A stretch of 64,000 bases of DNA from Candidatus Omnitrophota bacterium (lineage in GTDB: Bacteria > Omnitrophota > Omnitrophia > Omnitrophales > Aquincolibacteriaceae), in the NCBI GenBank assembly GCA_049324575.1, contig JBMONI010000004.1:43960-107959 (forward strand), given 5' to 3'. A program made the position numbers and the translations under genes. Numbering within the stretch: position 1 is the stretch's first letter; the number at the start of each line of letters is the position of its first letter. The notes under the pieces are model-generated. The model was given only the letters and a program-made list of their open reading frames with translations. It searched no databases and had not been told where the DNA came from. Below, piece after piece: positions 1 to 64,000 of the stretch.

Positions 1-3000
1 GCTTGATAAAAAAATACAGAGGGAACATGCTCAGACCCGTCAGCAATAAGGTTAAAAAGGGATGGGCAGCCATATTGAAGCGGTATTTGTTCCAAAGCGT
101 AAGCTCATTTCCCTCATGGAGTAATTGCCAGGCACGATCTCGGATCGAGGGCGACGGATGCGTAATCGCTTTTCGGCTCCATGACAGCCACTCACGATGC
201 CGTCGCGCGTGCTCAAGGTCCCCTGTCATCAATTGGACATAGAATGTTCCCTTTTCATCGCCCGAGCGAATCAGCTCGGCTTTAGCCAAGTTCACGATCG
301 CAGAGTTCTCATTCGCCAGAAATGCGATCAAAACCGGCTTACTACGGGGATCCCCCATCATACTCAGCGCAACAGCCGCCTGGCTTTGAAATTGCGCCAG
401 CAAATTCGGATCTCGCGCCAAGGCTCCCAGATCAAAAAACCCACCGGTTTTTTTATAGACTTTCCACAAAAAAGGCGCCATATCCGGCGTGCCCCATTTT
501 CCAAGTTCCGTTGCCGCAAAAATACGTTCGCGGGGTGTCCCCGTTTTAAATTTGTCGAGCAAAAGCTCACGCGCCTCCCGCGGATCGTTTTCAGCGATCT
601 TCGAGAAAATCTTATTCACGAGGCCGGCAAAAAATTCATCCTTTGCACCGCCCCAAGAAGGACGATCATTCCAAGCCTGGAATTCAAGATCCAAAGCTTG
701 TTTTAGAAACGGGTTGTATTCGGCGCCCGAAAAAAGATGCCTCGCTTCGACCGCTGCACCACGCACCCGCCCATCCGAGTCCTTCAGAAATTCCCGCAAA
801 CGCGTAGCGAGTTCAGGATTTTTGCGCTTCGACAGCGCGAGGATCGCAGCCGCCTTAGCCTCGATGTTGGTGGATTCCAAAAACCTGATAAAAAGGGCTT
901 CCGTGTCGGCTTCTTCGATATCAGCCAATAAACCGATCACGCGCCTCACCGCATCTTGCGGGATTTCTTTCTCAGCCAGCGCATCTTCCAAATAAGCCAT
1001 GATAGGCGCCGCAGCCGCTTCTCCTTTTGCTATCAGCGCGTTCTCCAGGATTTCGTCATCAGAACTTCGGTAATGATACTTATTGGAAAGGCATTGGCGC
1101 TGATAGATCCGCCATAACAATTCTGCGGCTTTGGGATGATCGACCTTGCTTATGAGATTCACATATTTTTTTATCTCCCAGGAATGAAATGGCTTTTTTT
1201 CCTGCAATTCAAGAAATTTTCCGTAAGCTTCCAAAAAGAGCGCCGCGGTGGCCGGATTTTGAAGTCCCGCTATCGTTTCGAAGGTCTTTTCAATATCGTT
1301 TTCCTCAGAATAGGAAAGCCCTCCTTCTTTCTTTGCCTCAAGTCGTTTCAGCACGGCGCTGAGTTGGTTCATCAAAACGGCGGTCTGATACGATTCCCCG
1401 GAATATCGGTTGGGAGTTTTTTCCCATACGCGTATCGCTAAAGCCCGGACCTCCTCATTTTCATCCTTCAAACATTGGATAAGAACCTCGAGAATCGAGG
1501 GCGGAAATTGCCCCATTGTCTCCAGGGATTCGAGCGCAAACTTCCGGTTCTGCAAACTCGAAGAGCTCGCAAGCTCGGCGATGGCAAGCGCCGCTCTTTC
1601 GTCCTGGAACTTCGACAATGCGATAGCCGCTGGCACAAAGTAGGGTTTCTCCTCATGATAAATACGGATGAGCTCGGGGATCGCGCGAGGGTCACGCATC
1701 TTTGCTAATAATTCGATGACCCTTTTTCTGGGGCGTGGATCACCCTGAAGGGAGGCGATCAATGAAGGAACGGTCGGAGCTCCCATCGAAAGCAGGGTTT
1801 CTTCAGCAAAAAGCCCGAGCTTGGGATCGTTCAGCAAACGGATGAACATCGCAACACTCTCCAACGATTTAAGTTGCCCTAAGACTTTGACAGCGAGCTC
1901 TTTGCCTTCCGCGCGGGGATGCTTCTCAGCGAGTTCGATCAGTGCGGGTACAGCCGGCTCTCCGATCTGCGAAAGGACCTGGAACAAAAGTTGATCGCAA
2001 TAAGACCGTTTTCCTGAGAGACCCAGAAAATGACGGATATGTGGGATCGCCGGCTTCCCGATCTCTCTTAAGGCATTTGCATGCCATCCGAGAAATCCGA
2101 GGTTCGAACTTTCCCGCTTCATGCCTGACGCATCTAACGTGGCTTTATCCGATCTTTCATAACGCGCCGCCATGTCGTCAAGGATATCCGGCACCGAGGC
2201 TTCTCCATGCTGCACGAGACGCGCCAAGGCTTCATTCGCGGATTTTCCATTCGAAGGCCAATTCCAAAAATCGTAGCGGGTATCCGGAAGCAATGCGAGG
2301 TCGTGGGCGATCGACTGTTTTTTCAGATCCGCTTGGTCCACCGGCTCGCCGAAGATCTTGGCCGCTTCCTCGAAACTCACCGCACGGCCCTGGACAGGTT
2401 CGGGACGAGATGCCGGCTGCTCCAGGGATGGAGGCATTGCGCCAGGCGGAGGGTTCACAACCCAAGGATATTCCCGGGCGCTTGACTCCCAAGCCGCAAA
2501 GCCCAGCACCGCGGCCAGAATCGTCCACAGCCCGACGGGTTTTCGCCAGCCTGTCCGGGCAAAGCTTTCCACAGCGGCCTGCTCGCCCGCGTTTCGGAGC
2601 TCGGAACGAGGCAAGCGTCTGTTTTTCTTACGAGTCTTGCTAACTATTTGGATTAAAGAATCAAAATCAGGAAAAAGCAATGTCACCCCTTGCCATACTT
2701 CCTTGCTCACCCAATAAGTTTCTCCAGTAGGTACATCGGTAGAACCTTGGCATTGTTTTACGTCGTCGTAAAAGCCTTCATCAATATAAACATCGTGCTT
2801 CTCAGCTTGTAACAAGGCACGCGTTAGTATCGACTTAAATTCCTTGTTGGAATTATTCGTAAAAATTGCCGGCAATAATATTTCCCTTATAAACCGTCGA
2901 TGCACTCGATGTTCTTCGGCAAGATCAGGCCAACGAATCCCCTTTGTTTCCGCCGTCCATGTTCTCTCTCCCACCTCTAATTTTTTTAACAGCGATTGAA

Positions 3001-6000
3001 TTTGCATTTCTTTGGCACGCCTGCTCAATATCGGGGGAACTCCGACTTCCAGAATGTCACAGCACGGGATCCCCGATCTAACTAATCGCATCCCCATTCC
3101 GATCGCAAACTCGAATTCCCTTAGACTTCTCGCACTCATATGCAAAATGGGAATAGCCTTTTCAGTCGCATAATCAACCGGCATATGCTTCTTTTTTAAT
3201 TCAACAAACAGCTTTTCTACCATCTCGATTTTCTTTTTTGCGTAAGCATCCCCGCACATTGCCATCGCCCGAAGCGCTCCTACATGAAAAGCAAGGAGCG
3301 ACTCCCTTTTTAGAATCTCCTTCGCAATAGCAGAAAGCTTGTTTCGCATAACAGCCCGATCGCTCTCCATGGCATCTAGAAAAACCATCAAATCCATAAT
3401 TTGATCTATGTGTCTCAAAAAATCTTGATTCTTTATGTTAATCACTTTTCCATGGAGCAGTTTTACAATCGCACGCTGTTTCACCAAGCGAATCATGTTG
3501 GGCGGAGCCCCAAATCGCCTTAAGGATTCCATGTTCTTTTCCGTGTTCAAAACTTCATTGCCAGCGAAAAGCCATCGATCTGTCAGCATCAATTTTAATG
3601 AATCCTTGCGGTTAAGTTTTTTCAAAGTTAGCAAATCCCGCGCTTCCAGTGCTGCTAGCAACCGAAAATCCTTTCCAACACACCACCGCCCAAGCTGCAA
3701 ACATGCGGAAATATAAATTTTTATCCATTTGATTACTTCTATCATCTTTAAAACAGCCCCAGCAATTAAACCAAATAATATAATTCCGCCAAGAAATATC
3801 AGTAATCCGCTCCCCAAAAGAACTCCGACCATGGAAATGGGGGCCTTTTTAAACCGAAGCTTCATTCTTTCTTTAAAAGGCAAGCTTGGCATAATGGCAT
3901 CCGCAGCGGCCGCTTGGATAACTCCTAAGTAGGGCGCCTTTGAGAACTTCGTTAGTTCCGAAAAGTTTTCAGGCGAGCGCATAGCCTTTGAAGAATTTAT
4001 GATAGCTGCTTTAACTCCGTTCGCCACGAAATCATCGTTTTCGATGATCCCAAAGAGTGTCACAATTACATCCGGATCGTCGAAATTTCCCAGTGCTTTA
4101 GCCGCCGCGGAAGCAACTCTGCTATCCTGATCGCGCAGTGCTTGTACGAGATCAGGAACCGCAGAGGGCTCATGAATACGCTCTAGCTCAAATACGGGAC
4201 TGTCAGTGAAAAATCTATGTCGATAAAATGGCTCTGCGTGAATCTGTTCTATCAAATTAGAGATTTGCGTGCTAGAAGCACGAATAGCTTCAGAAGAAGA
4301 ATTTGATGGATCATCATGGGCATTGAGACTTACCAGTGATATAACAAGACCCACTATTCCGATCATTGCAGCCCGAATTATCCTGTCAAAAACCCCACGG
4401 GCTCGCCTCGGGAAATTTTTTAATACCGTTGTCGAAGATTGCTTAAAATCAGATCGATCTCTCATTTCGGCACGCGATGAAAAAGCTTTATTGCCCAGTT
4501 TCTGCGGCAATACCAACGACCCTCTTCCTGAAATCCAATCAACTTCGCTAAGAGAATAATCCTTAAAACCACCTAGTCCTTGATCGAGATGGCGGGCGAG
4601 GATGGGATAGTCGGTGGACGCCCCCAAAGATTCGGTCAGCCCGGCGATCGCACGCAGGTGGCGCTGAACCGGGCCGTCCCCCACCCGGGTCGCCATGAAA
4701 AAGTCGGACGGCTGGCGGGTGGCCCGCGCCGGAAGGAAAGGCGTCTCGAAGCGGTACACTCCGCGCGTCATGATCTCGCGGTAATAAGCCTGGTGGACTT
4801 TGTCCGGCCCCGCGATACGCGGGGAGATCACGGCGTAGGAGATCTTTTCTTTCCTGAGAAGCGCTTTGATACGGCTCGCGTGGAATCCGCCGAACACCAG
4901 AATAGCGGAACTCTCGGCGGGATCTTTCAGGAATTCCCGGATCGGCCCTCCAAGCGCCTCGTCGCGCGCTTCGGCCGTTTCGTAGAACCGGGAGGCCGGT
5001 CCGATATTCCGCTCCCAGGCCCGCGAAAGCACGACCGTGCGCCCGGTCAGCGAAACAATGAAGTCAGCGATCGCCCGGGTATCGATCGCCTCGAGCGCTT
5101 TCCGGACGGCGCCGTACTCCTCTTGCGTGAGCTTGACATCGTTCAATTTGCCGATCAGGGATAATTCCCGGTGATAGCGAAAGATCGTCCGGTCGCGCTC
5201 ATTCCCGAGAAATCGGTGGGCGATTGCTCCCTCCATCTCGGCGGTCTCCCGGAAGATCATCGCCGAATCCAGCGCGTTCAATCGATCGGCTTGTTTGGGT
5301 TCGCGGGAATCAGCGATCGCAAGCAAAAGCGACACGGCCGGATATTGATCCGAGAACGGCTTGGCCTCAGCCTCGGGGTCTTCGCCCCGCATTAAAACGT
5401 TTTCAAGACCCCGAAGATAGGAAAGCAGAGGGATCTTCCCCTCTTCATACCGCTCTTTCATCCCGATCCACGCCTTCAGGTCTTTCGAAAAGAAGCGGTG
5501 AACAAGTCCCCGTATCTCGGTCATCAGGTCCCCGAGATCCGCCTCGATCTCCTTTTTAAAACGAGCGGAATCCCGGTAGCGCTCGATGTTCTCGCCGTAG
5601 AGCTTGAGATCGTCGACCCCGATCAGGCGCCAATGGCTGGCGCCCAAATCCGAATCGCTAAATTCTAATTCCGAAACAAATGCTGAATTCGCATGTTCTG
5701 GATCCAAAGCATGCATTGTTCCGTTTTTCGGATTTTCTTTTTTCGAAATTGTTTCGAATTTCGGGTTTCGGATTTCGTGCTTGTTCCGATTGATGTGCGC
5801 GTACTCGGCGCCGCCGATCCGGAGTTTGTCGAGAAGATAATAGGAAACCCGCTCGCGCAGGACCGGATCCTTGATGAATCCGAAAAATTTCTCGGTGGGC
5901 ACCGGGCCCTGATACCCTTCCTCAAAGACCGTGCGGATGCCTTTCTCGCGCACTAAATGGTCGATCAGGCCTGCGATATGCTCCTGGGCTTCCAGCGAAT

Positions 6001-6271
6001 CATGGGCGTCCTGGATGAAATAGACCGTCTTGCCGGAGGTCCCCTCGGCATATTCGTCGAGCGTCCCCAAAGCTTCCGGAAGAAGGCGGTTTTCAGAGGC
6101 CGGAGGCTGCGCGGAGGTCCGCGAACCCGACAGCGCCTGGGATGCGTAACCGGAGGGATCGAGCGCCGTAAAGGTCAATAGGACGAAAGCCGCGATCGTC
6201 TTTTGGAACGGAAAGCGGACCGAAGGACGGAACCCTCGAACGACCTTTGCTCGGTGAATTCCAGGGGTCAT
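1..6271 (-). CDS. Large multidomain protein, partial (C-terminus beyond the window start): N-terminal domain paralogous to the giant protein's N-terminus (tentatively ChaN/Tiki/TraB-like), central low-GC segment encoding a TM helix, C-terminal PBS-lyase/HEAT repeats
   Basis: Manual reverse-complement translation from ATG at 6271-6269 (GAGGGG 3 nt upstream) runs to position 1 with no stop over about 2,090 codons. It is absent from the supplied track because there is no in-window stop. N-terminus: MTPGIHRAKVV...KTVYFIQDAHDSLEAQEHIAGLIDHLVREKGIRTVFEEGYQGP...VFGGFHASRIKALLRKEKISYAVISPRI, mirroring HVFIHIQDAHANEEAQHNIARILDHF...IVTGGFHTPGIERYLREHGYSYWVVTPAI in the giant protein. A hydrophobic span APISMVGVLLGSGLLIFLGGIILFGLIAGAV falls in the low-GC part. 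HEAT-like repeats sit at 1..2600, e.g. AVPALIELAEKHPRAEGKELAVKVLGQL and DPRAIPELIRIYHEEKPYFVPAAIALSKF. Hand translation, so local errors are possible. Confidence 0.6.
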   Translation of the reverse strand, partial: MTPGIHRAKVVRGFRPSVRFPFQKTIAAFVLLTFTALDPSGYASQALSGSRTSAQPPASENRLLPEALGTLDEYAEGTSGKTVYFIQDAHDSLEAQEHIAGLIDHLVREKGIRTVFEEGYQGPVPTEKFFGFIKDPVLRERVSYYLLDKLRIGGAEYAHINRNKHEIRNPKFETISKKENPKNGTMHALDPEHANSAFVSELEFSDSDLGASHWRLIGVDDLKLYGENIERYRDSARFKKEIEADLGDLMTEIRGLVHRFFSKDLKAWIGMKERYEEGKIPLLSYLRGLENVLMRGEDPEAEAKPFSDQYPAVSLLLAIADSREPKQADRLNALDSAMIFRETAEMEGAIAHRFLGNERDRTIFRYHRELSLIGKLNDVKLTQEEYGAVRKALEAIDTRAIADFIVSLTGRTVVLSRAWERNIGPASRFYETAEARDEALGGPIREFLKDPAESSAILVFGGFHASRIKALLRKEKISYAVISPRIAGPDKVHQAYYREIMTRGVYRFETPFLPARATRQPSDFFMATRVGDGPVQRHLRAIAGLTESLGASTDYPILARHLDQGLGGFKDYSLSEVDWISGRGSLVLPQKLGNKAFSSRAEMRDRSDFKQSSTTVLKNFPRRARGVFDRIIRAAMIGIVGLVISLVSLNAHDDPSNSSSEAIRASSTQISNLIEQIHAEPFYRHRFFTDSPVFELERIHEPSAVPDLVQALRDQDSRVASAAAKALGNFDDPDVIVTLFGIIENDDFVANGVKAAIINSSKAMRSPENFSELTKFSKAPYLGVIQAAAADAIMPSLPFKERMKLRFKKAPISMVGVLLGSGLLIFLGGIILFGLIAGAVLKMIEVIKWIKIYISACLQLGRWCVGKDFRLLAALEARDLLTLKKLNRKDSLKLMLTDRWLFAGNEVLNTEKNMESLRRFGAPPNMIRLVKQRAIVKLLHGKVINIKNQDFLRHIDQIMDLMVFLDAMESDRAVMRNKLSAIAKEILKRESLLAFHVGALRAMAMCGDAYAKKKIEMVEKLFVELKKKHMPVDYATEKAIPILHMSARSLREFEFAIGMGMRLVRSGIPCCDILEVGVPPILSRRAKEMQIQSLLKKLEVGERTWTAETKGIRWPDLAEEHRVHRRFIREILLPAIFTNNSNKEFKSILTRALLQAEKHDVYIDEGFYDDVKQCQGSTDVPTGETYWVSKEVWQGVTLLFPDFDSLIQIVSKTRKKNRRLPRSELRNAGEQAAVESFARTGWRKPVGLWTILAAVLGFAAWESSAREYPWVVNPPPGAMPPSLEQPASRPEPVQGRAVSFEEAAKIFGEPVDQADLKKQSIAHDLALLPDTRYDFWNWPSNGKSANEALARLVQHGEASVPDILDDMAARYERSDKATLDASGMKRESSNLGFLGWHANALREIGKPAIPHIRHFLGLSGKRSYCDQLLFQVLSQIGEPAVPALIELAEKHPRAEGKELAVKVLGQLKSLESVAMFIRLLNDPKLGLFAEETLLSMGAPTVPSLIASLQGDPRPRKRVIELLAKMRDPRAIPELIRIYHEEKPYFVPAAIALSKFQDERAALAIAELASSSSLQNRKFALESLETMGQFPPSILEVLIQCLKDENEEVRALAIRVWEKTPNRYSGESYQTAVLMNQLSAVLKRLEAKKEGGLSYSEENDIEKTFETIAGLQNPATAALFLEAYGKFLELQEKKPFHSWEIKKYVNLISKVDHPKAAELLWRIYQRQCLSNKYHYRSSDDEILENALIAKGEAAAAPIMAYLEDALAEKEIPQDAVRRVIGLLADIEEADTEALFIRFLESTNIEAKAAAILALSKRKNPELATRLREFLKDSDGRVRGAAVEARHLFSGAEYNPFLKQALDLEFQAWNDRPSWGGAKDEFFAGLVNKIFSKIAENDPREARELLLDKFKTGTPRERIFAATELGKWGTPDMAPFLWKVYKKTGGFFDLGALARDPNLLAQFQSQAAVALSMMGDPRSKPVLIAFLANENSAIVNLAKAELIRSGDEKGTFYVQLMTGDLEHARRHREWLSWSRKAITHPSPSIRDRAWQLLHEGNELTLWNKYRFNMAAHPFLTLLLTGLSMFPLYFFIK
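5655..5800 (-). repeat. AT-rich low-complexity insert with short direct repeats (ccgaaa/ttcgaa) inside the conserved N-terminal domain of the 1..6271 gene
   Basis: ...ccgaaacaaatgc...tttttcggattttcttttttcgaaattgtttcgaatttcgggtttcggatttcg... In frame it gives NRNKHEIRNPKFETISKKENPKNGTMHALDPEH, with no counterpart in the giant-protein paralog. Confidence 0.5.
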
Positions 6272-6424
6272 ATTCCCCTCTTTTCGTGTTCTTTGTGAAA
6301 AACAGAATCCACCGAAAAGTTACCCGTTTTTTTAGTGATTACAAGAAGCGGACACAAAAAAACCATGATTTTTCAGAAATTTTTTGAGTAGTCGTTAAAA
6401 AGGTTTGAAAAACTTTTTCGTCAA
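6272..6424 (-). promoter_or_regulatory. AT-rich intergenic region, putative promoter/5' UTR of the 1..6271 gene
   Basis: Marked drop in GC between the terminator hairpins and the ATG at 6271. No confident -35/-10 assignment. Confidence 0.25.
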
Positions 6425-6490
6425 AAACAAAACTGCGGCCATGCAGTCCGCCTACTTCTGTAGGGCAGGTTTAAACCTGCCCTACAGGTT
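6425..6490 (-). terminator. Putative intrinsic terminator of the giant gene: 30-nt perfect palindrome followed by a second hairpin and a T-run
   Basis: CTGTAGGGCAGGTTTAAACCTGCCCTACAG at 6458..6487 lies 28-57 nt downstream of the TAA at 6517-6515. The minus strand then reads CTGCATGGCCGCAGTTTTGTTTTTG (5-bp stem, T-run). Confidence 0.5.
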
Positions 6491-6514
6491 TTGAGGAACC
6501 GACTCGAATCCCGA

Positions 6515-9500
6515 TTACGCGGACTGCGCGACGATTTGGGCCATTTCGAACTTCTGCGCGATCATTTGTTCCACGGTCAACTGGATCACATTTGCACCGC
6601 CCAGGCTTAGATCCTCGTCGGTCACCACGATGATCTCGCCTTCGATCGGCACCGCCGCCGTCAAGAGAAGTCCGGTATTCTTTTCCACAGTCGCTTTCAT
6701 CGCATAGACACGCCGTTCGGTCACCGCACCCTGTTCAGCAAGAGCCTCAGCCAGAATCGCTTCGACCGGCTGTGCGATATTGACAAAGGCAACACGCGCA
6801 TCGCGGATCTCGCCCTGCAGCATAAGCAGTTTGTCACTGGTCGCGCGAACGATCAGACGGTCTTTCTCGCCAAGGCTCGCAAGCCGGTCATTTAGTTCCG
6901 TGCGCTGATCCACACTCCAACCTGTCTGCCAATCAATGACAGTGACACCGCCCTGAGCAACGCCACTCGCAACCACCGCCTGCCGCAACGCTTCATTGGC
7001 CGCATTGGCCTGAGCAAGCATCTGGACCACGCGCATCTCAGTCGTACTTGTAAGGGCATCCCCAAGCCCCGCAGGCATCTCTTCCCGAAGTTCCGCACGC
7101 GGGCCCGGTTTCTTCTTTCCTTTCGGCTGTTGAGCCGGCACTGAAGCCTTTTTCGCCTCCGTCGTTGAGGGCCGCTGCCCCGTAGCAGGCGCCACCGAAC
7201 TCTGGGGTTGGGCTGGCAACTGTCCTTGTAGCGCCTCCGAAGATTTCGGGGATCCAGTTGCCGTGGCTGGCGGTATTTGCGACTTTTTATCTTCTTTATC
7301 TTCTTTATCTTCTTTCGGGAAATCCCTCTTGTCTTTTTGATACGTCAAGTAAAACGCCACCAGATTCCCCGTCTGGGCAAGCACAAGGAAGATCAACGCA
7401 ACCAACGGGATCCAATGATGCGCAGAAACAACATAAAGTATCCCCGCGGCGAAGATTGGCAACCCAAAGGCGACCCCAGACGCCGCGACACCCAGCCCGA
7501 TCCCTAAGGCCTTAAGCGCTTTTTGCCAGAAGCTGATCCTGGCCAAAACACCTTTTAATTGTTCCCGATCATTCACATATTCGAACAGATTAGGCTCGAA
7601 ATGATCCATAAATTCGGACGTTTTATTTTTTGAACTGAAGGAATCGCGGATCTCAAAAAATATTTCCAGGAATTTGGTCGTCGCATGCAACACACGCCCC
7701 GCCATGCTGGTCAGGATCAGGCCGGAAACGAATAACGCAAAAATATTTCCGAAGCTTCGTCCGACCTCTCCGGCAATGCCGGGAAGGGCCCATTGCTGCA
7801 TGATCCCCAGCGCATAGACAGACCCCGAGATCAACGCCGCCCCGATCAGGAAAAAGCCGATCGCGCTTCCCAAATGCAGCCACCCGGTCTGGATCCGATG
7901 CAAGGATACCCTTGCAATATCGATCTCCTTCGGCTTTTTCGGCTTAATGATCTGCTCCTGCCGGTATTGGCTGAAATCATGTTTGACGCTCTCCCAATAA
8001 GACACCCAAAAACTCGCTTTCCTGGTGATCGGACCAATCCGGAAATTGCGGAACTTATTCCACCACTTTACGGCAGGGGCTCCAAGATTTTGCCAAAAAT
8101 GCGGATAACGCGGCTCCTGGATGGAGCTCGCCTTACGTTCGAAGGAGGTCCATAAATACATGAAACCGGTCAAGAGCGCTGTCCCTACCGCCGTGATCAA
8201 TAGAATACCGCCCAAAGTCGCCACGATCGCCATGCCCGCAGAGAGACCGAAGATCGAATGGAAAAGCACGAAAATCACAGGCGCCGAAAGGATGGCGGAG
8301 CCTCCCACCAGAATCGCCAAGGCGGTTGCGAAATTTTTGATGCTGAATGGACGGACCGGAGATCCTTGAAGCTTTCGCATAAGCTCGAAATACGGAAGAC
8401 TGGCTTTGTCGATCGCCTTCCTCTCCCCCGTTCCCAGCGCCGTTTCATAGGCCGCTACCATTCCCTTCATCGCCGTCACACGCGCTTCGACCATGGCCGC
8501 TTCGGAGGCTTCTCTTTCCGGCAATTCTTTCTTGGCCAGGGCCGCCATTGCCTCGAGGGTCTTGGCCTTGGAGAGGTCGATCCTCGAATGGATGTCCCAA
8601 TCCCGCGGTTTCGCCGAAAACCACATCATCATAGGTCCAAAACTCCAACTCCCGATCAAAAGGATCATCCAGTTGATCACCTCCACCTGCGGCGACAAGA
8701 GCAGGATCGAAAGGATCGTGCCAAGCGCCATCCAGTACGAAGGGGTCATTAGATGGAAAGACGCTTTCAAGGTCAGGAACGAGGTATTTCCGCCCACCGC
8801 GGTCATGATCCCCCAGGGAGACGGCTCCGGACGGATCTTGACGAAAGAGGCAACGCTTTTGATCAGCATAGAGCCAAAGGTAAATCCGGCCCAGAGCATG
8901 AATAGCCATTGGGACACGACGGGATGACTTGTGAGAAACGCTGTTAAAGGGGCCCATCCTAATTGCTGAAGCCCAGGCAGTATCACCGCCCACAAATGCG
9001 CCAAAGCGGGAGTGAAGAGGATAAGACCCAAAGCCGCGAGATAAGCCGTAATCGCCACGGTCAAAGCCAACCAACCGACCGCAACAAAGCGATTCGACAG
9101 CCGATGCAACGTCATTATCGCTAAAACGACCGCAATGCCTATGGAAATCATGAAAATATAGGGCGCATAGGCTCCGCTGATCCAAAGGACCGAAACAAGG
9201 ATGGGCGCAACCGCAATAACAACTCCGAGCAACCCTTTCCCGATCTGGCCTTTGTCGGCGAGCGTATCGCGAATCGTGGTTTTCCAAGAGGGTTTCGTCG
9301 CATCGAGTGGATGAATACCTTCCGCCCAGTTATGCAGAAAGTTATTCACCGCCAATTTGGCCTCGATCACGAAGTTGTTCAAATACAACTGGTCCATGAA
9401 AAACTGCGCGATCTTGTCCCGCAGCGAAATGGACGGAATGGTCCCCGAGAACGCCCGGTAAATAAAGAAGATCACGAATGAGAACACCGCCACCACGGCT

Positions 9501-12500
9501 CCTACCGGTTTCCAGAAAGGAGGGATCGCCAGTCCCAACAAAAGCGCGAAGACGACCCCATACGCCGCCATAGGAATGACATGATGCGGAAGGTCCGATT
9601 TTAAAGCGGCCCACAGATGGTTCAGGAATTTGGTTTGGGCTCTGGCTTCTTCGATCTCCTCATCCAACGCTTCGATCTCCTCATCCAACGACAGACGAAC
9701 TTCCGCCCGTTCAGACGGTTCCGCGGTTTCTGCGTCTTCGGCCCCGCCCCGCTTTTCACGCGCCTCCTCCATGGCTTTTTTTCGGGCAAGTAATTTTTGA
9801 TATTTTTCCTCCGCCTTGATCTGCCGGTAACGAGCGTTTTTCAACAAAATAACCACGAGAAGGACTGCGACGATCACGATCGCTGTCCCGATAGGATCGA
9901 CGGGGATACCAAAATACTGAACGATCAGTTCCGCGATCGAACGGTTCGTGAACGACATCAGGGACGGAAGATCCGCGAGCCTCGCATGAATACCCAAGGA
10001 CCCGACCCCGATAAAACCGTTGACAAGGAATGCGAAGAACAACAGGCTCGATAGATACATTTTCAGCCCCAAGGCGATATTGTTGCGGTCCGTCGAGCTT
10101 CCCCCCGGTCCCAACAAAACCATCACATACCAGGGCAAGGTCCCGCGGAACCAACGCTGGGAAGCGCGTGCCACCATTTCTTGAAGGCTTTTGACGACCT
10201 GCTCGATAACGATCGCTGTGCGGACCACCAGCGATCCGCTCTGGAACCCTTCTTCATAGTCGTGGGACAGCTGATTGAAAAACAAGGTCGCAAAAGCACC
10301 CCCATAATGCCGCATCTCATACGCCCCCAAGATCCCGCCGCCAAAAACGTAGCCCATAAAGGCCCCGAGTCCGGCTCCCAACAATAAAGAGCTTCCGCCG
10401 ACCGCTACGATCAACAGCATACCCAAGCTGGACCCGAAAAGCGCTCCGAGGATCGAGCCTTGAAGGAAAGCCGCTTTCACCTTTTGATATTCATGCTTGT
10501 ACCCATGCAACCATCCATGGAGATCCACGATGAATTTCCCCGACGGGTCCGTTTGGGCGCTCGAGATCACCCATTTTGCATTGGCGAAAAACTCACCGAT
10601 GATACCGGCCTTGTGGACCTGATCGGCAAACAGTGTCCGTAAGTGATCGCTCATATAATAGACCGGCTGGCCAAGCGCATATCCCGGCCGCCGCAGCATT
10701 TCATGCAAAGACTTTTGGATCGAAAAGACCGCTTCATTCATCTCGATCATCAGCTCCCCGACCGATCCGATCTGCGCATCGGTGATCTCGAACTCATCCC
10801 TGCGACTGCGCAGTTCCCTCTGGATCGCATTCTGCAGATCACTCATCGACATCCGATCGGGATTCTGGATCTGCAGGTATTTCGTCGCGAACCAGTCCAG
10901 AGCCTTACGCCATTCCATGCCGATCTGGTTCTTTTCATCCATGGTGAACGCGTATTTGAGGCGGTTTGGATCATCCGTATCCAGCGCCACCTGTTTTTCA
11001 TACTCGAATCTCAAGACCAGTGAATCGATCACAGCCAATCGCTGCCGCGCCGCGGCATCCTTAGGATCTTTCGTCGCCGCTTCTTGGGCTTTCTGCTTTA
11101 ATTTATTAAAAGCTTGCTGATAGCGGTACGCATAAACATCCTGCACCTCGGGAATGGAAATGTCCGTGCCTGTTCCGTTCAAATAGCGCTCGGCTTTTTT
11201 CGGATTTCCCGCGATAAAAATATTCCGTCGATCTCTGAATTCGGCATCGGTCATCCGGTGTTCTGCTTCAACTCCGGGATTATCCACATGGACCCACCCG
11301 AGCTCGGCCAAATTGGCGAAAACGACATCCAACCTTGCGTTTGTCGCGACCGATGCAGGAGAAAGCTCGATCCCGCGCGCGAATAAAAGATCAAGTTTGT
11401 CCGGAACGTTTGCCTCTTCTTGGGCCTTCTTCAGCGCTTTTTGGGCTTTCTTCAGCGCATCTTGGGCCTTCGCCAACTCTTCTTGGGATGCCGTCGCCGC
11501 TTCTTGGGCACTCGGCGCTTCTTGAGCCTTCCCCAGCGCTTCTTCGGCCTTCTTCAGCGCTTCTTGGGCCTTCTTCAGCGTCTCTTGGGCCGCGGCTCGC
11601 ATCCGAATCAGAAATGCCTCAAAGGTCTCTCCCGGGGATGCCTCTTGGGCATATTTTTCAAGATATTTCGTAACCGCCTTGCGCACCTCTTTATCCTGGA
11701 CCATTAAGGTCGTACTTCCGGACTCGAATAAGGTCTTGAGGGCGACAAGGATGAACGCCGCGAACAAAACCGTCAAAGTGACACTCCACGCCAGGCTCGC
11801 TCCCAAAGCCATCAAAGCCCAATAGACCACAGGGCCAACGAAGAATGCCGTAATCCCCGCCAGGATCGGCATCGGAGGAAGCGATATCCCCATGAAACGC
11901 GTCTCACTGACGACGAGATTGCGTCCGACATATTTTTCGCTTTGGACCTCAGGGTATCTGGACCCGTCTCCCAAGAATCTCAATTGATCGACCATGGACC
12001 CGTATTTCTTGGAAATGTTTTTGATCGTTTTCAAAGCGCCACGGTGGAAAAGATTGAATCGGGCGAACCTTCCCTTCTTGACTTCCGCCTGATTCGTCAC
12101 TTCCACATCGATGATCTGATCCATCAAAAGAGCCGGGCCTTGGTAGCCAGTCTCATAGATCGCCAACGAGATATTACGGCCAGGATTCGCTTCACCGGTC
12201 GCCTGAATATTTGACATCACAGTCTTCCGGAAGGTATCCATATCCGGCAATCCCGTGATCACGGTCATGAGAACACGCTTATCGCGCGGCACACCCTGCA
12301 CGTTGCTCGGCGGAGGGGCCCTGTCAGATCGTCTTTGCGCCGCCGCGGCTGTCTCTTGCAGGAATTGCTGACGATCCCCAGCAATAAACTTCTCGAACTC
12401 CTCCAATTCCCTCTTTTGATCTGCATCCAATTCCGGCGCAGGCGGTCCCAACACCGCCGACATTTTTTTCTCGGAAACCGTTTTGTCCAGAGGCACTTGC

Positions 12501-15500
12501 ATAACCGTATGCGATAGAAAGCCGAAAAGCACCACATAAAACGCGGCATACCACGGCGCGATCAAACTAAAATCAGGAATGATCATCCCCAGGAAGAAGA
12601 CGACCCCCAACAATAAGGCGATGGTCCCGAAATAGAGCATATTCCCAAGGTGAAGGGACATTTTCGCTTTGATGATACTTTCATCCGCGGAATGCTTGTA
12701 ATGACGGATCCGCAGCCCATAATAGATCCAGGCGGTGACTGGCGCCCCTAGGGTCAAAAGCAATCCCAAAAGAGGCGCCGATGCATACAGCACGGTTCCA
12801 TAATAGGACAGCGCATACAAACCGCCCATTCCCAGGATCCACAGCGCGATCCCCTTGGGAGTGAATTTCTTGACCAAAGGCCGCCTCTCGCCGATTTGCC
12901 GGCTATATTCTTCGACATTTTTCGTAAACGCTTCGAGAGGATCCAGCGCTGCGCGGATCTCGGAACGTTGCAGATGCGCTTTCAGTTGGGCAAGGGCCTG
13001 GGTTCTCGCAACACGCGTTAACTTAGGATCGGCGAGGCGATCCAAGACCTCCTCGATCTGTGCGCGTTTCGATGCGATCTCTTCTGCCGTTCCGGAAAAA
13101 CGCAGTTTACGCAACGCCCGCCTCAGATCCTCGATCGAGGTCGTTCGAACGGTCCCTTCACGATACCGACGGTGACGAGAGGTAAGCCAATGGATAATAA
13201 GGGAAAGAAGCGCCATGACGCCGGTAATGCCCAAGAAAATGCTCCCCACCGCCACATGGAATGCCCCCCGGTTCTCCTCCCCCTTGCCGTATTTATCGTA
13301 TTCCCATGCCCGCCGCGCCAGATCGTGGCTTGCAAGAGGTTCCTCATGTTTGACCTCTTCGGGCCTTTGCACCTCCTGCGCGGTTTCCCCTTCTTCGTTT
13401 TTCACAGCTTGCGCAGGCGCTATCTTCAATCCCGTTGACAGAATCCGTTCGCGCAGCTTTTTCCGGAAGTTCTCGACCCCATCAAGCCATGGGTCGGCCT
13501 GCGCCGCCCCCTCCGCTTTCTTCGTCGTTTCCGCAGACGCCGATCTCCCGCCTTTCTCTTCCCTTACCGTCTCCCTAGGCGTCGTCAAATAGATGGTTTG
13601 CACCCACCGCATCGACTGTTGCCAGAGCCAGGTCTTCATGGAATTTTCCGAATCAATCTTCGTTTTTCGATAAGTTTCCTTTTGCATTTCCGGATCCGTT
13701 TTCAGATCCGGATTCTCGATCAACCCCGCTTCGTGCAAACCCAGATTACGGGTCTTGCTGATCAATTCAAGCACGGCATTGATCAATTTCTCATCAAAGG
13801 CCGCTCCGGCATTTCGTTGGACAAAACCGTGATCTTGATATTGTTGAAGAATGAACTTGAGATCCGCAACGATCTGCCGGGCAACCGTCTTTTTCAGAGA
13901 GCGGTCTGTAATGGCCCAATAGAATTTTTCGAGGACCTTGGACGGAAGCGCATCCTTGAAGCCCTCGCTCGCCAAAAGCTCATCGACAAAGCGCCTTGCC
14001 TTCCAGTCGACCCCGATCACTGCGCTGTCATCGTGTTGTTCCTGGGTTTCTTCTTCCGTAAAATTTTCGACAAAGTACCGAGTCACTGCGATCTCAAGTT
14101 CCCGCGCCCTTTCCAGGAGACTCTTCTCACCGGCCTCCGCCGAAAAACGCTGCCCTACGATCAAAGACGCGATCGCTGCGGGATCCAGCTTGATCTGAAA
14201 ACTTCGACTCGCTTCGGCAACAAAATCATGGGTGTCCTGCATGATCAAAAACAAGACCTCCCGGAATTCCGGAGTGTCCGTTTTGACTTGCGGATGTCTT
14301 TCTACAATGAACTGTATCAGGTCCTGAGGATCCCGGAAGGCGGAGCGATTCCAATACAAACGACGGCTCCACTTTAGGATAAAGTCGTTCAACGGCATTT
14401 TTTGGTCTTCGTCCGTCAGTTGCGGATCAAGCTCGCGGGTAAAAAGCCAATGCTTGAGATAGGTCTTCAAATTCTGATCGTCTTGCAGGAACTGGCCTTT
14501 TCGATAATCAGGTTTCCCTCCTGCAAGGACATTGCGAATACCCTCCGTCGCCACACTGCCGACGATCGCCAGCTGTGCGAGCTCCCCGGCGGCCTTCGCA
14601 GGTTTTCCCTGATGCTGCTGATCCAGGCGTTCACGAATTGCAACCCAATAGTTGAACTCCTCGGAACCCGGGACCAAGATCCGGCCTAACTGCGGTCCTA
14701 ACGCAAGAATCGTTCGCTGATCTTCGTTCGGTCCCAAGCTACGAAAATATCGCCCTAAGAAATCCCCCAAAATACGAGCTTTGGCGGCGTCTTTTTCCTG
14801 GAGGAGGGCTTCTTCTTCTGCAGTAACCTGATCGGGCTCGGTCCGTTTTGCCTGAGCCGCTTTTAATTTCGGGGCAAATCCCTCGTCGATCTTTTGAAGT
14901 CTCGCATCCAGAGCGGCCCCATTCCGGCCCGGCATTCGATTGGTGATCCCCATCCTCATTCGGAATTCCGGGATATCCGCATCGGGGATGCCCAATGCCG
15001 TCAGCAGCGCCGAAAGACCGCCTCGGGAAGCGAGTACCCAGTCCGAAAGAAAATAGCCGGGTGCAAAAAATTGCTCGTTCAATTCCGCGAGGCTCAACGA
15101 GCGGCCCAAACTTTTGCGACTGTACTCGAGCATTTTTTTGCATTGCGCGAAATAATTCTCATAGATCCTCTTGGGAAGACTCATTCGAACCAAAAAGTAG
15201 ATATCGGCTGCGGTATAGGCGACCTCCGGGATGTGCTCGCTGATCAGGCGGCGGAGATCAGGAACAGACCGGATCGCCTGTTCAATCTCGTCGAAGGTCA
15301 TGACCTCGCCCTGGGCGGTCCGAGAATCGGTCTGATCCAGCCACCAACTCGCCATCCCTTCCAGTTTATAAATACTGAAGAACTGTCGTGAGATACTGGA
15401 ATGGTCCTCGCCGAAATCGACCCCGCGATCTTCCCGCAACTCTCGTCCGAAATCCTTTTCTGCCTTTTTCCCCGTGATCTCGCCAAGTTCCATATCCACC

Positions 15501-18500
15501 ATGCTTTGCCCTTCGGCGAACATCAGGGCCAGAATATCCTTATAGGTCGCGAACCATCCGCGGATATCCCCTCCATGGGTCTGGATCTTCTTTTGCACGT
15601 CGTTCAAAAATCCTTCCACGAATTTTGATTTGAATTTCGCGGTCGTTTTCTGCTCCCAATCCTGATAATTCTCCGGCGGCTTGCGATTGATATCGAGGTA
15701 CTCCTGATGTTTCTGCATCAGGAACATCACCCGCTGCAATTCATAATGGTTCGTGATGCCATATTTTTCGCTTCCGATAGCAATCTCGATCTTCGGAACC
15801 GTCAAAGTCACATACATTTGCTGAAGTGCGTCATGGATCGCATCAAAATCCGATTTTCCGTCAACGTGGAATAATTGGGCGACCGCGTCGAACATCTCGG
15901 ACATTTCTTCGATCCTTTTGACCAAAACCTCCGGCTTCGCCGGATCAGTCACAAAGCCCGCATAGTAATCGATGATCCCCATCAGTTCGTAATAATGCGC
16001 AATCTTCTGATAATCCACCTTGGGCGTTTCGCCCGTCCATTCCCCGGCAAGATAATTCAGGTAAACGCGCATTTCAGGGAACATGGCCTGCATCTCCCCG
16101 CGATAATCCGCAGAGATCTGCAACTTGCCCAGAAAATCATTCAACGCATTGGAAGCCTCATTTCGGTCAAGCAAAAGCTTCATGATCTGCGGATAATTCT
16201 TCGCGATAGGACTATCCCAGCCGTGAAGCCCACATTGTTCGGCAAAGCTCAAAAGGAAGGACAATCTTGCCGGTTCCCGCCAATTCATGGTTTTGGCGTC
16301 CGAACCCGGCAAAAGGATCCCCAGCACCGCATGGACCGCCTTCTGGAAAGCGGGATCCTGGGTCTTCTCGAGAAGCTTCGTATAATCAGCAACATAAGCG
16401 TCGAATTTCTCTTCATTCTTTGGAGAATCTACGGTAATCAGACTTTCAGGATCCGGATAGATGGGAGGGATCCGGACCCCACCTCTTCCCTCCGTTTCCT
16501 CTTTTATAAGATCGACCCCCATGCGCAATGCGGCCGCGCGGATCGAAGAAAGTTTTTGCTTTTCCCGGCCCGAGACCATGAGAAGATTCTTCGCCAGGGT
16601 CAGTAAAATACCGTTATCGCGTCCGTCCGGCGATTTGATGTCAAGCCCGCCGAGAATAGTGCTCAACGGCTCTTTGATCCGTGCGGCCGTTCGCAAGATC
16701 AATTGAGCGATCTTGATCTTCTGCTCCGGGCTCAGGGATTCCCAATACTCCCGTTCCGAAGGATCGGCATTCGCCCAGCCCACGAACCCATCCACCGACA
16801 TGGCAAGACTCAAAAGCAATCCCATATCATCCGGATCCGAAGATTTCAATTCCCCATACAAGCGCTCCGCCTCTCCACGCAGCTTCTCCGCGATCCCCAT
16901 CCACTCGCTATATTTCTGCTGACGCTGCTGAATGGTCAGTTTTTTCCAGGCCTCTTTTTCCCCGACCCCTGCATAACGCCACGAATCGGCGTCCCCCGAA
17001 ATAAAACGCGCCGCGGCGCTAAGCTCAGCCTGTGCGATCGTGCTGAACGGATCCCGCTTCGGCCGGGAAACTCCCAGCGCAAAAAGTCCGGCCTCGGCCG
17101 CCCAACCCACCGCCGCAAATCTGCCGAAGGTCGGGACCGAACGTCCATCGGGCGTTTTGATCCAGAAAGCCGCTTCCGGCTCTGCCGATCGGGCACGCGC
17201 TTCATTGCTCCTCTGGACATCCGCCATAATACGGATATAGACCCGGAATTCATCCCAATCGAGCCCCATCCGTTCCTTCTCTTCATAGGCCGACCGGATC
17301 GCGGCATGGTGTTTGGGGTCATAAACATCCAGGGCCTCATACAATCCCTCTTGCAGCAGAATGGTCCTGATCGTCGGAGCCTGGCTCAGGAATTTTGCGG
17401 TCCGAAGAACGACCTCGCCTTGCTCATCCGCCGTTAGCGTAAGAATATCGGCAGCGCGGATCTCCTCGATCTTTTTCACCGGATGCAAGGCCATCTCTCG
17501 AAGGATCTTGCGCGCCTGTTCCATATCCTGTTCGATGGCAGCGGCATCTTGTCCTGCCTTTTTCGTCTGATCGAGTTTCTCCTGTACGGTGTGAAGCAGG
17601 TCCGAAATGATCCGGAATGGATCCGTGATCCCATACTTTGCTGCGAGGGTCTTCAGTTCCGGGGATCTTTCCAGGTTATATCGTTCGACCAGCAAATTCA
17701 GCATCTCGTATTGGATCGACGCCTTGGAATCTCCTTTGAAATGGCTCGCCCTTAGCTCCTCCTCGAGATCCGATTTTTTGGCTTCGAGCGCGGCGATCTC
17801 CAGATTTGCTTTGCGCCCTTTTTCGCTCCACATAGCCCGCTCGGAAGGCGTTGCCTGTTCCAAACCGGCTTCCGCCTGCTGCAGAAGCGCCTTCGCCGTC
17901 CGCAGATCGGCCAGCAGGAAACGATACTCCTGGGCTCGCAGAATTCCCGCATAATTGAAACGATCCGCCGGATACAAAGGATCGTAAAGAACGGCTTTTT
18001 GAGCCATCAAAGCCGCCACCATATCAAGGAAGGTCGAATAGGCTTTAAGCCGCTGGGATTCATTCTCGTGAAAGAAGTGGAGGCCGTAGGACTCAAAAAG
18101 CGCCATCGTGAGCTCAGCGATATTTTTTTGCCGGTCGAGATTCAGCGGCTGCCCTCCGTTTATTTTTTCCGCGATCGGCCTTAGCTGCTGCAGTTTCTTG
18201 TTCAGGTCGTCATAGCTGAGCGGCCGGAAGAACAAGCGCTCCCATACGTTATTCGCATTCTGCTTTACAAAAACGCGCATCAAGTGCGCGAAATATTCCG
18301 CGTCCGTTCCCCCGGGATGGATCTCACGCCATTTGGGATAGTTCATCTGATACTGCCATTCCGAAGCGTTCGCTCCGAAATTGAATTTTTTCAAGATCTC
18401 GAGATCCTCTTGAGTCGGCTGCATCGAATTCTTGCGCGTGTCGGGATTCATTTCCATCAGCGCATACTTCAAAAGGATCATCTCAACCGCCGCGGAATTC

Positions 18501-21500
18501 TCGAGTTCGCTCATCGGTGTAGCCGCAGGATCGAATCCAGGAACTGCATCCGGATTGTTCGCAAGGAAACGATAGGCATAGACAAGAACGAGGCCCAATT
18601 TGCGCATATCCACTTTCACATCCGTCGTTGAAGCCGTATCCATGCGAAGGCCGGTATTTTCCCGATACGAAAGCAGGGTTTCCAGGAACGTCCCCAACGG
18701 CAATGACAGGTCATAATCCTTGGAGATGGCATCGATATAAGGAGAAATATCCGCATAAGCCGCTGCAAAAGGACTCCCCGGGCGGAGCAGGTAGTTCATA
18801 TATTGGATCGCGACCAGCAGTTGGGCCTCCTTGATCTCGGTCGTCATCCCCAAAGACTCCAAAACACGCACTAGTACCGGCATCGTCAGAACGTCCATTT
18901 GGATATCCGGATCGCTTGGCTGGATCCCGATGACGATCGATTTTCCGCCTTTGGGCGCCGTCACGGTGATCGGGGTCTCGTGAGGGGTCCGGATCGTAAC
19001 TGCCCGAGTGATCTCTTCATCCGGTCTTCCCTCGATGCCCGTTACACGCATCGTTCCCTCTTTTTCCGTAACGGTAATCGCAACTTTTTTGAATTCATAC
19101 GGGACCGTTGCGGCATCATCCGCAAAAAATGAAACCGCCCCGTCCGGATCGACCTTGATCTTTTTCACGCCATCGAAAAGTTTCCGTGCCGTATCCTTAT
19201 CCAGTTCGATGTCAGTGGTCAGATCCAGGATCCTGTTTTCTTTAGTTCCATCTTTCTTCGTCACTTCAAAAACGACCCGAACCGTATGGGGGGTCATCAA
19301 AGAAAACCGGAATTCACCGGCATAGGTTTCATTGGCCGGGTCCGCAGCCGCGAGATCAAAGGCCTGCGGCAACTGGACCCCGAAAAGCCTTTGCGCAAGC
19401 ACTCCAAGTGCATTGGCCAATTCGACCTTTGCAACCGGAACCTGGGCATCCGAAACAACATCCTTCGGAAGGACCGGCATGACCATTTTATTGCTAAGTC
19501 CGTCGGCAACTTCCTGTTTATCGAAAGGCTCCGGCATCGGCTTTTTCTCAACCGCCGTTCCGGGAGTCGACTCAGCCGCTCGCGTCTGTCTTTCCGCGAT
19601 CGCCCCCAACTGACCCGCCTGTTCCGCCAAGCGGGCATATTCTTCCGTAAATTCCTTCGAAGGCTGATAAGGGACCGCGACGGGTCCTCTTGTGACGGCC
19701 AATTTCCCCTGGAGAAGCGCTTCGAGATAATTCGCGGCTTTTTCCACGTCGCCTCCGGCGAGCAAAGCGCGAACGGACGCCTCATACCATTCGCCTTCAC
19801 GTTGGATGTATTTCCCAGGGACCATATCGCCAAGGATGAATCCTGAGGTTCGGGCGCGCAGAAAATCGGCGTTGTCAAGCGCGATCGGAAGATTGAAGGC
19901 ATAGACCGAAGCGGCGCGGATCAGTACCTGATATTGAAGCAGGATCCGGTACGCTTCCTTAAGCCTGACGTCGTCGGTCTGCATCGAAGAAAGCTTGGCG
20001 TCCAGAGCCGCGATGGCATGCTGGATGGAAGCTTGCGCATCGACCAAATTGACCGCGACTTCTCCGTAAAGGAGCGTGCTGGTATTGATCGAAAGATGCG
20101 AATGGATCCAACGGCGTATGCCGGTCAGACGGCTCCTGAGTTCATTAGCTTCTGTCCCCTTCAAATGCGCGTTCAAGATGTTATCCCTCTCCAGAACGCT
20201 CAACACCTTATCCGAACTGTCAGCCAGAAGACGAAGGACATCCTGTCCGGCAAGCGGCATCTTGGGAAGCCGGAGCTCTCGGTCGGGATCAAAGCCCAGC
20301 CATCGCAAGAAGTTCTGCCGCGCATTGTCGACAACCTTCGCCTGGGTATCCACGGCCAGTCCCGACTCTTCGGCGATATCCGCGATCCTCTTTGTCGTGT
20401 CATCCGGCGTGGACGGTCCCGCAAGGGCATCACGCAAGGCAGAATTCCTCGAAAAACGGTATGTGTTGAGATCAAGGATCGCCGCGTGGGTTCTCAGATC
20501 CACGAACATATTCCGTCCGAGGGCGATCTGCTGCCCTCTTTCCGCGGCGTTGAGGAACCCGTGCTGGTCGGCCTGCAGACGGTCGATCCCGGGTTGAAGG
20601 TTATAGAACAATAATTCGAGCGGTTCGCTGATCTGAAGCGCAAGGTCCATGTTAAAAGGCATCAAGGACACCGATTGCTGCAGCCACATGCGATCGGTCA
20701 AGCGCTCGACCCAGCTCCGGCCCGCATGCCAGCGGTGATACAACCAGCGATGCGCGGCCACTTGATCGTCGGCAAAGCGATCCACAAGCCCATAAGCTTT
20801 CGCCGTATCCAAATCAAACGGTGTCGTGGCGCGGTCATTGAGCCAACCCGCCGTTTTAGCGCCGCGACTCGCTTGCGGAGGTTTAGCCGCCATCCCGGTC
20901 ACCATCAAACGCCAGGCAAGATCGCGCACATGGCCAAAATCGCGGAGCTCCTCGAGATCCGCCTCCAAAAGCCCTATCCGAAGCTCGAGCACATTACGGT
21001 CGGAACCTGCTCCGGTCTTTTTACGATTCTCCAACTGCTCAAGTTCTCCGCCGTGCCGCACTCCCTGAGGATCCGTATAGCCGGCGATCTCCCCGATCTT
21101 TTTATTCGCCGCCTCACGCTGTTTTTCCGTATTTTCAAGTGTTCGGCCCATCTGCTCGCGCTGAACAGCCTGCTCACGAACGAGGTCGAAATAACCCATC
21201 GTTTCCGCATGCCCCTCCGTGATCGAAGTCGCTTTTTCGACCTTAACACGATACTTCTTCCCGCCATCGAACCAGCTCCAAAGGATCCCTAAAAAGGACT
21301 TTTGTTCCGCTCCCTGAGCCTGCTCTTGCGCGAAAAGACCGTCCATCGCAAAGTAAGGGGCATCCCCGTAGGCCGGGATCACGATGAAATCGATCCCGCG
21401 GTTGCGATAGGCAAATCCCATCTGAGACAAAGCGACGGCCAGTTTGCGTTTCCCCCACGATTCCTCGGAACCGGCGCTGAACGATTCCCCCGGAAACCGG

Positions 21501-24500
21501 CGGTTGAACATTTGCTGTATTCTTTGACGCATGGCCGGCTCCCCGTCCCAGCCTTCATGTTGCTCGTTCCATCGATCCACCTGACCCATGAATTTCTTGT
21601 AATAGTCATTGCCCGGATCCGTATCGTCATAATCCTGCGGTAAATAGCCGTTATTCATCAGGCGAAGATAACGGCGCACCGTTCGGTTCATTTCTTCGGT
21701 CAAATTGGAAATGCTCCGGTCCAGGGCTCCGATCTGGATATCCTGGTGCTGGAGCGATATCCCGTATTGGGCTGCCCGTTCGGGCTTAGCGTCCATCTCA
21801 CGCCGATTCATTCCTTGCGTTTTTACAACGGCGTCGCGCTGCGCCTTCAAAGTGGCGATCCTTTGGCGGTCCGCCGCGATCACCTGATACAACTCGAGCG
21901 CTTGGACCATGCCTCCGCGTTCGGCGAGGACCTCTCCTTCCCGATGGGCTTTCAGCTTTTGATAGATCAGCATGATCTCGGGAACGCTGTCTTCACCCAC
22001 ATGGAACTCGAAATCCATCTGCAAGATCCGGAACTTGCCTTTTTGATCGATAAAAGCCTGAGGAACGACCTTTTGGAGTATGGCCTGATCGTTGTACGAA
22101 ATATCCCGGACCGTCGTCCGCCCGGCGAACCCTTCCGTCGCTTTCTTTCCCCGAAGCTGTCCCTGCTCTTCCAGCAAAAGGTCCCTGCGAACCAGGAAAT
22201 TCTGGGCCGCCTGGAGATCCAGCTCGATCTGTTCCCGGGCACCGCGAGTCCTGTTCAAACGGGCCTGGATCGCCGAAACAAGCTCCCGGGCGATCTGTTC
22301 CGGCTTTTGGCCGACATCATATTTACGCGCAAGCTGCTGCAGAGCCCGGTCCGTATTCTCAAGCTCATGCTGGAAAACTCGCGGCATGACCGCATCCAGC
22401 ATGCCGTAGATCAAAGCGCGTTTTGCCTTGGCAAGCGCCGCAAGTTCGCGGGTCTTTTCCCGAATAGCGGCCGGATCCCTGAGAGACTCCCGCTCTTTGG
22501 CGATCTTTTGCTCGCTTTTCATCAGTTCGCGAAGCCGGCCGCGGATCTCCCCCGGCCCCCGCAACGCAAGAAATCCGGCAAGGCGCTCCACCTCTTCATA
22601 CTGGAGCATGCTCTCCCGCTCTCCGCCGAAAGTCAGATGGCGCCCGGTCCGGTTCCGCGCATCCATATGAAGGAAAACGCCCGAAAGCCCGTCGCGCTCT
22701 TCGAGATCGACAAAATTGACATCCGCCGTTCGCGGAGGCAGCGCGGAAGGTTTGAAAGCCGTTTCTTGGTCCTTGCTGAGCCTGTCATCGAGATCGACCG
22801 CCGCAAGGTTCAATTGGGTCAGAAGATTGCGGGCTCCCTGCAGGTTCTTCTGAAGATCCGCAAATTCCCCGAGAATATTCAGGACCTCGCGGGCTGTCGC
22901 CGGCAGGGAATCCGAAAGAGCCCCGCCGCGGGTAGTATCAGCCGGAAGCGTCGTTAAGGCATCGGACAGGGCACCGCTCCGGTAATAATTTGCCTGGTCC
23001 CGGAGAAGTTTTTTCGCTTTCTCCCACTGCACCGCCGCATGCTCAAGGCGCTGTCCCAATTCAGCTTCCTCGATCGCGAGCTCACGCACCTGGGTCTCCA
23101 ATTGGCGTATTTCTTCCGCATATTCGCGCGCATGGCGCTGTTCACGGATGTCCCAATAGATCGGCGGCATGGGACGGTCTTTGGAGAATTCAACCGGCAA
23201 TTTGAGGTTCATGATCGCGGCCACCGGATTCAGACTGAAGTCGAGTTCGATCCCGAACCGGACACGAAAACGTTCGCGGCTTTTCTTGACCACGTCCTGC
23301 AGCTGCTCGCGCTGGTATCGGAGCAGCGCCACCTGGTAATGCAGGCCCCCTTCGCGGGCCTCTCCCGGATGCTGGTCGCGCATGCTGGTCGGCAAGGCGC
23401 GGGCCAAGGCTTCCTGGATCTTCGTGTCCTTTTGGGCAGGATCATTATAAAAAGCCGGGTCCAGGATCGCCGCCTCGAGATCGACCGCTTCATCCGGCAA
23501 ATAAGCAGCCAGCATTTTAAGACGGTCACGATCCGCGACATACGCCGCTTGTGCATTTTGACGCTCGAGACGGATCTGGCGGAGCATGGATTCCACGTTC
23601 CGCCCTCCAAAACGTTCATCCGCGATTTTTTGCCGGGCAACTTCCGGAAGATCGGCCAACTCTTTCTCCAATTCAACCAAGCTGTCAACGACCGAGCGGC
23701 TGCGGAGCATGCCGTTGATAAGCCCGGCAGCGGCATTGGTCAAAAAGACGATCCCTTTCTGCAATTCGACATCCGTAAAATCAACTTCAACATCGCCAAG
23801 CCGCTGGCGCGGTCCCTGCGAGGGGTCCCAAACCGGCCCTTCGAGCCTCACGAACGCTGAGACGCTTGCCGGCACCGCAGCCCCCTTGAGCCCGACCTGC
23901 AATTTCCACTGACGAAGCGCCGTCTCACGGCCTTTGGCATCGGCAAGCCGCATCGCCGTCGGATAGGTGGCCGCCGCATGCCGCACGACCCGCTGCAAGA
24001 AGCTATCAAGACTCACCCGCCGGGGTTCCGGCTGCGGTTGCGCCGGCGGTTCGATCGCATCAATCGTCCGGGCCGAGGTCTTATCGTCGATCACCTCGCC
24101 CAGGATCTTTTCGAGCAACGCTCGCTGTTCATCCGTCAGTCTCCCCGCCTGCTGGACATCCTGGATCGCCTGGACCGCGGCGTCACGGAACCAAGCCGCG
24201 CTCGTTTCGGACCAATTCGGATCCTCCTTGTGCCGGTCCTGGATCGAAGTCCGCATCTGCTGGACTTTGGGATCCTGCGATTGATTTTTCATAAGATGAC
24301 TGAACACGATCTCCCAAGGCTCGATCCCGGGATGCGCATCCCGCAAATTGCGGAACAAGGCCTGAACGATGCCGCCGGAAAGATCTCTCCGCGCTTGCAA
24401 TTCGCGGGCAAGAGGATTTCCCTCATAGAATAAACGTCCTTCAACCGCACTGATCAAAAGCTGCTCCGCTCCATTGTTCAGGCTCCCCACCGTTACCGCT

Positions 24501-27500
24501 GCCTGCCCCGCCAATTGGGCCTTAAGCAGTTCCAAGACCTCCGCCCCGGCCTGGACAGGCCCGGCTTCAGGAAAATTCTTCAAAAGCGCCGCAAGGCCAG
24601 CCAAAACTTCTCTCCCATGACCAACGTCTTCGGGCTTAAACTCCGGTTTGGGCTCCGGCGGTAATTGAGGCTCCTCTGGCGCAGGTTCCATCGGCACCGC
24701 CGACGGCTTCAAGATAAGATCGATCGCGCGGTCGGCGGCGGTCAGCACCTGGCTCATGCCGTTCTGCATTTGGTTGGCCGCCGAAGTGCGGTAAGCCTTG
24801 GAGAGATCGCCTAAGCGCGCGTCATTCGGATCCAAAAATACGGACCAGCCGGCCTGCTCAAGGGCCCCGCCGCCCCAGGTCGTCGGGGTGATCGTCTTCA
24901 GAACTTCCGCGGGCACTTTGCCGCTTCCCACGAGCGGGACGAGGGACGAAAGCCCTTCGAACGTATAGCCATAATGCAAGACCGTCTTACCCGAAGCGAT
25001 CCATTCATTTTGGCGGTGCGGATAGAATCCGTGCCGGATCTGCCGTGTTTTGGGATCATAGAATTTGGCAAGCTGCATCTTGTCCAGGATCTTCTGCGCC
25101 CGCTCGCCGAGCGGAGTCCCCTGATTGGCTTGCGCAAAAACGCGGAGCGAATCGGCAAGGTTGAAATTATCGACGCTGGAAACCTTTTCCTTGTTGTCTT
25201 CCGCCGGCGACGGCCTCAATGCCTTACGGTCGTAATTCTGAAAGAAAAGACCGTCTTCACTGCGCTGCATTTTTTCAAGCGCCTCGAGCGCGGCCGCCGC
25301 GCGCCGGTCGTATTCCCCCGCCTGCAACACCTTTTGCCCCGCCGGCTGCGCGCCGTCGTGATCGCGCACCCCGACAAGATTGACAAGATAGAGCCCGGTC
25401 CCGGTGATCCCCGCGTAGACCGCGACCTTGCTTGTTCCGTTTTCAAGCTCAATATGATCGGCCGGGATAGGCGAACCCTCGGTTGCCGCGCGATAATATC
25501 CCCAGCCTTTCACTACCTGCCCATGAAGAAAAGCTTTTTCCTCTTGATTCGGCTCGCGGCCGTCCAACGCTTGCGCATCGGCCACGGCCAACGCGATATG
25601 AAGTCCCTCGAGGCCCCGGGCAACCTCAGGATCCGCCGCATAATACTGATGGACCTTTCCGCCGGTCAGGATCCCGAGCGCCTTGGCCATCTCGAATCCC
25701 TTATTATCCAACGCGTAACGGGTCGCAGCCTGATTGCTATTGAGATCCACGCTGTCGAAGAATCCGTACTCCCCCGTACTGCTTGAATAAAGCGTGGAAA
25801 GATTCATGAGATTTCGCACCACGCTTCGGGGGCCCGCATCAGCGAAGAGAAGCGATGCGTACGGAGCGATCACCGGCCTCTTGGCGTCATAACGGGCGTT
25901 CGTCTGCCCGCTTCCATCGCCATATTCCTCGAATTTGCCAGGCCTGCCGGGAACCGCCGAAGGTGCTTTTCCCCAAACCACCAACTCCCCGGAGGTAAAA
26001 CCTCCCCCTTGCATATGCAAATGCTCTTCATAAAAGCTTTGGATACCGGCCAATATCTGCTCGTCGGTAAAATTCCGGTCGGGATATTCTTGTTGGAGGC
26101 GGTCCCGCACGGCCGGAACAGCCGACGGAAGATCCCCGCGAACCCCTAAAAGGATCTGGCGCAGATCGAAACGAAGGGCCGGCGTGATCGGTTCGGCCAC
26201 GACCGCAGGCGGTTTGGCGGCCGGAGGAGGCGCTGCTTTTTCTTTCGCGGTCACCGGGATGGCCGCTTCGATGATCGCGGCCGCAATGATCTCTGCGACC
26301 GGCGCTTTGGCCTGGATCAAAGGTTCGATCTTGGCTTTATCCGCGTCGCGTTTGGCGGGAAGGGCTTGTCCTGCCTCATCGACATAACGGCTTGGAAAAT
26401 ATTCCGCGACGACCCCGATCATATCGTCCGCAGTGAGCGGCTGGCCCCGCGCTTGTAGCTCCTCTGCTTTTTGTGTTGCGCGGTCCATCCGCCGCGAGAT
26501 CGGGTCGTAACGGCTCTCTAACAGTTCCCTGGAAATCCCAAATTTGATAAGAAAATCGGTCCGGGATCCGTATCGCCCATCGACGGCCTTGACTTTCGGC
26601 ATTCCGAGCAATTCGCCCGTCAAGACCTCGGCCAAAAGCTCATAGCCCGCCGCGGCTTCCTGAAATGCCCAAGTAAGCGAACGGGTCTTGCGATTCGCAT
26701 CTTTTAGTTTTTGATAAGTTTCCTGCAGTTTCGTATCTTGAAGGATCAGCGCCGTTTCCAGGTTTCGGATCGCGATCACCTTGTCTTCTTTTTCAGGGTC
26801 CGGCAACGAAGCCTCTTGGCGGATGGCCTTCACGGCCAGGCTCAAAACGGTTTGCTGACGCAGCAGGCCTTCACCGACGCTTGCCGGGACCGTAATTCCA
26901 TAAAGTTTTTCGACTTGCGCGATCGCTTGCGCAAGATCGATCCGGTCTGCATTGAATTGAGCAAGGATCCCCTCCAACCCTTCAGGGGCTTTTGCCTCTG
27001 GCTGAGGTTCGACCGGAGGTACCGGTTGGGGCTGCGGCTTGGGTTCCGCCTTCGGCTGTGCTTGAGGCATCGGCGGTTCGGCCGCTGGAGGCTGTGCTGC
27101 AGGTTGGGGTTGAGGTTCAGGCTGCGGCGGCGCGGTTCGTTCGGGCTCAGCCGCCGGCTTGGGCGCGGCAGACGCGGTTCGCGCCGCCCACTCAGGCGGA
27201 AGTGCTCCCGCCTCAATAAATTGTCCAAGTTCCGCAAGGCTCGGCAGATCTTCTCCCCCTGCGGCTACAGGCCCCGGTTCCGTGCGAGCCGCCGCCTCGC
27301 CTTGAGGCGCGGCCGGAGCCGGTCCGGCATCCGGAGCAGGCGCCGGTTGCGAAGCCTCCGCCGGATGCGGCCACACTTCATTCATCAGCGATACTCCCAG
27401 CGGCGCTACCGCCATCCGGGCTTCCTCGGATTCAGCCGCAAGGATCTCGCCCGTTAATTTTCTGACATGTTCGGGCACAAGCCGGATCAGGCGATCGATC

Positions 27501-30500
27501 TGCATTTCATCGGAACCCGGCACCTTGCTTTTGACATAACTCGGGTAATGTTTGCGGAAAAGCTCAAGGATCCCCGAGCGCGCACCGTCCATACGCGTCC
27601 GTATATTCTCATTCATGGTCGTCACGCTCTGCATATCGCCGAGGACCCCTGCTTTGAGCTTCGCCATCTCGGCTTCGACCAAGGCCAGGAATTGCGACTT
27701 GCCGATCCCGCCAGTCTCCGGCTCAAGCCAATCCTGCGTTCCAATCTCGACAAAAGGCCCTCGGACAATGTCTTCGGTCAATCTCACCCCTTCCTCCATC
27801 GCGCGCCGCTGTCTTGCGCTCGCGAACCGTTCCTCAATCTGGTCGAAGGTCCGCTGGTCGATCACGCCCGTGACCGGCAAACCGTTCGTTTTCTGGAAGT
27901 TGCGGATCACGATCTCGAGCGGTGAATTGTCGACATATCTCGCAAAGGCAGGTTCGGTCCCTTGGGTCGGGATCCCCTTCGCGAGGAAATGAGTCGTGCG
28001 TCCGTACGGAAGATAAGGTTTATAGGCGGCCCGGATATCGTTATCGATGGGATCAAAGATCATGGGTTTGCGCTGCTCTTTGAAGAAATTCGAAGCGATC
28101 GTGATCGCAATAAAACGGGATTCAACATCGCGGTTTTTAAGATACAGATCGATTTCGGCAAGCGCATAGGCCACTTCCGCGGCAATACGGTTCTGACGCG
28201 ACGGATAAGCCCGCTCCAGAAGCTCCCGCAACTGATCCGAGAACCAGGTCCGCGCTTCAGTGTCTTTTTTGGCCGCCCGCGCAAGATATTGATCGAAGAT
28301 CCCCTGATATTCGGTCATGAACTTGGTTTTGCGTGCCATGCCGTCGAAAAATTCATCGGTCCGGGGGATCTGCGACCAGCTGTCCTTGGGCACTTTTGAA
28401 AAAACCGAGCGGATCCTTCCCTTGATCCCCTGATCGGCGAAATCCGTAGACTCCGGCGCCGCGATCTCATACAGGCTAGGCCCGTTATAAACGTCAAATT
28501 GACCCGGCTGAACACTTCTCCCCCGGTCTGCAACCGTCAGCTTGTGCAACTCTAATTTCCCGTAAACATTCGGAAGAAGGATAAAAACCTCGGCTCCGTT
28601 CCACGCATCAAAAAGCGCCGGATTCACTGCGATCGTCCCGAAATTTGAAGCCGCCGCTTGGTCCTCGCTCATGACTTGTTCGGGAATAAGACTGTATTTT
28701 GAATCGCCGAGCTTGATCGTAGGCGAGATCCACGGCGCGCCTTCTTCATTCCCGTAACCGGTAATGAAGCGCGGGACCCAGCGGGACCCATTCAACTCGC
28801 GCAGGATCTCAAACCCGGGAACATTCGCAAGCCAGGTAAAGAACTGCTCGACCTGGGGCCCTCGGTCGCCCGGAGAAATGGTCCGCGTGAATTTGAAATC
28901 CGCGATCTCGGCATGATCGGCTTTGAAGGCATCCACCGCCGCCCAGAACCGCGTGCCAGCCGTGCCATCGTTATAAGTCATGGGTTCGAGATTCCCCTTC
29001 GGACCGCGTTCAAGGATACCTTTATATTGGGGGCCTGCGGCAGCCAATTTTTCCTGAATATCCCGGATCTGCTCTTCGGTCATGGTCTTCGGTAAATTGG
29101 ACAGCTGGTCCAAAAGGACCATAGCCGCAGTAGGCGCGGGCGCCGTCACCGGAGCTTGCTTCTCCCCGACCTTGACCCCGGGCAAAGCCGCCGGCGGAGG
29201 CTCTTTGCGTTTTTCGTTCTCGATGAATTGACGCATCCAGAGGAGATCGATATCAAAGGCCTTTTTATCCTCCTCCGACATTTTTTCCTCGATCGCCTTC
29301 AGGCGCGCCTCAAGCACGGCCGCAGGCGAGAGGCCGTCATACGGAGGGATCGAAGCTCCGAAAAGTTTCCCCAGTTGATCGATCAGCCCCGGGAAGGTCC
29401 AATCCGGCCGGAGGTCTTTGCGGAGGGCATAAGCGTTCAGAAGTCCGCGCGCAAGGTTTGAGCGCTCCTCGGGGGTCAGATCCCCCGCCGCGATCCGCGC
29501 CTCAAGATCGCGCACGAAATGGTCCGTACTGGCCTTGGCATCGGCGATCCTCTGCGCCAGGCCCTGGAATCGGGCCCTCGCCTCCTCCACTTTCTTGGCC
29601 TGGAGAAGTCTGAAGATCTCGACCCGCGCGGTTTGCAACTCCCCGACCGTTGCCGTCATCTCAACAAGCGGGAGGACCCGCGCCTCGATCGCGGCAGGTT
29701 TTCCCTCTTTTTTCGGCTCTTGCGGAGGCGTTTCCTCTTTTTTCTCTTCCGGCATGGGTGCGGGCTTCGGCGTTTCGGCCGGCACATCCTTCAAAAGCGC
29801 CAGCGTCTCGGCCAGGGTCTTCGCACCGTTCAAATAGCCGTCGATCGCGGCCTTTACCGCATCGGCCGCACGGCCGGCAGCCGCTTCCGATAATGCCGCC
29901 GTCATCCCGGCATCGTCATTGTCAATGTACTGACGATAGAAAGCCAATGCCGCAACGCCGCTATCGATCGCGAGAAGATCCTTCAAACCCGGCGTTTGCC
30001 CTTCCGTGACGATCTTTTGTCCGGCCTCCGAAAGCGGCCCCGTTCTGTCCTGGATCGAGCGAACGGCGTTCAGAAAATCATAAAGCCGGCGCGCCTGGTC
30101 CGCCGCGACCGTATCCGAAGAGTCCGCGCTCTTTTCCAGCGTTACTTCGATCGCCGAATCAAGATCGGCCCGGCTCTTGAGATCCAGCAAAGATAATTTC
30201 GTTCCGGAAGCAAGCGTAACATTTTCGAGCCACATCCAGCCCCCGATCGGGATCACGCCCTGGATCGGCAAAGCGCCGTCAGCCCCCAGGAAACGCCCGG
30301 TGACCTTTTCCGGAGCCTGCGGTTCGGGTTGGGGCTGTTCGGGTTCCGGTTTGGCTTCGGTCTCGGGGCTTTCGGCCGGCGGAGGAGGCGCCGCGCCTTC
30401 CTCCCGGGCTTGCCGCGCGGCTTGCGCGATCCGATCGGCCGCAAGCTGGCGGGCCTTCTGGACACCTTCTTCCAAGGGAATCTTCCCATGGATCACATCA

Positions 30501-33500
30501 CCCGCCACGGCGTCGATCTGTCTCTGCAAAGTCTCGGCCGCCGTCCCCAGCATCAAAAGTTCGATCGGATCGAAGGCCATCCCCAGGAAGATCCCTTTGG
30601 CCGGATCGTCAAACGTTTTTGCCCGGCGAGTCGCATCGACGATCCCCTGGCGGAAAAGCGCTTCCCGGAAATCGGCCGAACGGCCTTCGCCCATCTGGCG
30701 AAGCATCATGCTCATCAAGGGATTCTGGATCAGGAGGGTGGTGATCCGTTTCAGGTCTTTCCGCTCGCCGCGGGATAGTTTTTTGAGAATGGCGTAATAG
30801 TCGAGCTCGGCCGCGTCGCTCAGCTCTTGATCGAGCGTCCTTCCTTCTTTTTTCTGCTCCTTGTGGATCGCGGCGATCCGGGCCCGCTGTAAAAGTTCAT
30901 CGCGGTAGGGCTCCACGATCGGCGCCACGATCGGATCGATCGTGGTCGATGCAAAGGTGTTCACAAGCCCAAGCGCTCCGCTGTAGACCAGTTTCGCCTC
31001 GAGGGGCGTGGGCCGGCCCAGCATCTGTTCCTGCTGTCCCAGCATTTCCAGGGTCGCTTGGTCCCCTTCCACCAGTTTGACGAGCGGAGAAAGGATCGGT
31101 GCTCCCGCCGCGTCATCGAGGCCTTCGGCACCGCCCACGGCGCCCCCGATCTCATAGGTCACGAACCAAAGACCGGCCGCCGTAATAAGGACCGAAGCCC
31201 AGAATTCGGGGCTGGTGATCACCCGGTTAAAGACCGCTTTCCGCGCATTGCGATAAAAACGGTTCAGGTTCGACGGATCAAAAAGCGCCGGCAAGATCAA
31301 ACCGGCCTGGGCTTTCTTGGAAATTTTTATCTTGGGAATCTCCGCGTCGATCCTCGCCAAAAGGAATTCGCGGTCCCGCGCCTTGAGATGAAGCGGGGCC
31401 TTGCGCAGCCGGCTTTGGGGCACGAGATAGCGGCGGATTCCTTCGAGGGCGAGGCGTTTTTGCACCGCCGAAAGCCCGGATCCGCGGGCCAAGATGGCAT
31501 CAAGCAATTGATGAACACCCGTATGGGTCGCGCTCGTAAGGTGAAATTTTTTGATATCGATCCCAAGTTTGCTCAGACTAAAATTGAGCATGCGGGCCAT
31601 TTCGGTCCGCACCCCCTGATCGACCTGCGTTTGCAGATTCAAAAAGAAGGCAAGAAAGATAGGGCTGGCAACGCCGCCGATCGAAAGATTGAGCGGGATG
31701 TTGTGCATCATGCCGAATTCGCCGACCTGGATCAGCGCCCCCTGGTCGACCAGGTTCCACGACCCGCCGAGATGCGACCATTCGAGGAAGTGATGGATGA
31801 GAGGATGCTGACCGGCCGAAAGTTCGACCAAAGCCGTATCGGTCGGATGATACCCGAGGAACACCAAAAGCCCGAAACTCACGAACGAGATCAAAAGCAG
31901 GGTCGCGGCTTTTTTGACGAACGCCTCTTCGGTGAGATCGCCCCGCGCGCGGGCCTGCATGAGGATCACCATCCGGAAGAGCACGAACGCAAAATAGGCC
32001 ACGCTGAAAAGGATCAGGGACTTCCCCACCAGCATAAGCGCAAGCGACGAAACCCCCGAATAAATGAACAAACGCAAGCGTTTGGCAACGAACGTCGCGG
32101 CGCCGGTGACGTAAAACGCGTGGGAGGCCGTCGCGGCCCAGTATCGCGCGCGCTCGGTGCTGAGATCGATCTTCTGCTCGGCGGGGATGGCACGGACCTC
32201 GTTGGCGATCCACTGCACTTCCTGGTCCGTAAGCCATCGTTTTTGGTATGCACCCGTCCAGAAATAATCGATCGAGACGCGGAAGAAATTGAAGATGAAA
32301 GAATCGAACAGATGCCATAAGGCTTTAAAAGGATCGATGACGGCTTTCGCCAGCAACGTAATGACCGAGATCCCGGGGTCCCGCATTTTCAAAAGCACGA
32401 TCGAAGAAAGGGCGTGGACCACATAGAAGCCGATCAGCATGCCGTACAAAATGACCGCCGCATTCAGCGTCACGACCCCGAGGGCTCCCAAGATCAGGAC
32501 GGCGGCGAGACCAGCCCCGATCTCCACCACGCTTCGCACCACCGATTCCACTTTACTTTGGGCCATCGCCCCTTTGGCTTGGCCGAGGATCGTGTTCGCC
32601 TCGACATACTTCCAGTAACTTTTGGCCCGGAGACGGATCCGCGCCAATTCGCGTTTGGCAGGGTCCGTGATCCCATTCAGCGTATCCGTCACCCCTCGGT
32701 CTTCCCAGGTCCGGTCTGTATCAAGCCCCGCACTGATCCCGAGCACCCCTTGGCCTTTTTTGATCCCCTGCCAGCGCTCGCTGTCGGGCGAAGCCTCTTC
32801 GCCGGGACGCGTTTCGACAAGATCCGTGTAGGTCACCCGGGTCTCATTGATCGCCCTGATCGCGGTCCACCCCAGGACGATGACGAGAACTGCCCAAAAC
32901 CAAATTCCGAATACCGAATAGGGCCAGGCCACCGCGGTCATTTGCCCGGTAAGAATCCCGGCATGTGAGATCAGGAAATTCGCGATCATTCCCGGGATCA
33001 CGCCATAAAAGACGATCCGTCCCGCATAGCGCTGGGCAAAAATACGGAAACCGTTCCGCACCTGCTCGACGACGCCCGGCTTTTTCACCGCAGGCGCAGG
33101 AGCGGGTTTTTGGGCGGCCGTAGCTTTCGCCGGACGGGACGGTGCCGGCTGAACTGCCGCAGGCGCGGGTTTTTTAGCGGTCCAGGCGCTCCAACGGCTC
33201 TTGATCGACTGCGCGAACGCCCCCAAAGCGCTCTGGCTTCGCTGCCAACCTCGGACCGTCAGTGCCCCAAGCGCGGCCGCAACGCTCCGCACCTTCTGCC
33301 ATGCTACCCCCCACCCTTTCCCGATCACCCTCCAAGCCTTCTGAATACCCTGCCAACCTCCCGCCATCTGCTTCAAAACCGCTTGCCCGGCATTCCGGAT
33401 CCCATCCAAAGGTTTTTTAGCGGCCACGGCTGGAGCGGGCGCTCCGGTGATCGAGGAACTGGGCGCTTGGGGAAGCGGCGGCTGCGCCCCCGGCACACTC

Positions 33501-36499
33501 GGCGCTGGCGGGGCCGGAACAACCGCAAGAAGTGTCTTCAGCCGTTGGCTCAATCCCGCGACTTGAGTTTGGTTGACTTTGATGTCGGCCGCAACAATTC
33601 CGGGGCTTTCGAGCCGGGCCAGGATCTTCTCAAAAAGAGGTCTTTCCGCTCCCTCGACCGGCTCCTTGCTATCTTGTTTCTTTTTAATAAGCGTCGTCAG
33701 AAGTCCGTGGTTCTTTTGACTCGCAAGCATCGGCCCGGCCCAAATCCGGCGGAGACGGCCCAGAAGTTTCTGGATCGGCGGCTCGTGTCCCGCGAACCAT
33801 TCGGCATCGCGGTTCGGCAATTCTCCGATGCGATCTTCCAGCGCCACGAAAAGACCGGCAAGGCTTTTCCATTGTTCATAAGGCTCACTGCCGTCAATCC
33901 CTGTGATCCCTTGTTCCAAATATTGCAGATCCTTTTCGATCGCCTGCAGTTCGGCATCCAGCGGATGGAGAGCGGGCTGGGCCGGTTGGGAAGCAGGCGT
34001 TGCAGGCTTCTTTTTCGAAGGCGCACGTTGCGCTTTTTCGGAAGGCGTCGCGGACTCTTTCTTTTTTGCGCGGACCTCGCTTCGGATCGTGGCCCCTTCA
34101 ACCCTCGCACGCGCCTGACCGATCAAATACTCCGCAAGCGTATTGCCTTTCATTCGGTCGCGCTGACCGAAAAGATCGATAGCCCCGAGAAGGATCCTCT
34201 GTTGCTCTGCCGTGATCCCGGGCTGTGTCAGGAGACTCACCTGGTCGAGAACGCCTTGGGCAAGGGCACTTGCAGCAGCCGCCTGATCCACACCGCGCCC
34301 CATGGCCTGCTCCACTTTGTCCGAATCAACAATACCGAATGCAACCCTTTGATTTCCGGGAAGATCGATCTCCTGAAGAAGTGATTGAGAGTCCAGGCTC
34401 AATTCCGTCCGGGCCTGAGCGCCGGCGGGAAGCCGGGCAAGAACCAGGCTGGCATCCTCGGTCAGCCGGACCGCCAAAATCTTTTTTCCACCCGCTCGCC
34501 GGGTCTTCAGTTCATCATAATGGCTAATGGCCCCGACCATCCTCCGGATATCCGTCGCCAAGGCGTTCCCGGCAAATGCCTGTCTGGCCAGTTCCAGATT
34601 CAACGGACCGCTCGCGGTCCCGAAAGGAAGATGCGCATCAAATACGCTTTCGGCAGCCATCCAAAGGACCATGGAGAGGTTCAGGGCCTGTTGAGGGTTT
34701 TTCAGCATCCAGTCGAGAAGTTCCTGACGAGTGGCTAGCAGATGGGTTTCGCCAGTCAGGATCGAAACAAAATCCCTTGCCTCCGCACGCGGGACCAAAG
34801 CCTTGCGCGCGGCCAATTGGAACCGCGGATCGCTCAAAGTGTTTTGCCCCAGGGAGGCGATCCCGCGAAGCAGGATCTCCTCGACTTTTAGGGGTTTCTC
34901 CGCCAGGGCGTCCTCGTAGCGGCGGGTCGTTTTCCGTTCGTCGATCATTTTCGTGATCGCGGGCGTGACGACCCAGTAGGAATATCCGTGCTCGCGTAGG
35001 TAGCGTTCGATCCCCGGCGTGTGGAAACCGCCGGTGACGATCGCCGAAATAGGTTCTGCGCCGACCTCGGCCTTTTGAACCGCTTTTTCGATCAAGATCC
35101 GGTCACGCGCCAGAGCGGCCGCATAGAACCGCTCGACACGCGTCAGATCCTGATCGAGGATCTCCAATTGGGACGGCAATCCGTAGGAGAAACGATGTTG
35201 ATCTAAAAGCGGTGTCAAAAGGGAGGTCAGTTGCGCAGAAACGAAATCGCCGCGGTGCGCGTAATAGTACTCGGCGTCCTGCACCGTCAGCGTGAATTCG
35301 AGCATTTTTCGGGCCACATCGAGCACGCGGTAAAGGCGGTCCAGCGCGCGCGAGGCCTCGTCGGTAAAAAGTTTTTCTTTCACAAGCCCTTCGAGCTTCT
35401 CGATGTCCTCAAAGACCTCGGCGCCGACGCTTTTCTGAAGCCGGTGATATTCGAGATAACCGAGCACTTCCCGGTAAAGCTCCGCATCCCGGACTTTGAA
35501 TGCGCGGGGCCCCGCCAGGAGGCCGCGGATCTCGGTCTCGAGATAGCCGTAATAGATCTCCTGCTTCATCCGGCCGGTCTTGTACTGCGCGGTATTAGCG
35601 AGATAGCGCGACAGACGGTCGCGACCCAGGTCCCCTTTCAGGTTTTTCATCGCTTCTTCGGTCCGCACCTCGACCTCGGAAGCCTTCATCGTCCGTTCGA
35701 TCGCAAGCAAGCGCGTAAGCGCCGCGAGCCCCGGCATCCCCTCAAGGGGAAGGGAGAATTTTTGAGCGTAGGAGCCGAGAAGGTCCGCGTACGCGACCAG
35801 CCGGTGTCCGTTCGTCTGGAAATCAGTGCGGGTTTCGTGCAATTTGCGGAGGTCTTCCGAAAACACAAACCGTGCGAGCCCGTTCAGGACCCTCTCGACC
35901 CCGGCGAGCAGCTCAAGATCGCGCTCTTTGAAGCTCATCGCGTCGAGATAGGCCTGCCGGTTCTCCTCGTACTTGGCGGAGTCCTCCACGCCGTAAAGCA
36001 CAAGGTCCGGTCGATCCACGATCGCAAGATATTCGGGCCCGGTCAGGCGCGCTTCCTTGAGGAAATAATCGGCCACCGTCTGTTTGGCGTTTCGATCCGG
36101 GAAACCGCGAAAGATATCGGTATAGAGTTCGCCGTCCGCGCCTTCGAGATTCACGAGTTTGAGACCGTAATTCGCGGCGAAATGATCGAGGATGCGCGCG
36201 ATATTATGCTGGGCTTCTTCGTTGGCGTGCGCGTCCTGGATATGGATAAACACGTGGTCGGGACGGCCTTGAAAGACTGTTTTGACCTTTCCGAATTCGG
36301 ACGGCAGTTGAAGACGATGGATCAGGTCTTTGGACGGACCCGCAAGTGCGGCCCCGGCGTTTTCGGAAGCCGCTGGACGGTTTTGCGAAAGGCCGATCCC
36401 ATCCGCCCAGATAACATTCGTTGTGATGAAGAAGAAAGTGGTGAGAGAAGCAATGAAGCGAAGCCAAGGTCTAAATGTGGGTCTTTGCCACTCTAACAT
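6515..36499 (-). CDS. Giant 9,994-aa predicted polytopic membrane protein with an N-terminal signal anchor, ChaN/Tiki-like N-terminal domain, Pro/Ala-rich linkers, coiled-coil Lys/Ala/Glu repeats and several clusters of TM helices; function unknown
   Basis: Single uninterrupted ORF in the track. ATG at 36499 follows a ~400-bp AT-rich spacer. N-terminus MLEWQRPTFRPWLRFIASLTTFFFITTNVIWA is hydrophobic. Dense hydrophobic helices occur around aa ~1180-1700, ~6200-6400 and ~7300-9400. It shares its N-terminal domain with the 1..6271 gene. No catalytic motif recognised by eye. Confidence 0.8.
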   Translation of the reverse strand: MLEWQRPTFRPWLRFIASLTTFFFITTNVIWADGIGLSQNRPAASENAGAALAGPSKDLIHRLQLPSEFGKVKTVFQGRPDHVFIHIQDAHANEEAQHNIARILDHFAANYGLKLVNLEGADGELYTDIFRGFPDRNAKQTVADYFLKEARLTGPEYLAIVDRPDLVLYGVEDSAKYEENRQAYLDAMSFKERDLELLAGVERVLNGLARFVFSEDLRKLHETRTDFQTNGHRLVAYADLLGSYAQKFSLPLEGMPGLAALTRLLAIERTMKASEVEVRTEEAMKNLKGDLGRDRLSRYLANTAQYKTGRMKQEIYYGYLETEIRGLLAGPRAFKVRDAELYREVLGYLEYHRLQKSVGAEVFEDIEKLEGLVKEKLFTDEASRALDRLYRVLDVARKMLEFTLTVQDAEYYYAHRGDFVSAQLTSLLTPLLDQHRFSYGLPSQLEILDQDLTRVERFYAAALARDRILIEKAVQKAEVGAEPISAIVTGGFHTPGIERYLREHGYSYWVVTPAITKMIDERKTTRRYEDALAEKPLKVEEILLRGIASLGQNTLSDPRFQLAARKALVPRAEARDFVSILTGETHLLATRQELLDWMLKNPQQALNLSMVLWMAAESVFDAHLPFGTASGPLNLELARQAFAGNALATDIRRMVGAISHYDELKTRRAGGKKILAVRLTEDASLVLARLPAGAQARTELSLDSQSLLQEIDLPGNQRVAFGIVDSDKVEQAMGRGVDQAAAASALAQGVLDQVSLLTQPGITAEQQRILLGAIDLFGQRDRMKGNTLAEYLIGQARARVEGATIRSEVRAKKKESATPSEKAQRAPSKKKPATPASQPAQPALHPLDAELQAIEKDLQYLEQGITGIDGSEPYEQWKSLAGLFVALEDRIGELPNRDAEWFAGHEPPIQKLLGRLRRIWAGPMLASQKNHGLLTTLIKKKQDSKEPVEGAERPLFEKILARLESPGIVAADIKVNQTQVAGLSQRLKTLLAVVPAPPAPSVPGAQPPLPQAPSSSITGAPAPAVAAKKPLDGIRNAGQAVLKQMAGGWQGIQKAWRVIGKGWGVAWQKVRSVAAALGALTVRGWQRSQSALGAFAQSIKSRWSAWTAKKPAPAAVQPAPSRPAKATAAQKPAPAPAVKKPGVVEQVRNGFRIFAQRYAGRIVFYGVIPGMIANFLISHAGILTGQMTAVAWPYSVFGIWFWAVLVIVLGWTAIRAINETRVTYTDLVETRPGEEASPDSERWQGIKKGQGVLGISAGLDTDRTWEDRGVTDTLNGITDPAKRELARIRLRAKSYWKYVEANTILGQAKGAMAQSKVESVVRSVVEIGAGLAAVLILGALGVVTLNAAVILYGMLIGFYVVHALSSIVLLKMRDPGISVITLLAKAVIDPFKALWHLFDSFIFNFFRVSIDYFWTGAYQKRWLTDQEVQWIANEVRAIPAEQKIDLSTERARYWAATASHAFYVTGAATFVAKRLRLFIYSGVSSLALMLVGKSLILFSVAYFAFVLFRMVILMQARARGDLTEEAFVKKAATLLLISFVSFGLLVFLGYHPTDTALVELSAGQHPLIHHFLEWSHLGGSWNLVDQGALIQVGEFGMMHNIPLNLSIGGVASPIFLAFFLNLQTQVDQGVRTEMARMLNFSLSKLGIDIKKFHLTSATHTGVHQLLDAILARGSGLSAVQKRLALEGIRRYLVPQSRLRKAPLHLKARDREFLLARIDAEIPKIKISKKAQAGLILPALFDPSNLNRFYRNARKAVFNRVITSPEFWASVLITAAGLWFVTYEIGGAVGGAEGLDDAAGAPILSPLVKLVEGDQATLEMLGQQEQMLGRPTPLEAKLVYSGALGLVNTFASTTIDPIVAPIVEPYRDELLQRARIAAIHKEQKKEGRTLDQELSDAAELDYYAILKKLSRGERKDLKRITTLLIQNPLMSMMLRQMGEGRSADFREALFRQGIVDATRRAKTFDDPAKGIFLGMAFDPIELLMLGTAAETLQRQIDAVAGDVIHGKIPLEEGVQKARQLAADRIAQAARQAREEGAAPPPPAESPETEAKPEPEQPQPEPQAPEKVTGRFLGADGALPIQGVIPIGGWMWLENVTLASGTKLSLLDLKSRADLDSAIEVTLEKSADSSDTVAADQARRLYDFLNAVRSIQDRTGPLSEAGQKIVTEGQTPGLKDLLAIDSGVAALAFYRQYIDNDDAGMTAALSEAAAGRAADAVKAAIDGYLNGAKTLAETLALLKDVPAETPKPAPMPEEKKEETPPQEPKKEGKPAAIEARVLPLVEMTATVGELQTARVEIFRLLQAKKVEEARARFQGLAQRIADAKASTDHFVRDLEARIAAGDLTPEERSNLARGLLNAYALRKDLRPDWTFPGLIDQLGKLFGASIPPYDGLSPAAVLEARLKAIEEKMSEEDKKAFDIDLLWMRQFIENEKRKEPPPAALPGVKVGEKQAPVTAPAPTAAMVLLDQLSNLPKTMTEEQIRDIQEKLAAAGPQYKGILERGPKGNLEPMTYNDGTAGTRFWAAVDAFKADHAEIADFKFTRTISPGDRGPQVEQFFTWLANVPGFEILRELNGSRWVPRFITGYGNEEGAPWISPTIKLGDSKYSLIPEQVMSEDQAAASNFGTIAVNPALFDAWNGAEVFILLPNVYGKLELHKLTVADRGRSVQPGQFDVYNGPSLYEIAAPESTDFADQGIKGRIRSVFSKVPKDSWSQIPRTDEFFDGMARKTKFMTEYQGIFDQYLARAAKKDTEARTWFSDQLRELLERAYPSRQNRIAAEVAYALAEIDLYLKNRDVESRFIAITIASNFFKEQRKPMIFDPIDNDIRAAYKPYLPYGRTTHFLAKGIPTQGTEPAFARYVDNSPLEIVIRNFQKTNGLPVTGVIDQRTFDQIEERFASARQRRAMEEGVRLTEDIVRGPFVEIGTQDWLEPETGGIGKSQFLALVEAEMAKLKAGVLGDMQSVTTMNENIRTRMDGARSGILELFRKHYPSYVKSKVPGSDEMQIDRLIRLVPEHVRKLTGEILAAESEEARMAVAPLGVSLMNEVWPHPAEASQPAPAPDAGPAPAAPQGEAAARTEPGPVAAGGEDLPSLAELGQFIEAGALPPEWAARTASAAPKPAAEPERTAPPQPEPQPQPAAQPPAAEPPMPQAQPKAEPKPQPQPVPPVEPQPEAKAPEGLEGILAQFNADRIDLAQAIAQVEKLYGITVPASVGEGLLRQQTVLSLAVKAIRQEASLPDPEKEDKVIAIRNLETALILQDTKLQETYQKLKDANRKTRSLTWAFQEAAAGYELLAEVLTGELLGMPKVKAVDGRYGSRTDFLIKFGISRELLESRYDPISRRMDRATQKAEELQARGQPLTADDMIGVVAEYFPSRYVDEAGQALPAKRDADKAKIEPLIQAKAPVAEIIAAAIIEAAIPVTAKEKAAPPPAAKPPAVVAEPITPALRFDLRQILLGVRGDLPSAVPAVRDRLQQEYPDRNFTDEQILAGIQSFYEEHLHMQGGGFTSGELVVWGKAPSAVPGRPGKFEEYGDGSGQTNARYDAKRPVIAPYASLLFADAGPRSVVRNLMNLSTLYSSSTGEYGFFDSVDLNSNQAATRYALDNKGFEMAKALGILTGGKVHQYYAADPEVARGLEGLHIALAVADAQALDGREPNQEEKAFLHGQVVKGWGYYRAATEGSPIPADHIELENGTSKVAVYAGITGTGLYLVNLVGVRDHDGAQPAGQKVLQAGEYDRRAAAALEALEKMQRSEDGLFFQNYDRKALRPSPAEDNKEKVSSVDNFNLADSLRVFAQANQGTPLGERAQKILDKMQLAKFYDPKTRQIRHGFYPHRQNEWIASGKTVLHYGYTFEGLSSLVPLVGSGKVPAEVLKTITPTTWGGGALEQAGWSVFLDPNDARLGDLSKAYRTSAANQMQNGMSQVLTAADRAIDLILKPSAVPMEPAPEEPQLPPEPKPEFKPEDVGHGREVLAGLAALLKNFPEAGPVQAGAEVLELLKAQLAGQAAVTVGSLNNGAEQLLISAVEGRLFYEGNPLARELQARRDLSGGIVQALFRNLRDAHPGIEPWEIVFSHLMKNQSQDPKVQQMRTSIQDRHKEDPNWSETSAAWFRDAAVQAIQDVQQAGRLTDEQRALLEKILGEVIDDKTSARTIDAIEPPAQPQPEPRRVSLDSFLQRVVRHAAATYPTAMRLADAKGRETALRQWKLQVGLKGAAVPASVSAFVRLEGPVWDPSQGPRQRLGDVEVDFTDVELQKGIVFLTNAAAGLINGMLRSRSVVDSLVELEKELADLPEVARQKIADERFGGRNVESMLRQIRLERQNAQAAYVADRDRLKMLAAYLPDEAVDLEAAILDPAFYNDPAQKDTKIQEALARALPTSMRDQHPGEAREGGLHYQVALLRYQREQLQDVVKKSRERFRVRFGIELDFSLNPVAAIMNLKLPVEFSKDRPMPPIYWDIREQRHAREYAEEIRQLETQVRELAIEEAELGQRLEHAAVQWEKAKKLLRDQANYYRSGALSDALTTLPADTTRGGALSDSLPATAREVLNILGEFADLQKNLQGARNLLTQLNLAAVDLDDRLSKDQETAFKPSALPPRTADVNFVDLEERDGLSGVFLHMDARNRTGRHLTFGGERESMLQYEEVERLAGFLALRGPGEIRGRLRELMKSEQKIAKERESLRDPAAIREKTRELAALAKAKRALIYGMLDAVMPRVFQHELENTDRALQQLARKYDVGQKPEQIARELVSAIQARLNRTRGAREQIELDLQAAQNFLVRRDLLLEEQGQLRGKKATEGFAGRTTVRDISYNDQAILQKVVPQAFIDQKGKFRILQMDFEFHVGEDSVPEIMLIYQKLKAHREGEVLAERGGMVQALELYQVIAADRQRIATLKAQRDAVVKTQGMNRREMDAKPERAAQYGISLQHQDIQIGALDRSISNLTEEMNRTVRRYLRLMNNGYLPQDYDDTDPGNDYYKKFMGQVDRWNEQHEGWDGEPAMRQRIQQMFNRRFPGESFSAGSEESWGKRKLAVALSQMGFAYRNRGIDFIVIPAYGDAPYFAMDGLFAQEQAQGAEQKSFLGILWSWFDGGKKYRVKVEKATSITEGHAETMGYFDLVREQAVQREQMGRTLENTEKQREAANKKIGEIAGYTDPQGVRHGGELEQLENRKKTGAGSDRNVLELRIGLLEADLEELRDFGHVRDLAWRLMVTGMAAKPPQASRGAKTAGWLNDRATTPFDLDTAKAYGLVDRFADDQVAAHRWLYHRWHAGRSWVERLTDRMWLQQSVSLMPFNMDLALQISEPLELLFYNLQPGIDRLQADQHGFLNAAERGQQIALGRNMFVDLRTHAAILDLNTYRFSRNSALRDALAGPSTPDDTTKRIADIAEESGLAVDTQAKVVDNARQNFLRWLGFDPDRELRLPKMPLAGQDVLRLLADSSDKVLSVLERDNILNAHLKGTEANELRSRLTGIRRWIHSHLSINTSTLLYGEVAVNLVDAQASIQHAIAALDAKLSSMQTDDVRLKEAYRILLQYQVLIRAASVYAFNLPIALDNADFLRARTSGFILGDMVPGKYIQREGEWYEASVRALLAGGDVEKAANYLEALLQGKLAVTRGPVAVPYQPSKEFTEEYARLAEQAGQLGAIAERQTRAAESTPGTAVEKKPMPEPFDKQEVADGLSNKMVMPVLPKDVVSDAQVPVAKVELANALGVLAQRLFGVQLPQAFDLAAADPANETYAGEFRFSLMTPHTVRVVFEVTKKDGTKENRILDLTTDIELDKDTARKLFDGVKKIKVDPDGAVSFFADDAATVPYEFKKVAITVTEKEGTMRVTGIEGRPDEEITRAVTIRTPHETPITVTAPKGGKSIVIGIQPSDPDIQMDVLTMPVLVRVLESLGMTTEIKEAQLLVAIQYMNYLLRPGSPFAAAYADISPYIDAISKDYDLSLPLGTFLETLLSYRENTGLRMDTASTTDVKVDMRKLGLVLVYAYRFLANNPDAVPGFDPAATPMSELENSAAVEMILLKYALMEMNPDTRKNSMQPTQEDLEILKKFNFGANASEWQYQMNYPKWREIHPGGTDAEYFAHLMRVFVKQNANNVWERLFFRPLSYDDLNKKLQQLRPIAEKINGGQPLNLDRQKNIAELTMALFESYGLHFFHENESQRLKAYSTFLDMVAALMAQKAVLYDPLYPADRFNYAGILRAQEYRFLLADLRTAKALLQQAEAGLEQATPSERAMWSEKGRKANLEIAALEAKKSDLEEELRASHFKGDSKASIQYEMLNLLVERYNLERSPELKTLAAKYGITDPFRIISDLLHTVQEKLDQTKKAGQDAAAIEQDMEQARKILREMALHPVKKIEEIRAADILTLTADEQGEVVLRTAKFLSQAPTIRTILLQEGLYEALDVYDPKHHAAIRSAYEEKERMGLDWDEFRVYIRIMADVQRSNEARARSAEPEAAFWIKTPDGRSVPTFGRFAAVGWAAEAGLFALGVSRPKRDPFSTIAQAELSAAARFISGDADSWRYAGVGEKEAWKKLTIQQRQQKYSEWMGIAEKLRGEAERLYGELKSSDPDDMGLLLSLAMSVDGFVGWANADPSEREYWESLSPEQKIKIAQLILRTAARIKEPLSTILGGLDIKSPDGRDNGILLTLAKNLLMVSGREKQKLSSIRAAALRMGVDLIKEETEGRGGVRIPPIYPDPESLITVDSPKNEEKFDAYVADYTKLLEKTQDPAFQKAVHAVLGILLPGSDAKTMNWREPARLSFLLSFAEQCGLHGWDSPIAKNYPQIMKLLLDRNEASNALNDFLGKLQISADYRGEMQAMFPEMRVYLNYLAGEWTGETPKVDYQKIAHYYELMGIIDYYAGFVTDPAKPEVLVKRIEEMSEMFDAVAQLFHVDGKSDFDAIHDALQQMYVTLTVPKIEIAIGSEKYGITNHYELQRVMFLMQKHQEYLDINRKPPENYQDWEQKTTAKFKSKFVEGFLNDVQKKIQTHGGDIRGWFATYKDILALMFAEGQSMVDMELGEITGKKAEKDFGRELREDRGVDFGEDHSSISRQFFSIYKLEGMASWWLDQTDSRTAQGEVMTFDEIEQAIRSVPDLRRLISEHIPEVAYTAADIYFLVRMSLPKRIYENYFAQCKKMLEYSRKSLGRSLSLAELNEQFFAPGYFLSDWVLASRGGLSALLTALGIPDADIPEFRMRMGITNRMPGRNGAALDARLQKIDEGFAPKLKAAQAKRTEPDQVTAEEEALLQEKDAAKARILGDFLGRYFRSLGPNEDQRTILALGPQLGRILVPGSEEFNYWVAIRERLDQQHQGKPAKAAGELAQLAIVGSVATEGIRNVLAGGKPDYRKGQFLQDDQNLKTYLKHWLFTRELDPQLTDEDQKMPLNDFILKWSRRLYWNRSAFRDPQDLIQFIVERHPQVKTDTPEFREVLFLIMQDTHDFVAEASRSFQIKLDPAAIASLIVGQRFSAEAGEKSLLERARELEIAVTRYFVENFTEEETQEQHDDSAVIGVDWKARRFVDELLASEGFKDALPSKVLEKFYWAITDRSLKKTVARQIVADLKFILQQYQDHGFVQRNAGAAFDEKLINAVLELISKTRNLGLHEAGLIENPDLKTDPEMQKETYRKTKIDSENSMKTWLWQQSMRWVQTIYLTTPRETVREEKGGRSASAETTKKAEGAAQADPWLDGVENFRKKLRERILSTGLKIAPAQAVKNEEGETAQEVQRPEEVKHEEPLASHDLARRAWEYDKYGKGEENRGAFHVAVGSIFLGITGVMALLSLIIHWLTSRHRRYREGTVRTTSIEDLRRALRKLRFSGTAEEIASKRAQIEEVLDRLADPKLTRVARTQALAQLKAHLQRSEIRAALDPLEAFTKNVEEYSRQIGERRPLVKKFTPKGIALWILGMGGLYALSYYGTVLYASAPLLGLLLTLGAPVTAWIYYGLRIRHYKHSADESIIKAKMSLHLGNMLYFGTIALLLGVVFFLGMIIPDFSLIAPWYAAFYVVLFGFLSHTVMQVPLDKTVSEKKMSAVLGPPAPELDADQKRELEEFEKFIAGDRQQFLQETAAAAQRRSDRAPPPSNVQGVPRDKRVLMTVITGLPDMDTFRKTVMSNIQATGEANPGRNISLAIYETGYQGPALLMDQIIDVEVTNQAEVKKGRFARFNLFHRGALKTIKNISKKYGSMVDQLRFLGDGSRYPEVQSEKYVGRNLVVSETRFMGISLPPMPILAGITAFFVGPVVYWALMALGASLAWSVTLTVLFAAFILVALKTLFESGSTTLMVQDKEVRKAVTKYLEKYAQEASPGETFEAFLIRMRAAAQETLKKAQEALKKAEEALGKAQEAPSAQEAATASQEELAKAQDALKKAQKALKKAQEEANVPDKLDLLFARGIELSPASVATNARLDVVFANLAELGWVHVDNPGVEAEHRMTDAEFRDRRNIFIAGNPKKAERYLNGTGTDISIPEVQDVYAYRYQQAFNKLKQKAQEAATKDPKDAAARQRLAVIDSLVLRFEYEKQVALDTDDPNRLKYAFTMDEKNQIGMEWRKALDWFATKYLQIQNPDRMSMSDLQNAIQRELRSRRDEFEITDAQIGSVGELMIEMNEAVFSIQKSLHEMLRRPGYALGQPVYYMSDHLRTLFADQVHKAGIIGEFFANAKWVISSAQTDPSGKFIVDLHGWLHGYKHEYQKVKAAFLQGSILGALFGSSLGMLLIVAVGGSSLLLGAGLGAFMGYVFGGGILGAYEMRHYGGAFATLFFNQLSHDYEEGFQSGSLVVRTAIVIEQVVKSLQEMVARASQRWFRGTLPWYVMVLLGPGGSSTDRNNIALGLKMYLSSLLFFAFLVNGFIGVGSLGIHARLADLPSLMSFTNRSIAELIVQYFGIPVDPIGTAIVIVAVLLVVILLKNARYRQIKAEEKYQKLLARKKAMEEAREKRGGAEDAETAEPSERAEVRLSLDEEIEALDEEIEEARAQTKFLNHLWAALKSDLPHHVIPMAAYGVVFALLLGLAIPPFWKPVGAVVAVFSFVIFFIYRAFSGTIPSISLRDKIAQFFMDQLYLNNFVIEAKLAVNNFLHNWAEGIHPLDATKPSWKTTIRDTLADKGQIGKGLLGVVIAVAPILVSVLWISGAYAPYIFMISIGIAVVLAIMTLHRLSNRFVAVGWLALTVAITAYLAALGLILFTPALAHLWAVILPGLQQLGWAPLTAFLTSHPVVSQWLFMLWAGFTFGSMLIKSVASFVKIRPEPSPWGIMTAVGGNTSFLTLKASFHLMTPSYWMALGTILSILLLSPQVEVINWMILLIGSWSFGPMMMWFSAKPRDWDIHSRIDLSKAKTLEAMAALAKKELPEREASEAAMVEARVTAMKGMVAAYETALGTGERKAIDKASLPYFELMRKLQGSPVRPFSIKNFATALAILVGGSAILSAPVIFVLFHSIFGLSAGMAIVATLGGILLITAVGTALLTGFMYLWTSFERKASSIQEPRYPHFWQNLGAPAVKWWNKFRNFRIGPITRKASFWVSYWESVKHDFSQYRQEQIIKPKKPKEIDIARVSLHRIQTGWLHLGSAIGFFLIGAALISGSVYALGIMQQWALPGIAGEVGRSFGNIFALFVSGLILTSMAGRVLHATTKFLEIFFEIRDSFSSKNKTSEFMDHFEPNLFEYVNDREQLKGVLARISFWQKALKALGIGLGVAASGVAFGLPIFAAGILYVVSAHHWIPLVALIFLVLAQTGNLVAFYLTYQKDKRDFPKEDKEDKEDKKSQIPPATATGSPKSSEALQGQLPAQPQSSVAPATGQRPSTTEAKKASVPAQQPKGKKKPGPRAELREEMPAGLGDALTSTTEMRVVQMLAQANAANEALRQAVVASGVAQGGVTVIDWQTGWSVDQRTELNDRLASLGEKDRLIVRATSDKLLMLQGEIRDARVAFVNIAQPVEAILAEALAEQGAVTERRVYAMKATVEKNTGLLLTAAVPIEGEIIVVTDEDLSLGGANVIQLTVEQMIAQKFEMAQIVAQSA
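7288..7316 (-). repeat. 9-bp x3 coding microsatellite (atcttcttt) inside the giant gene
   Basis: It encodes EDKEDKEDK in the giant protein. Confidence 0.7.
11413..11592 (-). repeat. Coding tandem repeat (~21-bp units, about 8 copies) inside the giant gene
   Basis: cttcttgggccttcttcagcg-like units. They encode ...AQETLKKAQEALKKAEEALGKAQEAPSAQEA...AKAQDALKKAQKALKKAQEEA in a coiled-coil-like heptad pattern. Confidence 0.7.
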
Positions 36500-36902
36500 C
36501 TGGGTTGCCGTCCCTCTGTTAGGCGTTGCGACCTAGCAACACCTTATTAAATCCTTTTAATTATCTTTACTTCTGTTTCTCCAAACATAAGTCTACCATG
36601 GGATTAGGTCTAAGTCAAATAGCTAAATATTCTTTGTAAAATGCACAAGAATCACCTTTTTCTGAAAAAATCGCTGCCTTATATTGAAAATAGATTAAAT
36701 TTCCTTAATCGGAGAATCGGATTTTTGAAAAATTCTTGGCATAACAAATCCCCTTATCCGCCCGAACGGCTTCCAAGGGGTTCTGAGGGGCATGGAGTAG
36801 GCGGAATGCGGCAAGATCCCAAGATCGATAGGGCGCCTTGAAAGGTGCCCTGGCCTAGGAAAGATCGCTTTGTGAGCTTAAAGCGGATGGACAGAAGCAA
36901 GA
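36500..36902 (-). promoter_or_regulatory. AT-rich ~400-bp spacer between tRNA-Ala and the giant gene start; putative promoter/leader of the giant gene
   Basis: GC falls sharply (e.g. ttattaaatccttttaattatctttacttctg...). The only ORFs are short and implausible. Confidence 0.3.
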
Positions 36903-36978
36903 TGGTGGACCCGACCGGGATCGAACCGGTGGCCTCCACAATGCGAATGTGGCGCTCTCCCAGCTGAGCTACGGGCCC
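36903..36978 (-). tRNA. tRNA-Ala (anticodon CGC)
   Basis: Reverse complement is GGGCCCGTAGCTCAGCTGGGAGAGCGCCACATTCGCATTGTGGAGGCCACCGGTTCGATCCCGGTCGGGTCCACCA. It has a 7-bp acceptor stem with the G3:U70 alanine identity pair, a D-loop with GG, anticodon loop TTCGCAT (CGC), T-loop TTCGATC and an encoded CCA. Confidence 0.9.
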
Positions 36979-37008
36979 ATCCTCGTGGAATAATCCGGCA
37001 TGAAACGC

Positions 37009-37045
37009 GGGGTATTATACACAAATCCCCCGCCTTGACTACGCT
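37009..37045 (-). promoter_or_regulatory. Possible sigma70-like promoter for tRNA-Ala (perfect TATAAT -10; weak -35)
   Basis: The minus strand reads ...GTAGTCAAGGCGGGGGATTTGTGTATAATACCCCG... about 35 nt upstream of the mature tRNA 5' end. The -35 element is poor. Confidence 0.25.
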
Positions 37046-37881
37046 GTTTTGGAAACCCCGGCCTCCGCCAGATAAGCCGCCAGGGCGCGCAGGGACTCCT
37101 CCCGTTCCTTCTCATGAAAGATCTCGTGATAGAACTTGGAAAAAACCTTCATGACCTTGCGCGGACTCCGGATCTTGGAAAAGATCTCCTTCGTGGCTCC
37201 GAAATCCACGACCCGCTCGTCCCCCGCCAGCAATCCGTAGACCGGGAACGGGACGTTCCAGGAACCCGATCCGAGCAGATAGTCGCTTTGATCGATCATG
37301 GCGTGAAGAAGGCGCGTCGAGACCTTGCGGCGCACGAACGGGTCCTTCTTGTATTTTTCCATTTCCTCCTCGTCATGCGTAAGGAACGGAGGATAGACCG
37401 GATTCATATAGGAAAAACGCGGAATGGATTCGCTGAACGTCCGGTTGAGGTGTTTCAGGATCTTCGGGATCACGATCCCGAAGCAGGGCGAAAAAAGGAA
37501 AAGCGCCCGGATGCGCTCCGGCCGGCGGAGCGCGTAGGAGAAAGCGACCAATCCGCCGAGGCTGTTCCCGGCAACCAGGTAGGGCCCGGCCGCCTGACGC
37601 TCTTTTTCGAGCATCTCGATGAAAGCGTCGGCGTCCTTCAAAAAATCTTCGAAGGTCTCGACATACATCTCCTGCCCCTCGGAGCGGCCGTGGCCCCGGT
37701 AATCGAAGGCGGCGGTCGAAAAGCCGAGCTTCTCGGCCTCATGATCGACATTGGCAAAGCGGCCGGAATGTTCGCCGAGGCCGTGCAGGATCAAAAGCCA
37801 CGGTTTGCCCGCTTCCCCGGCACGGACCCGGTAAAAAAGCCGGGTCCCGTCGAAAGTGCGAAAATATCCCATGTCCTTCAT
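37039..37881 (-). CDS. Alpha/beta-hydrolase, lysophospholipase/monoacylglycerol-lipase-like
   Basis: MKDMGYFRTFDGTRLFYRV...LILHGLGEHSGRF...GNSLGG (GxSxG nucleophile elbow). ATG at 37881-37879 overlaps the upstream gene's TGA (ATGA overlap). The track's longer N-terminal extension to 38391 is Arg/Gly-rich and overlaps the acyl-CoA synthetase gene, so I reject it. Confidence 0.8.
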   Translation of the reverse strand: MKDMGYFRTFDGTRLFYRVRAGEAGKPWLLILHGLGEHSGRFANVDHEAEKLGFSTAAFDYRGHGRSEGQEMYVETFEDFLKDADAFIEMLEKERQAAGPYLVAGNSLGGLVAFSYALRRPERIRALFLFSPCFGIVIPKILKHLNRTFSESIPRFSYMNPVYPPFLTHDEEEMEKYKKDPFVRRKVSTRLLHAMIDQSDYLLGSGSWNVPFPVYGLLAGDERVVDFGATKEIFSKIRSPRKVMKVFSKFYHEIFHEKEREESLRALAAYLAEAGVSKTA

Positions 37882-39710
37882 AGGGCCCCCGACGCCGCCT
37901 GAGCCTGGCGTCCGCGCGCATAAAGCACTTCGACCGCCGCATGATAATGATCGGCGATCACGCGGCGTCGCAGTTTCATCGTCGGCGTCATTTCTCCCCG
38001 CCCCTGAGTGAATTCTTCCTCGATCAGCGCCACGAATTTCACTTGCTGGAAGGACGGGCAATCGCTCAAACGGCCCCGGACACTCGTTTCGACATGCTCC
38101 AGGATCTTCGGAGCTTGAAGAATTTCCGCATAACCCGTTTCCCGGATGCCGAGATCGCGGGCCAGCGAAAGGATCATCTCCCGTTCGGGCACAACGAGCG
38201 CCACCAGATAGGGCCGCCGGTCCCCCAGGATCACGACCTGGCGAATCAAGGGATCCTCCAGAAGACAGGCCTCGAGCGGCTGCGGCGCGATATTCTTGCC
38301 GGCCGCGGTAATAATGATGTCTTTCTTTCGGTCCGTGATCCACAAATAACCGTCCGCGTCGAGACGCCCGATGTCGCCGGTGCGGAACCAATCGCCGTCG
38401 AAGCTCTCTCGCGTCACCGCTTCATGGTTCCAATAACCCTGCATGACGCAAGGCCCCCGGGTCAGGATCTCCCCGTCCTCGGCGACTTTCACCTCGACGC
38501 CGGGAATACATCGGCCGACCGAGCCGAAGCGCACGTTTTCAATCGCATTCGCCGAGATCACCGGCGAGGTCTCGGTGAGTCCGTAGCCTTCCAGAATCAC
38601 CCACCCGATCGCATCGAAGAATTCCGCGATCTCTTTGCCGAGCGGAGCGCCTCCGGAAACGAAAAAGCGGATCCGGCCTCCGAGCTCGGCGCGGATCTTC
38701 CCGAAAAAGAGGGCCTTGCCGATCCCGTAGGCCAGAAGCGCGAGCCAGTCCACCCGCTCCCCGCGGCGGCGATTGGCCTTTACGGCGCACGCGTTCTTGA
38801 GCAGGGCCAGGATGAGGTTCCGCAGAAAACCGGGTTTGGCGCGCACGGCCCGATCGATCTTCTCGCGGATCTTCTCGAAAAACCTCGGGACCGCGATCAC
38901 GACCGTCGGACGGACCCGGCGGACATCCTCGGCCACGGTCTGCATCCCGCGAGCATAGGCGATCGTTGCGCCGGAGGAGAGCATGAAATAATAACCGGCC
39001 ATCCGTTCAAAAATATGGCTCAGCGGAAGGAAGGAAAGACACGTGTCGGTATCCCGGATATGGATCGGGGTCCTGGACCCCTCGATATTCTTTAGAATAT
39101 TCCCGTGGGTCAGCATCACGCCCTTGGGCTCCCCCGTCGTCCCGGAAGTGTAGATCAGGGTCGCGAGATCGGCGCTCGCCACACGCACGAGCTGTGTCCG
39201 CACATCGAAACCCGCGTCCGGCTCTTCCGCGGCAATCTTCATAAAATCTTCGAAGCGCACCCGTTTCGGATGCTCCCCTTCCACATCATGGAAAGTGATG
39301 ACCTTGAGGATCTGGGGATTGCGGTCGAGAAGCGGCAGGAGTTTTTTCCACTGCTCGGGGCCGGAAATAAAAAGGACCTTGATCTCCGAATCGCGCAAAA
39401 TGTAATCGATCTCGAAGGCCGCCGTCGTCGGGTAGACTGGAACGACGACCGCGCCAAGCGCTAGCGCAGCCAGATCGGCATAGGTCCATTCCGGCATATT
39501 CTCGGATAAAATGCCGACGCGGTCCGTTTTACTGATGCCGATCTTCCATAAGGCCTGCGCCGTCCGGACGACTTGGCCGGCCCATTGCGTCCAGGAAAGC
39601 GCACGGCGTTTTCGGGGATCCTGGGGATCGAGGGTCAGGAGGGCCTTCCGCTTTCCATACCGCTCCGCGGAAAAGAAGAACATCTGAGCAAGGTTCTGTG
39701 GCTCCGTCAT
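37878..39710 (-). CDS. Long-chain-fatty-acid--CoA ligase (AMP-forming acyl-CoA synthetase)
   Basis: AMP-binding signature LIYTSGTTGEPKGVMLTHGN; also GYGLTETS, TGDIGRLDADGYLWITDRKKD and MKLRR. Start chosen at ATG 39710 (MTEPQNLAQMFFFSAERYG). The track's alternative upstream ATG is at 39788. Confidence 0.85.
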   Translation of the reverse strand: MTEPQNLAQMFFFSAERYGKRKALLTLDPQDPRKRRALSWTQWAGQVVRTAQALWKIGISKTDRVGILSENMPEWTYADLAALALGAVVVPVYPTTAAFEIDYILRDSEIKVLFISGPEQWKKLLPLLDRNPQILKVITFHDVEGEHPKRVRFEDFMKIAAEEPDAGFDVRTQLVRVASADLATLIYTSGTTGEPKGVMLTHGNILKNIEGSRTPIHIRDTDTCLSFLPLSHIFERMAGYYFMLSSGATIAYARGMQTVAEDVRRVRPTVVIAVPRFFEKIREKIDRAVRAKPGFLRNLILALLKNACAVKANRRRGERVDWLALLAYGIGKALFFGKIRAELGGRIRFFVSGGAPLGKEIAEFFDAIGWVILEGYGLTETSPVISANAIENVRFGSVGRCIPGVEVKVAEDGEILTRGPCVMQGYWNHEAVTRESFDGDWFRTGDIGRLDADGYLWITDRKKDIIITAAGKNIAPQPLEACLLEDPLIRQVVILGDRRPYLVALVVPEREMILSLARDLGIRETGYAEILQAPKILEHVETSVRGRLSDCPSFQQVKFVALIEEEFTQGRGEMTPTMKLRRRVIADHYHAAVEVLYARGRQAQAASGAL

Positions 39711-39723
39711 GGGCTCTCGAGAA

Positions 39724-40446
39724 TCAAAACTCTTCGTTCTCAGGAGGAGGTTTAACCGCCACGGTTCCCGCCGCGGTCCCGGCGTCATCCTTCACGGCCG
39801 GAGAAGCCGTCGTGGAAACCGTTTGTTTGGGAGATCCCGTTTTGCTTACGGCCGTCTGGGTCTCAGTTTTAACGGCCGCAGCCGTTTTTTCCGCGCCGGC
39901 CGTCAAAGTCGACGTCGCTTTCGCGAGCGGCGAAGAACCCGGCTGTTTCAAGTCCGGGGCCGCGGCTTGGGCATCCTTCTTTCCGGCTTCCGCAGGGCTC
40001 CCGGCATCGGCTTCCTCTTTGCGGATCTCTTCCAGGATCCGCTCATGCACATTGGCCTGGCGCATCATCTGGCTCAGGGCCGCATTGCCCGCCGCGCCGG
40101 CTCCGCTCGTCTGGATCGCGCTGACTTGCCGCAGGAGGCGCGTGATATTCGTATCGACGCCGCCCGCCGGACCGGCTACGGCCGGGGTTTTCGTCGCCGT
40201 GTAAATCTTCGGAACCTTAGGAATGCGGTAGACCGTCGGAACCGCCCCGGCTTTCATCGCTCTGGGAACGGCCGTCCCCGCACCGGTATTGAGATCCCCC
40301 ACTGCGCTGGACGCGCTGGTTTCGACCGTTTTCGATGTTTCGGCGGTTTTAGAACGGCTTGCCTTGGGCTTCAACGAAAATAACATGATAAGGACAAGGA
40401 TGCCGATCCCCCCGAGGATAAGCGCCGCAACGATCTTGTTCTTCAT
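39724..40446 (-). CDS. Hypothetical membrane-anchored protein with a low-complexity Ala/Thr/Lys-rich extracytoplasmic region
   Basis: Start MKNKIVAALILGGIGILVLIMLFSLKP (ATG 40446-40444, ATGA overlap with the upstream stop). The rest is TAETSKTVETSASS...AAAVKTETQTAVSK low complexity. The track ORF extends further upstream into the enoyl-CoA hydratase gene, which I reject. Confidence 0.5.
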   Translation of the reverse strand: MKNKIVAALILGGIGILVLIMLFSLKPKASRSKTAETSKTVETSASSAVGDLNTGAGTAVPRAMKAGAVPTVYRIPKVPKIYTATKTPAVAGPAGGVDTNITRLLRQVSAIQTSGAGAAGNAALSQMMRQANVHERILEEIRKEEADAGSPAEAGKKDAQAAAPDLKQPGSSPLAKATSTLTAGAEKTAAAVKTETQTAVSKTGSPKQTVSTTASPAVKDDAGTAAGTVAVKPPPENEEF

Positions 40447-41246
40447 AGAAGCCCCTTCTCTGTCTTGTTGAATCGAGGTGTTCTTTTTTCGATAAAAGCC
40501 CGCAAACCCTCTTCCCGGTCCCGGGTCCCCGTCAGGCCTGAAAATAATTCTGATTCGATCTCTTCCCCCGGCCGGCCGCCGCGTTCCCGGGCGGCTTTTA
40601 AGGCTTTTTTGGCGGCGCCGATCGCCATCGCGCTCGCACGGCTCATGCGCTCTGAAAATCTTTCGGCTTTTTTCTGAAAGCCCCAATCGCTTTCCAGATA
40701 ATCGACCCCGCCGGCTCGAAAAAACTCCCGGGCCGGCACCGGATCCCCCGTGAGGATCCACTTGCGAGCCGCCGATTCCCCGACCAGCCGGGGCAGGCGC
40801 TGGGTCCCGCCGAACCCCGGTATTATACCCAAACGGATCTCGGGTTGTGCAAAAACCGCGCTCCGGGCGGCGATCCTCAGATCGAAGGCCATTGCAAGTT
40901 CCATCCCGCCGCCGATACAGCGGCCGCGGATCGCCGCGACGGTCAGTTTCTCGGAGGCTTCGAGCTTTCGCAACAGCGCAGTCCCTTTGCGGACCACGCG
41001 GAGGACCTCCTCGGCGGTCCCGAGCCCCGCCATCGCTTTGATATCCACCCCGGCCGAAAAGATCTTCGGCAGAGCAGAGACCAGCAGGATCACGCGCACC
41101 TCGGCGTCCCCTTCGAGACCGGTCAGAATCGAGTCGAGTTCGTCGATCGCGTCCATCCCGAGAAGGTTCAAGGGAGGATGGTCCCAGACAATCTTGGCGA
41201 CCCCTGGCATACGTTCGAGTTTAAAAGAACTTGTCGTCGGCATCAT
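40443..41246 (-). CDS. Enoyl-CoA hydratase/isomerase (crotonase) family protein
   Basis: Crotonase-fold hallmarks: KIFSAGVDIKAM...AAIRGRCIGGGMELAMAFDLRIAARSAVFAQPEIRLGIIPGFGGTQRLPRLVG. Confidence 0.85.
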   Translation of the reverse strand: MMPTTSSFKLERMPGVAKIVWDHPPLNLLGMDAIDELDSILTGLEGDAEVRVILLVSALPKIFSAGVDIKAMAGLGTAEEVLRVVRKGTALLRKLEASEKLTVAAIRGRCIGGGMELAMAFDLRIAARSAVFAQPEIRLGIIPGFGGTQRLPRLVGESAARKWILTGDPVPAREFFRAGGVDYLESDWGFQKKAERFSERMSRASAMAIGAAKKALKAARERGGRPGEEIESELFSGLTGTRDREEGLRAFIEKRTPRFNKTEKGLL

Positions 41247-41274
41247 TCTCTTTCAGGAAGGCCTGCCCCGGGTC

Positions 41275-43287
41275 CTATTCTAGCACAAGCTGACGAATCT
41301 CTTCGAGGCGCTTTCGGGCCACGCTTTCGCCGGCCTGGATGAATTTTTTGGCCTGATGAAATTCGGTCCAATGGGCGTCCGGCACGTCGGGATGAAGATA
41401 GATATCCGCATCCTGCCCCGCCAACTGGGCCAGTTCATATTCCATAAAGAGGATTGCGTTCCCGATCACCGTCAGGAGGCTCGTGTCCTTCTGCTTCTTC
41501 ATCCGGAAGCGGGCGCCCTCGATCCACCGGGCAAGGCGCGGATGATGTGCGATCGTCCTGAGCTCGCGGTATTGGGACGCCGCGTCTGTCTCCGCGATCC
41601 TCTGGCGTTCCTTGTAATTGGCCAGGACATTGACCGCGATGATTTTCTTCACCCCGCGGCGGCGGAGCGGACTCACCGGAAGCGGGTCCACAATCCCTCC
41701 GTCTATATATTCCTGATCATGATAGCGGACCGGTTCGAAAACCCCCGGGATGGAAATGCTGGCGCGAAGGGCATCCACGACGCGCCCGCGCTCGAAGATG
41801 ACCTCTTCGGCGCTGGCCAGACGCGTTGCCGTGACCAGGACCGGGGTCCTGAGGTCCTGAAAGGTCGTATTCCCGAGATACCGCTCCATGAACTTGACCA
41901 TCTGCCGTCCTTTGATCACCCCCCGGACGAAGAACGAGAGATCCCGAAAGCCGATCAGTTTGGCGAACGCCGCGCGCTGGGAATCCAGAGAACAGGCGAT
42001 CTCCTCGAGTCGGTCGGCTTCGATCCCGGATGCCCAGAAAGCTCCCAGGAACGCGCCGATGCTCGAGCCCGCCACGATATCGACAGGAATATTCTCGCGC
42101 TCGAGGACCCGCAGGATCCCGATATGGGCAAGGCCGTACGCAGCCCCGCTTCCCAGGGCAAGCCCGATCAATTTTCCGGCGAAATCCCGCGCGAGATAAT
42201 GCACGGCGCGGTGGTACCGAGCAGGCTCTTGCGCCGCATCGGGAACGACATTGGAGATCCGGAAACTGATCCGCTTTTCGATCTCTGCCATCCGGGCGAC
42301 GCTCGAGGCGTCCGCCCACCGGGCGAGCACGCGAATATCGCTCGGGCTGAATTTATATTCCTCCTGGAATTTCTGGAGTGAAAACGACATTTTCCGAAGC
42401 TCCCCGAAATCCTGGTCCGCAAAAAGGTAGATCGTATCGGTATCCTGCAGGACCGCTTTCAACAAGGGGTCCGGCATTGCCTCCGCGCGGATCATGACAT
42501 GGTCGAAATGTTCGGTAAAATGCGCGAGGATCCTGCGCAGCGGGTGCTCGTCATGCGCTTCGGCCTCCCGGATATCGATATTCACATAGGCATACCCGGA
42601 AAGATACGGAACGGAGCGGAAGCGGCCCTCCTGCGGGCCCTCGCTCAAGGCGAACGGTTGCATTTTCTCGGCCGGGATCCCCCGGGGCACCGCGCGCCCC
42701 CCGCGGGCGTTCAGGTCGATCAGAACGACCGAACTTTTCGTTTCTTTGACGAGCGCCGCGCAAAGATCCGAAATAAACTCCACCGTATCCGGCTCTCCTT
42801 CGCGAGCGATCAGCGTGCCGATCCGCACTTCACGCGCATTCTTGGCTCGCCGCGTGAGCCGATGCCCGAGCGAGCGGTTCAGGTAGACCACGACCGCGGG
42901 AATGTCCCGGGCCAGCACCTTGAAGTCCTCTTTTTCGATCCTGAGAAGGATGCCGTCCCGCTTGGCTTCGACCGTCACACTGTGGGGAAGATCGTTCAGG
43001 ATGGAGATCTCGCCGAAGTGTTCTCCGCGATAGGCATAAAAAAGCGTACTTTCGGTCCCGGACGGCTGGGCCGCGGCCGAGACGCGGAAACGCCCGGCGA
43101 TCACGATATAGAAAGCGTCCGCCGACTGGCCCTGCCGGTAAACGATATCGCCCCGGCGGTACTCGACAAAACGCGCGCATTTTTCGATCTGGCGGAGTTC
43201 GGACGGAGTCAGAGACGCAAAAAAAGGAATGTCGGCAGGCAGACGATTCTCGGCCTCATTTTTCCGGTTAAAGCGAAAGAAATCCAT
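41275..43287 (-). CDS. Cyclic-nucleotide-binding domain fused to a patatin-like phospholipase (NTE/RssA-like)
   Basis: N-terminal cNMP-binding-like region (YRQGQSADAFYIVIAGRFRV...GEISIL). Patatin motifs GLALGSGAAYGLAHIG (Gly-rich oxyanion) and GSSIGAFLG (GxSxG), then DGG (YIDGGIVDPLP). Confidence 0.8.
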   Translation of the reverse strand: MDFFRFNRKNEAENRLPADIPFFASLTPSELRQIEKCARFVEYRRGDIVYRQGQSADAFYIVIAGRFRVSAAAQPSGTESTLFYAYRGEHFGEISILNDLPHSVTVEAKRDGILLRIEKEDFKVLARDIPAVVVYLNRSLGHRLTRRAKNAREVRIGTLIAREGEPDTVEFISDLCAALVKETKSSVVLIDLNARGGRAVPRGIPAEKMQPFALSEGPQEGRFRSVPYLSGYAYVNIDIREAEAHDEHPLRRILAHFTEHFDHVMIRAEAMPDPLLKAVLQDTDTIYLFADQDFGELRKMSFSLQKFQEEYKFSPSDIRVLARWADASSVARMAEIEKRISFRISNVVPDAAQEPARYHRAVHYLARDFAGKLIGLALGSGAAYGLAHIGILRVLERENIPVDIVAGSSIGAFLGAFWASGIEADRLEEIACSLDSQRAAFAKLIGFRDLSFFVRGVIKGRQMVKFMERYLGNTTFQDLRTPVLVTATRLASAEEVIFERGRVVDALRASISIPGVFEPVRYHDQEYIDGGIVDPLPVSPLRRRGVKKIIAVNVLANYKERQRIAETDAASQYRELRTIAHHPRLARWIEGARFRMKKQKDTSLLTVIGNAILFMEYELAQLAGQDADIYLHPDVPDAHWTEFHQAKKFIQAGESVARKRLEEIRQLVLE

Positions 43288-43440
43288 ACTTTAATTATCG
43301 GAATCCGGGTGGGTCCGCTTAACATGCTCCCCGGAACATTTCCTACGTCGCAAGCCATCCGGAAACGGTTTGATTTCGAGGACGAGAAAACGGCCTGTCA
43401 GAAAAAAACAGACCGCGGACGATTGGGAGGAGAGGACGGG

Positions 43441-43472
43441 AAAAACGGCGCGCCCCGAGAGGAAAAAGGGGC
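43441..43472 (-). terminator. Putative intrinsic terminator downstream of the PilZ gene
   Basis: Minus strand GCCCCTTTTTCCTCTCGGGGC hairpin followed by GCGCCGTTTTT, 17-48 nt after the TAA at 43491-43489. Confidence 0.35.
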
Positions 43473-43488
43473 AAAACGCGATCCTTAT

Positions 43489-43881
43489 TTATTTGGATCC
43501 CTGAATATCCTCGGGATCGGAAAAATCATTAACCTTGGTCTCAAGCCAATGATTGTAGGCGTAGTCCAGAACCCGGAATTTATCGACGGGGTCCATCATC
43601 ACGAACCGGACGCCCTGATCGTATCCCTGGTTCTTTCCTTCCGAGACCCGGGACCACATCACCTTGCCGGTCGTTTTGACGGGCTTCGGATCGTCGGGAA
43701 TATCGATCTCGAGATCGAGAAGGGTCCCGGTGCGCACGTCGGTCGTGGAGTTCATCTTGAGTCCGTCGCGGGAAAGATCACGGCTGAGGCTGATCCCCTT
43801 CGCAGCGTCATCTTCGGACGATTTGTAGCGGACGCTCATGAAAGCATCGAATCTCTTGAACTTCCTGCGCTCTTTTTCCAT
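43489..43881 (-). CDS. PilZ-domain protein (c-di-GMP receptor)
   Basis: RxxxR motif (ERRKFKRFD) and D-x-S-x-x-G motif (DLSRDGLKM) in a 130-aa single-domain protein. Confidence 0.75.
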   Translation of the reverse strand: MEKERRKFKRFDAFMSVRYKSSEDDAAKGISLSRDLSRDGLKMNSTTDVRTGTLLDLEIDIPDDPKPVKTTGKVMWSRVSEGKNQGYDQGVRFVMMDPVDKFRVLDYAYNHWLETKVNDFSDPEDIQGSK

Positions 43882-44029
43882 GGCTCCCCCTCCTCTCGGG
43901 TTATTTACTTATCGGCACGATGTAAAAGTTCTTAATAAAGTATTAAAATAATGGGGCAAAAAAAAACCCCTAAATCCATTAAAACTATAGCATAGGATCC
44001 CCGAATTTCAAGGGCAGGGGGCGAATTAT

Positions 44030-44527
44030 TTAGCGGTAATTCGTAAACTGGATAGGGATGGGAAGCTCATGAGCCCGGAGGGCCGAAATGACGGCCTGGA
44101 GGTCATCTTTGCTCTTGGACGTGACTCTCACCTGCTCGCCCTGAATAGCCGCCTGGACCTTCAGTTTGGTCTCTTTGATGATCCGGACGATGTCCTTGGC
44201 CGTCTCCTGCGGGATCCCGCACACCAGCTCGACTTCCTGCCGGAGGGTCCCCTCAAAAGCCGCCTCGGGATCCTTGAACTTCAGCGCCTTGATCGCGATC
44301 TTGCGCGCTGCCAGGCGGGTTTTCAGGATGTCCTGCACGTTACGGAGTTTCAGATCGTCATCGGCCAGGATCTTGATCTTTTTTTCGTTGCGGAGGAACT
44401 CGAGCGCGCTTTTCGAATCCTTGAAATCATAGCGGGTCTTCATTTCCTTGACGGCTTGATTGACCGCATTATCGATCTCCTGGAGGTCGATCTCGGACAC
44501 GATATCGAAGGAATTCTGCTGGGCCAT
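44030..44527 (-). CDS. yajQ: YajQ-family (UPF0234) nucleotide/c-di-GMP-binding protein
   Basis: MAQQNSFDIVSEIDLQEIDNAVNQAVKEMKTRYDFKDSKS... is a characteristic YajQ N-terminus, and the ~165-aa length fits. The track's longer ORF to 44779 is an Arg-rich extension overlapping the upstream PilZ gene, rejected. Confidence 0.8.
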   Translation of the reverse strand: MAQQNSFDIVSEIDLQEIDNAVNQAVKEMKTRYDFKDSKSALEFLRNEKKIKILADDDLKLRNVQDILKTRLAARKIAIKALKFKDPEAAFEGTLRQEVELVCGIPQETAKDIVRIIKETKLKVQAAIQGEQVRVTSKSKDDLQAVISALRAHELPIPIQFTNYR

Positions 44528-44529
44528 GT

Positions 44530-44910
44530 TCAGGCAAGGACCTTGAAACCTTTGTCGATCCTGTCTTCGATGAAATGCTTGAGCTGGTCCTGCTTCGCCT
44601 GTGAGAGCCCCACGAACTCGATCCCGGTATCGTAGGCAGCGATCTTGGACGAGCCCGGTATCTTGCGGCCGATGATCCAGCAGATCCGGGCCGGGCATTC
44701 GATCGAACCCTGGCCGTCCATCTCCAGGCGGACCTTGACCGCCTCGAATCGTTCTAGGGGCTCGGATTGGACGATGCAAACGCCGCCCGTGCCGACATTT
44801 TCGGTCACGGCATTAATGACCTTGCGGCCTTTCTCGACGTGGATCGTGACCTCGCACTTCAGCTGGATCCGGGGAAATTTCCGCTGATTGAAGCCGTCCC
44901 ACATAAGCAA
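44530..44910 (-). CDS. PilZ-domain protein (c-di-GMP receptor), second copy
   Basis: QRKFPRIQ (RxxxR) and ENVGTGGVCI (D/N-x-S/T-x-GG) motifs; 126 aa. Confidence 0.7.
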   Translation of the reverse strand: MLMWDGFNQRKFPRIQLKCEVTIHVEKGRKVINAVTENVGTGGVCIVQSEPLERFEAVKVRLEMDGQGSIECPARICWIIGRKIPGSSKIAAYDTGIEFVGLSQAKQDQLKHFIEDRIDKGFKVLA

Positions 44911-44916
44911 GCGCTC

Positions 44917-45843
44917 CTATTCGGTGATCGAACGGACGAAAGCGTCCTGGAAGGTTTTAGAAAATTCGGTCTGCCGGAACTGATGAAGTTTTTCCTGCCC
45001 CATCTGGAAGGTCGAGAACCGTCCGAGATAGACCGTGTGGTATTTGCGCTCCCCGCTCGACTCCCTCCGCATGAAGGCCGTGAAACCGGCGGCTTTCAGT
45101 TTTTCGACCAGCGGGCGTGCATCGGTCTCATTGACATAGGTCGCGATTTGGATCACAAACGTCCGTTGAGCCGGTGCCGCGGTCCCTTGGGTCTTCGCTC
45201 CCTCGACGGGCGTCAGGACCCCCTCGGAACTTTCAAAGGTCGTCGCCACCGGAACCGCGGTTTCCGCGGACGGAGCGTTTTGCTGCGATGGCTTGGCCGC
45301 GGTTTTTTTGGAAAGACCGCTCGAAGTGGACATGGCTTTTTCACGCTGGACATTTAAATAGTGAACGCCCCAGAAAAGGAGCGCGATCCCCGCGATCGAA
45401 AGGCACCACACCGCGATCCGCGCCGCATGGCGTCTCCGTGTCGTGACCAACCGGAGAAGGCCCTCGATCCAACCGTCCCAGAAATTCCCCGTGCGGGCGA
45501 TCGGCTGCGGGATCGCCGCGGCCGGAGACGAGGACGGTTTTTTGTAATAAGGTTCGGGCGGGCGGCTCGCAGCCGGCTGACTGATCACGACCTTGGGAGG
45601 CTCTTTGCGCGGGCTGTCGAAGAGGCCCGGCGCAGGGTCCCTGCCGGCCGGCGCAGCGAACGAACGGCCGGATTCCAGGGTCGGCAGTGAAGCTTTGGGA
45701 GGTACGGCCGGCGACGGGGCTTCTGTTTCCGTCGCGGACCCGCTCCGGCCATGATAATTCCCGTACAGCCGCTTCTGGATCTCTTCTTCCGTCAATTTTT
45801 TCATCGAACCGCTCTTTTTCCCGAATCCGCCGAGCAAACCCAT
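44917..45843 (-). CDS. SPOR-domain membrane protein (septal peptidoglycan binding)
   Basis: Single TM segment (IAVWCLSIAGIALLFWGVHYL), Pro/Ala-rich linker, and a C-terminal SPOR-like domain (FVIQIATYVNETDARPLVEKLKAAGFTAFMRRESSGERKYHTVYLGRFSTFQMGQEK). Confidence 0.7.
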   Translation of the reverse strand: MGLLGGFGKKSGSMKKLTEEEIQKRLYGNYHGRSGSATETEAPSPAVPPKASLPTLESGRSFAAPAGRDPAPGLFDSPRKEPPKVVISQPAASRPPEPYYKKPSSSPAAAIPQPIARTGNFWDGWIEGLLRLVTTRRRHAARIAVWCLSIAGIALLFWGVHYLNVQREKAMSTSSGLSKKTAAKPSQQNAPSAETAVPVATTFESSEGVLTPVEGAKTQGTAAPAQRTFVIQIATYVNETDARPLVEKLKAAGFTAFMRRESSGERKYHTVYLGRFSTFQMGQEKLHQFRQTEFSKTFQDAFVRSITE

Positions 45844-45853
45844 GGGCCACCGC

Positions 45854-46369
45854 CTAGGCCGCTTGTTTTCCCGCCTTGGCCGAATGCGTTGAATTGTGAT
45901 TGAGATGGAATGAAAATTTCAAAAGTTCAAGGGAGCCCAGCGGCACTTTCGCCCGCTGAACGAAACCGCGTTTTTGGCAGATCTCGATCGCGCGGTGCAT
46001 CGCCGAGGTCGTCTTAAAGATCAGCTCGGAATAACCGACCTCCTGGCAAAAATGGATCGCGCGGTCCATGAGCTGCATACCGATCTTGCGTTTCCGGTAC
46101 TCCCGGTCCACGAAAAGCCGGCGCATGAGCGCTACGCGGTCGTCCTCTTTTTTGATCCCGACCGTGCCGATGATCCTCTTGCCGTCGACGGCGACAAAGA
46201 ACGCTTCGCCGAGCGCCCCGTAACTCGCGGGCAGACGCTGGAGATCCTCGGTCGGATATGCCGACGAAGAATCACCGAACTCCTCCTGCATGATCTTCGC
46301 CACGAGCTTCTGGATGGAAGGCTCTTCCCCCGCTTGATATCGACGGATCGTGATGGCCGACTGGTTCAT
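45854..46369 (-). CDS. GNAT-family N-acetyltransferase
   Basis: Start MNQSAITIRRYQAGEEPSIQKLVAKIM (ATG 46369-46367), followed by ...AFFVAVDGKRIIGTVGIK...RRLFVDREYRKRKIGMQLMDRAIHFCQEVGYSEL. The track's N-terminal extension to 46594 is poly-Arg and overlaps the upstream gene. Confidence 0.75.
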   Translation of the reverse strand: MNQSAITIRRYQAGEEPSIQKLVAKIMQEEFGDSSSAYPTEDLQRLPASYGALGEAFFVAVDGKRIIGTVGIKKEDDRVALMRRLFVDREYRKRKIGMQLMDRAIHFCQEVGYSELIFKTTSAMHRAIEICQKRGFVQRAKVPLGSLELLKFSFHLNHNSTHSAKAGKQAA

Positions 46370-46382
46370 GGGATCGGGGGTC

Positions 46383-46697
46383 CTATTTTTTGGGCTGCGC
46401 CGCTGCGCCCGCCGCCGGTTTCGCGCCCTTGGCCGGCGCCGCCGGAGCGGCTCCCGCGGCCGGTTTCGCCTCGGCCCCTGCCGCGGCGGCCGTTTCTTTC
46501 GGCTCTTTGGTCGCTTTGACTTTGATCTTCTGGCTCTTGACCTTCGGCATATTGTAGATCGAAGCACCCGCTTTCCAGCGTTTTTCTTTCTCAAGGCGGT
46601 GGAGCCGCTCGAGTTTTTTCAAAACATTACGGTGCTTCACACCGACGCTTTCGACTCTCAAACTGCGATGCTGTGACATAGTCCTGAACTCCTTCAA
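46383..46697 (-). CDS. Small basic protein with an Ala/Lys/Pro-rich (histone H1-like) C-terminal tail; hypothetical
   Basis: MKEFRTMSQHRSLRVESVGVKHRNVLKKLERLHRLEKEKRWKAG...AAGAEAKPAAGAAPAAPAKGAKPAAGAAAQPKK. No family recognised. Possibly nucleoid- or ribosome-associated. Confidence 0.45.
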   Translation of the reverse strand: MKEFRTMSQHRSLRVESVGVKHRNVLKKLERLHRLEKEKRWKAGASIYNMPKVKSQKIKVKATKEPKETAAAAGAEAKPAAGAAPAAPAKGAKPAAGAAAQPKK

Positions 46698-46876
46698 AAC
46701 TTTGATGAACCAACATCGAACCCCGGAGGTTCGGGATGGCCGGCACTTGAGGAATCATTCCTTAAGTCCTAAAACGCGGTTATTATACTCATTCCCGGGC
46801 GATTTGCCATCAGGATTCTTCGGTTTTTGAACTTTTTCGAGACCGCGGACGCCGACCTTCCGGAAGAAGTCCCGGC

Positions 46877-48748
46877 TCAACCGAAAATTTTGTTGTCGAG
46901 CGCCTTCAGGAGGGCAAAAACGCAGTGCTGGGTATAATCGATCCGCTGTTCGTTGTTCACTAGCGACTGGCGGAACCCCCCGATCGCTTTCTCCGGCTCG
47001 TCGAGGTAGAAGGCATTTTCCTCCGTATATTGCGTCGCCAAAGCAAACCGCAGAGCGCCCCGGAGCGAAGCACGGTACTTTTCGGCCTTCTCCTTGTCCC
47101 CGCGCAGGACAGCCAGCGCATAGGCATCGTTGATGCCTTCGGCGTAGGAAGCCGTGGAATTCGAAGGGTTTTTCTTGAACCCCCCGAGGAGGTCTTTGTA
47201 GGGACTTTCCAGGGGCTGGTGGGTGTCGATCAGCCAATCGTTCATTTCATAGATGAATGCCGCCAGCTCAGGATCGGGCTGGTCCCGGTAAAGGAGGAAA
47301 TAGGCCTGGGTCTGCCAGGGCACAAAAGCCGTGTTCTTGTTCCCCCGCCAGTAATCTCGGTAATAGGAAAAAGCACGCTGGACCGCGTCGCGATAGCGGG
47401 TATCTTTCGTTTCCTGATAGAGGCGCATGAGGGCAAGCATGGCCTCGCCGGGATAGTAATCGGTGCCGGTGTTCTTGTCCGAAAGGAAATAAGTCCGCAG
47501 CGAGCCGTCTTCCTGCTGTTGGCCCAAGATCCCTTCCGCCAAACGCCGGAGGAGTTCCTCCCGGTCCGGATAATCCGGCTGGTGGATCAAGGCCAGGACC
47601 GCGAAAGCGCTATAGGCCAGAGACGATTCGCCCTCAAGCTCGATGAAAGAGGTCTGCTGCTCTTCTTTCATAAAGCTCAGATAATGCCGAAGCCCCGCCG
47701 CGGAATGTTCTTTCAGGCGAGGATCTCCGAGAAAATCCCCCAGGGCCGCCATCGCCCACAACGCCGCCGTCTGGCGGACCTGATTGTTCTTGCCGGAATA
47801 GGCGTTCTTGCTCGGCAGGTACATGTATTCCAGAAGACCGGTCTCCGGATTCATCTGCCGCAGGAACCAGTCGCCCGCCAGGCGGATGCTCCGGCGGATG
47901 AGCGGCGGATCGATCGCCTCGACCGCAAGGAGCGGCTGATGCCGGTAAAGCTCGGTGATCTTCCCGCGGCGGTCGGCCAGGAAATTATCCGTCTCATAGC
48001 GGATGACTTCGGTCTCGGGATCGAGATAACAAGCCTCCGGCAAGCCGGCCTTTTGACAAAGTTGCCGGAGCGTTTTCTTGACCGTATAGTTCTTTTTGAT
48101 CGCGACCGACGGAATGTAAAAAGCGCGCTTATCCCCGGATTCAACCTTCAGTCCATGAATCCCCCGCTCGATCTCCGGTTCCAGCTTTTTTTCACGCCCC
48201 ACTGCTTGCGCGGTCCGGATCACGCTGCTCTGGTTTTGGACCGCTTCTTTGATTTGCTTGCGGTCCGCCCTCCCTTGTAAAGAGACTTGCGCCGGCACTT
48301 CCTTGCGGAGCGGCGTAAAATCCTCCGGCACCAGTTCGCCTTCGGCACTGATCCGCGTCCCTTCTTTCAGAAAGCTAAAGAGAAGCTGGGCGCTCCCTAA
48401 CTCAGCGGAAGTTAACGAAGCCCCGAAACGGTCATCTTTAAGACATTTATCGACGGCTTCCCGGATATCGGCGCCGAGACGGTCAGGCGCGTCCCGGTCC
48501 GCCGACCCGCTCTGGCAGCATCGCGTTTTTCCGTCTAAAAGGACTGAAATGTAGAGTTTGTCATAATCCTTCCCTCCCAGCGGACCCCGCGGCGCCGGCT
48601 CCGGGAGTGGGGATCCTTTCTCGGAGATCCGGTCCAACATCTCAAAAGCTTCTTTCACCAGAGCTTGACGCCACGGCTCTTGCGACGTTTCAGCGGCGCC
48701 TATCGCCCATCCGCCCCCCAGGAAAAGAAATACGATAGCGCCCCGCAT
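46877..48748 (-). CDS. Secreted/anchored two-domain protein: N-terminal AMMECR1-like domain plus C-terminal domain resembling an (alpha/alpha)6-barrel; paralog of the next gene
   Basis: Start MRGAIVFLFLGGGWAIGAAETSQ (signal-like). AMMECR1-like features: YISVLLDGKTRCCQSGSADRD...DDRFGASLTSAEL...IHGLKVESGDKRAFYIPSV. The C-terminal half (QVRQTAALWAMAALGDF..., DYYPGEAMLALMRLY..., FVPWQTQAYFLLYR) parallels 48795..50060. Confidence 0.55.
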   Translation of the reverse strand: MRGAIVFLFLGGGWAIGAAETSQEPWRQALVKEAFEMLDRISEKGSPLPEPAPRGPLGGKDYDKLYISVLLDGKTRCCQSGSADRDAPDRLGADIREAVDKCLKDDRFGASLTSAELGSAQLLFSFLKEGTRISAEGELVPEDFTPLRKEVPAQVSLQGRADRKQIKEAVQNQSSVIRTAQAVGREKKLEPEIERGIHGLKVESGDKRAFYIPSVAIKKNYTVKKTLRQLCQKAGLPEACYLDPETEVIRYETDNFLADRRGKITELYRHQPLLAVEAIDPPLIRRSIRLAGDWFLRQMNPETGLLEYMYLPSKNAYSGKNNQVRQTAALWAMAALGDFLGDPRLKEHSAAGLRHYLSFMKEEQQTSFIELEGESSLAYSAFAVLALIHQPDYPDREELLRRLAEGILGQQQEDGSLRTYFLSDKNTGTDYYPGEAMLALMRLYQETKDTRYRDAVQRAFSYYRDYWRGNKNTAFVPWQTQAYFLLYRDQPDPELAAFIYEMNDWLIDTHQPLESPYKDLLGGFKKNPSNSTASYAEGINDAYALAVLRGDKEKAEKYRASLRGALRFALATQYTEENAFYLDEPEKAIGGFRQSLVNNEQRIDYTQHCVFALLKALDNKIFG

Positions 48749-48794
48749 CCACGGAAAACCCCGGGGGCTTTTTGCGGTCCGGATGGGAAAAAAA

Positions 48795-50060
48795 CTATTT
48801 CTTTGCACGCCCTTTTCCTTTCGATCGTTTTTTGTCCGCTTTCTTTTCGGGACCGGCGCCGGCAAAATCCCCCTCCGGCGCGATCAGACCGTTCTCATAA
48901 GCGCCCAGGATCGCCATGACCGCATGCTGGACATGATCCACGCGGACTTCATCCGCAGTGGCCGTGGCTCGAAAACCTCCCGCCATCAACGGCGCGGTCC
49001 CGGCGCCTTGCGGGATCTGCAGCTGAAGAACGACCTCCAATCCTTCCCGAACGAAATTCGCATAACAGACCGTGCGTTTTTCATCGTTGAGTGCCCGGGC
49101 CACTTCATACGCCCGGTTGATCCCTTCCACCAGCGAGGCGGCGGAAATACTTCTGAAGTTATAATTTTCGCAAGTATCCCCTCGCCCGTATTTAGACGTC
49201 AAGTAATCCGCCATTTCAAAAATAAATTCGGCATAACGGGGGTCCGGATCGATCCGGTACAATTTGGCATAGGCCTGGAGCTGCCAGGGAATGAAGTCGG
49301 AACTCGGTTGCATGCGCCAAAAGCCCCGGTAATAGGGAAAGGCTTTCTCAACGATCCTCTGGTACGCTTCACGGCCATACGTTTTTCGCATCTGCGCCAG
49401 CGCAAGCAAGGCCTGGCCCGGATAAAAACTCTGCGTTCGATCCGTTTTCGCGCCTTCGAGTTCGCCGGCAAACGACAGCGCCTGCCCTTCCGCGGCCCGC
49501 GCTTCCCCGGGAGCGGGGAAAAAGGACCTCAATTTCCCATGTGAGCTCTGCAGCGTTTGGATCCCTCGCGCCAGACCCTGGGCGATATCGGCATAGCGAG
49601 CGGGATCGAGTTCAAGCATGGCAAGGATCAGAAAAGCGGAATACCCCAGCTTAAGCTGCCCGGGAGTCATATTCAGATAGTAATATTGCCCCGGATAATC
49701 GAAAGCCAAATGATCGGAGAAAAAGTCGAGGCCTTTCCGCGCAAGCCGGAGCAGGCGGTCATCCTGAAGATGCTGAGCAAGCGACGCGAGAGCCCAGGCC
49801 GCCGCCGTTTCTCTCAAACGCCCCCCGGCCAGTCCGCACGAGGTCTTTTTCGTCTGGTTCGCATAATTGATGAATTCCTCGTTTTCGTTATTGAGGAACC
49901 ACTCTCCGGCCGCCGTCAAAGCCGATTCGAAACGGCCGGGAGTAGCCCGACTCATTGTCTTCTCTGAGATCGAACCCGCGATTGTGATCGCTCCCCCCAT
50001 CACTACGGCAAGAGATATCCCCATGGCCCCGACGAGATGCTGGATGCGGGATCGCCTCAT
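48795..50060 (-). CDS. Secreted protein resembling an (alpha/alpha)6-barrel, with Lys-rich C-terminal tail; paralog of the C-terminal domain of 46877..48748
   Basis: N-terminal signal-like MRRSRIQHLVGAMGISLAVVMGGAITIAG. Motifs parallel the neighbour: RETAAAWALASLAQ, SFYPGQALLALAQMRKTY, FIPWQLQAYAKLYR. Tail ...KKADKKRSKGKGRAKK. Fold assignment is tentative. Confidence 0.5.
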   Translation of the reverse strand: MRRSRIQHLVGAMGISLAVVMGGAITIAGSISEKTMSRATPGRFESALTAAGEWFLNNENEEFINYANQTKKTSCGLAGGRLRETAAAWALASLAQHLQDDRLLRLARKGLDFFSDHLAFDYPGQYYYLNMTPGQLKLGYSAFLILAMLELDPARYADIAQGLARGIQTLQSSHGKLRSFFPAPGEARAAEGQALSFAGELEGAKTDRTQSFYPGQALLALAQMRKTYGREAYQRIVEKAFPYYRGFWRMQPSSDFIPWQLQAYAKLYRIDPDPRYAEFIFEMADYLTSKYGRGDTCENYNFRSISAASLVEGINRAYEVARALNDEKRTVCYANFVREGLEVVLQLQIPQGAGTAPLMAGGFRATATADEVRVDHVQHAVMAILGAYENGLIAPEGDFAGAGPEKKADKKRSKGKGRAKK

Positions 50061-50070
50061 TAATGAACCC

Positions 50071-51465
50071 CTATTTCGAATGTCTGAACCCCGGACTCAA
50101 TATCCCGAGGCATGCTCCCATCAAAGCACACAATAATAACGACATATTCACATGGTCAAGCATAAAACTAATCGACGCATGCCCCAGGATCATCAATACC
50201 GGAACAAAAAAACCCATGCCAAAAAGAAACTGGAATCGACTTGGCGTCCTTTGGAGCATAAGAACAGACTCGATGAAAAATACTAGAATAAAAAGAAAAT
50301 AGAACCAAGCGCCGAGACCCTCTTCCGCGAGAATGGTCAAATAATGGTTCATGGCTTTATAATCCGCCATGTAAACGTTTTGGGGAGAGGTTTTTTTGAA
50401 AGTCTTTCGGTACGGATAATATCCTTTGGTGCCGACACCCCACACGGGGTTTTCTTTGAACATTTCTACCGCATAGTTCGCCCCCCGAATATTATGCGCG
50501 AACGATTGCGGCTCTTCCATCTCATCTTGGAGAGTGCTGACCTCTTGCAACGTTGCCTTAAAATCAATGTTCGTTTTCAAAAATAAAAATAATAAACAGG
50601 CTATTAAAACGCATGGGATGAAGATCCGTCTCGATCGATATTTTAAAATACAGCCCCCTATGAATGTTATTACTCCCATGAGAAAAAAAATGATGGTCCC
50701 ACGTGAATTGAACGCCAAAATCGCAATAAATGAACTACCAATGGTTAGGGCGGGTATTAAAATCTGAATCAGATGGATCTGCCCTTTAATCGGCCGCATC
50801 TTTTTTTCATCATCGAATTGCATGAAGGAATAAATAAAATAACTTATGGAAAGGAAGAAACCAACAGCGAGGACCTCTCCAATCCAGTTCGCGTGGAATC
50901 GATTAGAAATAAGGTATTTTTCAACCGCAGGATGGAAATAAAGCCAATCGGAAGCAAAGGGATTAAGCCGAATGTCATATGCAGAAAGACTTCCCCTCGT
51001 TATTAGTGAAGGCAAAGATAATGAGCATAAGAATAGAACCATCCCTATCGAAACCGAAACGATACCCACAGCTCGCTTTCGAGAAGCAGAAAACACATAA
51101 GCAAGCGCCATGGTTCCTAGACAGAAAAACCAGACGATCGGCTGCTGCGTAAAATTCTCAACAAGAACGATTTTTACGTCTTTGTCTGGCCCATTACTTG
51201 TCGCTGAAAGGAAATAGGCAAATCCCAATCTTATGATTTGGTAAATGCAGAATACACAAAACATCCCAAAACATAATGGGATTCTACGAAGGCTTAAACG
51301 CACATCGCTATTGGCGAAAACAAGAAACAAAACGAGGGTGGAAAAAACCAGTAAACAGCGCAACTCCGCTAACGCAAAAGAATCGTAACCTTTCGAAAGA
51401 AACAATGCTCCGAGCAAGGCTGAGAAAAAAAAATACGGAATTTGTCTCAGATGGCTATTGACCAC
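50071..51465 (-). CDS. O-antigen ligase-like (Wzy_C family) polytopic membrane protein, cassette 3 partner; visibly lower GC than its neighbours
   Basis: 10-12 hydrophobic helices. Wzy_C signature NHYLTILAEEGLGAWFYFLFILVFF in the C-terminal part. GTG start at 51465. Paralogous to 55286..56746 and 59610..61031. Confidence 0.7.
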   Translation of the reverse strand: MVNSHLRQIPYFFFSALLGALFLSKGYDSFALAELRCLLVFSTLVLFLVFANSDVRLSLRRIPLCFGMFCVFCIYQIIRLGFAYFLSATSNGPDKDVKIVLVENFTQQPIVWFFCLGTMALAYVFSASRKRAVGIVSVSIGMVLFLCSLSLPSLITRGSLSAYDIRLNPFASDWLYFHPAVEKYLISNRFHANWIGEVLAVGFFLSISYFIYSFMQFDDEKKMRPIKGQIHLIQILIPALTIGSSFIAILAFNSRGTIIFFLMGVITFIGGCILKYRSRRIFIPCVLIACLLFLFLKTNIDFKATLQEVSTLQDEMEEPQSFAHNIRGANYAVEMFKENPVWGVGTKGYYPYRKTFKKTSPQNVYMADYKAMNHYLTILAEEGLGAWFYFLFILVFFIESVLMLQRTPSRFQFLFGMGFFVPVLMILGHASISFMLDHVNMSLLLCALMGACLGILSPGFRHSK

Positions 51466-51507
51466 AAAAAAATCGTTTTTCCAGACGCCAATTCTTTGCG
51501 GACCGAA

Positions 51508-54500
51508 TCATTCCTGATCGACCCATTCGCAGCAATCACACCGGACCATTTTCTTCCCTTTGGGATCGGTCGGATCCAGTTCTTTCGCAGTTCCATTTGC
51601 TTCGCATATCTCCTCAGGCGCCGGTTCGTCTGGATCCTGCGGATTCTGTTCATCCGGATCAGGGCGGGTATCTCCGACAGACGAGCAAACTTTATCGCTT
51701 GAAATCCCACAAAGCTGAACCCCCTCGCCTTGGCAACATTTGTCTTGAGATTCATCATCCCCATCATCGGCGTCATCCCCCGGATCGGTGTCATCCCCAT
51801 CTTCATCGCATTTACACCCGCCGACCCCTTGGCATCCGCACATGGTTCCTTCTTCCATCGCCTTCGCAAGCTGTTGAGCCATCTGTTTATGAAGGTTTTC
51901 AACCGAATCATTGGGATCTGCATCTTGCCCTTCCATATGACACGGCGTTGTTACACATCTTTCCGGTTTCGCAGGTTCTTGTTTTATTTCTCCACCCTCA
52001 CCCTGGACCTTGCACATGCTCATCCCCGGACACGAGCAGTCTTCTCCCGGCGTATTGCAATTTTCGTCGCCCGGCTTACACCAGAATGCGCAGGGATTTT
52101 CGATCCCCCAGGCCATACAACGCGCGGTTTGGCGGTCATAAAGATGTTTCGTGCGTTCCGAATCGCTCTTCGACACGCATTCGCCGGTCCAATCACTGCC
52201 CCAGCTGCTCGATGGAGGTATCGGATCTCCGCCTTCAAGACAGCCTTCACCGATGAAACTCACATGACAGTAATTCCCCGCGGGACATTCGCTGTCCGCC
52301 GTGCAATATCCTCCGCCGCTTCCCGCTTTTTCGCAAACCGAATTTTGGCAGACATACCCCGCGGCACAATCCGTATCTTTCGCGCAGGAGGTCGATAATG
52401 AACAGGCACAATAGCCGGTCGTCAGATTGCATTTCCCGGTCCCTCCAGCAGAGGCACAGTCCGAATCCGCTTTGCACAGCGCGGTATTCTTTCGGCAATT
52501 TCCCTGCACACAACATTCGCCCGATCCACATGGAGCAGAAGCCGAACAAGCGTTGCCGAGCGGCTGACAAATCGGTTCCACCGCAGGACAGGTCGTTCCC
52601 TGGCAAGTCGGCTGAAGACAATATTCCCCGGGCTTGCATCGAACACTGCCGCACTGCTCCCCCGTCGTGTTTTCCTGACAGATACCGCCGTAAGTGCTTT
52701 TGACGCAAATAAGATTGCAAGACGCTGAAGAACCCGTCGTCGGACAGCAATTGTTATGCGAAGTGCACGGGGTGATCCCCGCCTGCCCAAGACAGTAGCC
52801 GAACGTATCCGCAGAGGCTTGTCTCTGGCAACTATACCCAAACGAGCAGTTCATGTCGTCCATACACCGCCCGCCGGTGGTGTCAAAAACGCAAGAACCC
52901 AAGGCATCAGATGGTTTGATCTTTTGACATTTTTCGTAATTTTTGCAATCAGCGGCCGTCATGCAAGTCCCGACAGGCTTGCAATCTCCGAGCCCCGCGC
53001 TGCTCTGGAAGCACACATTTCCCGCCATACAATGCGCCGTTTCACGGCATTTTCCCGAAGGAATATTTTCGCAAAGTCCGTAGTCGTCGGAAGGCGCCGT
53101 ACGTTTGCAATACCCATTTTCACCGCAAAGAGAATCATCCTGGCAGGCATTGGCCTTGTTTTGGCATACTCCAGCAGCCCCTTCGGCACCCGCCTGGATA
53201 CAGGATTCATAGGATCGGCACCAGCTGTCATCTTCGCAAGTCCCCGGCACACGGCAGCGGCCGACATTCTCCCGGCCGCTCTTGATGAAACATTCCTCGC
53301 CGGCCGAACAGTCCCCTGGAGTCTCGCATTGTCCCTCGGCCATCGGCGTGCAAAGCCCGAGATCCTTATCGATATCTTCATGGGCCAGGTATTGGCAATA
53401 TTCCCCGTCTTGACACGGGTCCGAAAACTGACAGGCGTTCGCGTTCGCGGAACTCACCTTACAGACCCCGAAACGCTCGTTCGAAGAACTCCGGACGCAT
53501 TCCCGTCCGCTTGGACAATCCGCATTGGTACCGCACTGGCCGGGCGCCGGCGTTCCGCAACGGCCGTAATCATCGGCAGCGCTGACCTTCATACAAACCG
53601 TCCCGGCCCCGCCGCAATCCGAATCGGAGCCGCAGCGCGCAGGATCCGTAATGCATCGCCCGTATTGATCGGCATTGCGGAATTTTTGACAGAGCTCACC
53701 ATTCGCGCAACCGTCCGCGCCCTGGATATCGTAGCGGCAGGATCGTTCCGGATCGATCGAGCACTGCTGAGCAATGCAAACCATGCTTTCGCCGCAGTCG
53801 GCGTTCTCCTGACACTCGACATTCACGCACCGCGCGTCATAGCAAAACTGGTTCGCTCCGCATTCGCTGTCGGAGCCGCAACGGTCATAACACCGTCCGT
53901 CATAGCAGGCCCGCGGCGCGTCCGAGGGGCAATCCGTCGTGTAGGTTCCATCCCCGAGGTCGGTTTCTTGACAAGGTTCGCTGCAACCCCAATCGTCCGA
54001 GCACTCCGTCCCAGGCCCACCGCAAATGCTGTCGATCTTGCAATAGCAAGTATGCGTGGATGAGTTACACGCATGACCGGCCGCCGCACAATCCGAATCG
54101 AACGAACAGCGGTTTGAACGGTCCCCGACCACACAAGCCCCCCCCGGCTCCGAAGGCGAAGACCTGAGGCAAAATTGATCGCTCGGACAATCCGTATGCG
54201 CCGCGCATTCGCGGTCCGCGCAGCGCCCGTAGGGATCGCCCGGGCTGTCCTGTTTGCAGATCTTGGTCGGACTGTTGCAGTCCGTATCCGCCGTGCAATC
54301 GCCGGAAGACTTCCCGCGACAGATCCCGTATGCCCCCCCGCTCTTGTTCTCGCAAATATCCCCCGGCTTGCAGTCCCCGTCCGTTTGACATTCGCACCGC
54401 CCGGCCTCGACCGTGCCGCCGCTCACCGGCCCATCGGAACAGACGGAATAATCCTTGCCGGGCTTCACGCGGCAAACTTGACAGCCGGCACAATCGGTAT

Positions 54501-55134
54501 TGGTTTGGCAGGTCTTGGAAGGATCCAGCTGGCATTTGCCCGTGCTCAGTTCACAGACTTCTTCCGGTTCGCATTCGCTGTCCGCGCGACATCCGTCGAT
54601 ACAACCGCCCTGAGGCGCTCCCGAGGTCGTCCTTTTACAGAACTTTCCGGCGGGACAGTCTTCGCTGCTTTGACAGCCCGAAAAACATTTTCCGTATTCG
54701 TCACCGACCGATTCCTTGAGACAATGCTGGCCTGACTCGCAATCTCCATGGGTCTCGCATTCACCGCTCGATTTTCCGCGGCACAAGCCGTAAGGATCCG
54801 CCGAATTGGCCTTAAAACAGCTGTCCCCTGATCTGCAGTGCTCATCTTCTTGGCATTCGCATCGCCCTTCGGGAACATCCGCGCCGCTCACCGGGCCATC
54901 TACACATTTTTTAGGACTTGCGGCCAAATCACATACCTGACAACCAGAACAATCATCTGAACGAGTGCATTGATCTCGATCTTCAGTAATGCATATCTTA
55001 AGACTGCCGGTCTGTTTGCAATATTGGCCTGAGGGGCAATCGGAATCGACGGCACAAAAGAGAGCGAACGCGGTGACGGGAAAGGATAAAAAGACAGTAG
55101 CGACAAGAACGAACTGTATTAACCGCTTATACAA
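51508..55134 (-). CDS. Secreted cysteine-rich repeat protein (1,208 aa) with acidic Asp/Glu/Pro-rich C-terminal region
   Basis: Signal peptide MYKRLIQFVLVATVFLSFPVTAFA (TTG start at 55134 with AGGAGG 8 nt upstream). It contains dozens of ~35-aa units with pattern C-x3-4-(D/S)-x-(D/E)-C-x2-G-x2-C-x6-12-(Y/F)G-x-C, e.g. CETHGDCESGQHCLKESVGDEYGKC. The tail is DEDGDDTDPGDDADDGDDE...PDPDEQNPQDPDEP. Confidence 0.75.
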   Translation of the reverse strand: MYKRLIQFVLVATVFLSFPVTAFALFCAVDSDCPSGQYCKQTGSLKICITEDRDQCTRSDDCSGCQVCDLAASPKKCVDGPVSGADVPEGRCECQEDEHCRSGDSCFKANSADPYGLCRGKSSGECETHGDCESGQHCLKESVGDEYGKCFSGCQSSEDCPAGKFCKRTTSGAPQGGCIDGCRADSECEPEEVCELSTGKCQLDPSKTCQTNTDCAGCQVCRVKPGKDYSVCSDGPVSGGTVEAGRCECQTDGDCKPGDICENKSGGAYGICRGKSSGDCTADTDCNSPTKICKQDSPGDPYGRCADRECAAHTDCPSDQFCLRSSPSEPGGACVVGDRSNRCSFDSDCAAAGHACNSSTHTCYCKIDSICGGPGTECSDDWGCSEPCQETDLGDGTYTTDCPSDAPRACYDGRCYDRCGSDSECGANQFCYDARCVNVECQENADCGESMVCIAQQCSIDPERSCRYDIQGADGCANGELCQKFRNADQYGRCITDPARCGSDSDCGGAGTVCMKVSAADDYGRCGTPAPGQCGTNADCPSGRECVRSSSNERFGVCKVSSANANACQFSDPCQDGEYCQYLAHEDIDKDLGLCTPMAEGQCETPGDCSAGEECFIKSGRENVGRCRVPGTCEDDSWCRSYESCIQAGAEGAAGVCQNKANACQDDSLCGENGYCKRTAPSDDYGLCENIPSGKCRETAHCMAGNVCFQSSAGLGDCKPVGTCMTAADCKNYEKCQKIKPSDALGSCVFDTTGGRCMDDMNCSFGYSCQRQASADTFGYCLGQAGITPCTSHNNCCPTTGSSASCNLICVKSTYGGICQENTTGEQCGSVRCKPGEYCLQPTCQGTTCPAVEPICQPLGNACSASAPCGSGECCVQGNCRKNTALCKADSDCASAGGTGKCNLTTGYCACSLSTSCAKDTDCAAGYVCQNSVCEKAGSGGGYCTADSECPAGNYCHVSFIGEGCLEGGDPIPPSSSWGSDWTGECVSKSDSERTKHLYDRQTARCMAWGIENPCAFWCKPGDENCNTPGEDCSCPGMSMCKVQGEGGEIKQEPAKPERCVTTPCHMEGQDADPNDSVENLHKQMAQQLAKAMEEGTMCGCQGVGGCKCDEDGDDTDPGDDADDGDDESQDKCCQGEGVQLCGISSDKVCSSVGDTRPDPDEQNPQDPDEPAPEEICEANGTAKELDPTDPKGKKMVRCDCCEWVDQE

Positions 55135-55285
55135 CTTCGACCCCTCCTTCCGGCTATTGCGATACTTCTTACAAATCTTTATTATCTTTTGTTAATACAA
55201 CAATAGCCGACAAATTTTCAAAAAGCAAGGCCTACTTGCAGAATTTTTATATAGCAAATTCTAGCAATTTTAAACTGTCCGGTTT
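55135..55285 (-). promoter_or_regulatory. AT-rich intergenic region with a strong Shine-Dalgarno sequence; putative internal promoter for cassette 3
   Basis: 151-bp low-GC spacer between the ligase-like stop (55286) and the Cys-rich start (55134). GGAAGGAGGGG precedes the TTG start. Confidence 0.3.
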
Positions 55286-56746
55286 TCAACTTGAATGACG
55301 AAATCCCGGTTTTAAAACTCCCAGGCAAACGCCCATTAATAAATACAAGAGCAGCGCCATGTTGAAATTTCCGAGCATTTGACTGATGGAAGCATGCGCG
55401 AGGATCATCATGACCGGGCAAAAGACCGAAAGTCCCGCCATGAATTGAAAGCGGCTTCCGGTCCGCACGAGTCCCCGGACCGCGTAAAAAACAAAGGTCA
55501 GCAAAAATCCATAATAGAGCCATGCCCCGAACCCCTCTTCGGCCCGGATCAAAAGGTAATGGTTCATCGGATGAGCCGCCGCCAAGGTCGGTTCCACACG
55601 CCCCCGGTCTACTTCCGTCACGACTTTCGGAAAGACTTCCTCATATCGCCCGGTGCCCACTCCCCACACCGGCGCTTTTTTTGCCATGGCCAACGCCGCT
55701 TTCGCCCCGAGGATATTCTGCTGAAGACTTTGGGGATCCCGCACTTCCCGGCCCAAGGTTCTCACTTCCTGGATAACGGCCGGGGATGAGAGCGCAAATC
55801 CCGCCAGGGCGATGGCCAGAAGTCCGAGCCCCCACAGGACTTTTCGGTAATGCCCGTATTTGAGGAGGAGCCCCGCCGCGAACAAGAATAGCGCGGCCCC
55901 GAAGAAAAGGATCGTCCCGCGGGAATAAAAAGCAAAGACCGCCAAGCCCGCGAAGGCGATCACAGCGAGCAGGCTGACCATCTGAAGCATATTGATCGAC
56001 ATCCGGTTGGCCGAACGGCGGCGGACGGATTCGATATCCATAAATGCATAAATCAATAATCCCAGCGCGACAAAAAAACCCACGGCGATCACATCCCCCG
56101 CCCAGTTCCAATGCGCAAAGCGTCCGAAGATCATTCGGCCCACCACCGGGAGTTCGCTTAAAAAAGAAAAATAGAAACTGTGGGCACTGTCCTTGAGATA
56201 ATCCTGCCCGCGAACGCTTGTGAGCCAGGGCAGGCAATTCACAAGGAGGAAGACCGTTCCATAGACCAGGGACCAGAGCAATGTCCGCACCTTGCTCCGG
56301 CGGGAGCAGAGGCCGTAGCTTATAAGGAAGAGAGCCAGGAAGAAGAACCACTCGGTGGATTGCCCGAAAACCGGCGACGCGCCCGCTTCGACGGCCTGAT
56401 AGTGTTCGTGGCTTGAATGCATAAGCCGGATCCCCTGATACAGGAGGAAAGCCCCGAAAACGGTTCCCGCAGGTGACAGGAGCCCCCGGAGAAGGTTTCG
56501 GTCGAGGAAAAAACCGATTGCCACGCCCCCCATAAGGAGGAGGGCTCCGATCTTCCTCAATTCCACCGTCGCGGCATAATCGTAGCCGACCGCAAACAAG
56601 ACGAGAACCGCATAGGCGCAAAAGAGGAAGAAAATCGCCTTCCGCATCACCGCCTGCGCGGCTGCAGCCAGAGCGCCCATCCGTCCCTGAACTCTCGGAG
56701 CGATCAGGATCGCGGCGTGATTTTGTTCCAGCGATGAGGTTAACAT
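55286..56746 (-). CDS. O-antigen ligase-like (Wzy_C family) polytopic membrane protein, cassette 2 partner; GC-rich
   Basis: Signature NHYLLIRAEEGFGAWLYYGFLLTFVFY and multiple TM helices. The most-upstream start overlaps the end of the 56740..59364 gene by 7 nt. The real start may be the internal MGALAAAAQ (near 56680). Confidence 0.7.
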   Translation of the reverse strand: MLTSSLEQNHAAILIAPRVQGRMGALAAAAQAVMRKAIFFLFCAYAVLVLFAVGYDYAATVELRKIGALLLMGGVAIGFFLDRNLLRGLLSPAGTVFGAFLLYQGIRLMHSSHEHYQAVEAGASPVFGQSTEWFFFLALFLISYGLCSRRSKVRTLLWSLVYGTVFLLVNCLPWLTSVRGQDYLKDSAHSFYFSFLSELPVVGRMIFGRFAHWNWAGDVIAVGFFVALGLLIYAFMDIESVRRRSANRMSINMLQMVSLLAVIAFAGLAVFAFYSRGTILFFGAALFLFAAGLLLKYGHYRKVLWGLGLLAIALAGFALSSPAVIQEVRTLGREVRDPQSLQQNILGAKAALAMAKKAPVWGVGTGRYEEVFPKVVTEVDRGRVEPTLAAAHPMNHYLLIRAEEGFGAWLYYGFLLTFVFYAVRGLVRTGSRFQFMAGLSVFCPVMMILAHASISQMLGNFNMALLLYLLMGVCLGVLKPGFRHSS

Positions 56747-59364
56747 GGCTTCTTCGCTTTCAGACGATAATTACATTCTTCGCAATAGTAATTACCATCG
56801 ACAACGCTGAACTTCCCCGTGCCATCGGCGACCATACAAACATCGATATCTTTTTCCTGTTGCGAGTCCCATTCATAATCAGGATATTCGCGATCCGGTG
56901 AATATTTACTTTCCGGCGCACAGCACTGCGAATGAAGCGTACGCGTCTTGGCGCAAACCCGGTCCGTGGGCGGAGCCCCATGAGGGATTTCCATTCCTCC
57001 GCAAACACGATCGCCCGCCCGGTAGGTCTTGATATTATCGATCGAGGACGGGCTCATGAGGGAGGCTGCACTGTCCGAGCACCACTGCCAGCTATTGGAG
57101 CTTTTTTTATAGCACGGTTTAGTACCCGTGATGCGTGTCCCCGACTTGGCCTGTGCGGTATAGGCGAAGTAATAACAGCCATCCCCGGCATAGCCGACAT
57201 CCCCATAACCCGCCGCACACGTAGGAAGCGGGTCATTATCATCACCGCGCGACACACAACTTCCTTCCCCGTCTCGGATCTGACACCGCATTCCCTTGGG
57301 GCAATCCGAACTGCGCCTGCACCCATTTCCATCATCATCGTCATCGTCGTCGTCACCTTTGCCGCCACCGCCGCCTCCTCCGCCGCCGCCGTCATCATCC
57401 CCGCCGTCATCATCCCCGCCGTCGTCATCCCCGCCGTCATCATCCCCGTCGTCATCATCCCCGCTGTCATCATCATCGCCTTCATCGGACGATTTGCATA
57501 CACCGCTGGCGGAGCCGCTTACAATATCGCATTTCATATTGCATGTTCCGTTTATGGTGATCGCGCAGCAATCTGCATCACTTTGACAACCCTCGGCCAT
57601 TTTGCACACGCCTTTTCCATCGCTGATCACACAAGTATAGAAACACAGGGACGGTCCCGTGCAACAATCGGCAGTCGAGCTACAGCCCGTATCGATCGTC
57701 TCACACACCCCTTTCCCGTTAGTGATCTTACAAGTTTTGTTGCATGGAACTTGTCCATTACAACAATCGGCCGCTGTCGCGCACCCCGTATCGATCGTCT
57801 TACAAACTCCTTTCCCGTTAGTGATCTCGCAAGTTTTGTTGCATGGAACTTGTCCATTACAACAATCGGCCGCCGTCGCGCACCCCGATGAGATGCTAAC
57901 GCAATACCCGGCCCGGTCGTCCGCGGTTTTGAATTCGCATTTTTGGCCCGTCGCACAATCCGTTTTGCTATAGCAGCGTCCTTCCATTTTATTCAAAACA
58001 CAACGATACATGATCTTAGTAGTTCCAGTGCTGATATCCGGTACCGTGATCTGCTCGCCCCCGATATCGCACATTTCATGGCTCTCGCAATCACCTCCGG
58101 ACTCACACAATTCTTTCTTCTCACAGGCCCCGCCGCCCTCAGGACAATACTGCCAGCTTGCCGGACATCCGTTCTCTTCCGAGCAAGGCCTCCCTGTGCA
58201 ATTCCCGTACTGATTCCCCGACAGTTTTTCGCACATGGCCGCACCCTGGCATTGGCTATCCGTACTGCAATCCCCATAGCTTCGCCCCTGACAAATCCCG
58301 AACTCCCCTCCGTTCTTGTTTTCGCAGACACCGCCGTTCTTGCAGTCCAAATCTCCTTGGCACTCGCATCGGCCACTGGTGACCCGGTTACCGCTTACGG
58401 GCCCATTCACGCAAATCGAATAATTTTTCCCTTCTTTGGGACGGCAAACCATGCATCCCGAGCAGTCCTCATTGCTATCGCAGGTTTTCCCGGGATCGAA
58501 TTCACAAAACCCGGTCGAGGTTTGGCAAACCTCTTCAGGCTCACAATCCGAGCTGCTCCGGCATCCGGATTCGCATTTCCCGTAACTCGCCCCCGGGTAG
58601 GGCGCTTTGCAGAACGTGCCCGCGGCGCAATCGTCATTGGACCCGCAGGTTGCCAAACAAACCCCGTAGCGATCTGAAAAATTCTGCTTATAGCATTGGC
58701 TGCCCGGCTGGCATTGCGAATCGCTTTCGCATCCACATTGGCCGCCGCTTCCCCCCGAAGGAGAATCCACGCAGGTCCCGTTACTGCAATATTGGCAGCC
58801 GGTTTGGCATTCCGCATTGGACCGGCATCCCGGCATGCACCCCCCTTTTGCGGCGTTCGGAGAATTCTTCTGGCAATATTCTCCGGCCGCGCATTGGTCA
58901 TGACTTTGGCACTGCGTCACACAGCTCCCGACCTCATCCCCCGCATTCGCCTTTTTGCAAACCGTCCCGCTCTCGCAGTCCGAATCAAGGAGGCATTCAC
59001 CGGTCGAAGGCCCGCGGCACACCCCGAGCGGCTCTCCCGGATCTCCCTTGATACAGACGTCCCCGGTTTTGCAATGTTCGGCCGATTCGCATTCGCAACG
59101 CCCATCTCCCGCGCCCGTCCCGCTGGTCGGCCCGGCCACACATTTTTTGATGCTTCCGACGAGACCGCAGACTTCGCAACCCGAGCAATCATTGTTGTTG
59201 TTGCATTCATTGGGTCTCACGAGACAAACCCCGAAGCCCGGTGTAAAAAGATGACAATATTTTTCCGGCGTGCATTCACTATCCGAGGTGCAGGCCCATA
59301 ATGCATCTTGGGCTAAAAAAGCCAGCAACAAAGCAAAACTAAATGGTATGAAGCGCCGGTTCAT
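56740..59364 (-). CDS. Secreted cysteine-rich repeat protein (874 aa from ATG) with a ~50-aa poly-Asp/Gly tract
   Basis: ATG 59364 (MNRRFIPFSFALLLAFLAQDALWA; GAGGTGG SD). The track's GTG at 59373 adds MEK. It has the same C-rich unit as 51508..55134. Three tandem ~33-aa units GCATAADCCNGQVPCNKTCEITNGKGVCKTIDT are present, the third diverged. The acidic run is DEGDDDDSGDDDDGDDDGGDDDGGDDDGGDDDGGGGGGGGGGKGDDDDDDDDG. Confidence 0.75.
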   Translation of the reverse strand: MNRRFIPFSFALLLAFLAQDALWACTSDSECTPEKYCHLFTPGFGVCLVRPNECNNNNDCSGCEVCGLVGSIKKCVAGPTSGTGAGDGRCECESAEHCKTGDVCIKGDPGEPLGVCRGPSTGECLLDSDCESGTVCKKANAGDEVGSCVTQCQSHDQCAAGEYCQKNSPNAAKGGCMPGCRSNAECQTGCQYCSNGTCVDSPSGGSGGQCGCESDSQCQPGSQCYKQNFSDRYGVCLATCGSNDDCAAGTFCKAPYPGASYGKCESGCRSSSDCEPEEVCQTSTGFCEFDPGKTCDSNEDCSGCMVCRPKEGKNYSICVNGPVSGNRVTSGRCECQGDLDCKNGGVCENKNGGEFGICQGRSYGDCSTDSQCQGAAMCEKLSGNQYGNCTGRPCSEENGCPASWQYCPEGGGACEKKELCESGGDCESHEMCDIGGEQITVPDISTGTTKIMYRCVLNKMEGRCYSKTDCATGQKCEFKTADDRAGYCVSISSGCATAADCCNGQVPCNKTCEITNGKGVCKTIDTGCATAADCCNGQVPCNKTCKITNGKGVCETIDTGCSSTADCCTGPSLCFYTCVISDGKGVCKMAEGCQSDADCCAITINGTCNMKCDIVSGSASGVCKSSDEGDDDDSGDDDDGDDDGGDDDGGDDDGGDDDGGGGGGGGGGKGDDDDDDDDGNGCRRSSDCPKGMRCQIRDGEGSCVSRGDDNDPLPTCAAGYGDVGYAGDGCYYFAYTAQAKSGTRITGTKPCYKKSSNSWQWCSDSAASLMSPSSIDNIKTYRAGDRVCGGMEIPHGAPPTDRVCAKTRTLHSQCCAPESKYSPDREYPDYEWDSQQEKDIDVCMVADGTGKFSVVDGNYYCEECNYRLKAKKPC
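57330..57490 (-). repeat. Low-complexity GTC/ATC-rich coding tract encoding poly-Asp/Gly
   Basis: The plus strand reads catcatcatcgtcatcgtcgtcgtc...gtcatcatccccgcc repeated. In frame this gives (DDDGG)n and G10. Confidence 0.7.
57600..57890 (-). repeat. Three tandem ~99-bp coding repeats (two near-identical, one diverged) in the 874-aa Cys-rich gene
   Basis: cccgtatcgatcgtct[c/t]acaaac...caacaatcggccgc[t/c]gtcgcgcacc occurs twice in succession and is preceded by a diverged copy. They encode GCATAADCCNGQVPCNKTC[E/K]ITNGKGVC[K/E]TIDT. Confidence 0.7.
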
Positions 59365-59373
59365 TTTTTCCAC

Positions 59374-59609
59374 CTCGGTTGAAGATTTTATATCTCATTC
59401 GATCCATTTTGATCATTTCCTTATTTGCGCTGTTCTAATATAAGAATTTGCATAAGTTTTGATAGAAATCTATTGAATTATGGCGAGAGGAAAAAAAGGC
59501 TATCCGGGAGGCAACAAAAGCCGTGGCCAGATCAAAGTCCCCCGAGGGGCCTAGGGAGCGCCCTTCAAAGTCTGCTTCGGCCGGAAGAAGCCGGTGCGAG
59601 AGATCCGTC
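59374..59609 (-). promoter_or_regulatory. Intergenic region between cassette 1 and cassette 2; putative promoter of the 874-aa Cys-rich gene
   Basis: ~235-bp spacer with lower GC near the start codon. No confident motif assignment. Confidence 0.25.
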
Positions 59610-61031
59610 TTAGCGGGTATGGCTGAACTTGGGATGGAGGATCCCGAGGCAGGCTCCCATGAAAGTGTAGACAAGGATGTTCATGTTGAAGTTCTCAAGG
59701 AGTGGATGGATCGTCGCGTGGCCGTGCACCATAACGAGCCAGGAAAAGATCGCTAATCCGATAATAAATTGATACCGGCTGGCCGCATGCAAAAGGCCGC
59801 TGATCACTTCCGCGAAAAACAGGATCAGAAAAAGATAATAGAGATAGGCGCCGACACCTTCTTCAGCCCATATCTGCAAATAATGATTCATGGCATAGTC
59901 TTCGGCCAAAGTCATTCGATGATCCGGTCGTAGTCCGGTTTTTTCTTGAATCAAGGGATATAAACGTAAATAGCCGTCGGTCCCGACACCCCAAACTGGA
60001 AATTCTCGGTGCATGGCTAAAGCGATCTTCCCCGCGTGTAAATTTTCACTAAAGCTCGTCGGGCTTTTGATTTCATTTTCCAGCGTTTGGACTTCCTGAA
60101 ATGTCGATTTGAAACTCCCGCTACTAAAGAAATATCCGACAACGAGCAATCCGGCCATCCCCGCAGCCAGCCAAACCCTGGATGCCTGAAGCTTCCACAA
60201 GAGCACGCTGACAAAAACAAGAACAGCCATAACAAACCAACTGATGCTCCCGCGCGAAAAGAAACCCAGGATCGAGAGCGTTCCAAGCCCCACCGCCAGC
60301 ATGGGGAAAAGGATTTCGAACAGATTAACCCGACTGCGGCTCGCCCTCCGGCTCCCTTCGCGATCGAATTGCACGAATGCATAAATAAATGAGGCCGCAC
60401 CCAGGAACACTCCGATCGCGACGAGATCCCCCATCAGGTTATGCCAGGCGAAGGTGCCGAGAAAATATTTCGAAATTAATGGGTGACAATACAGAATCGG
60501 GAAGAAAAAAATCTGAAGCCCAGGAATAACGTAGCCCCAGCTCCCGTCCTGAAATAATGACGGGAGGTGATTCGCTATGAGAAAAAGAACACTCCCGAGG
60601 GTGACGCTGACGAGAGCTTTAGTGGGACGGCGCGATGAAAAAAGAACATAGGAAATTGTCATCAGCGAAAAATAAAAAAACCAGTCTAAAGGCGCCTTGG
60701 AATAAAATTGAAAAGGCTCCCAAAAAAGAACACGATCATGCGGTTGTCCCTTCGCAAAGAAAAGAACTGCCCACAAAAATCGCAAAATCTGGAATAGCAG
60801 CAATGCAATAAAACAACAAAGCGCACTGCTAAGTGAGATGCCACGGCGGGGTTTTAAAACCCGAAAATTGACAACAAATAACACCAACAGAGCAAATGCC
60901 AACAGCATACGAAAATTCGCATGGTGTTCTTCGCCATGCTTGAAGGTGTGATTGTCGAATCCAAGCGCAAGGAACGCGATGGCGATAAAAGCACAGAACA
61001 GTACAAGATACCCCTTTGCAGAGCTGCGCAA
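59610..61031 (-). CDS. O-antigen ligase-like (Wzy_C family) polytopic membrane protein, cassette 1 partner; intermediate GC
   Basis: Signature NHYLQIWAEEGVGAYLYYLFLILFFA and multiple TM helices. TTG start at 61031 per the track (alternative internal ATG further in). Confidence 0.7.
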   Translation of the reverse strand: MRSSAKGYLVLFCAFIAIAFLALGFDNHTFKHGEEHHANFRMLLAFALLVLFVVNFRVLKPRRGISLSSALCCFIALLLFQILRFLWAVLFFAKGQPHDRVLFWEPFQFYSKAPLDWFFYFSLMTISYVLFSSRRPTKALVSVTLGSVLFLIANHLPSLFQDGSWGYVIPGLQIFFFPILYCHPLISKYFLGTFAWHNLMGDLVAIGVFLGAASFIYAFVQFDREGSRRASRSRVNLFEILFPMLAVGLGTLSILGFFSRGSISWFVMAVLVFVSVLLWKLQASRVWLAAGMAGLLVVGYFFSSGSFKSTFQEVQTLENEIKSPTSFSENLHAGKIALAMHREFPVWGVGTDGYLRLYPLIQEKTGLRPDHRMTLAEDYAMNHYLQIWAEEGVGAYLYYLFLILFFAEVISGLLHAASRYQFIIGLAIFSWLVMVHGHATIHPLLENFNMNILVYTFMGACLGILHPKFSHTR

Positions 61032-61107
61032 ATCATCCCCTTTCGCAATCAGGTGCCGATTAATTCCCTATCCTCACCTGCATGACCGTCGAGTTCCCTG
61101 CAATTTA

Positions 61108-61977
61108 CTACTCTCGTTTTGGGTCTTTTTGGTACTTGCAGCAAAATAGTGAATCCCTCGAATTGCCTTCCGTACAGTGCCCGGCCCCTACATAGACATA
61201 ATCTTTAGGCGGTGGGCACGAGCTGGGAAAGATCGAACCTTCGTCGCAAGTCGGAGTTCCGCCATTTTTGCTACACGGCTTTGTAACATCAATGCCACTT
61301 ATCGCGCCATCATTGCACACGATTTTTCGCCGCGCCGGAGCCGCGGGCTCATCGACTATACATTTCCAGGAGGGGTTATCATGATCTTGCCACGGACTGA
61401 CACACTCGGGCTCCCCCATGCTTGCCACCCCCCCATGTTTTTTACATTTTTCGTCCGCTTGTTCTTCATCACTAGGATTTCCTCCAGGAGGGTCCGTGGG
61501 ATCTGTCGGATCTGTTTTAGGATCACCACCCGGAGGAGTCTTCTTGTCCTTACAGCAATCCGACGGTAAAGCAGGCCCCGCGCTTGCGCCGGGACATTGA
61601 GGTGTTCCCGTGCGCTCCTGGTTCGCGCCACATCCATTCTGGGGACTGCCTCCACTGGGACAAGTCGCTTTCGCTTCTGTATAAATCCTGCCTTTTGCAT
61701 TGCATATGCAACCAGACTCCGCTTGGTTCGTACAGTATTCATCCTTTGCGGTATAACATTCCATGCCCTCACTACTCTGAGGAAGATTACTCCACGAATG
61801 AGCTCCCGTGCACTGCCTGGAAGGCGCACATACATGCTTATTTCCTCCACCTCCGCCGCCCCCTGCGCCTCCTCCCTTACCATCCTTAGCTGGCGCCGCG
61901 TATGTTTCACCCATCATGAGGCAAAAGGCGCAGAAAAAACACCCCACTATGCCCAAATACGTTCGTGAGATCTTCAT
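61108..61977 (-). CDS. Small secreted cysteine-rich protein (289 aa) with poly-Gly and Pro/Asp/Thr-rich low-complexity segments
   Basis: ATG 61977 with GGAGGAG SD. Signal peptide MKISRTYLGIVGCFFCAFCLMMGETYAAPA. Contains GGGAGGGGGGGN and PGGDPKTDPTDPTDPPGGNPSDEE and about 26 Cys. Confidence 0.7.
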   Translation of the reverse strand: MKISRTYLGIVGCFFCAFCLMMGETYAAPAKDGKGGGAGGGGGGGNKHVCAPSRQCTGAHSWSNLPQSSEGMECYTAKDEYCTNQAESGCICNAKGRIYTEAKATCPSGGSPQNGCGANQERTGTPQCPGASAGPALPSDCCKDKKTPPGGDPKTDPTDPTDPPGGNPSDEEQADEKCKKHGGVASMGEPECVSPWQDHDNPSWKCIVDEPAAPARRKIVCNDGAISGIDVTKPCSKNGGTPTCDEGSIFPSSCPPPKDYVYVGAGHCTEGNSRDSLFCCKYQKDPKRE

Positions 61978-62217
61978 CGTTTTCTCCTCCTGAGAGAATT
62001 TTTATAGCTTAAAAGAACAGAACTTTTTAAAAACATCGATGAGCGATACCTAGCATAAGTATACATGGCAGAAAGACTAATTTCAAATCGTTTAAAAGTA
62101 GTTCAATAGAGGGTGATTTTGAGCATTTTTCTCCTTTTTCTGATTAAAAGATCTTGATTTTTTTTAGGCGTCTAATTTTAAGTCCTGGGATTTGGAGGCT
62201 TCCCCTCTTCCAGAAGG

Positions 62218-62247
62218 GCGTAGGGCGCACGAAAGTGTGCCCTGCGG
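62218..62247. repeat. REP-like imperfect palindrome with GTAGGGC...GCCCTG core
   Basis: gcgtagggcgcacgaaagtgtgccctgcgg. It shares its arms with the palindrome at 6458..6487 and with the inverted copy at 62341..62367. Confidence 0.45.
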
Positions 62248-62340
62248 TTGGCTCTGTGGACTTCCGAAGAACCCCTTCCCTGATGCCTTCCAACCAAAGA
62301 GCGGTCCGGCACTGCAACGGAAGAATATCGATGTTATCCA

Positions 62341-62367
62341 TACAGGGCACGCGGAAGTGTCCCTACG
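62341..62367. repeat. REP-like imperfect palindrome, opposite orientation to 62218..62247
   Basis: tacagggcacgcggaagtgtccctacg. Its reverse complement is CGTAGGGACACTTCCGCGTGCCCTGTA, matching the ends of the element ~95 bp upstream. Confidence 0.4.
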
Positions 62368-62397
62368 ATCTTAAAAAAACTTTGGAAAATAAAGCCG

Positions 62398-63084
62398 TTA
62401 GCGCACGATGCTGCGAACGAACGCATCGCTTGGGGCAAGGCCGCTGGACTGAAGGCTCTCGAGGGTCTTTTTCGCGGTCGTTTTGGATTCGAAGGCATTG
62501 GCGCAAACTTGATAGTACTCCCCGCTCGGAATGACAAAGCCGTCAAAACCTTTCTCTTCCAGTTTCTGGATCTGGCGGGTCGCGGCAGACTCGGTCTTGT
62601 AGGTCAGCACCTGGATCGTGTATTTGCCGTCCTGGCGGCGTTCTGTGATCGTGCGGGTCGCGCGCGTCGTCGTTGTTTCACTCTGGAAGGTCGTGACCAC
62701 CCCATCCCCGGGGATTGCCGGCGTTTCCGGTTCACGCACGGAGTCCCCGTCGATCTGGACCGCCGGCGCGGCGACCGGCTCGATCACATTGACGCGCATC
62801 GAGGCCAGGCCATCGACCTTGGCGCGGAGATCCTCGACCTGGGCCGTGTATTTGGCTTCGATCTTTTTCACCGTAGCCGCGGCGCCCTGTTTTCCGGCGT
62901 CATAGCCCGCCGAATAGACCCAGACCCCGGCGACCATAGCGCCGATTCCGAGAAAGAGAAGATGATCCAGCCGGAAGGTTAATGAAAAACGCTCGAAAAA
63001 AGGCGTTCGCGGGACCCCCATTTTCCGGGGCAAGCTGCTGGCAACATCAAAAAGATCGGCCTGGCGGCCACGTAAAATTTCCAT
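62398..63084 (-). CDS. SPOR-domain membrane protein, second copy
   Basis: TM LLFLGIGAMVAGVWVY. C-terminal SPOR-like KYTIQVLTYKTESAATRQIQKLEEKGFDGFVIPSGEYYQVCANAFESKTTAKKTLESL. The most-upstream start overlaps the GH1 gene by 38 nt; the real start may be the internal MGVPRT at about 63021. Confidence 0.6.
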   Translation of the reverse strand: MEILRGRQADLFDVASSLPRKMGVPRTPFFERFSLTFRLDHLLFLGIGAMVAGVWVYSAGYDAGKQGAAATVKKIEAKYTAQVEDLRAKVDGLASMRVNVIEPVAAPAVQIDGDSVREPETPAIPGDGVVTTFQSETTTTRATRTITERRQDGKYTIQVLTYKTESAATRQIQKLEEKGFDGFVIPSGEYYQVCANAFESKTTAKKTLESLQSSGLAPSDAFVRSIVR

Positions 63085-64000
63085 GGAATAATTTACGGCA
63101 AAGGTCGCTCAAAACATAAGCGCTTGGCCGCAATTTTCTTCCGAGGGTCTCGAAATCGATCTCCACAATCCCAAACCGGGGCCCAAACCCCTTGTCCCAC
63201 TCGAAATTATCCAAAAGGGACCAATACAGATAACCGCCTACGGGAACCCCTTCCCGCATGGCCCTTTCGACCCATTCCAGATGCCCGCGGATATAGAGTT
63301 CGCGTTCCGCGTCGGTTTCCGTGCAAGTACCGTTCTCGGTGATCACGATCGGAAGTTTCATCCGCTTCAGTTTCTTCAGGAGCTTATAAAGCCCCTTCGG
63401 GAAGAATTCCCAGCCGAGCACGTTTTTCATGACCCCCGGCTCGGGAGGCTCATCGAGGCTGATCTCCCCGAACTGGCGCATTTGGCTCCACTCGACCATG
63501 CGGATGCGGTGACGCATGTAATAGTTGAGGCCGATGAAATCGAGCGCGCCGCGGTGCGGCAGAAATTCGCAAAAACGGCCGGGAAAGAAAAGAAAGCCCG
63601 TCCAGACGGCCTGCAGGAAAAGCTCGTTGAAGAACCAGTGCCGGAGGCGCGTCACGAACCGGTCGGCCAGAGAACCGCGGCGGCTCGGCACCATATAGGT
63701 CATGTGCTTCGCCACGCTCACCCAAACGGGGCCCCAGCCCTGGATTTCATAGATCTCGTGGATCGCGCGGTAGGCCCGGACATGCGCCAGGATCATGGTC
63801 CGGAACACCCGGGCCATTTCATCGATCGATTTGTGGCCGGGCGGCCAGACGCCGAGATAATAAGCGTGCGAAAGATAGACGACCGGTTCGTTGATCGTGA
63901 TCCAGACGCGGACCTCGCGACCGAAGCGCAGGACGGCCCGGCGGACAAAGGCGGTGAAATCGTCGACGGCGGTTTCGGCGAGCCAGCCCCCTTTCCGGGC
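63047..64000 (-). CDS. Glycoside hydrolase family 1 beta-glucosidase, partial (N-terminus beyond the window end)
   Basis: Nucleophile motif ITENG and YLYWSLLDNFEW in the listed 256-aa fragment. The acid/base motif TINEP appears in my in-frame upstream translation of 63841..64000 (RVWITINEPVVYLSHAYYLGVWPPGH). The frame is open to the window edge. Confidence 0.85.
   Translation of the reverse strand, partial: ARKGGWLAETAVDDFTAFVRRAVLRFGREVRVWITINEPVVYLSHAYYLGVWPPGHKSIDEMARVFRTMILAHVRAYRAIHEIYEIQGWGPVWVSVAKHMTYMVPSRRGSLADRFVTRLRHWFFNELFLQAVWTGFLFFPGRFCEFLPHRGALDFIGLNYYMRHRIRMVEWSQMRQFGEISLDEPPEPGVMKNVLGWEFFPKGLYKLLKKLKRMKLPIVITENGTCTETDAERELYIRGHLEWVERAMREGVPVGGYLYWSLLDNFEWDKGFGPRFGIVEIDFETLGRKLRPSAYVLSDLCRKLFHGNFTWPPGRSF

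What the first reader, a model, noticed from the sequence alone, without database searches (positions are those of the whole stretch)
51508..59364. Previously unfamiliar ~35-aa cysteine-rich repeat with embedded Asp motif, plus poly-Asp/Gly tracts and acidic tails
The 874- and 1,208-aa proteins consist almost entirely of units with pattern C-x(3-4)-(D/S)-x-(D/E)-C-x2-G-x2-C-x(6-12)-(Y/F)-G-x-C, 4-6 Cys per unit. I could not match this to EGF, LDLa, TIL, Kazal or the Myxococcus Cys-repeat by eye. The 874-aa protein also has a ~50-aa run of DDDGG/poly-G and both have D/E/P-rich tails. These features suggest Ca2+ binding or mineral/metal interaction in an oxidising compartment. Near-identical 99-bp tandem copies indicate recent repeat expansion.
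Basis: seen in the sequence. Interest (0 to 1): 0.6.

Follow-up and report, generated by a model that had tools for sequence, protein, structure and literature searches.

The report
Cysteine-rich surface proteins with private glycan-transferase partners
Two orphan secreted proteins of an uncultured Omnitrophota bacterium are strings of small disulfide-stapled modules distantly like the insect Dumpy/Dickkopf modules, and each is followed by its own copy of a rare O-antigen-ligase-type membrane enzyme, which suggests (but does not prove) dedicated glycosylation of surface proteins.

Summary
The window (a Candidatus Omnitrophota MAG) encodes a 1,208-aa and an 874-aa secreted protein on the minus strand. 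Both are about 12-13% Cys. They contain 24 copies of a ~30-aa four-Cys unit, C-x5-C-x5-C-x9-14-G-x-C, plus 5- and 6-Cys variants. There is also a 51-aa Asp/Gly tract and a 99-bp tandem duplication.

The unit is not a new fold class. It is a divergent member of the 'CxxDxDCxxGxxC' two-disulfide modules (Dumpy DPY, Dickkopf_N, DUF7107). It scores at or just below Pfam thresholds, and the third loop is lengthened into a hairpin. The whole proteins have no detectable homologue among 5.8 billion proteins other than each other.

Three consecutive cassettes pair a Cys-rich secreted protein with a private Wzy_C (O-antigen ligase / O-oligosaccharyltransferase family) paralogue. The only three other loci found with this Wzy_C subfamily show the same arrangement.

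My best reading is rod-like structural or adhesive envelope proteins, each modified by a cognate transferase. Ca2+ or mineral binding is untested and plausible only for the acidic tract.

The parts
51508..55134 (-). CDS 'A', 1,208 aa: secreted Cys-rich modular protein (156 Cys)
   Evidence: ORF with SD-like GAAGGAGGGG at 55141-55150 and a signal peptide ending AFA. It is 37% identical to B over the N-terminal ~420 aa. Opposite-strand ORFs are shadows that one public gene call mis-called.
52240..55056 (-). Module array of A (residues 27-965): 15 canonical 4-Cys units (residues 91-783 = window 52786-54864), plus 2 five-Cys modules, 1 six-Cys module and 6 short Cx5Cx5Cx4-8C modules
   Evidence: The DUF7107 hit above the gathering score covers residues 916-958 (window 52261-52389).
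51511..52239 (-). C-terminal non-repeat region of A (residues 966-1208), with an acidic D/E/P-rich tail (residues 1101-1200)
   Evidence: composition in 50-aa blocks; no Pfam hit
56740..59364 (-). CDS 'B', 874 aa from the ATG (877 from the upstream GTG): secreted Cys-rich modular protein (106 Cys). It matches NCBI ACOY3K_01175, which is annotated from an internal start (826 aa).
57895..59301 (-). Region of B that holds its 9 canonical 4-Cys units and 2 five-Cys modules (residues 25-493, 877-aa numbering)
57496..57888 (-). Four 33-aa six-Cys variant units of B. The first two form the near-identical 99-bp tandem (TRF 57686-57887).
57328..57480 (-). 51-aa Asp/Gly low-complexity tract of B (GDDDDSGDDDDGDDDGGDDDGG...GGGGGGGGGGKGDDDDDDDDG)
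61108..61977 (-). CDS 'C', 289 aa: third secreted Cys-rich protein (8.3% Cys, poly-Gly run, DP/TDP-rich linker). Not detectably homologous to A or B.
50071..51465 (-). Wzy_C-family membrane protein, 464 aa, starting 42 nt downstream of A
   Evidence: Pfam PF04932 at 49.4 bits (GA 31.7); at least 10 hydrophobic segments and a ~80-aa hydrophilic loop
55286..56746 (-). Wzy_C-family membrane protein, 486 aa, directly downstream of B. The start is uncertain: ATG 56746 overlaps B's stop, and alternative ATGs lie at 56680 and 56647.
   Evidence: PF04932 at 37.2 bits; alignment A2
59610..61031 (-). Wzy_C-family membrane protein, 473 aa, starting 76 nt downstream of C
   Evidence: PF04932 at 42.3 bits; alignment A2
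55225..55239 (-). Terminator-like hairpin plus T-run between the B cassette and the A cassette
   Evidence: (consensus scan only, not above the chance count)

Best explanation
A and B are secreted orphan paralogues. Each is a long string of about 30-residue modules, and each module is probably stapled by two disulfides. The modules are elongated variants of the DPY / Dickkopf_N / DUF7107 type: the same C-x5-C-x5-C core, with the third loop extended to a 9-14-residue beta-hairpin that ends in (Y/F)-G-x-C. Such arrays form extended, protease- and tension-resistant rods in extracellular matrix proteins such as Dumpy and CREMP. The most likely role is therefore a structural or adhesive component of the envelope or extracellular surface of an Omnitrophota cell.

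The array evolves by in-frame unit duplication (the 99-bp tandem) and by slippage in simple-sequence tracts (the poly-Asp/Gly run).

The genes belong to three tandem two-gene cassettes. In each, a Cys-rich secreted protein gene is followed 40-90 nt downstream, on the same strand, by its own diverged paralogue (35-37% identity) of a rare Wzy_C-family membrane protein. By analogy with pilA-pilO/tfpO and with pglL genes that sit next to their targets, each Wzy_C paralogue most likely transfers an undecaprenyl-pyrophosphate-linked glycan onto its upstream partner in the periplasm.

Shown here: gene structure, module anatomy, orphan status, Wzy_C membership and the conserved pairing. Inferred: disulfide topology, rod shape, surface location and the glycosyl-transfer step.
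For: Module anatomy and non-randomness.

Signal peptides and ribosome-binding sites. Every Cys of A (156) and B (106) lies after the signal peptide, and both counts are even.

AF2 model of three units: mean pLDDT 83.9. Each unit is a short turn plus a beta-hairpin, with no inter-unit packing elements.

Relationship to DPY, Dickkopf_N and DUF7107:
- Per-unit Pfam scan: Dickkopf_N hits 8 of 24 units, DX 6 of 24, Dumpy_DPY 4 of 24.
- PDB profile hits: Ascaris carboxypeptidase inhibitor 3fju (E = 4e-4), Dkk4, Dumpy 1oig.
- Proteins retrieved by the unit profile score strongly for Dickkopf_N, DUF7107 or Dumpy_DPY.
- Three modules of A have exactly the DPY spacing Cx5Cx5Cx4C.
- The DPY spacing and 1-3/2-4 connectivity, and the structural role of such arrays, come from PMC12723725.

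Orphan status: the only hit to A among 5.8 billion proteins is B.

Cassettes:
- Wzy_C scores are above the gathering score for all three partners.
- The three partners are 35-37% identical to each other.
- This Wzy_C subfamily was found in only three other loci.
- In L001 and L005 the upstream same-strand gene is again a large Cys-rich protein (12.9% and 9.8% Cys), unrelated in sequence to A and B.
- In L003 the upstream gene is a 1,796-aa Pro/Ser/Thr-rich low-complexity protein.
- Spacing between partner and Wzy_C is 40-76 nt in five of the six cases; at B the mechanical ATG overlaps B's stop, and later in-frame ATGs would give 59-92 nt.
- Control: Cys-rich repeat proteins from other lineages (P0002, P0016) have no Wzy_C neighbour.
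- Precedent: 21 of 31 pglL homologues lie next to their target genes in the same orientation, and pilO lies next to pilin (PMC3643930).
Against: There is no direct evidence for glycosylation.
- No glycan-assembly genes (initiating transferase, flippase, glycosyltransferases) were seen among the window ORFs scanned with Pfam (37-64 kb).
- No PglL-specific family was returned for the Wzy_C proteins at E <= 0.1.
- The AF2 model of the Wzy_C protein was too poor to use (pLDDT 49.6).
- hhalign against E. coli WaaL was uninformative.

The three window cassettes descend from duplication, so independent observations of the pairing number about 3-4, not 6.

Disulfide connectivity could not be read from the model. 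If the organism is anaerobic and lacks Dsb-type oxidases, the Cys residues could be reduced and bind metal instead.
Confidence: 0.55

Rival explanations
1. The proteins are disulfide-rich structural or adhesive surface proteins, but the Wzy_C genes are ordinary O-antigen or exopolysaccharide ligases or polymerases. They would act on glycolipid rather than on the neighbouring protein, and the adjacency would reflect co-duplication or a shared envelope theme only.
For: Wzy_C is shared by WaaL ligases and some Wzy polymerases. No PglL-specific family was returned at E <= 0.1. In L001 the cassette lies near exopolysaccharide-type genes: Poly_export/SLBB, a TPR protein and a putative outer-membrane barrel. 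The three window pairs are paralogous.
Against: A single genome rarely needs three diverged ligases, each placed 40-90 nt behind a different secreted Cys-rich gene. The arrangement recurs in all three other loci that carry this Wzy_C subfamily, even though the upstream proteins are not homologous to each other. No LPS-core or O-antigen genes were seen in the scanned part of the window.
Confidence: 0.25
2. The proteins would be Ca2+-, metal- or mineral-interacting matrix proteins. The Asp motif in each unit and the poly-Asp/Gly tract would bind cations, or reduced Cys would bind metals or sulfide minerals.
For: There is a 51-aa Asp/Gly tract and acidic tails, and D+E is about 15-16%. Some units resemble the Lustrin A Cys-rich domain weakly (2 of 24 units). 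Some Omnitrophota are magnetotactic (my own knowledge, not tested here).
Against: The unit's Asp positions are Asp in only 12 of 24 units and Asp/Glu in 13 of 24. No Ca2+-binding family (EF-hand, TSP3, RTX, cbEGF, LDLa) was reported at E <= 0.1. No magnetosome or biomineralisation genes were found in the window. The regular even-numbered Cys pattern and the confident hairpin model fit disulfides better than metal clusters.
Confidence: 0.12
3. The module arrays are multi-headed protease inhibitors or toxin-like effectors that the putatively predatory or episymbiotic Omnitrophota cell deploys against a host.
For: The best PDB sequence hit is the Ascaris metallocarboxypeptidase inhibitor 3fju (E = 4e-4). 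Weak Pfam hits include CarbpepA_inh, ACI44, Squash and tachystatin. One retrieved protein (P0036) fuses the same unit to Kazal inhibitor domains. A 9,994-aa giant gene lies nearby, of the kind linked to predation in Omnitrophota (bioRxiv 10.1101/2023.11.21.568195).
Against: All these similarities fall below the family thresholds. They cover only the generic CxxDxDCxxGxxC half of the unit. Nothing resembling a reactive-site loop is conserved across the 24 units.
Confidence: 0.06
4. The ORFs are not real genes; they would be long open frames arising by chance or as the shadow of opposite-strand genes.
For: One public gene call (Logan) annotates opposite-strand ORFs of 435, 179 and 142 aa instead of A.
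Against: The frames are 3.6 kb and 2.6 kb and open at about 55% GC. They have strong ribosome-binding sites and signal peptides. The two paralogues conserve their Cys register. The tandem repeats are in frame. The unit profile retrieves unrelated database proteins at E values down to 1e-18.
Confidence: 0.01

Closest known systems
Dumpy DPY module (Pfam PF21164; PDB 1OIG) and related two-disulfide tandem modules of structural matrix proteins (e.g. CREMP)
   Same: Both are four-Cys modules whose first two spacings are C-x5-C-x5-C, with an Asp just before the second Cys. Both occur in long head-to-tail arrays in secreted proteins. Three modules of A have the exact DPY spacing Cx5Cx5Cx4C (PMC12723725).
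   Different: The canonical unit has a 9-14-residue third loop ending in (Y/F)GxC, where DPY has 4 residues. Dumpy_DPY matches only 4 of 24 units, below the gathering score. Here the host is bacterial rather than an insect, and the modules do not alternate with EGF domains.
Dickkopf_N (PF04706) and DUF7107 (PF23416), as they occur in bacterial Cys-rich repeat proteins
   Same: They share the CxxDxDCxxGxxC motif. Database proteins retrieved by the unit profile score up to 103 bits for Dickkopf_N and 106 bits for DUF7107. Residues 916-958 of A pass the DUF7107 gathering score.
   Different: The canonical units of A and B are below threshold: Dickkopf_N scores 22.5 against 25 for A and gives nothing for B. 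Neither Pfam family has a known function in bacteria.
NCBIfam TIGR04201 Myxo_Cys_RPT (Cys-rich repeat)
   Same: It is a 22-residue repeat with the same N-terminal motif. A has six weak stretches matching it.
   Different: The score is 18.8 bits against a cut-off of 25, and B has no hit. The repeat covers only the first half of the unit.
Small unnamed secreted proteins (90-190 aa) carrying 2-4 copies of CQFDTDCxxGxxCxKxxGxxYGxC (e.g. P0017, P0034, P0040, P0071, P0097, P0113)
   Same: They match the full length of the unit profile (positions 2-30), including the YGxC end.
   Different: They are short proteins with long linkers, they come from other organisms (mostly unnamed metagenome proteins), and none reaches a Pfam threshold.
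Target-adjacent O-oligosaccharyltransferases of the Wzy_C family (pilA-pilO/tfpO; pglL next to pilin or comP)
   Same: In both, a Wzy_C-family membrane protein is encoded immediately downstream of, and co-oriented with, a secreted protein gene (PMC3643930).
   Different: Here the partners are large Cys-rich or low-complexity proteins rather than pilins. No PglL-specific family was returned. There are three private paralogues in a row. Activity is untested.
WaaL O-antigen ligase
   Same: Both have the Wzy_C domain, many transmembrane segments and a large hydrophilic loop.
   Different: The window has no LPS-core gene context. There is no detectable sequence match to solved structures, and the comparison with E. 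coli WaaL was uninformative.

Membership tests
Pfam DUF7107 (PF23416) | Whole-protein score at or above the gathering cut-off of 24.6 bits | tested here: met
   A scores 27.0 bits from one stretch, residues 916-958, which consists of short Cx5Cx5Cx4-8C modules rather than canonical units. B has no hit.
Pfam Dickkopf_N (PF04706) | Score at or above the gathering cut-off of 25 bits | tested here: not met
   A scores 22.5 bits over 4 stretches; B has no hit. Single units: 8 of 24 hit, best E = 3e-4.
Pfam Dumpy_DPY (PF21164) | Score at or above the gathering cut-off of 27 bits, and Cys spacing Cx5Cx5Cx4C | tested here: not met
   4 of 24 units hit, best E = 6e-4. The exact spacing occurs in 3 short modules of A only; canonical units have x9-14 as the third loop.
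NCBIfam TIGR04201 Myxo_Cys_RPT | Score at or above the cut-off of 25 bits | tested here: not met
   A scores 18.8 bits; B has no hit.
EGF / LDLa / Kazal / TIL / Myxococcus DUF4215 repeat | Any Pfam match near threshold | tested here: not met
   None of these was reported for A or B at E <= 0.1. For single units EGF_2 has E = 3.4 and hEGF has E = 5. DUF4215 is present instead in the unrelated upstream protein of L001.
Two-disulfide DPY-like fold | 1-3 / 2-4 disulfide connectivity and a hairpin architecture | tested here: inconclusive
Pfam Wzy_C (PF04932; O-antigen ligase / O-OTase superfamily) | Score at or above the gathering cut-off of 31.7 bits | tested here: met
   The three downstream partners score 49.4, 37.2 and 42.3 bits. 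The L001 relative scores 46.5 bits.
PglL-type O-oligosaccharyltransferase | PglL_A motif (Pfam PF15864), found in PglL but not in WaaL (PMC3643930) | tested here: not met
   Only Wzy_C was returned for the three proteins at E <= 0.1. PilO also lacks these motifs according to PMC3643930, so this does not exclude O-OTase activity.
O-oligosaccharyltransferase (functional class) | Transfer of a Und-PP-linked glycan to Ser/Thr of an acceptor protein | not testable with these tools
   Only genomic adjacency to candidate acceptors is available.
WaaL O-antigen ligase (functional class) | Location in an LPS core or O-antigen gene cluster, and the conserved Arg/Arg/His of the periplasmic loop | tested here: inconclusive
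   There are no LPS genes in the scanned part of the window. Invariant Arg, His and NHY..AEEGxGA residues exist in the subfamily alignment, but they could not be mapped onto E. coli WaaL.

The most novel reading that the evidence does not exclude
The rare Wzy_C subfamily would be a set of substrate-dedicated transferases that act on a Cys-containing C-terminal tail of large secreted proteins. The action could be S-linked (cysteine) glycosylation, or covalent anchoring of the protein to a lipid-linked glycan for surface display. That would be a protein-modification or sorting system not described for this enzyme family.

The hint comes from L003. It is the one non-Cys-rich partner, and its single Cys in 1,796 residues sits 13 residues from the C-terminus. 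All six partners have their last Cys within 13 residues of the end.
Probability: 0.08. Interest if true: 0.8.

Novelty: new variant of a known kind. Interest (0 to 1): 0.5.

Why it matters
If the pairing reflects function, it gives a concrete and testable handle on how an uncultured, probably host-dependent phylum builds and decorates its cell surface. The model is one private transferase per large surface protein, in the same genomic neighbourhood as a giant 9,994-aa gene.

It would also extend the 'oligosaccharyltransferase next to its target' rule from pilins to large disulfide-rich matrix-like proteins. It shows that DPY/Dickkopf-type two-disulfide modules, best known from animal extracellular matrix and signalling proteins, are used for long tandem arrays in bacteria.

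On the practical side, the 1,208-aa gene is missing or mis-called in public protein sets, which is why such families stay invisible to searches.

Tried and rejected
- Whole-protein homology search with A returned only its paralogue B.
- The Wzy_C profile returned only proteins of this genome and the relatives from L003 and L005, plus one distant TPR-Wzy_C protein.
- The first scan of GTDB genomes found nothing. The second found one locus, L003. The metagenome scan found one locus, L001.
- The AF2 model of the Wzy_C protein from a five-sequence alignment was too poor to search (pLDDT 49.6).
- The PDB sequence search with the Wzy_C profile gave no hit.
- hhalign of the Wzy_C profile against E. 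coli K-12 WaaL aligned only a spurious hydrophobic stretch, so the catalytic residues could not be mapped.
- I looked for homology between C289 or the L001/L005/L003 upstream proteins and A/B, and found none.
- The unit profile hits nothing else in the six-frame translation of the window, including the giant ORF.
- Promoter and terminator scans gave counts no higher than shuffles.
- Attempts to walk beyond the window through neighbouring proteins failed because they are not on record.
- The Omnitrophota papers do not mention Cys-rich proteins or O-antigen ligases.
Full report
**What is there**

The minus strand of 48.8-62.0 kb carries a compact, co-oriented gene array. The genes are, in order:
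- a 289-aa Cys-rich protein 'C' (61977-61108) and a 473-aa membrane protein (61031-59610);
- a Cys-rich protein 'B' (59364-56740; 874 aa from the ATG, 877 aa from the upstream GTG) and a 486-aa membrane protein (56746-55286);
- a 1,208-aa Cys-rich protein 'A' (55134-51508) and a 464-aa membrane protein (51465-50071);
- a 421-aa secreted protein (50060-48795).

Residue numbers for B below follow the 877-aa GTG-start ORF.

A has a strong Shine-Dalgarno-like GAAGGAGGGG just upstream of its TTG start. A, B and C all begin with signal peptides.

The source is a Candidatus Omnitrophota MAG. B is NCBI ACOY3K_01175, annotated there from an internal start without the signal peptide. The two neighbouring membrane proteins are annotated as 'O-antigen ligase family protein [Candidatus Omnitrophota bacterium]'.

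**Check of the observation**

A has 156 Cys (12.9%) and B has 106 (12.1%). The commonest Cys-Cys spacing is 5 residues, seen 55 times in A and 37 times in B.

The canonical unit is C-x5-C-x5(6)-C-x9-14-C with Gly at position -2 from the last Cys. An alignment of 24 units (15 in A at residues 91-783, 9 in B) has four invariant Cys and one invariant Gly. Its consensus is xxxCxxDxDCxxGxxCxxxxxxxxxGxC.

A regex for the unit (C-x5-C-x5-6-C-x7-12-G-x-C, overlaps counted) matches 17 and 12 times, against 0.41+/-0.67 and 0.27+/-0.53 in 2,000 residue shuffles. The repeat is therefore far beyond what composition alone would give.

The remaining modules are variants:
- a five-Cys module CxxxxxCxxCxxC(x8-10)C(x14)CxC, two per protein at equivalent positions;
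- a 33-aa six-Cys module, four copies in B and one in A;
- short Cx5Cx5Cx4-8C modules.

The module arrays span residues 27-965 of A, and 28-626 plus 685-706 of B. The last 170-240 residues are Cys-containing but not repetitive.

It is 1-2 residues too long in the first loop, and the period is 28-33 aa rather than 35.

The other features also hold up. The 51-aa Asp/Gly tract lies at 57328-57480 and is encoded by a 15-bp x6.7 repeat and a GCC x10 repeat. A has an acidic tail. The 99-bp x2.0 tandem at 57686-57887 is 94% matched, with 7 differences (4 synonymous, 3 not).

**What the unit is**

Against Pfam, A gives DUF7107 at 27.0 bits (GA 24.6; residues 916-958 only) and Dickkopf_N at 22.5 bits (GA 25). 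B gives nothing meaningful. NCBIfam gives TIGR04201 Myxo_Cys_RPT at 18.8 bits against a cut-off of 25.

When the 24 units are scanned one by one, they hit Dickkopf_N (8 units), DX (6), Dumpy_DPY (4) and Lustrin_cystein (2). All of these are below threshold.

A profile of the unit searched against PDB sequences gave only weak hits: the Ascaris carboxypeptidase inhibitor 3fju (E = 4e-4), Dkk4 and the Dumpy DPY module 1oig. Each aligns over the first half, CxxDxDCxxGxxC.

The same profile searched against 1.84 billion representative proteins gave only 212 hits at E <= 1e-3.
- Most match profile positions 1-18 only. They are bacterial Cys-rich repeat proteins that Pfam scores strongly as Dickkopf_N, DUF7107 or Dumpy_DPY.
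- A minority match the full unit, including the (Y/F)GxC end. Notable among them is a set of unnamed 90-190-aa secreted proteins with 2-4 copies of CQFDTDCxxGxxCxKxxGxxYGxC, plus one fungal protein. None reaches a Pfam threshold.

The DPY module has the spacing Cx5Cx5Cx4C, two disulfides (1-3, 2-4), and occurs in long arrays in the tension-bearing matrix protein Dumpy. CREMP and other structural proteins use similar modules (PMC12723725). Three short modules of A have exactly the DPY spacing.

I conclude that the canonical unit is a DPY / Dickkopf_N / DUF7107-type module in which the third loop has grown into a longer hairpin. It is a new variant of a known kind of module, not a new kind.

**Structure**

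AlphaFold2 was run on residues 600-690 of A, with seven other three-unit blocks supplied as the alignment. The model has mean pLDDT 83.9. Each unit shows the same pattern of a short bridge, a 3-residue helical turn and a beta-hairpin.

I could not access the coordinates, so the disulfide pairing remains inferred.

**Orphan status**

A search of 5.8 billion proteins with A returned only B. A and B are 37% identical over their first ~420 residues and share the same module order. C is not detectably related to either.

A itself is absent from the protein collection. In the Logan gene calls for the same contig, spurious opposite-strand ORFs were called in its place.

All three membrane proteins match Pfam Wzy_C, the O-antigen ligase family, at 49.4, 37.2 and 42.3 bits (GA 31.7). 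They are 35-37% identical to each other. They have at least 10 hydrophobic segments and a hydrophilic loop of about 80 residues.

This Wzy_C subfamily is very rare. The protein database returned only the window's own copies, two relatives and one distant TPR fusion. DNA scans found one metagenome locus (L001) and one Omnitrophota MAG locus in GTDB (L003). A third locus (L005) came from an ENA assembly.

In each of these loci the gene immediately upstream on the same strand, 40-52 nt away, is a large secreted-looking protein:
- L001: at least 791 aa, 12.9% Cys, with DUF4215 'Myxococcus' repeats and a GEGEGEGEG run;
- L005: at least 592 aa, 9.8% Cys, with an (SG)n(TG)n run;
- L003: 1,796 aa, Pro/Ser/Thr-rich and low-complexity, with a single Cys.

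These partners are not homologous to A, B or C.

As a control, Cys-rich repeat proteins from other lineages that the unit profile retrieved (P0002, P0016) have no Wzy_C neighbour. The conserved relationship therefore runs in one direction: this Wzy_C subfamily sits behind a large Cys-rich or low-complexity secreted protein.

**Mechanism proposed**

The Wzy_C family includes WaaL ligases and the O-oligosaccharyltransferases PglL, PilO/TfpO and PglS. For the transferases, adjacency to and co-orientation with the target gene is the rule: 21 of 31 pglL homologues follow it, and so do pilA-pilO and comP-pglL (PMC3643930).

I therefore propose two things. First, A, B and C are envelope or extracellular proteins, with A and B being rod-like arrays of two-disulfide modules. 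Second, each is glycosylated in the periplasm by its own Wzy_C paralogue, using a lipid-linked glycan made elsewhere in the genome.

Several points weaken this proposal:
- No PglL-specific family was returned, although PilO lacks the PglL motifs too.
- No glycan-synthesis genes were seen among the window ORFs scanned.
- The Wzy_C model was unusable, and the catalytic residues could not be mapped onto WaaL.
- The number of independent observations is small.

The main rival is that the Wzy_C genes act on glycolipid or exopolysaccharide and that the adjacency is incidental. L001 does lie next to polysaccharide-export genes.

The unit's two acidic positions are Asp in 12 of 24 units and Asp/Glu in 13 of 24 units. 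No Ca2+-binding family is detected. The unit's 'Asp motif' therefore gives no evidence for Ca2+ binding.

The Asp/Gly tract could bind cations with low affinity, but nothing in the context points to mineralisation. The tract is also the kind of slippage-prone simple sequence seen in the partners of other cassettes: poly-Gly in C, GE repeats in L001 and SG/TG repeats in L005.

**Verdict**

The repeat is a divergent, lengthened DPY / Dickkopf_N / DUF7107-type module in two orphan secreted proteins. The interpretation as a Ca2+ or mineral binder is unsupported, though it is not excluded for the acidic tract.

The more interesting finding is the conserved pairing with private Wzy_C paralogues. It suggests target-dedicated glycosylation of large surface proteins in Omnitrophota. 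This is a hypothesis resting on genomic context only.

Noticed in passing
window 6515-36499 (-): There is a giant ORF of 9,994 aa. Its only Pfam hit is a weak PG_binding_1 domain (26.4 bits), and it contains no copy of the Cys-rich unit. It fits the giant genes reported for Omnitrophota (bioRxiv 10.1101/2023.11.21.568195; 10.64898/2026.06.07.730766).
   Followed up: partly
window 51508-55134; L002 2092-5319: In the Logan gene calls for the same contig, the 1,208-aa gene is not called. Opposite-strand ORFs of 179, 435 and 142 aa are called in its place. The Logan contig also ends just upstream of the 486-aa Wzy_C gene, within B, possibly because of B's repeats. NCBI starts B at an internal codon and so loses the signal peptide.
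   Followed up: partly
L003 30-5420 (+), last 20 codons: The 1,796-aa Pro/Ser/Thr-rich partner of the Wzy_C relative in another Omnitrophota MAG has one Cys in the whole protein, and it sits 13 residues from the C-terminus (...GQSICYVIKSIPKTPVA). All six partner proteins have their last Cys within 13 residues of the end.
   Followed up: partly
window 48795-50060 (-) and 46877-48865 (-): The 421-aa secreted protein that starts 10 nt after the last Wzy_C gene is 32% identical to the C-terminal half of the next protein, an AMMECR1 fusion with weak GH88/pectate-lyase-like (alpha/alpha-toroid) similarity. Neither has a clear function.
   Followed up: partly
L001 3851-4633 (+); L005 3280-4143 (+): In both metagenome loci the Wzy_C relative is followed, tightly coupled, by a Peptidase_S9/esterase-like alpha/beta hydrolase. 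This gives a conserved three-gene order (Cys-rich protein, Wzy_C, hydrolase) that is not seen in the window.
   Followed up: no
L001 6140-10169 (+): Downstream of the L001 cassette lie a TPR protein, a 480-aa putative outer-membrane barrel and a Poly_export/SLBB protein. This is exopolysaccharide-export context, and it is relevant to the rival reading of the Wzy_C genes.
   Followed up: no
window 61108-61977 (-): The third Cys-rich protein (289 aa) carries a GGGAGGGGGGG run right after its signal peptide and a DPKTDPTDPTDPPGGNP linker. A has a similar PDPDEQNPQDPDEPAPEE tail. Such Pro/Asp/Thr linkers are the kind of low-complexity stretch that general O-glycosylation systems target.
   Followed up: no
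protein P0036 (223 aa, from the representative library): This protein alternates one copy of the same four-Cys unit with Kazal-type protease-inhibitor domains. The unit is therefore reused as a spacer or partner module in other secreted mosaics.
   Followed up: no
window 44030-45843 and 62398-63084 (-): Two SPOR-domain proteins (308 aa and 228 aa) lie on either side of the region, at 44917-45843 and 62398-63084. In the public gene calls, YajQ (DUF520) and two PilZ genes lie near 44.0-44.9 kb. A 256-aa ORF matching only the C-terminal part of GH1 overlaps the 228-aa SPOR gene at 63047-63084.
   Followed up: no
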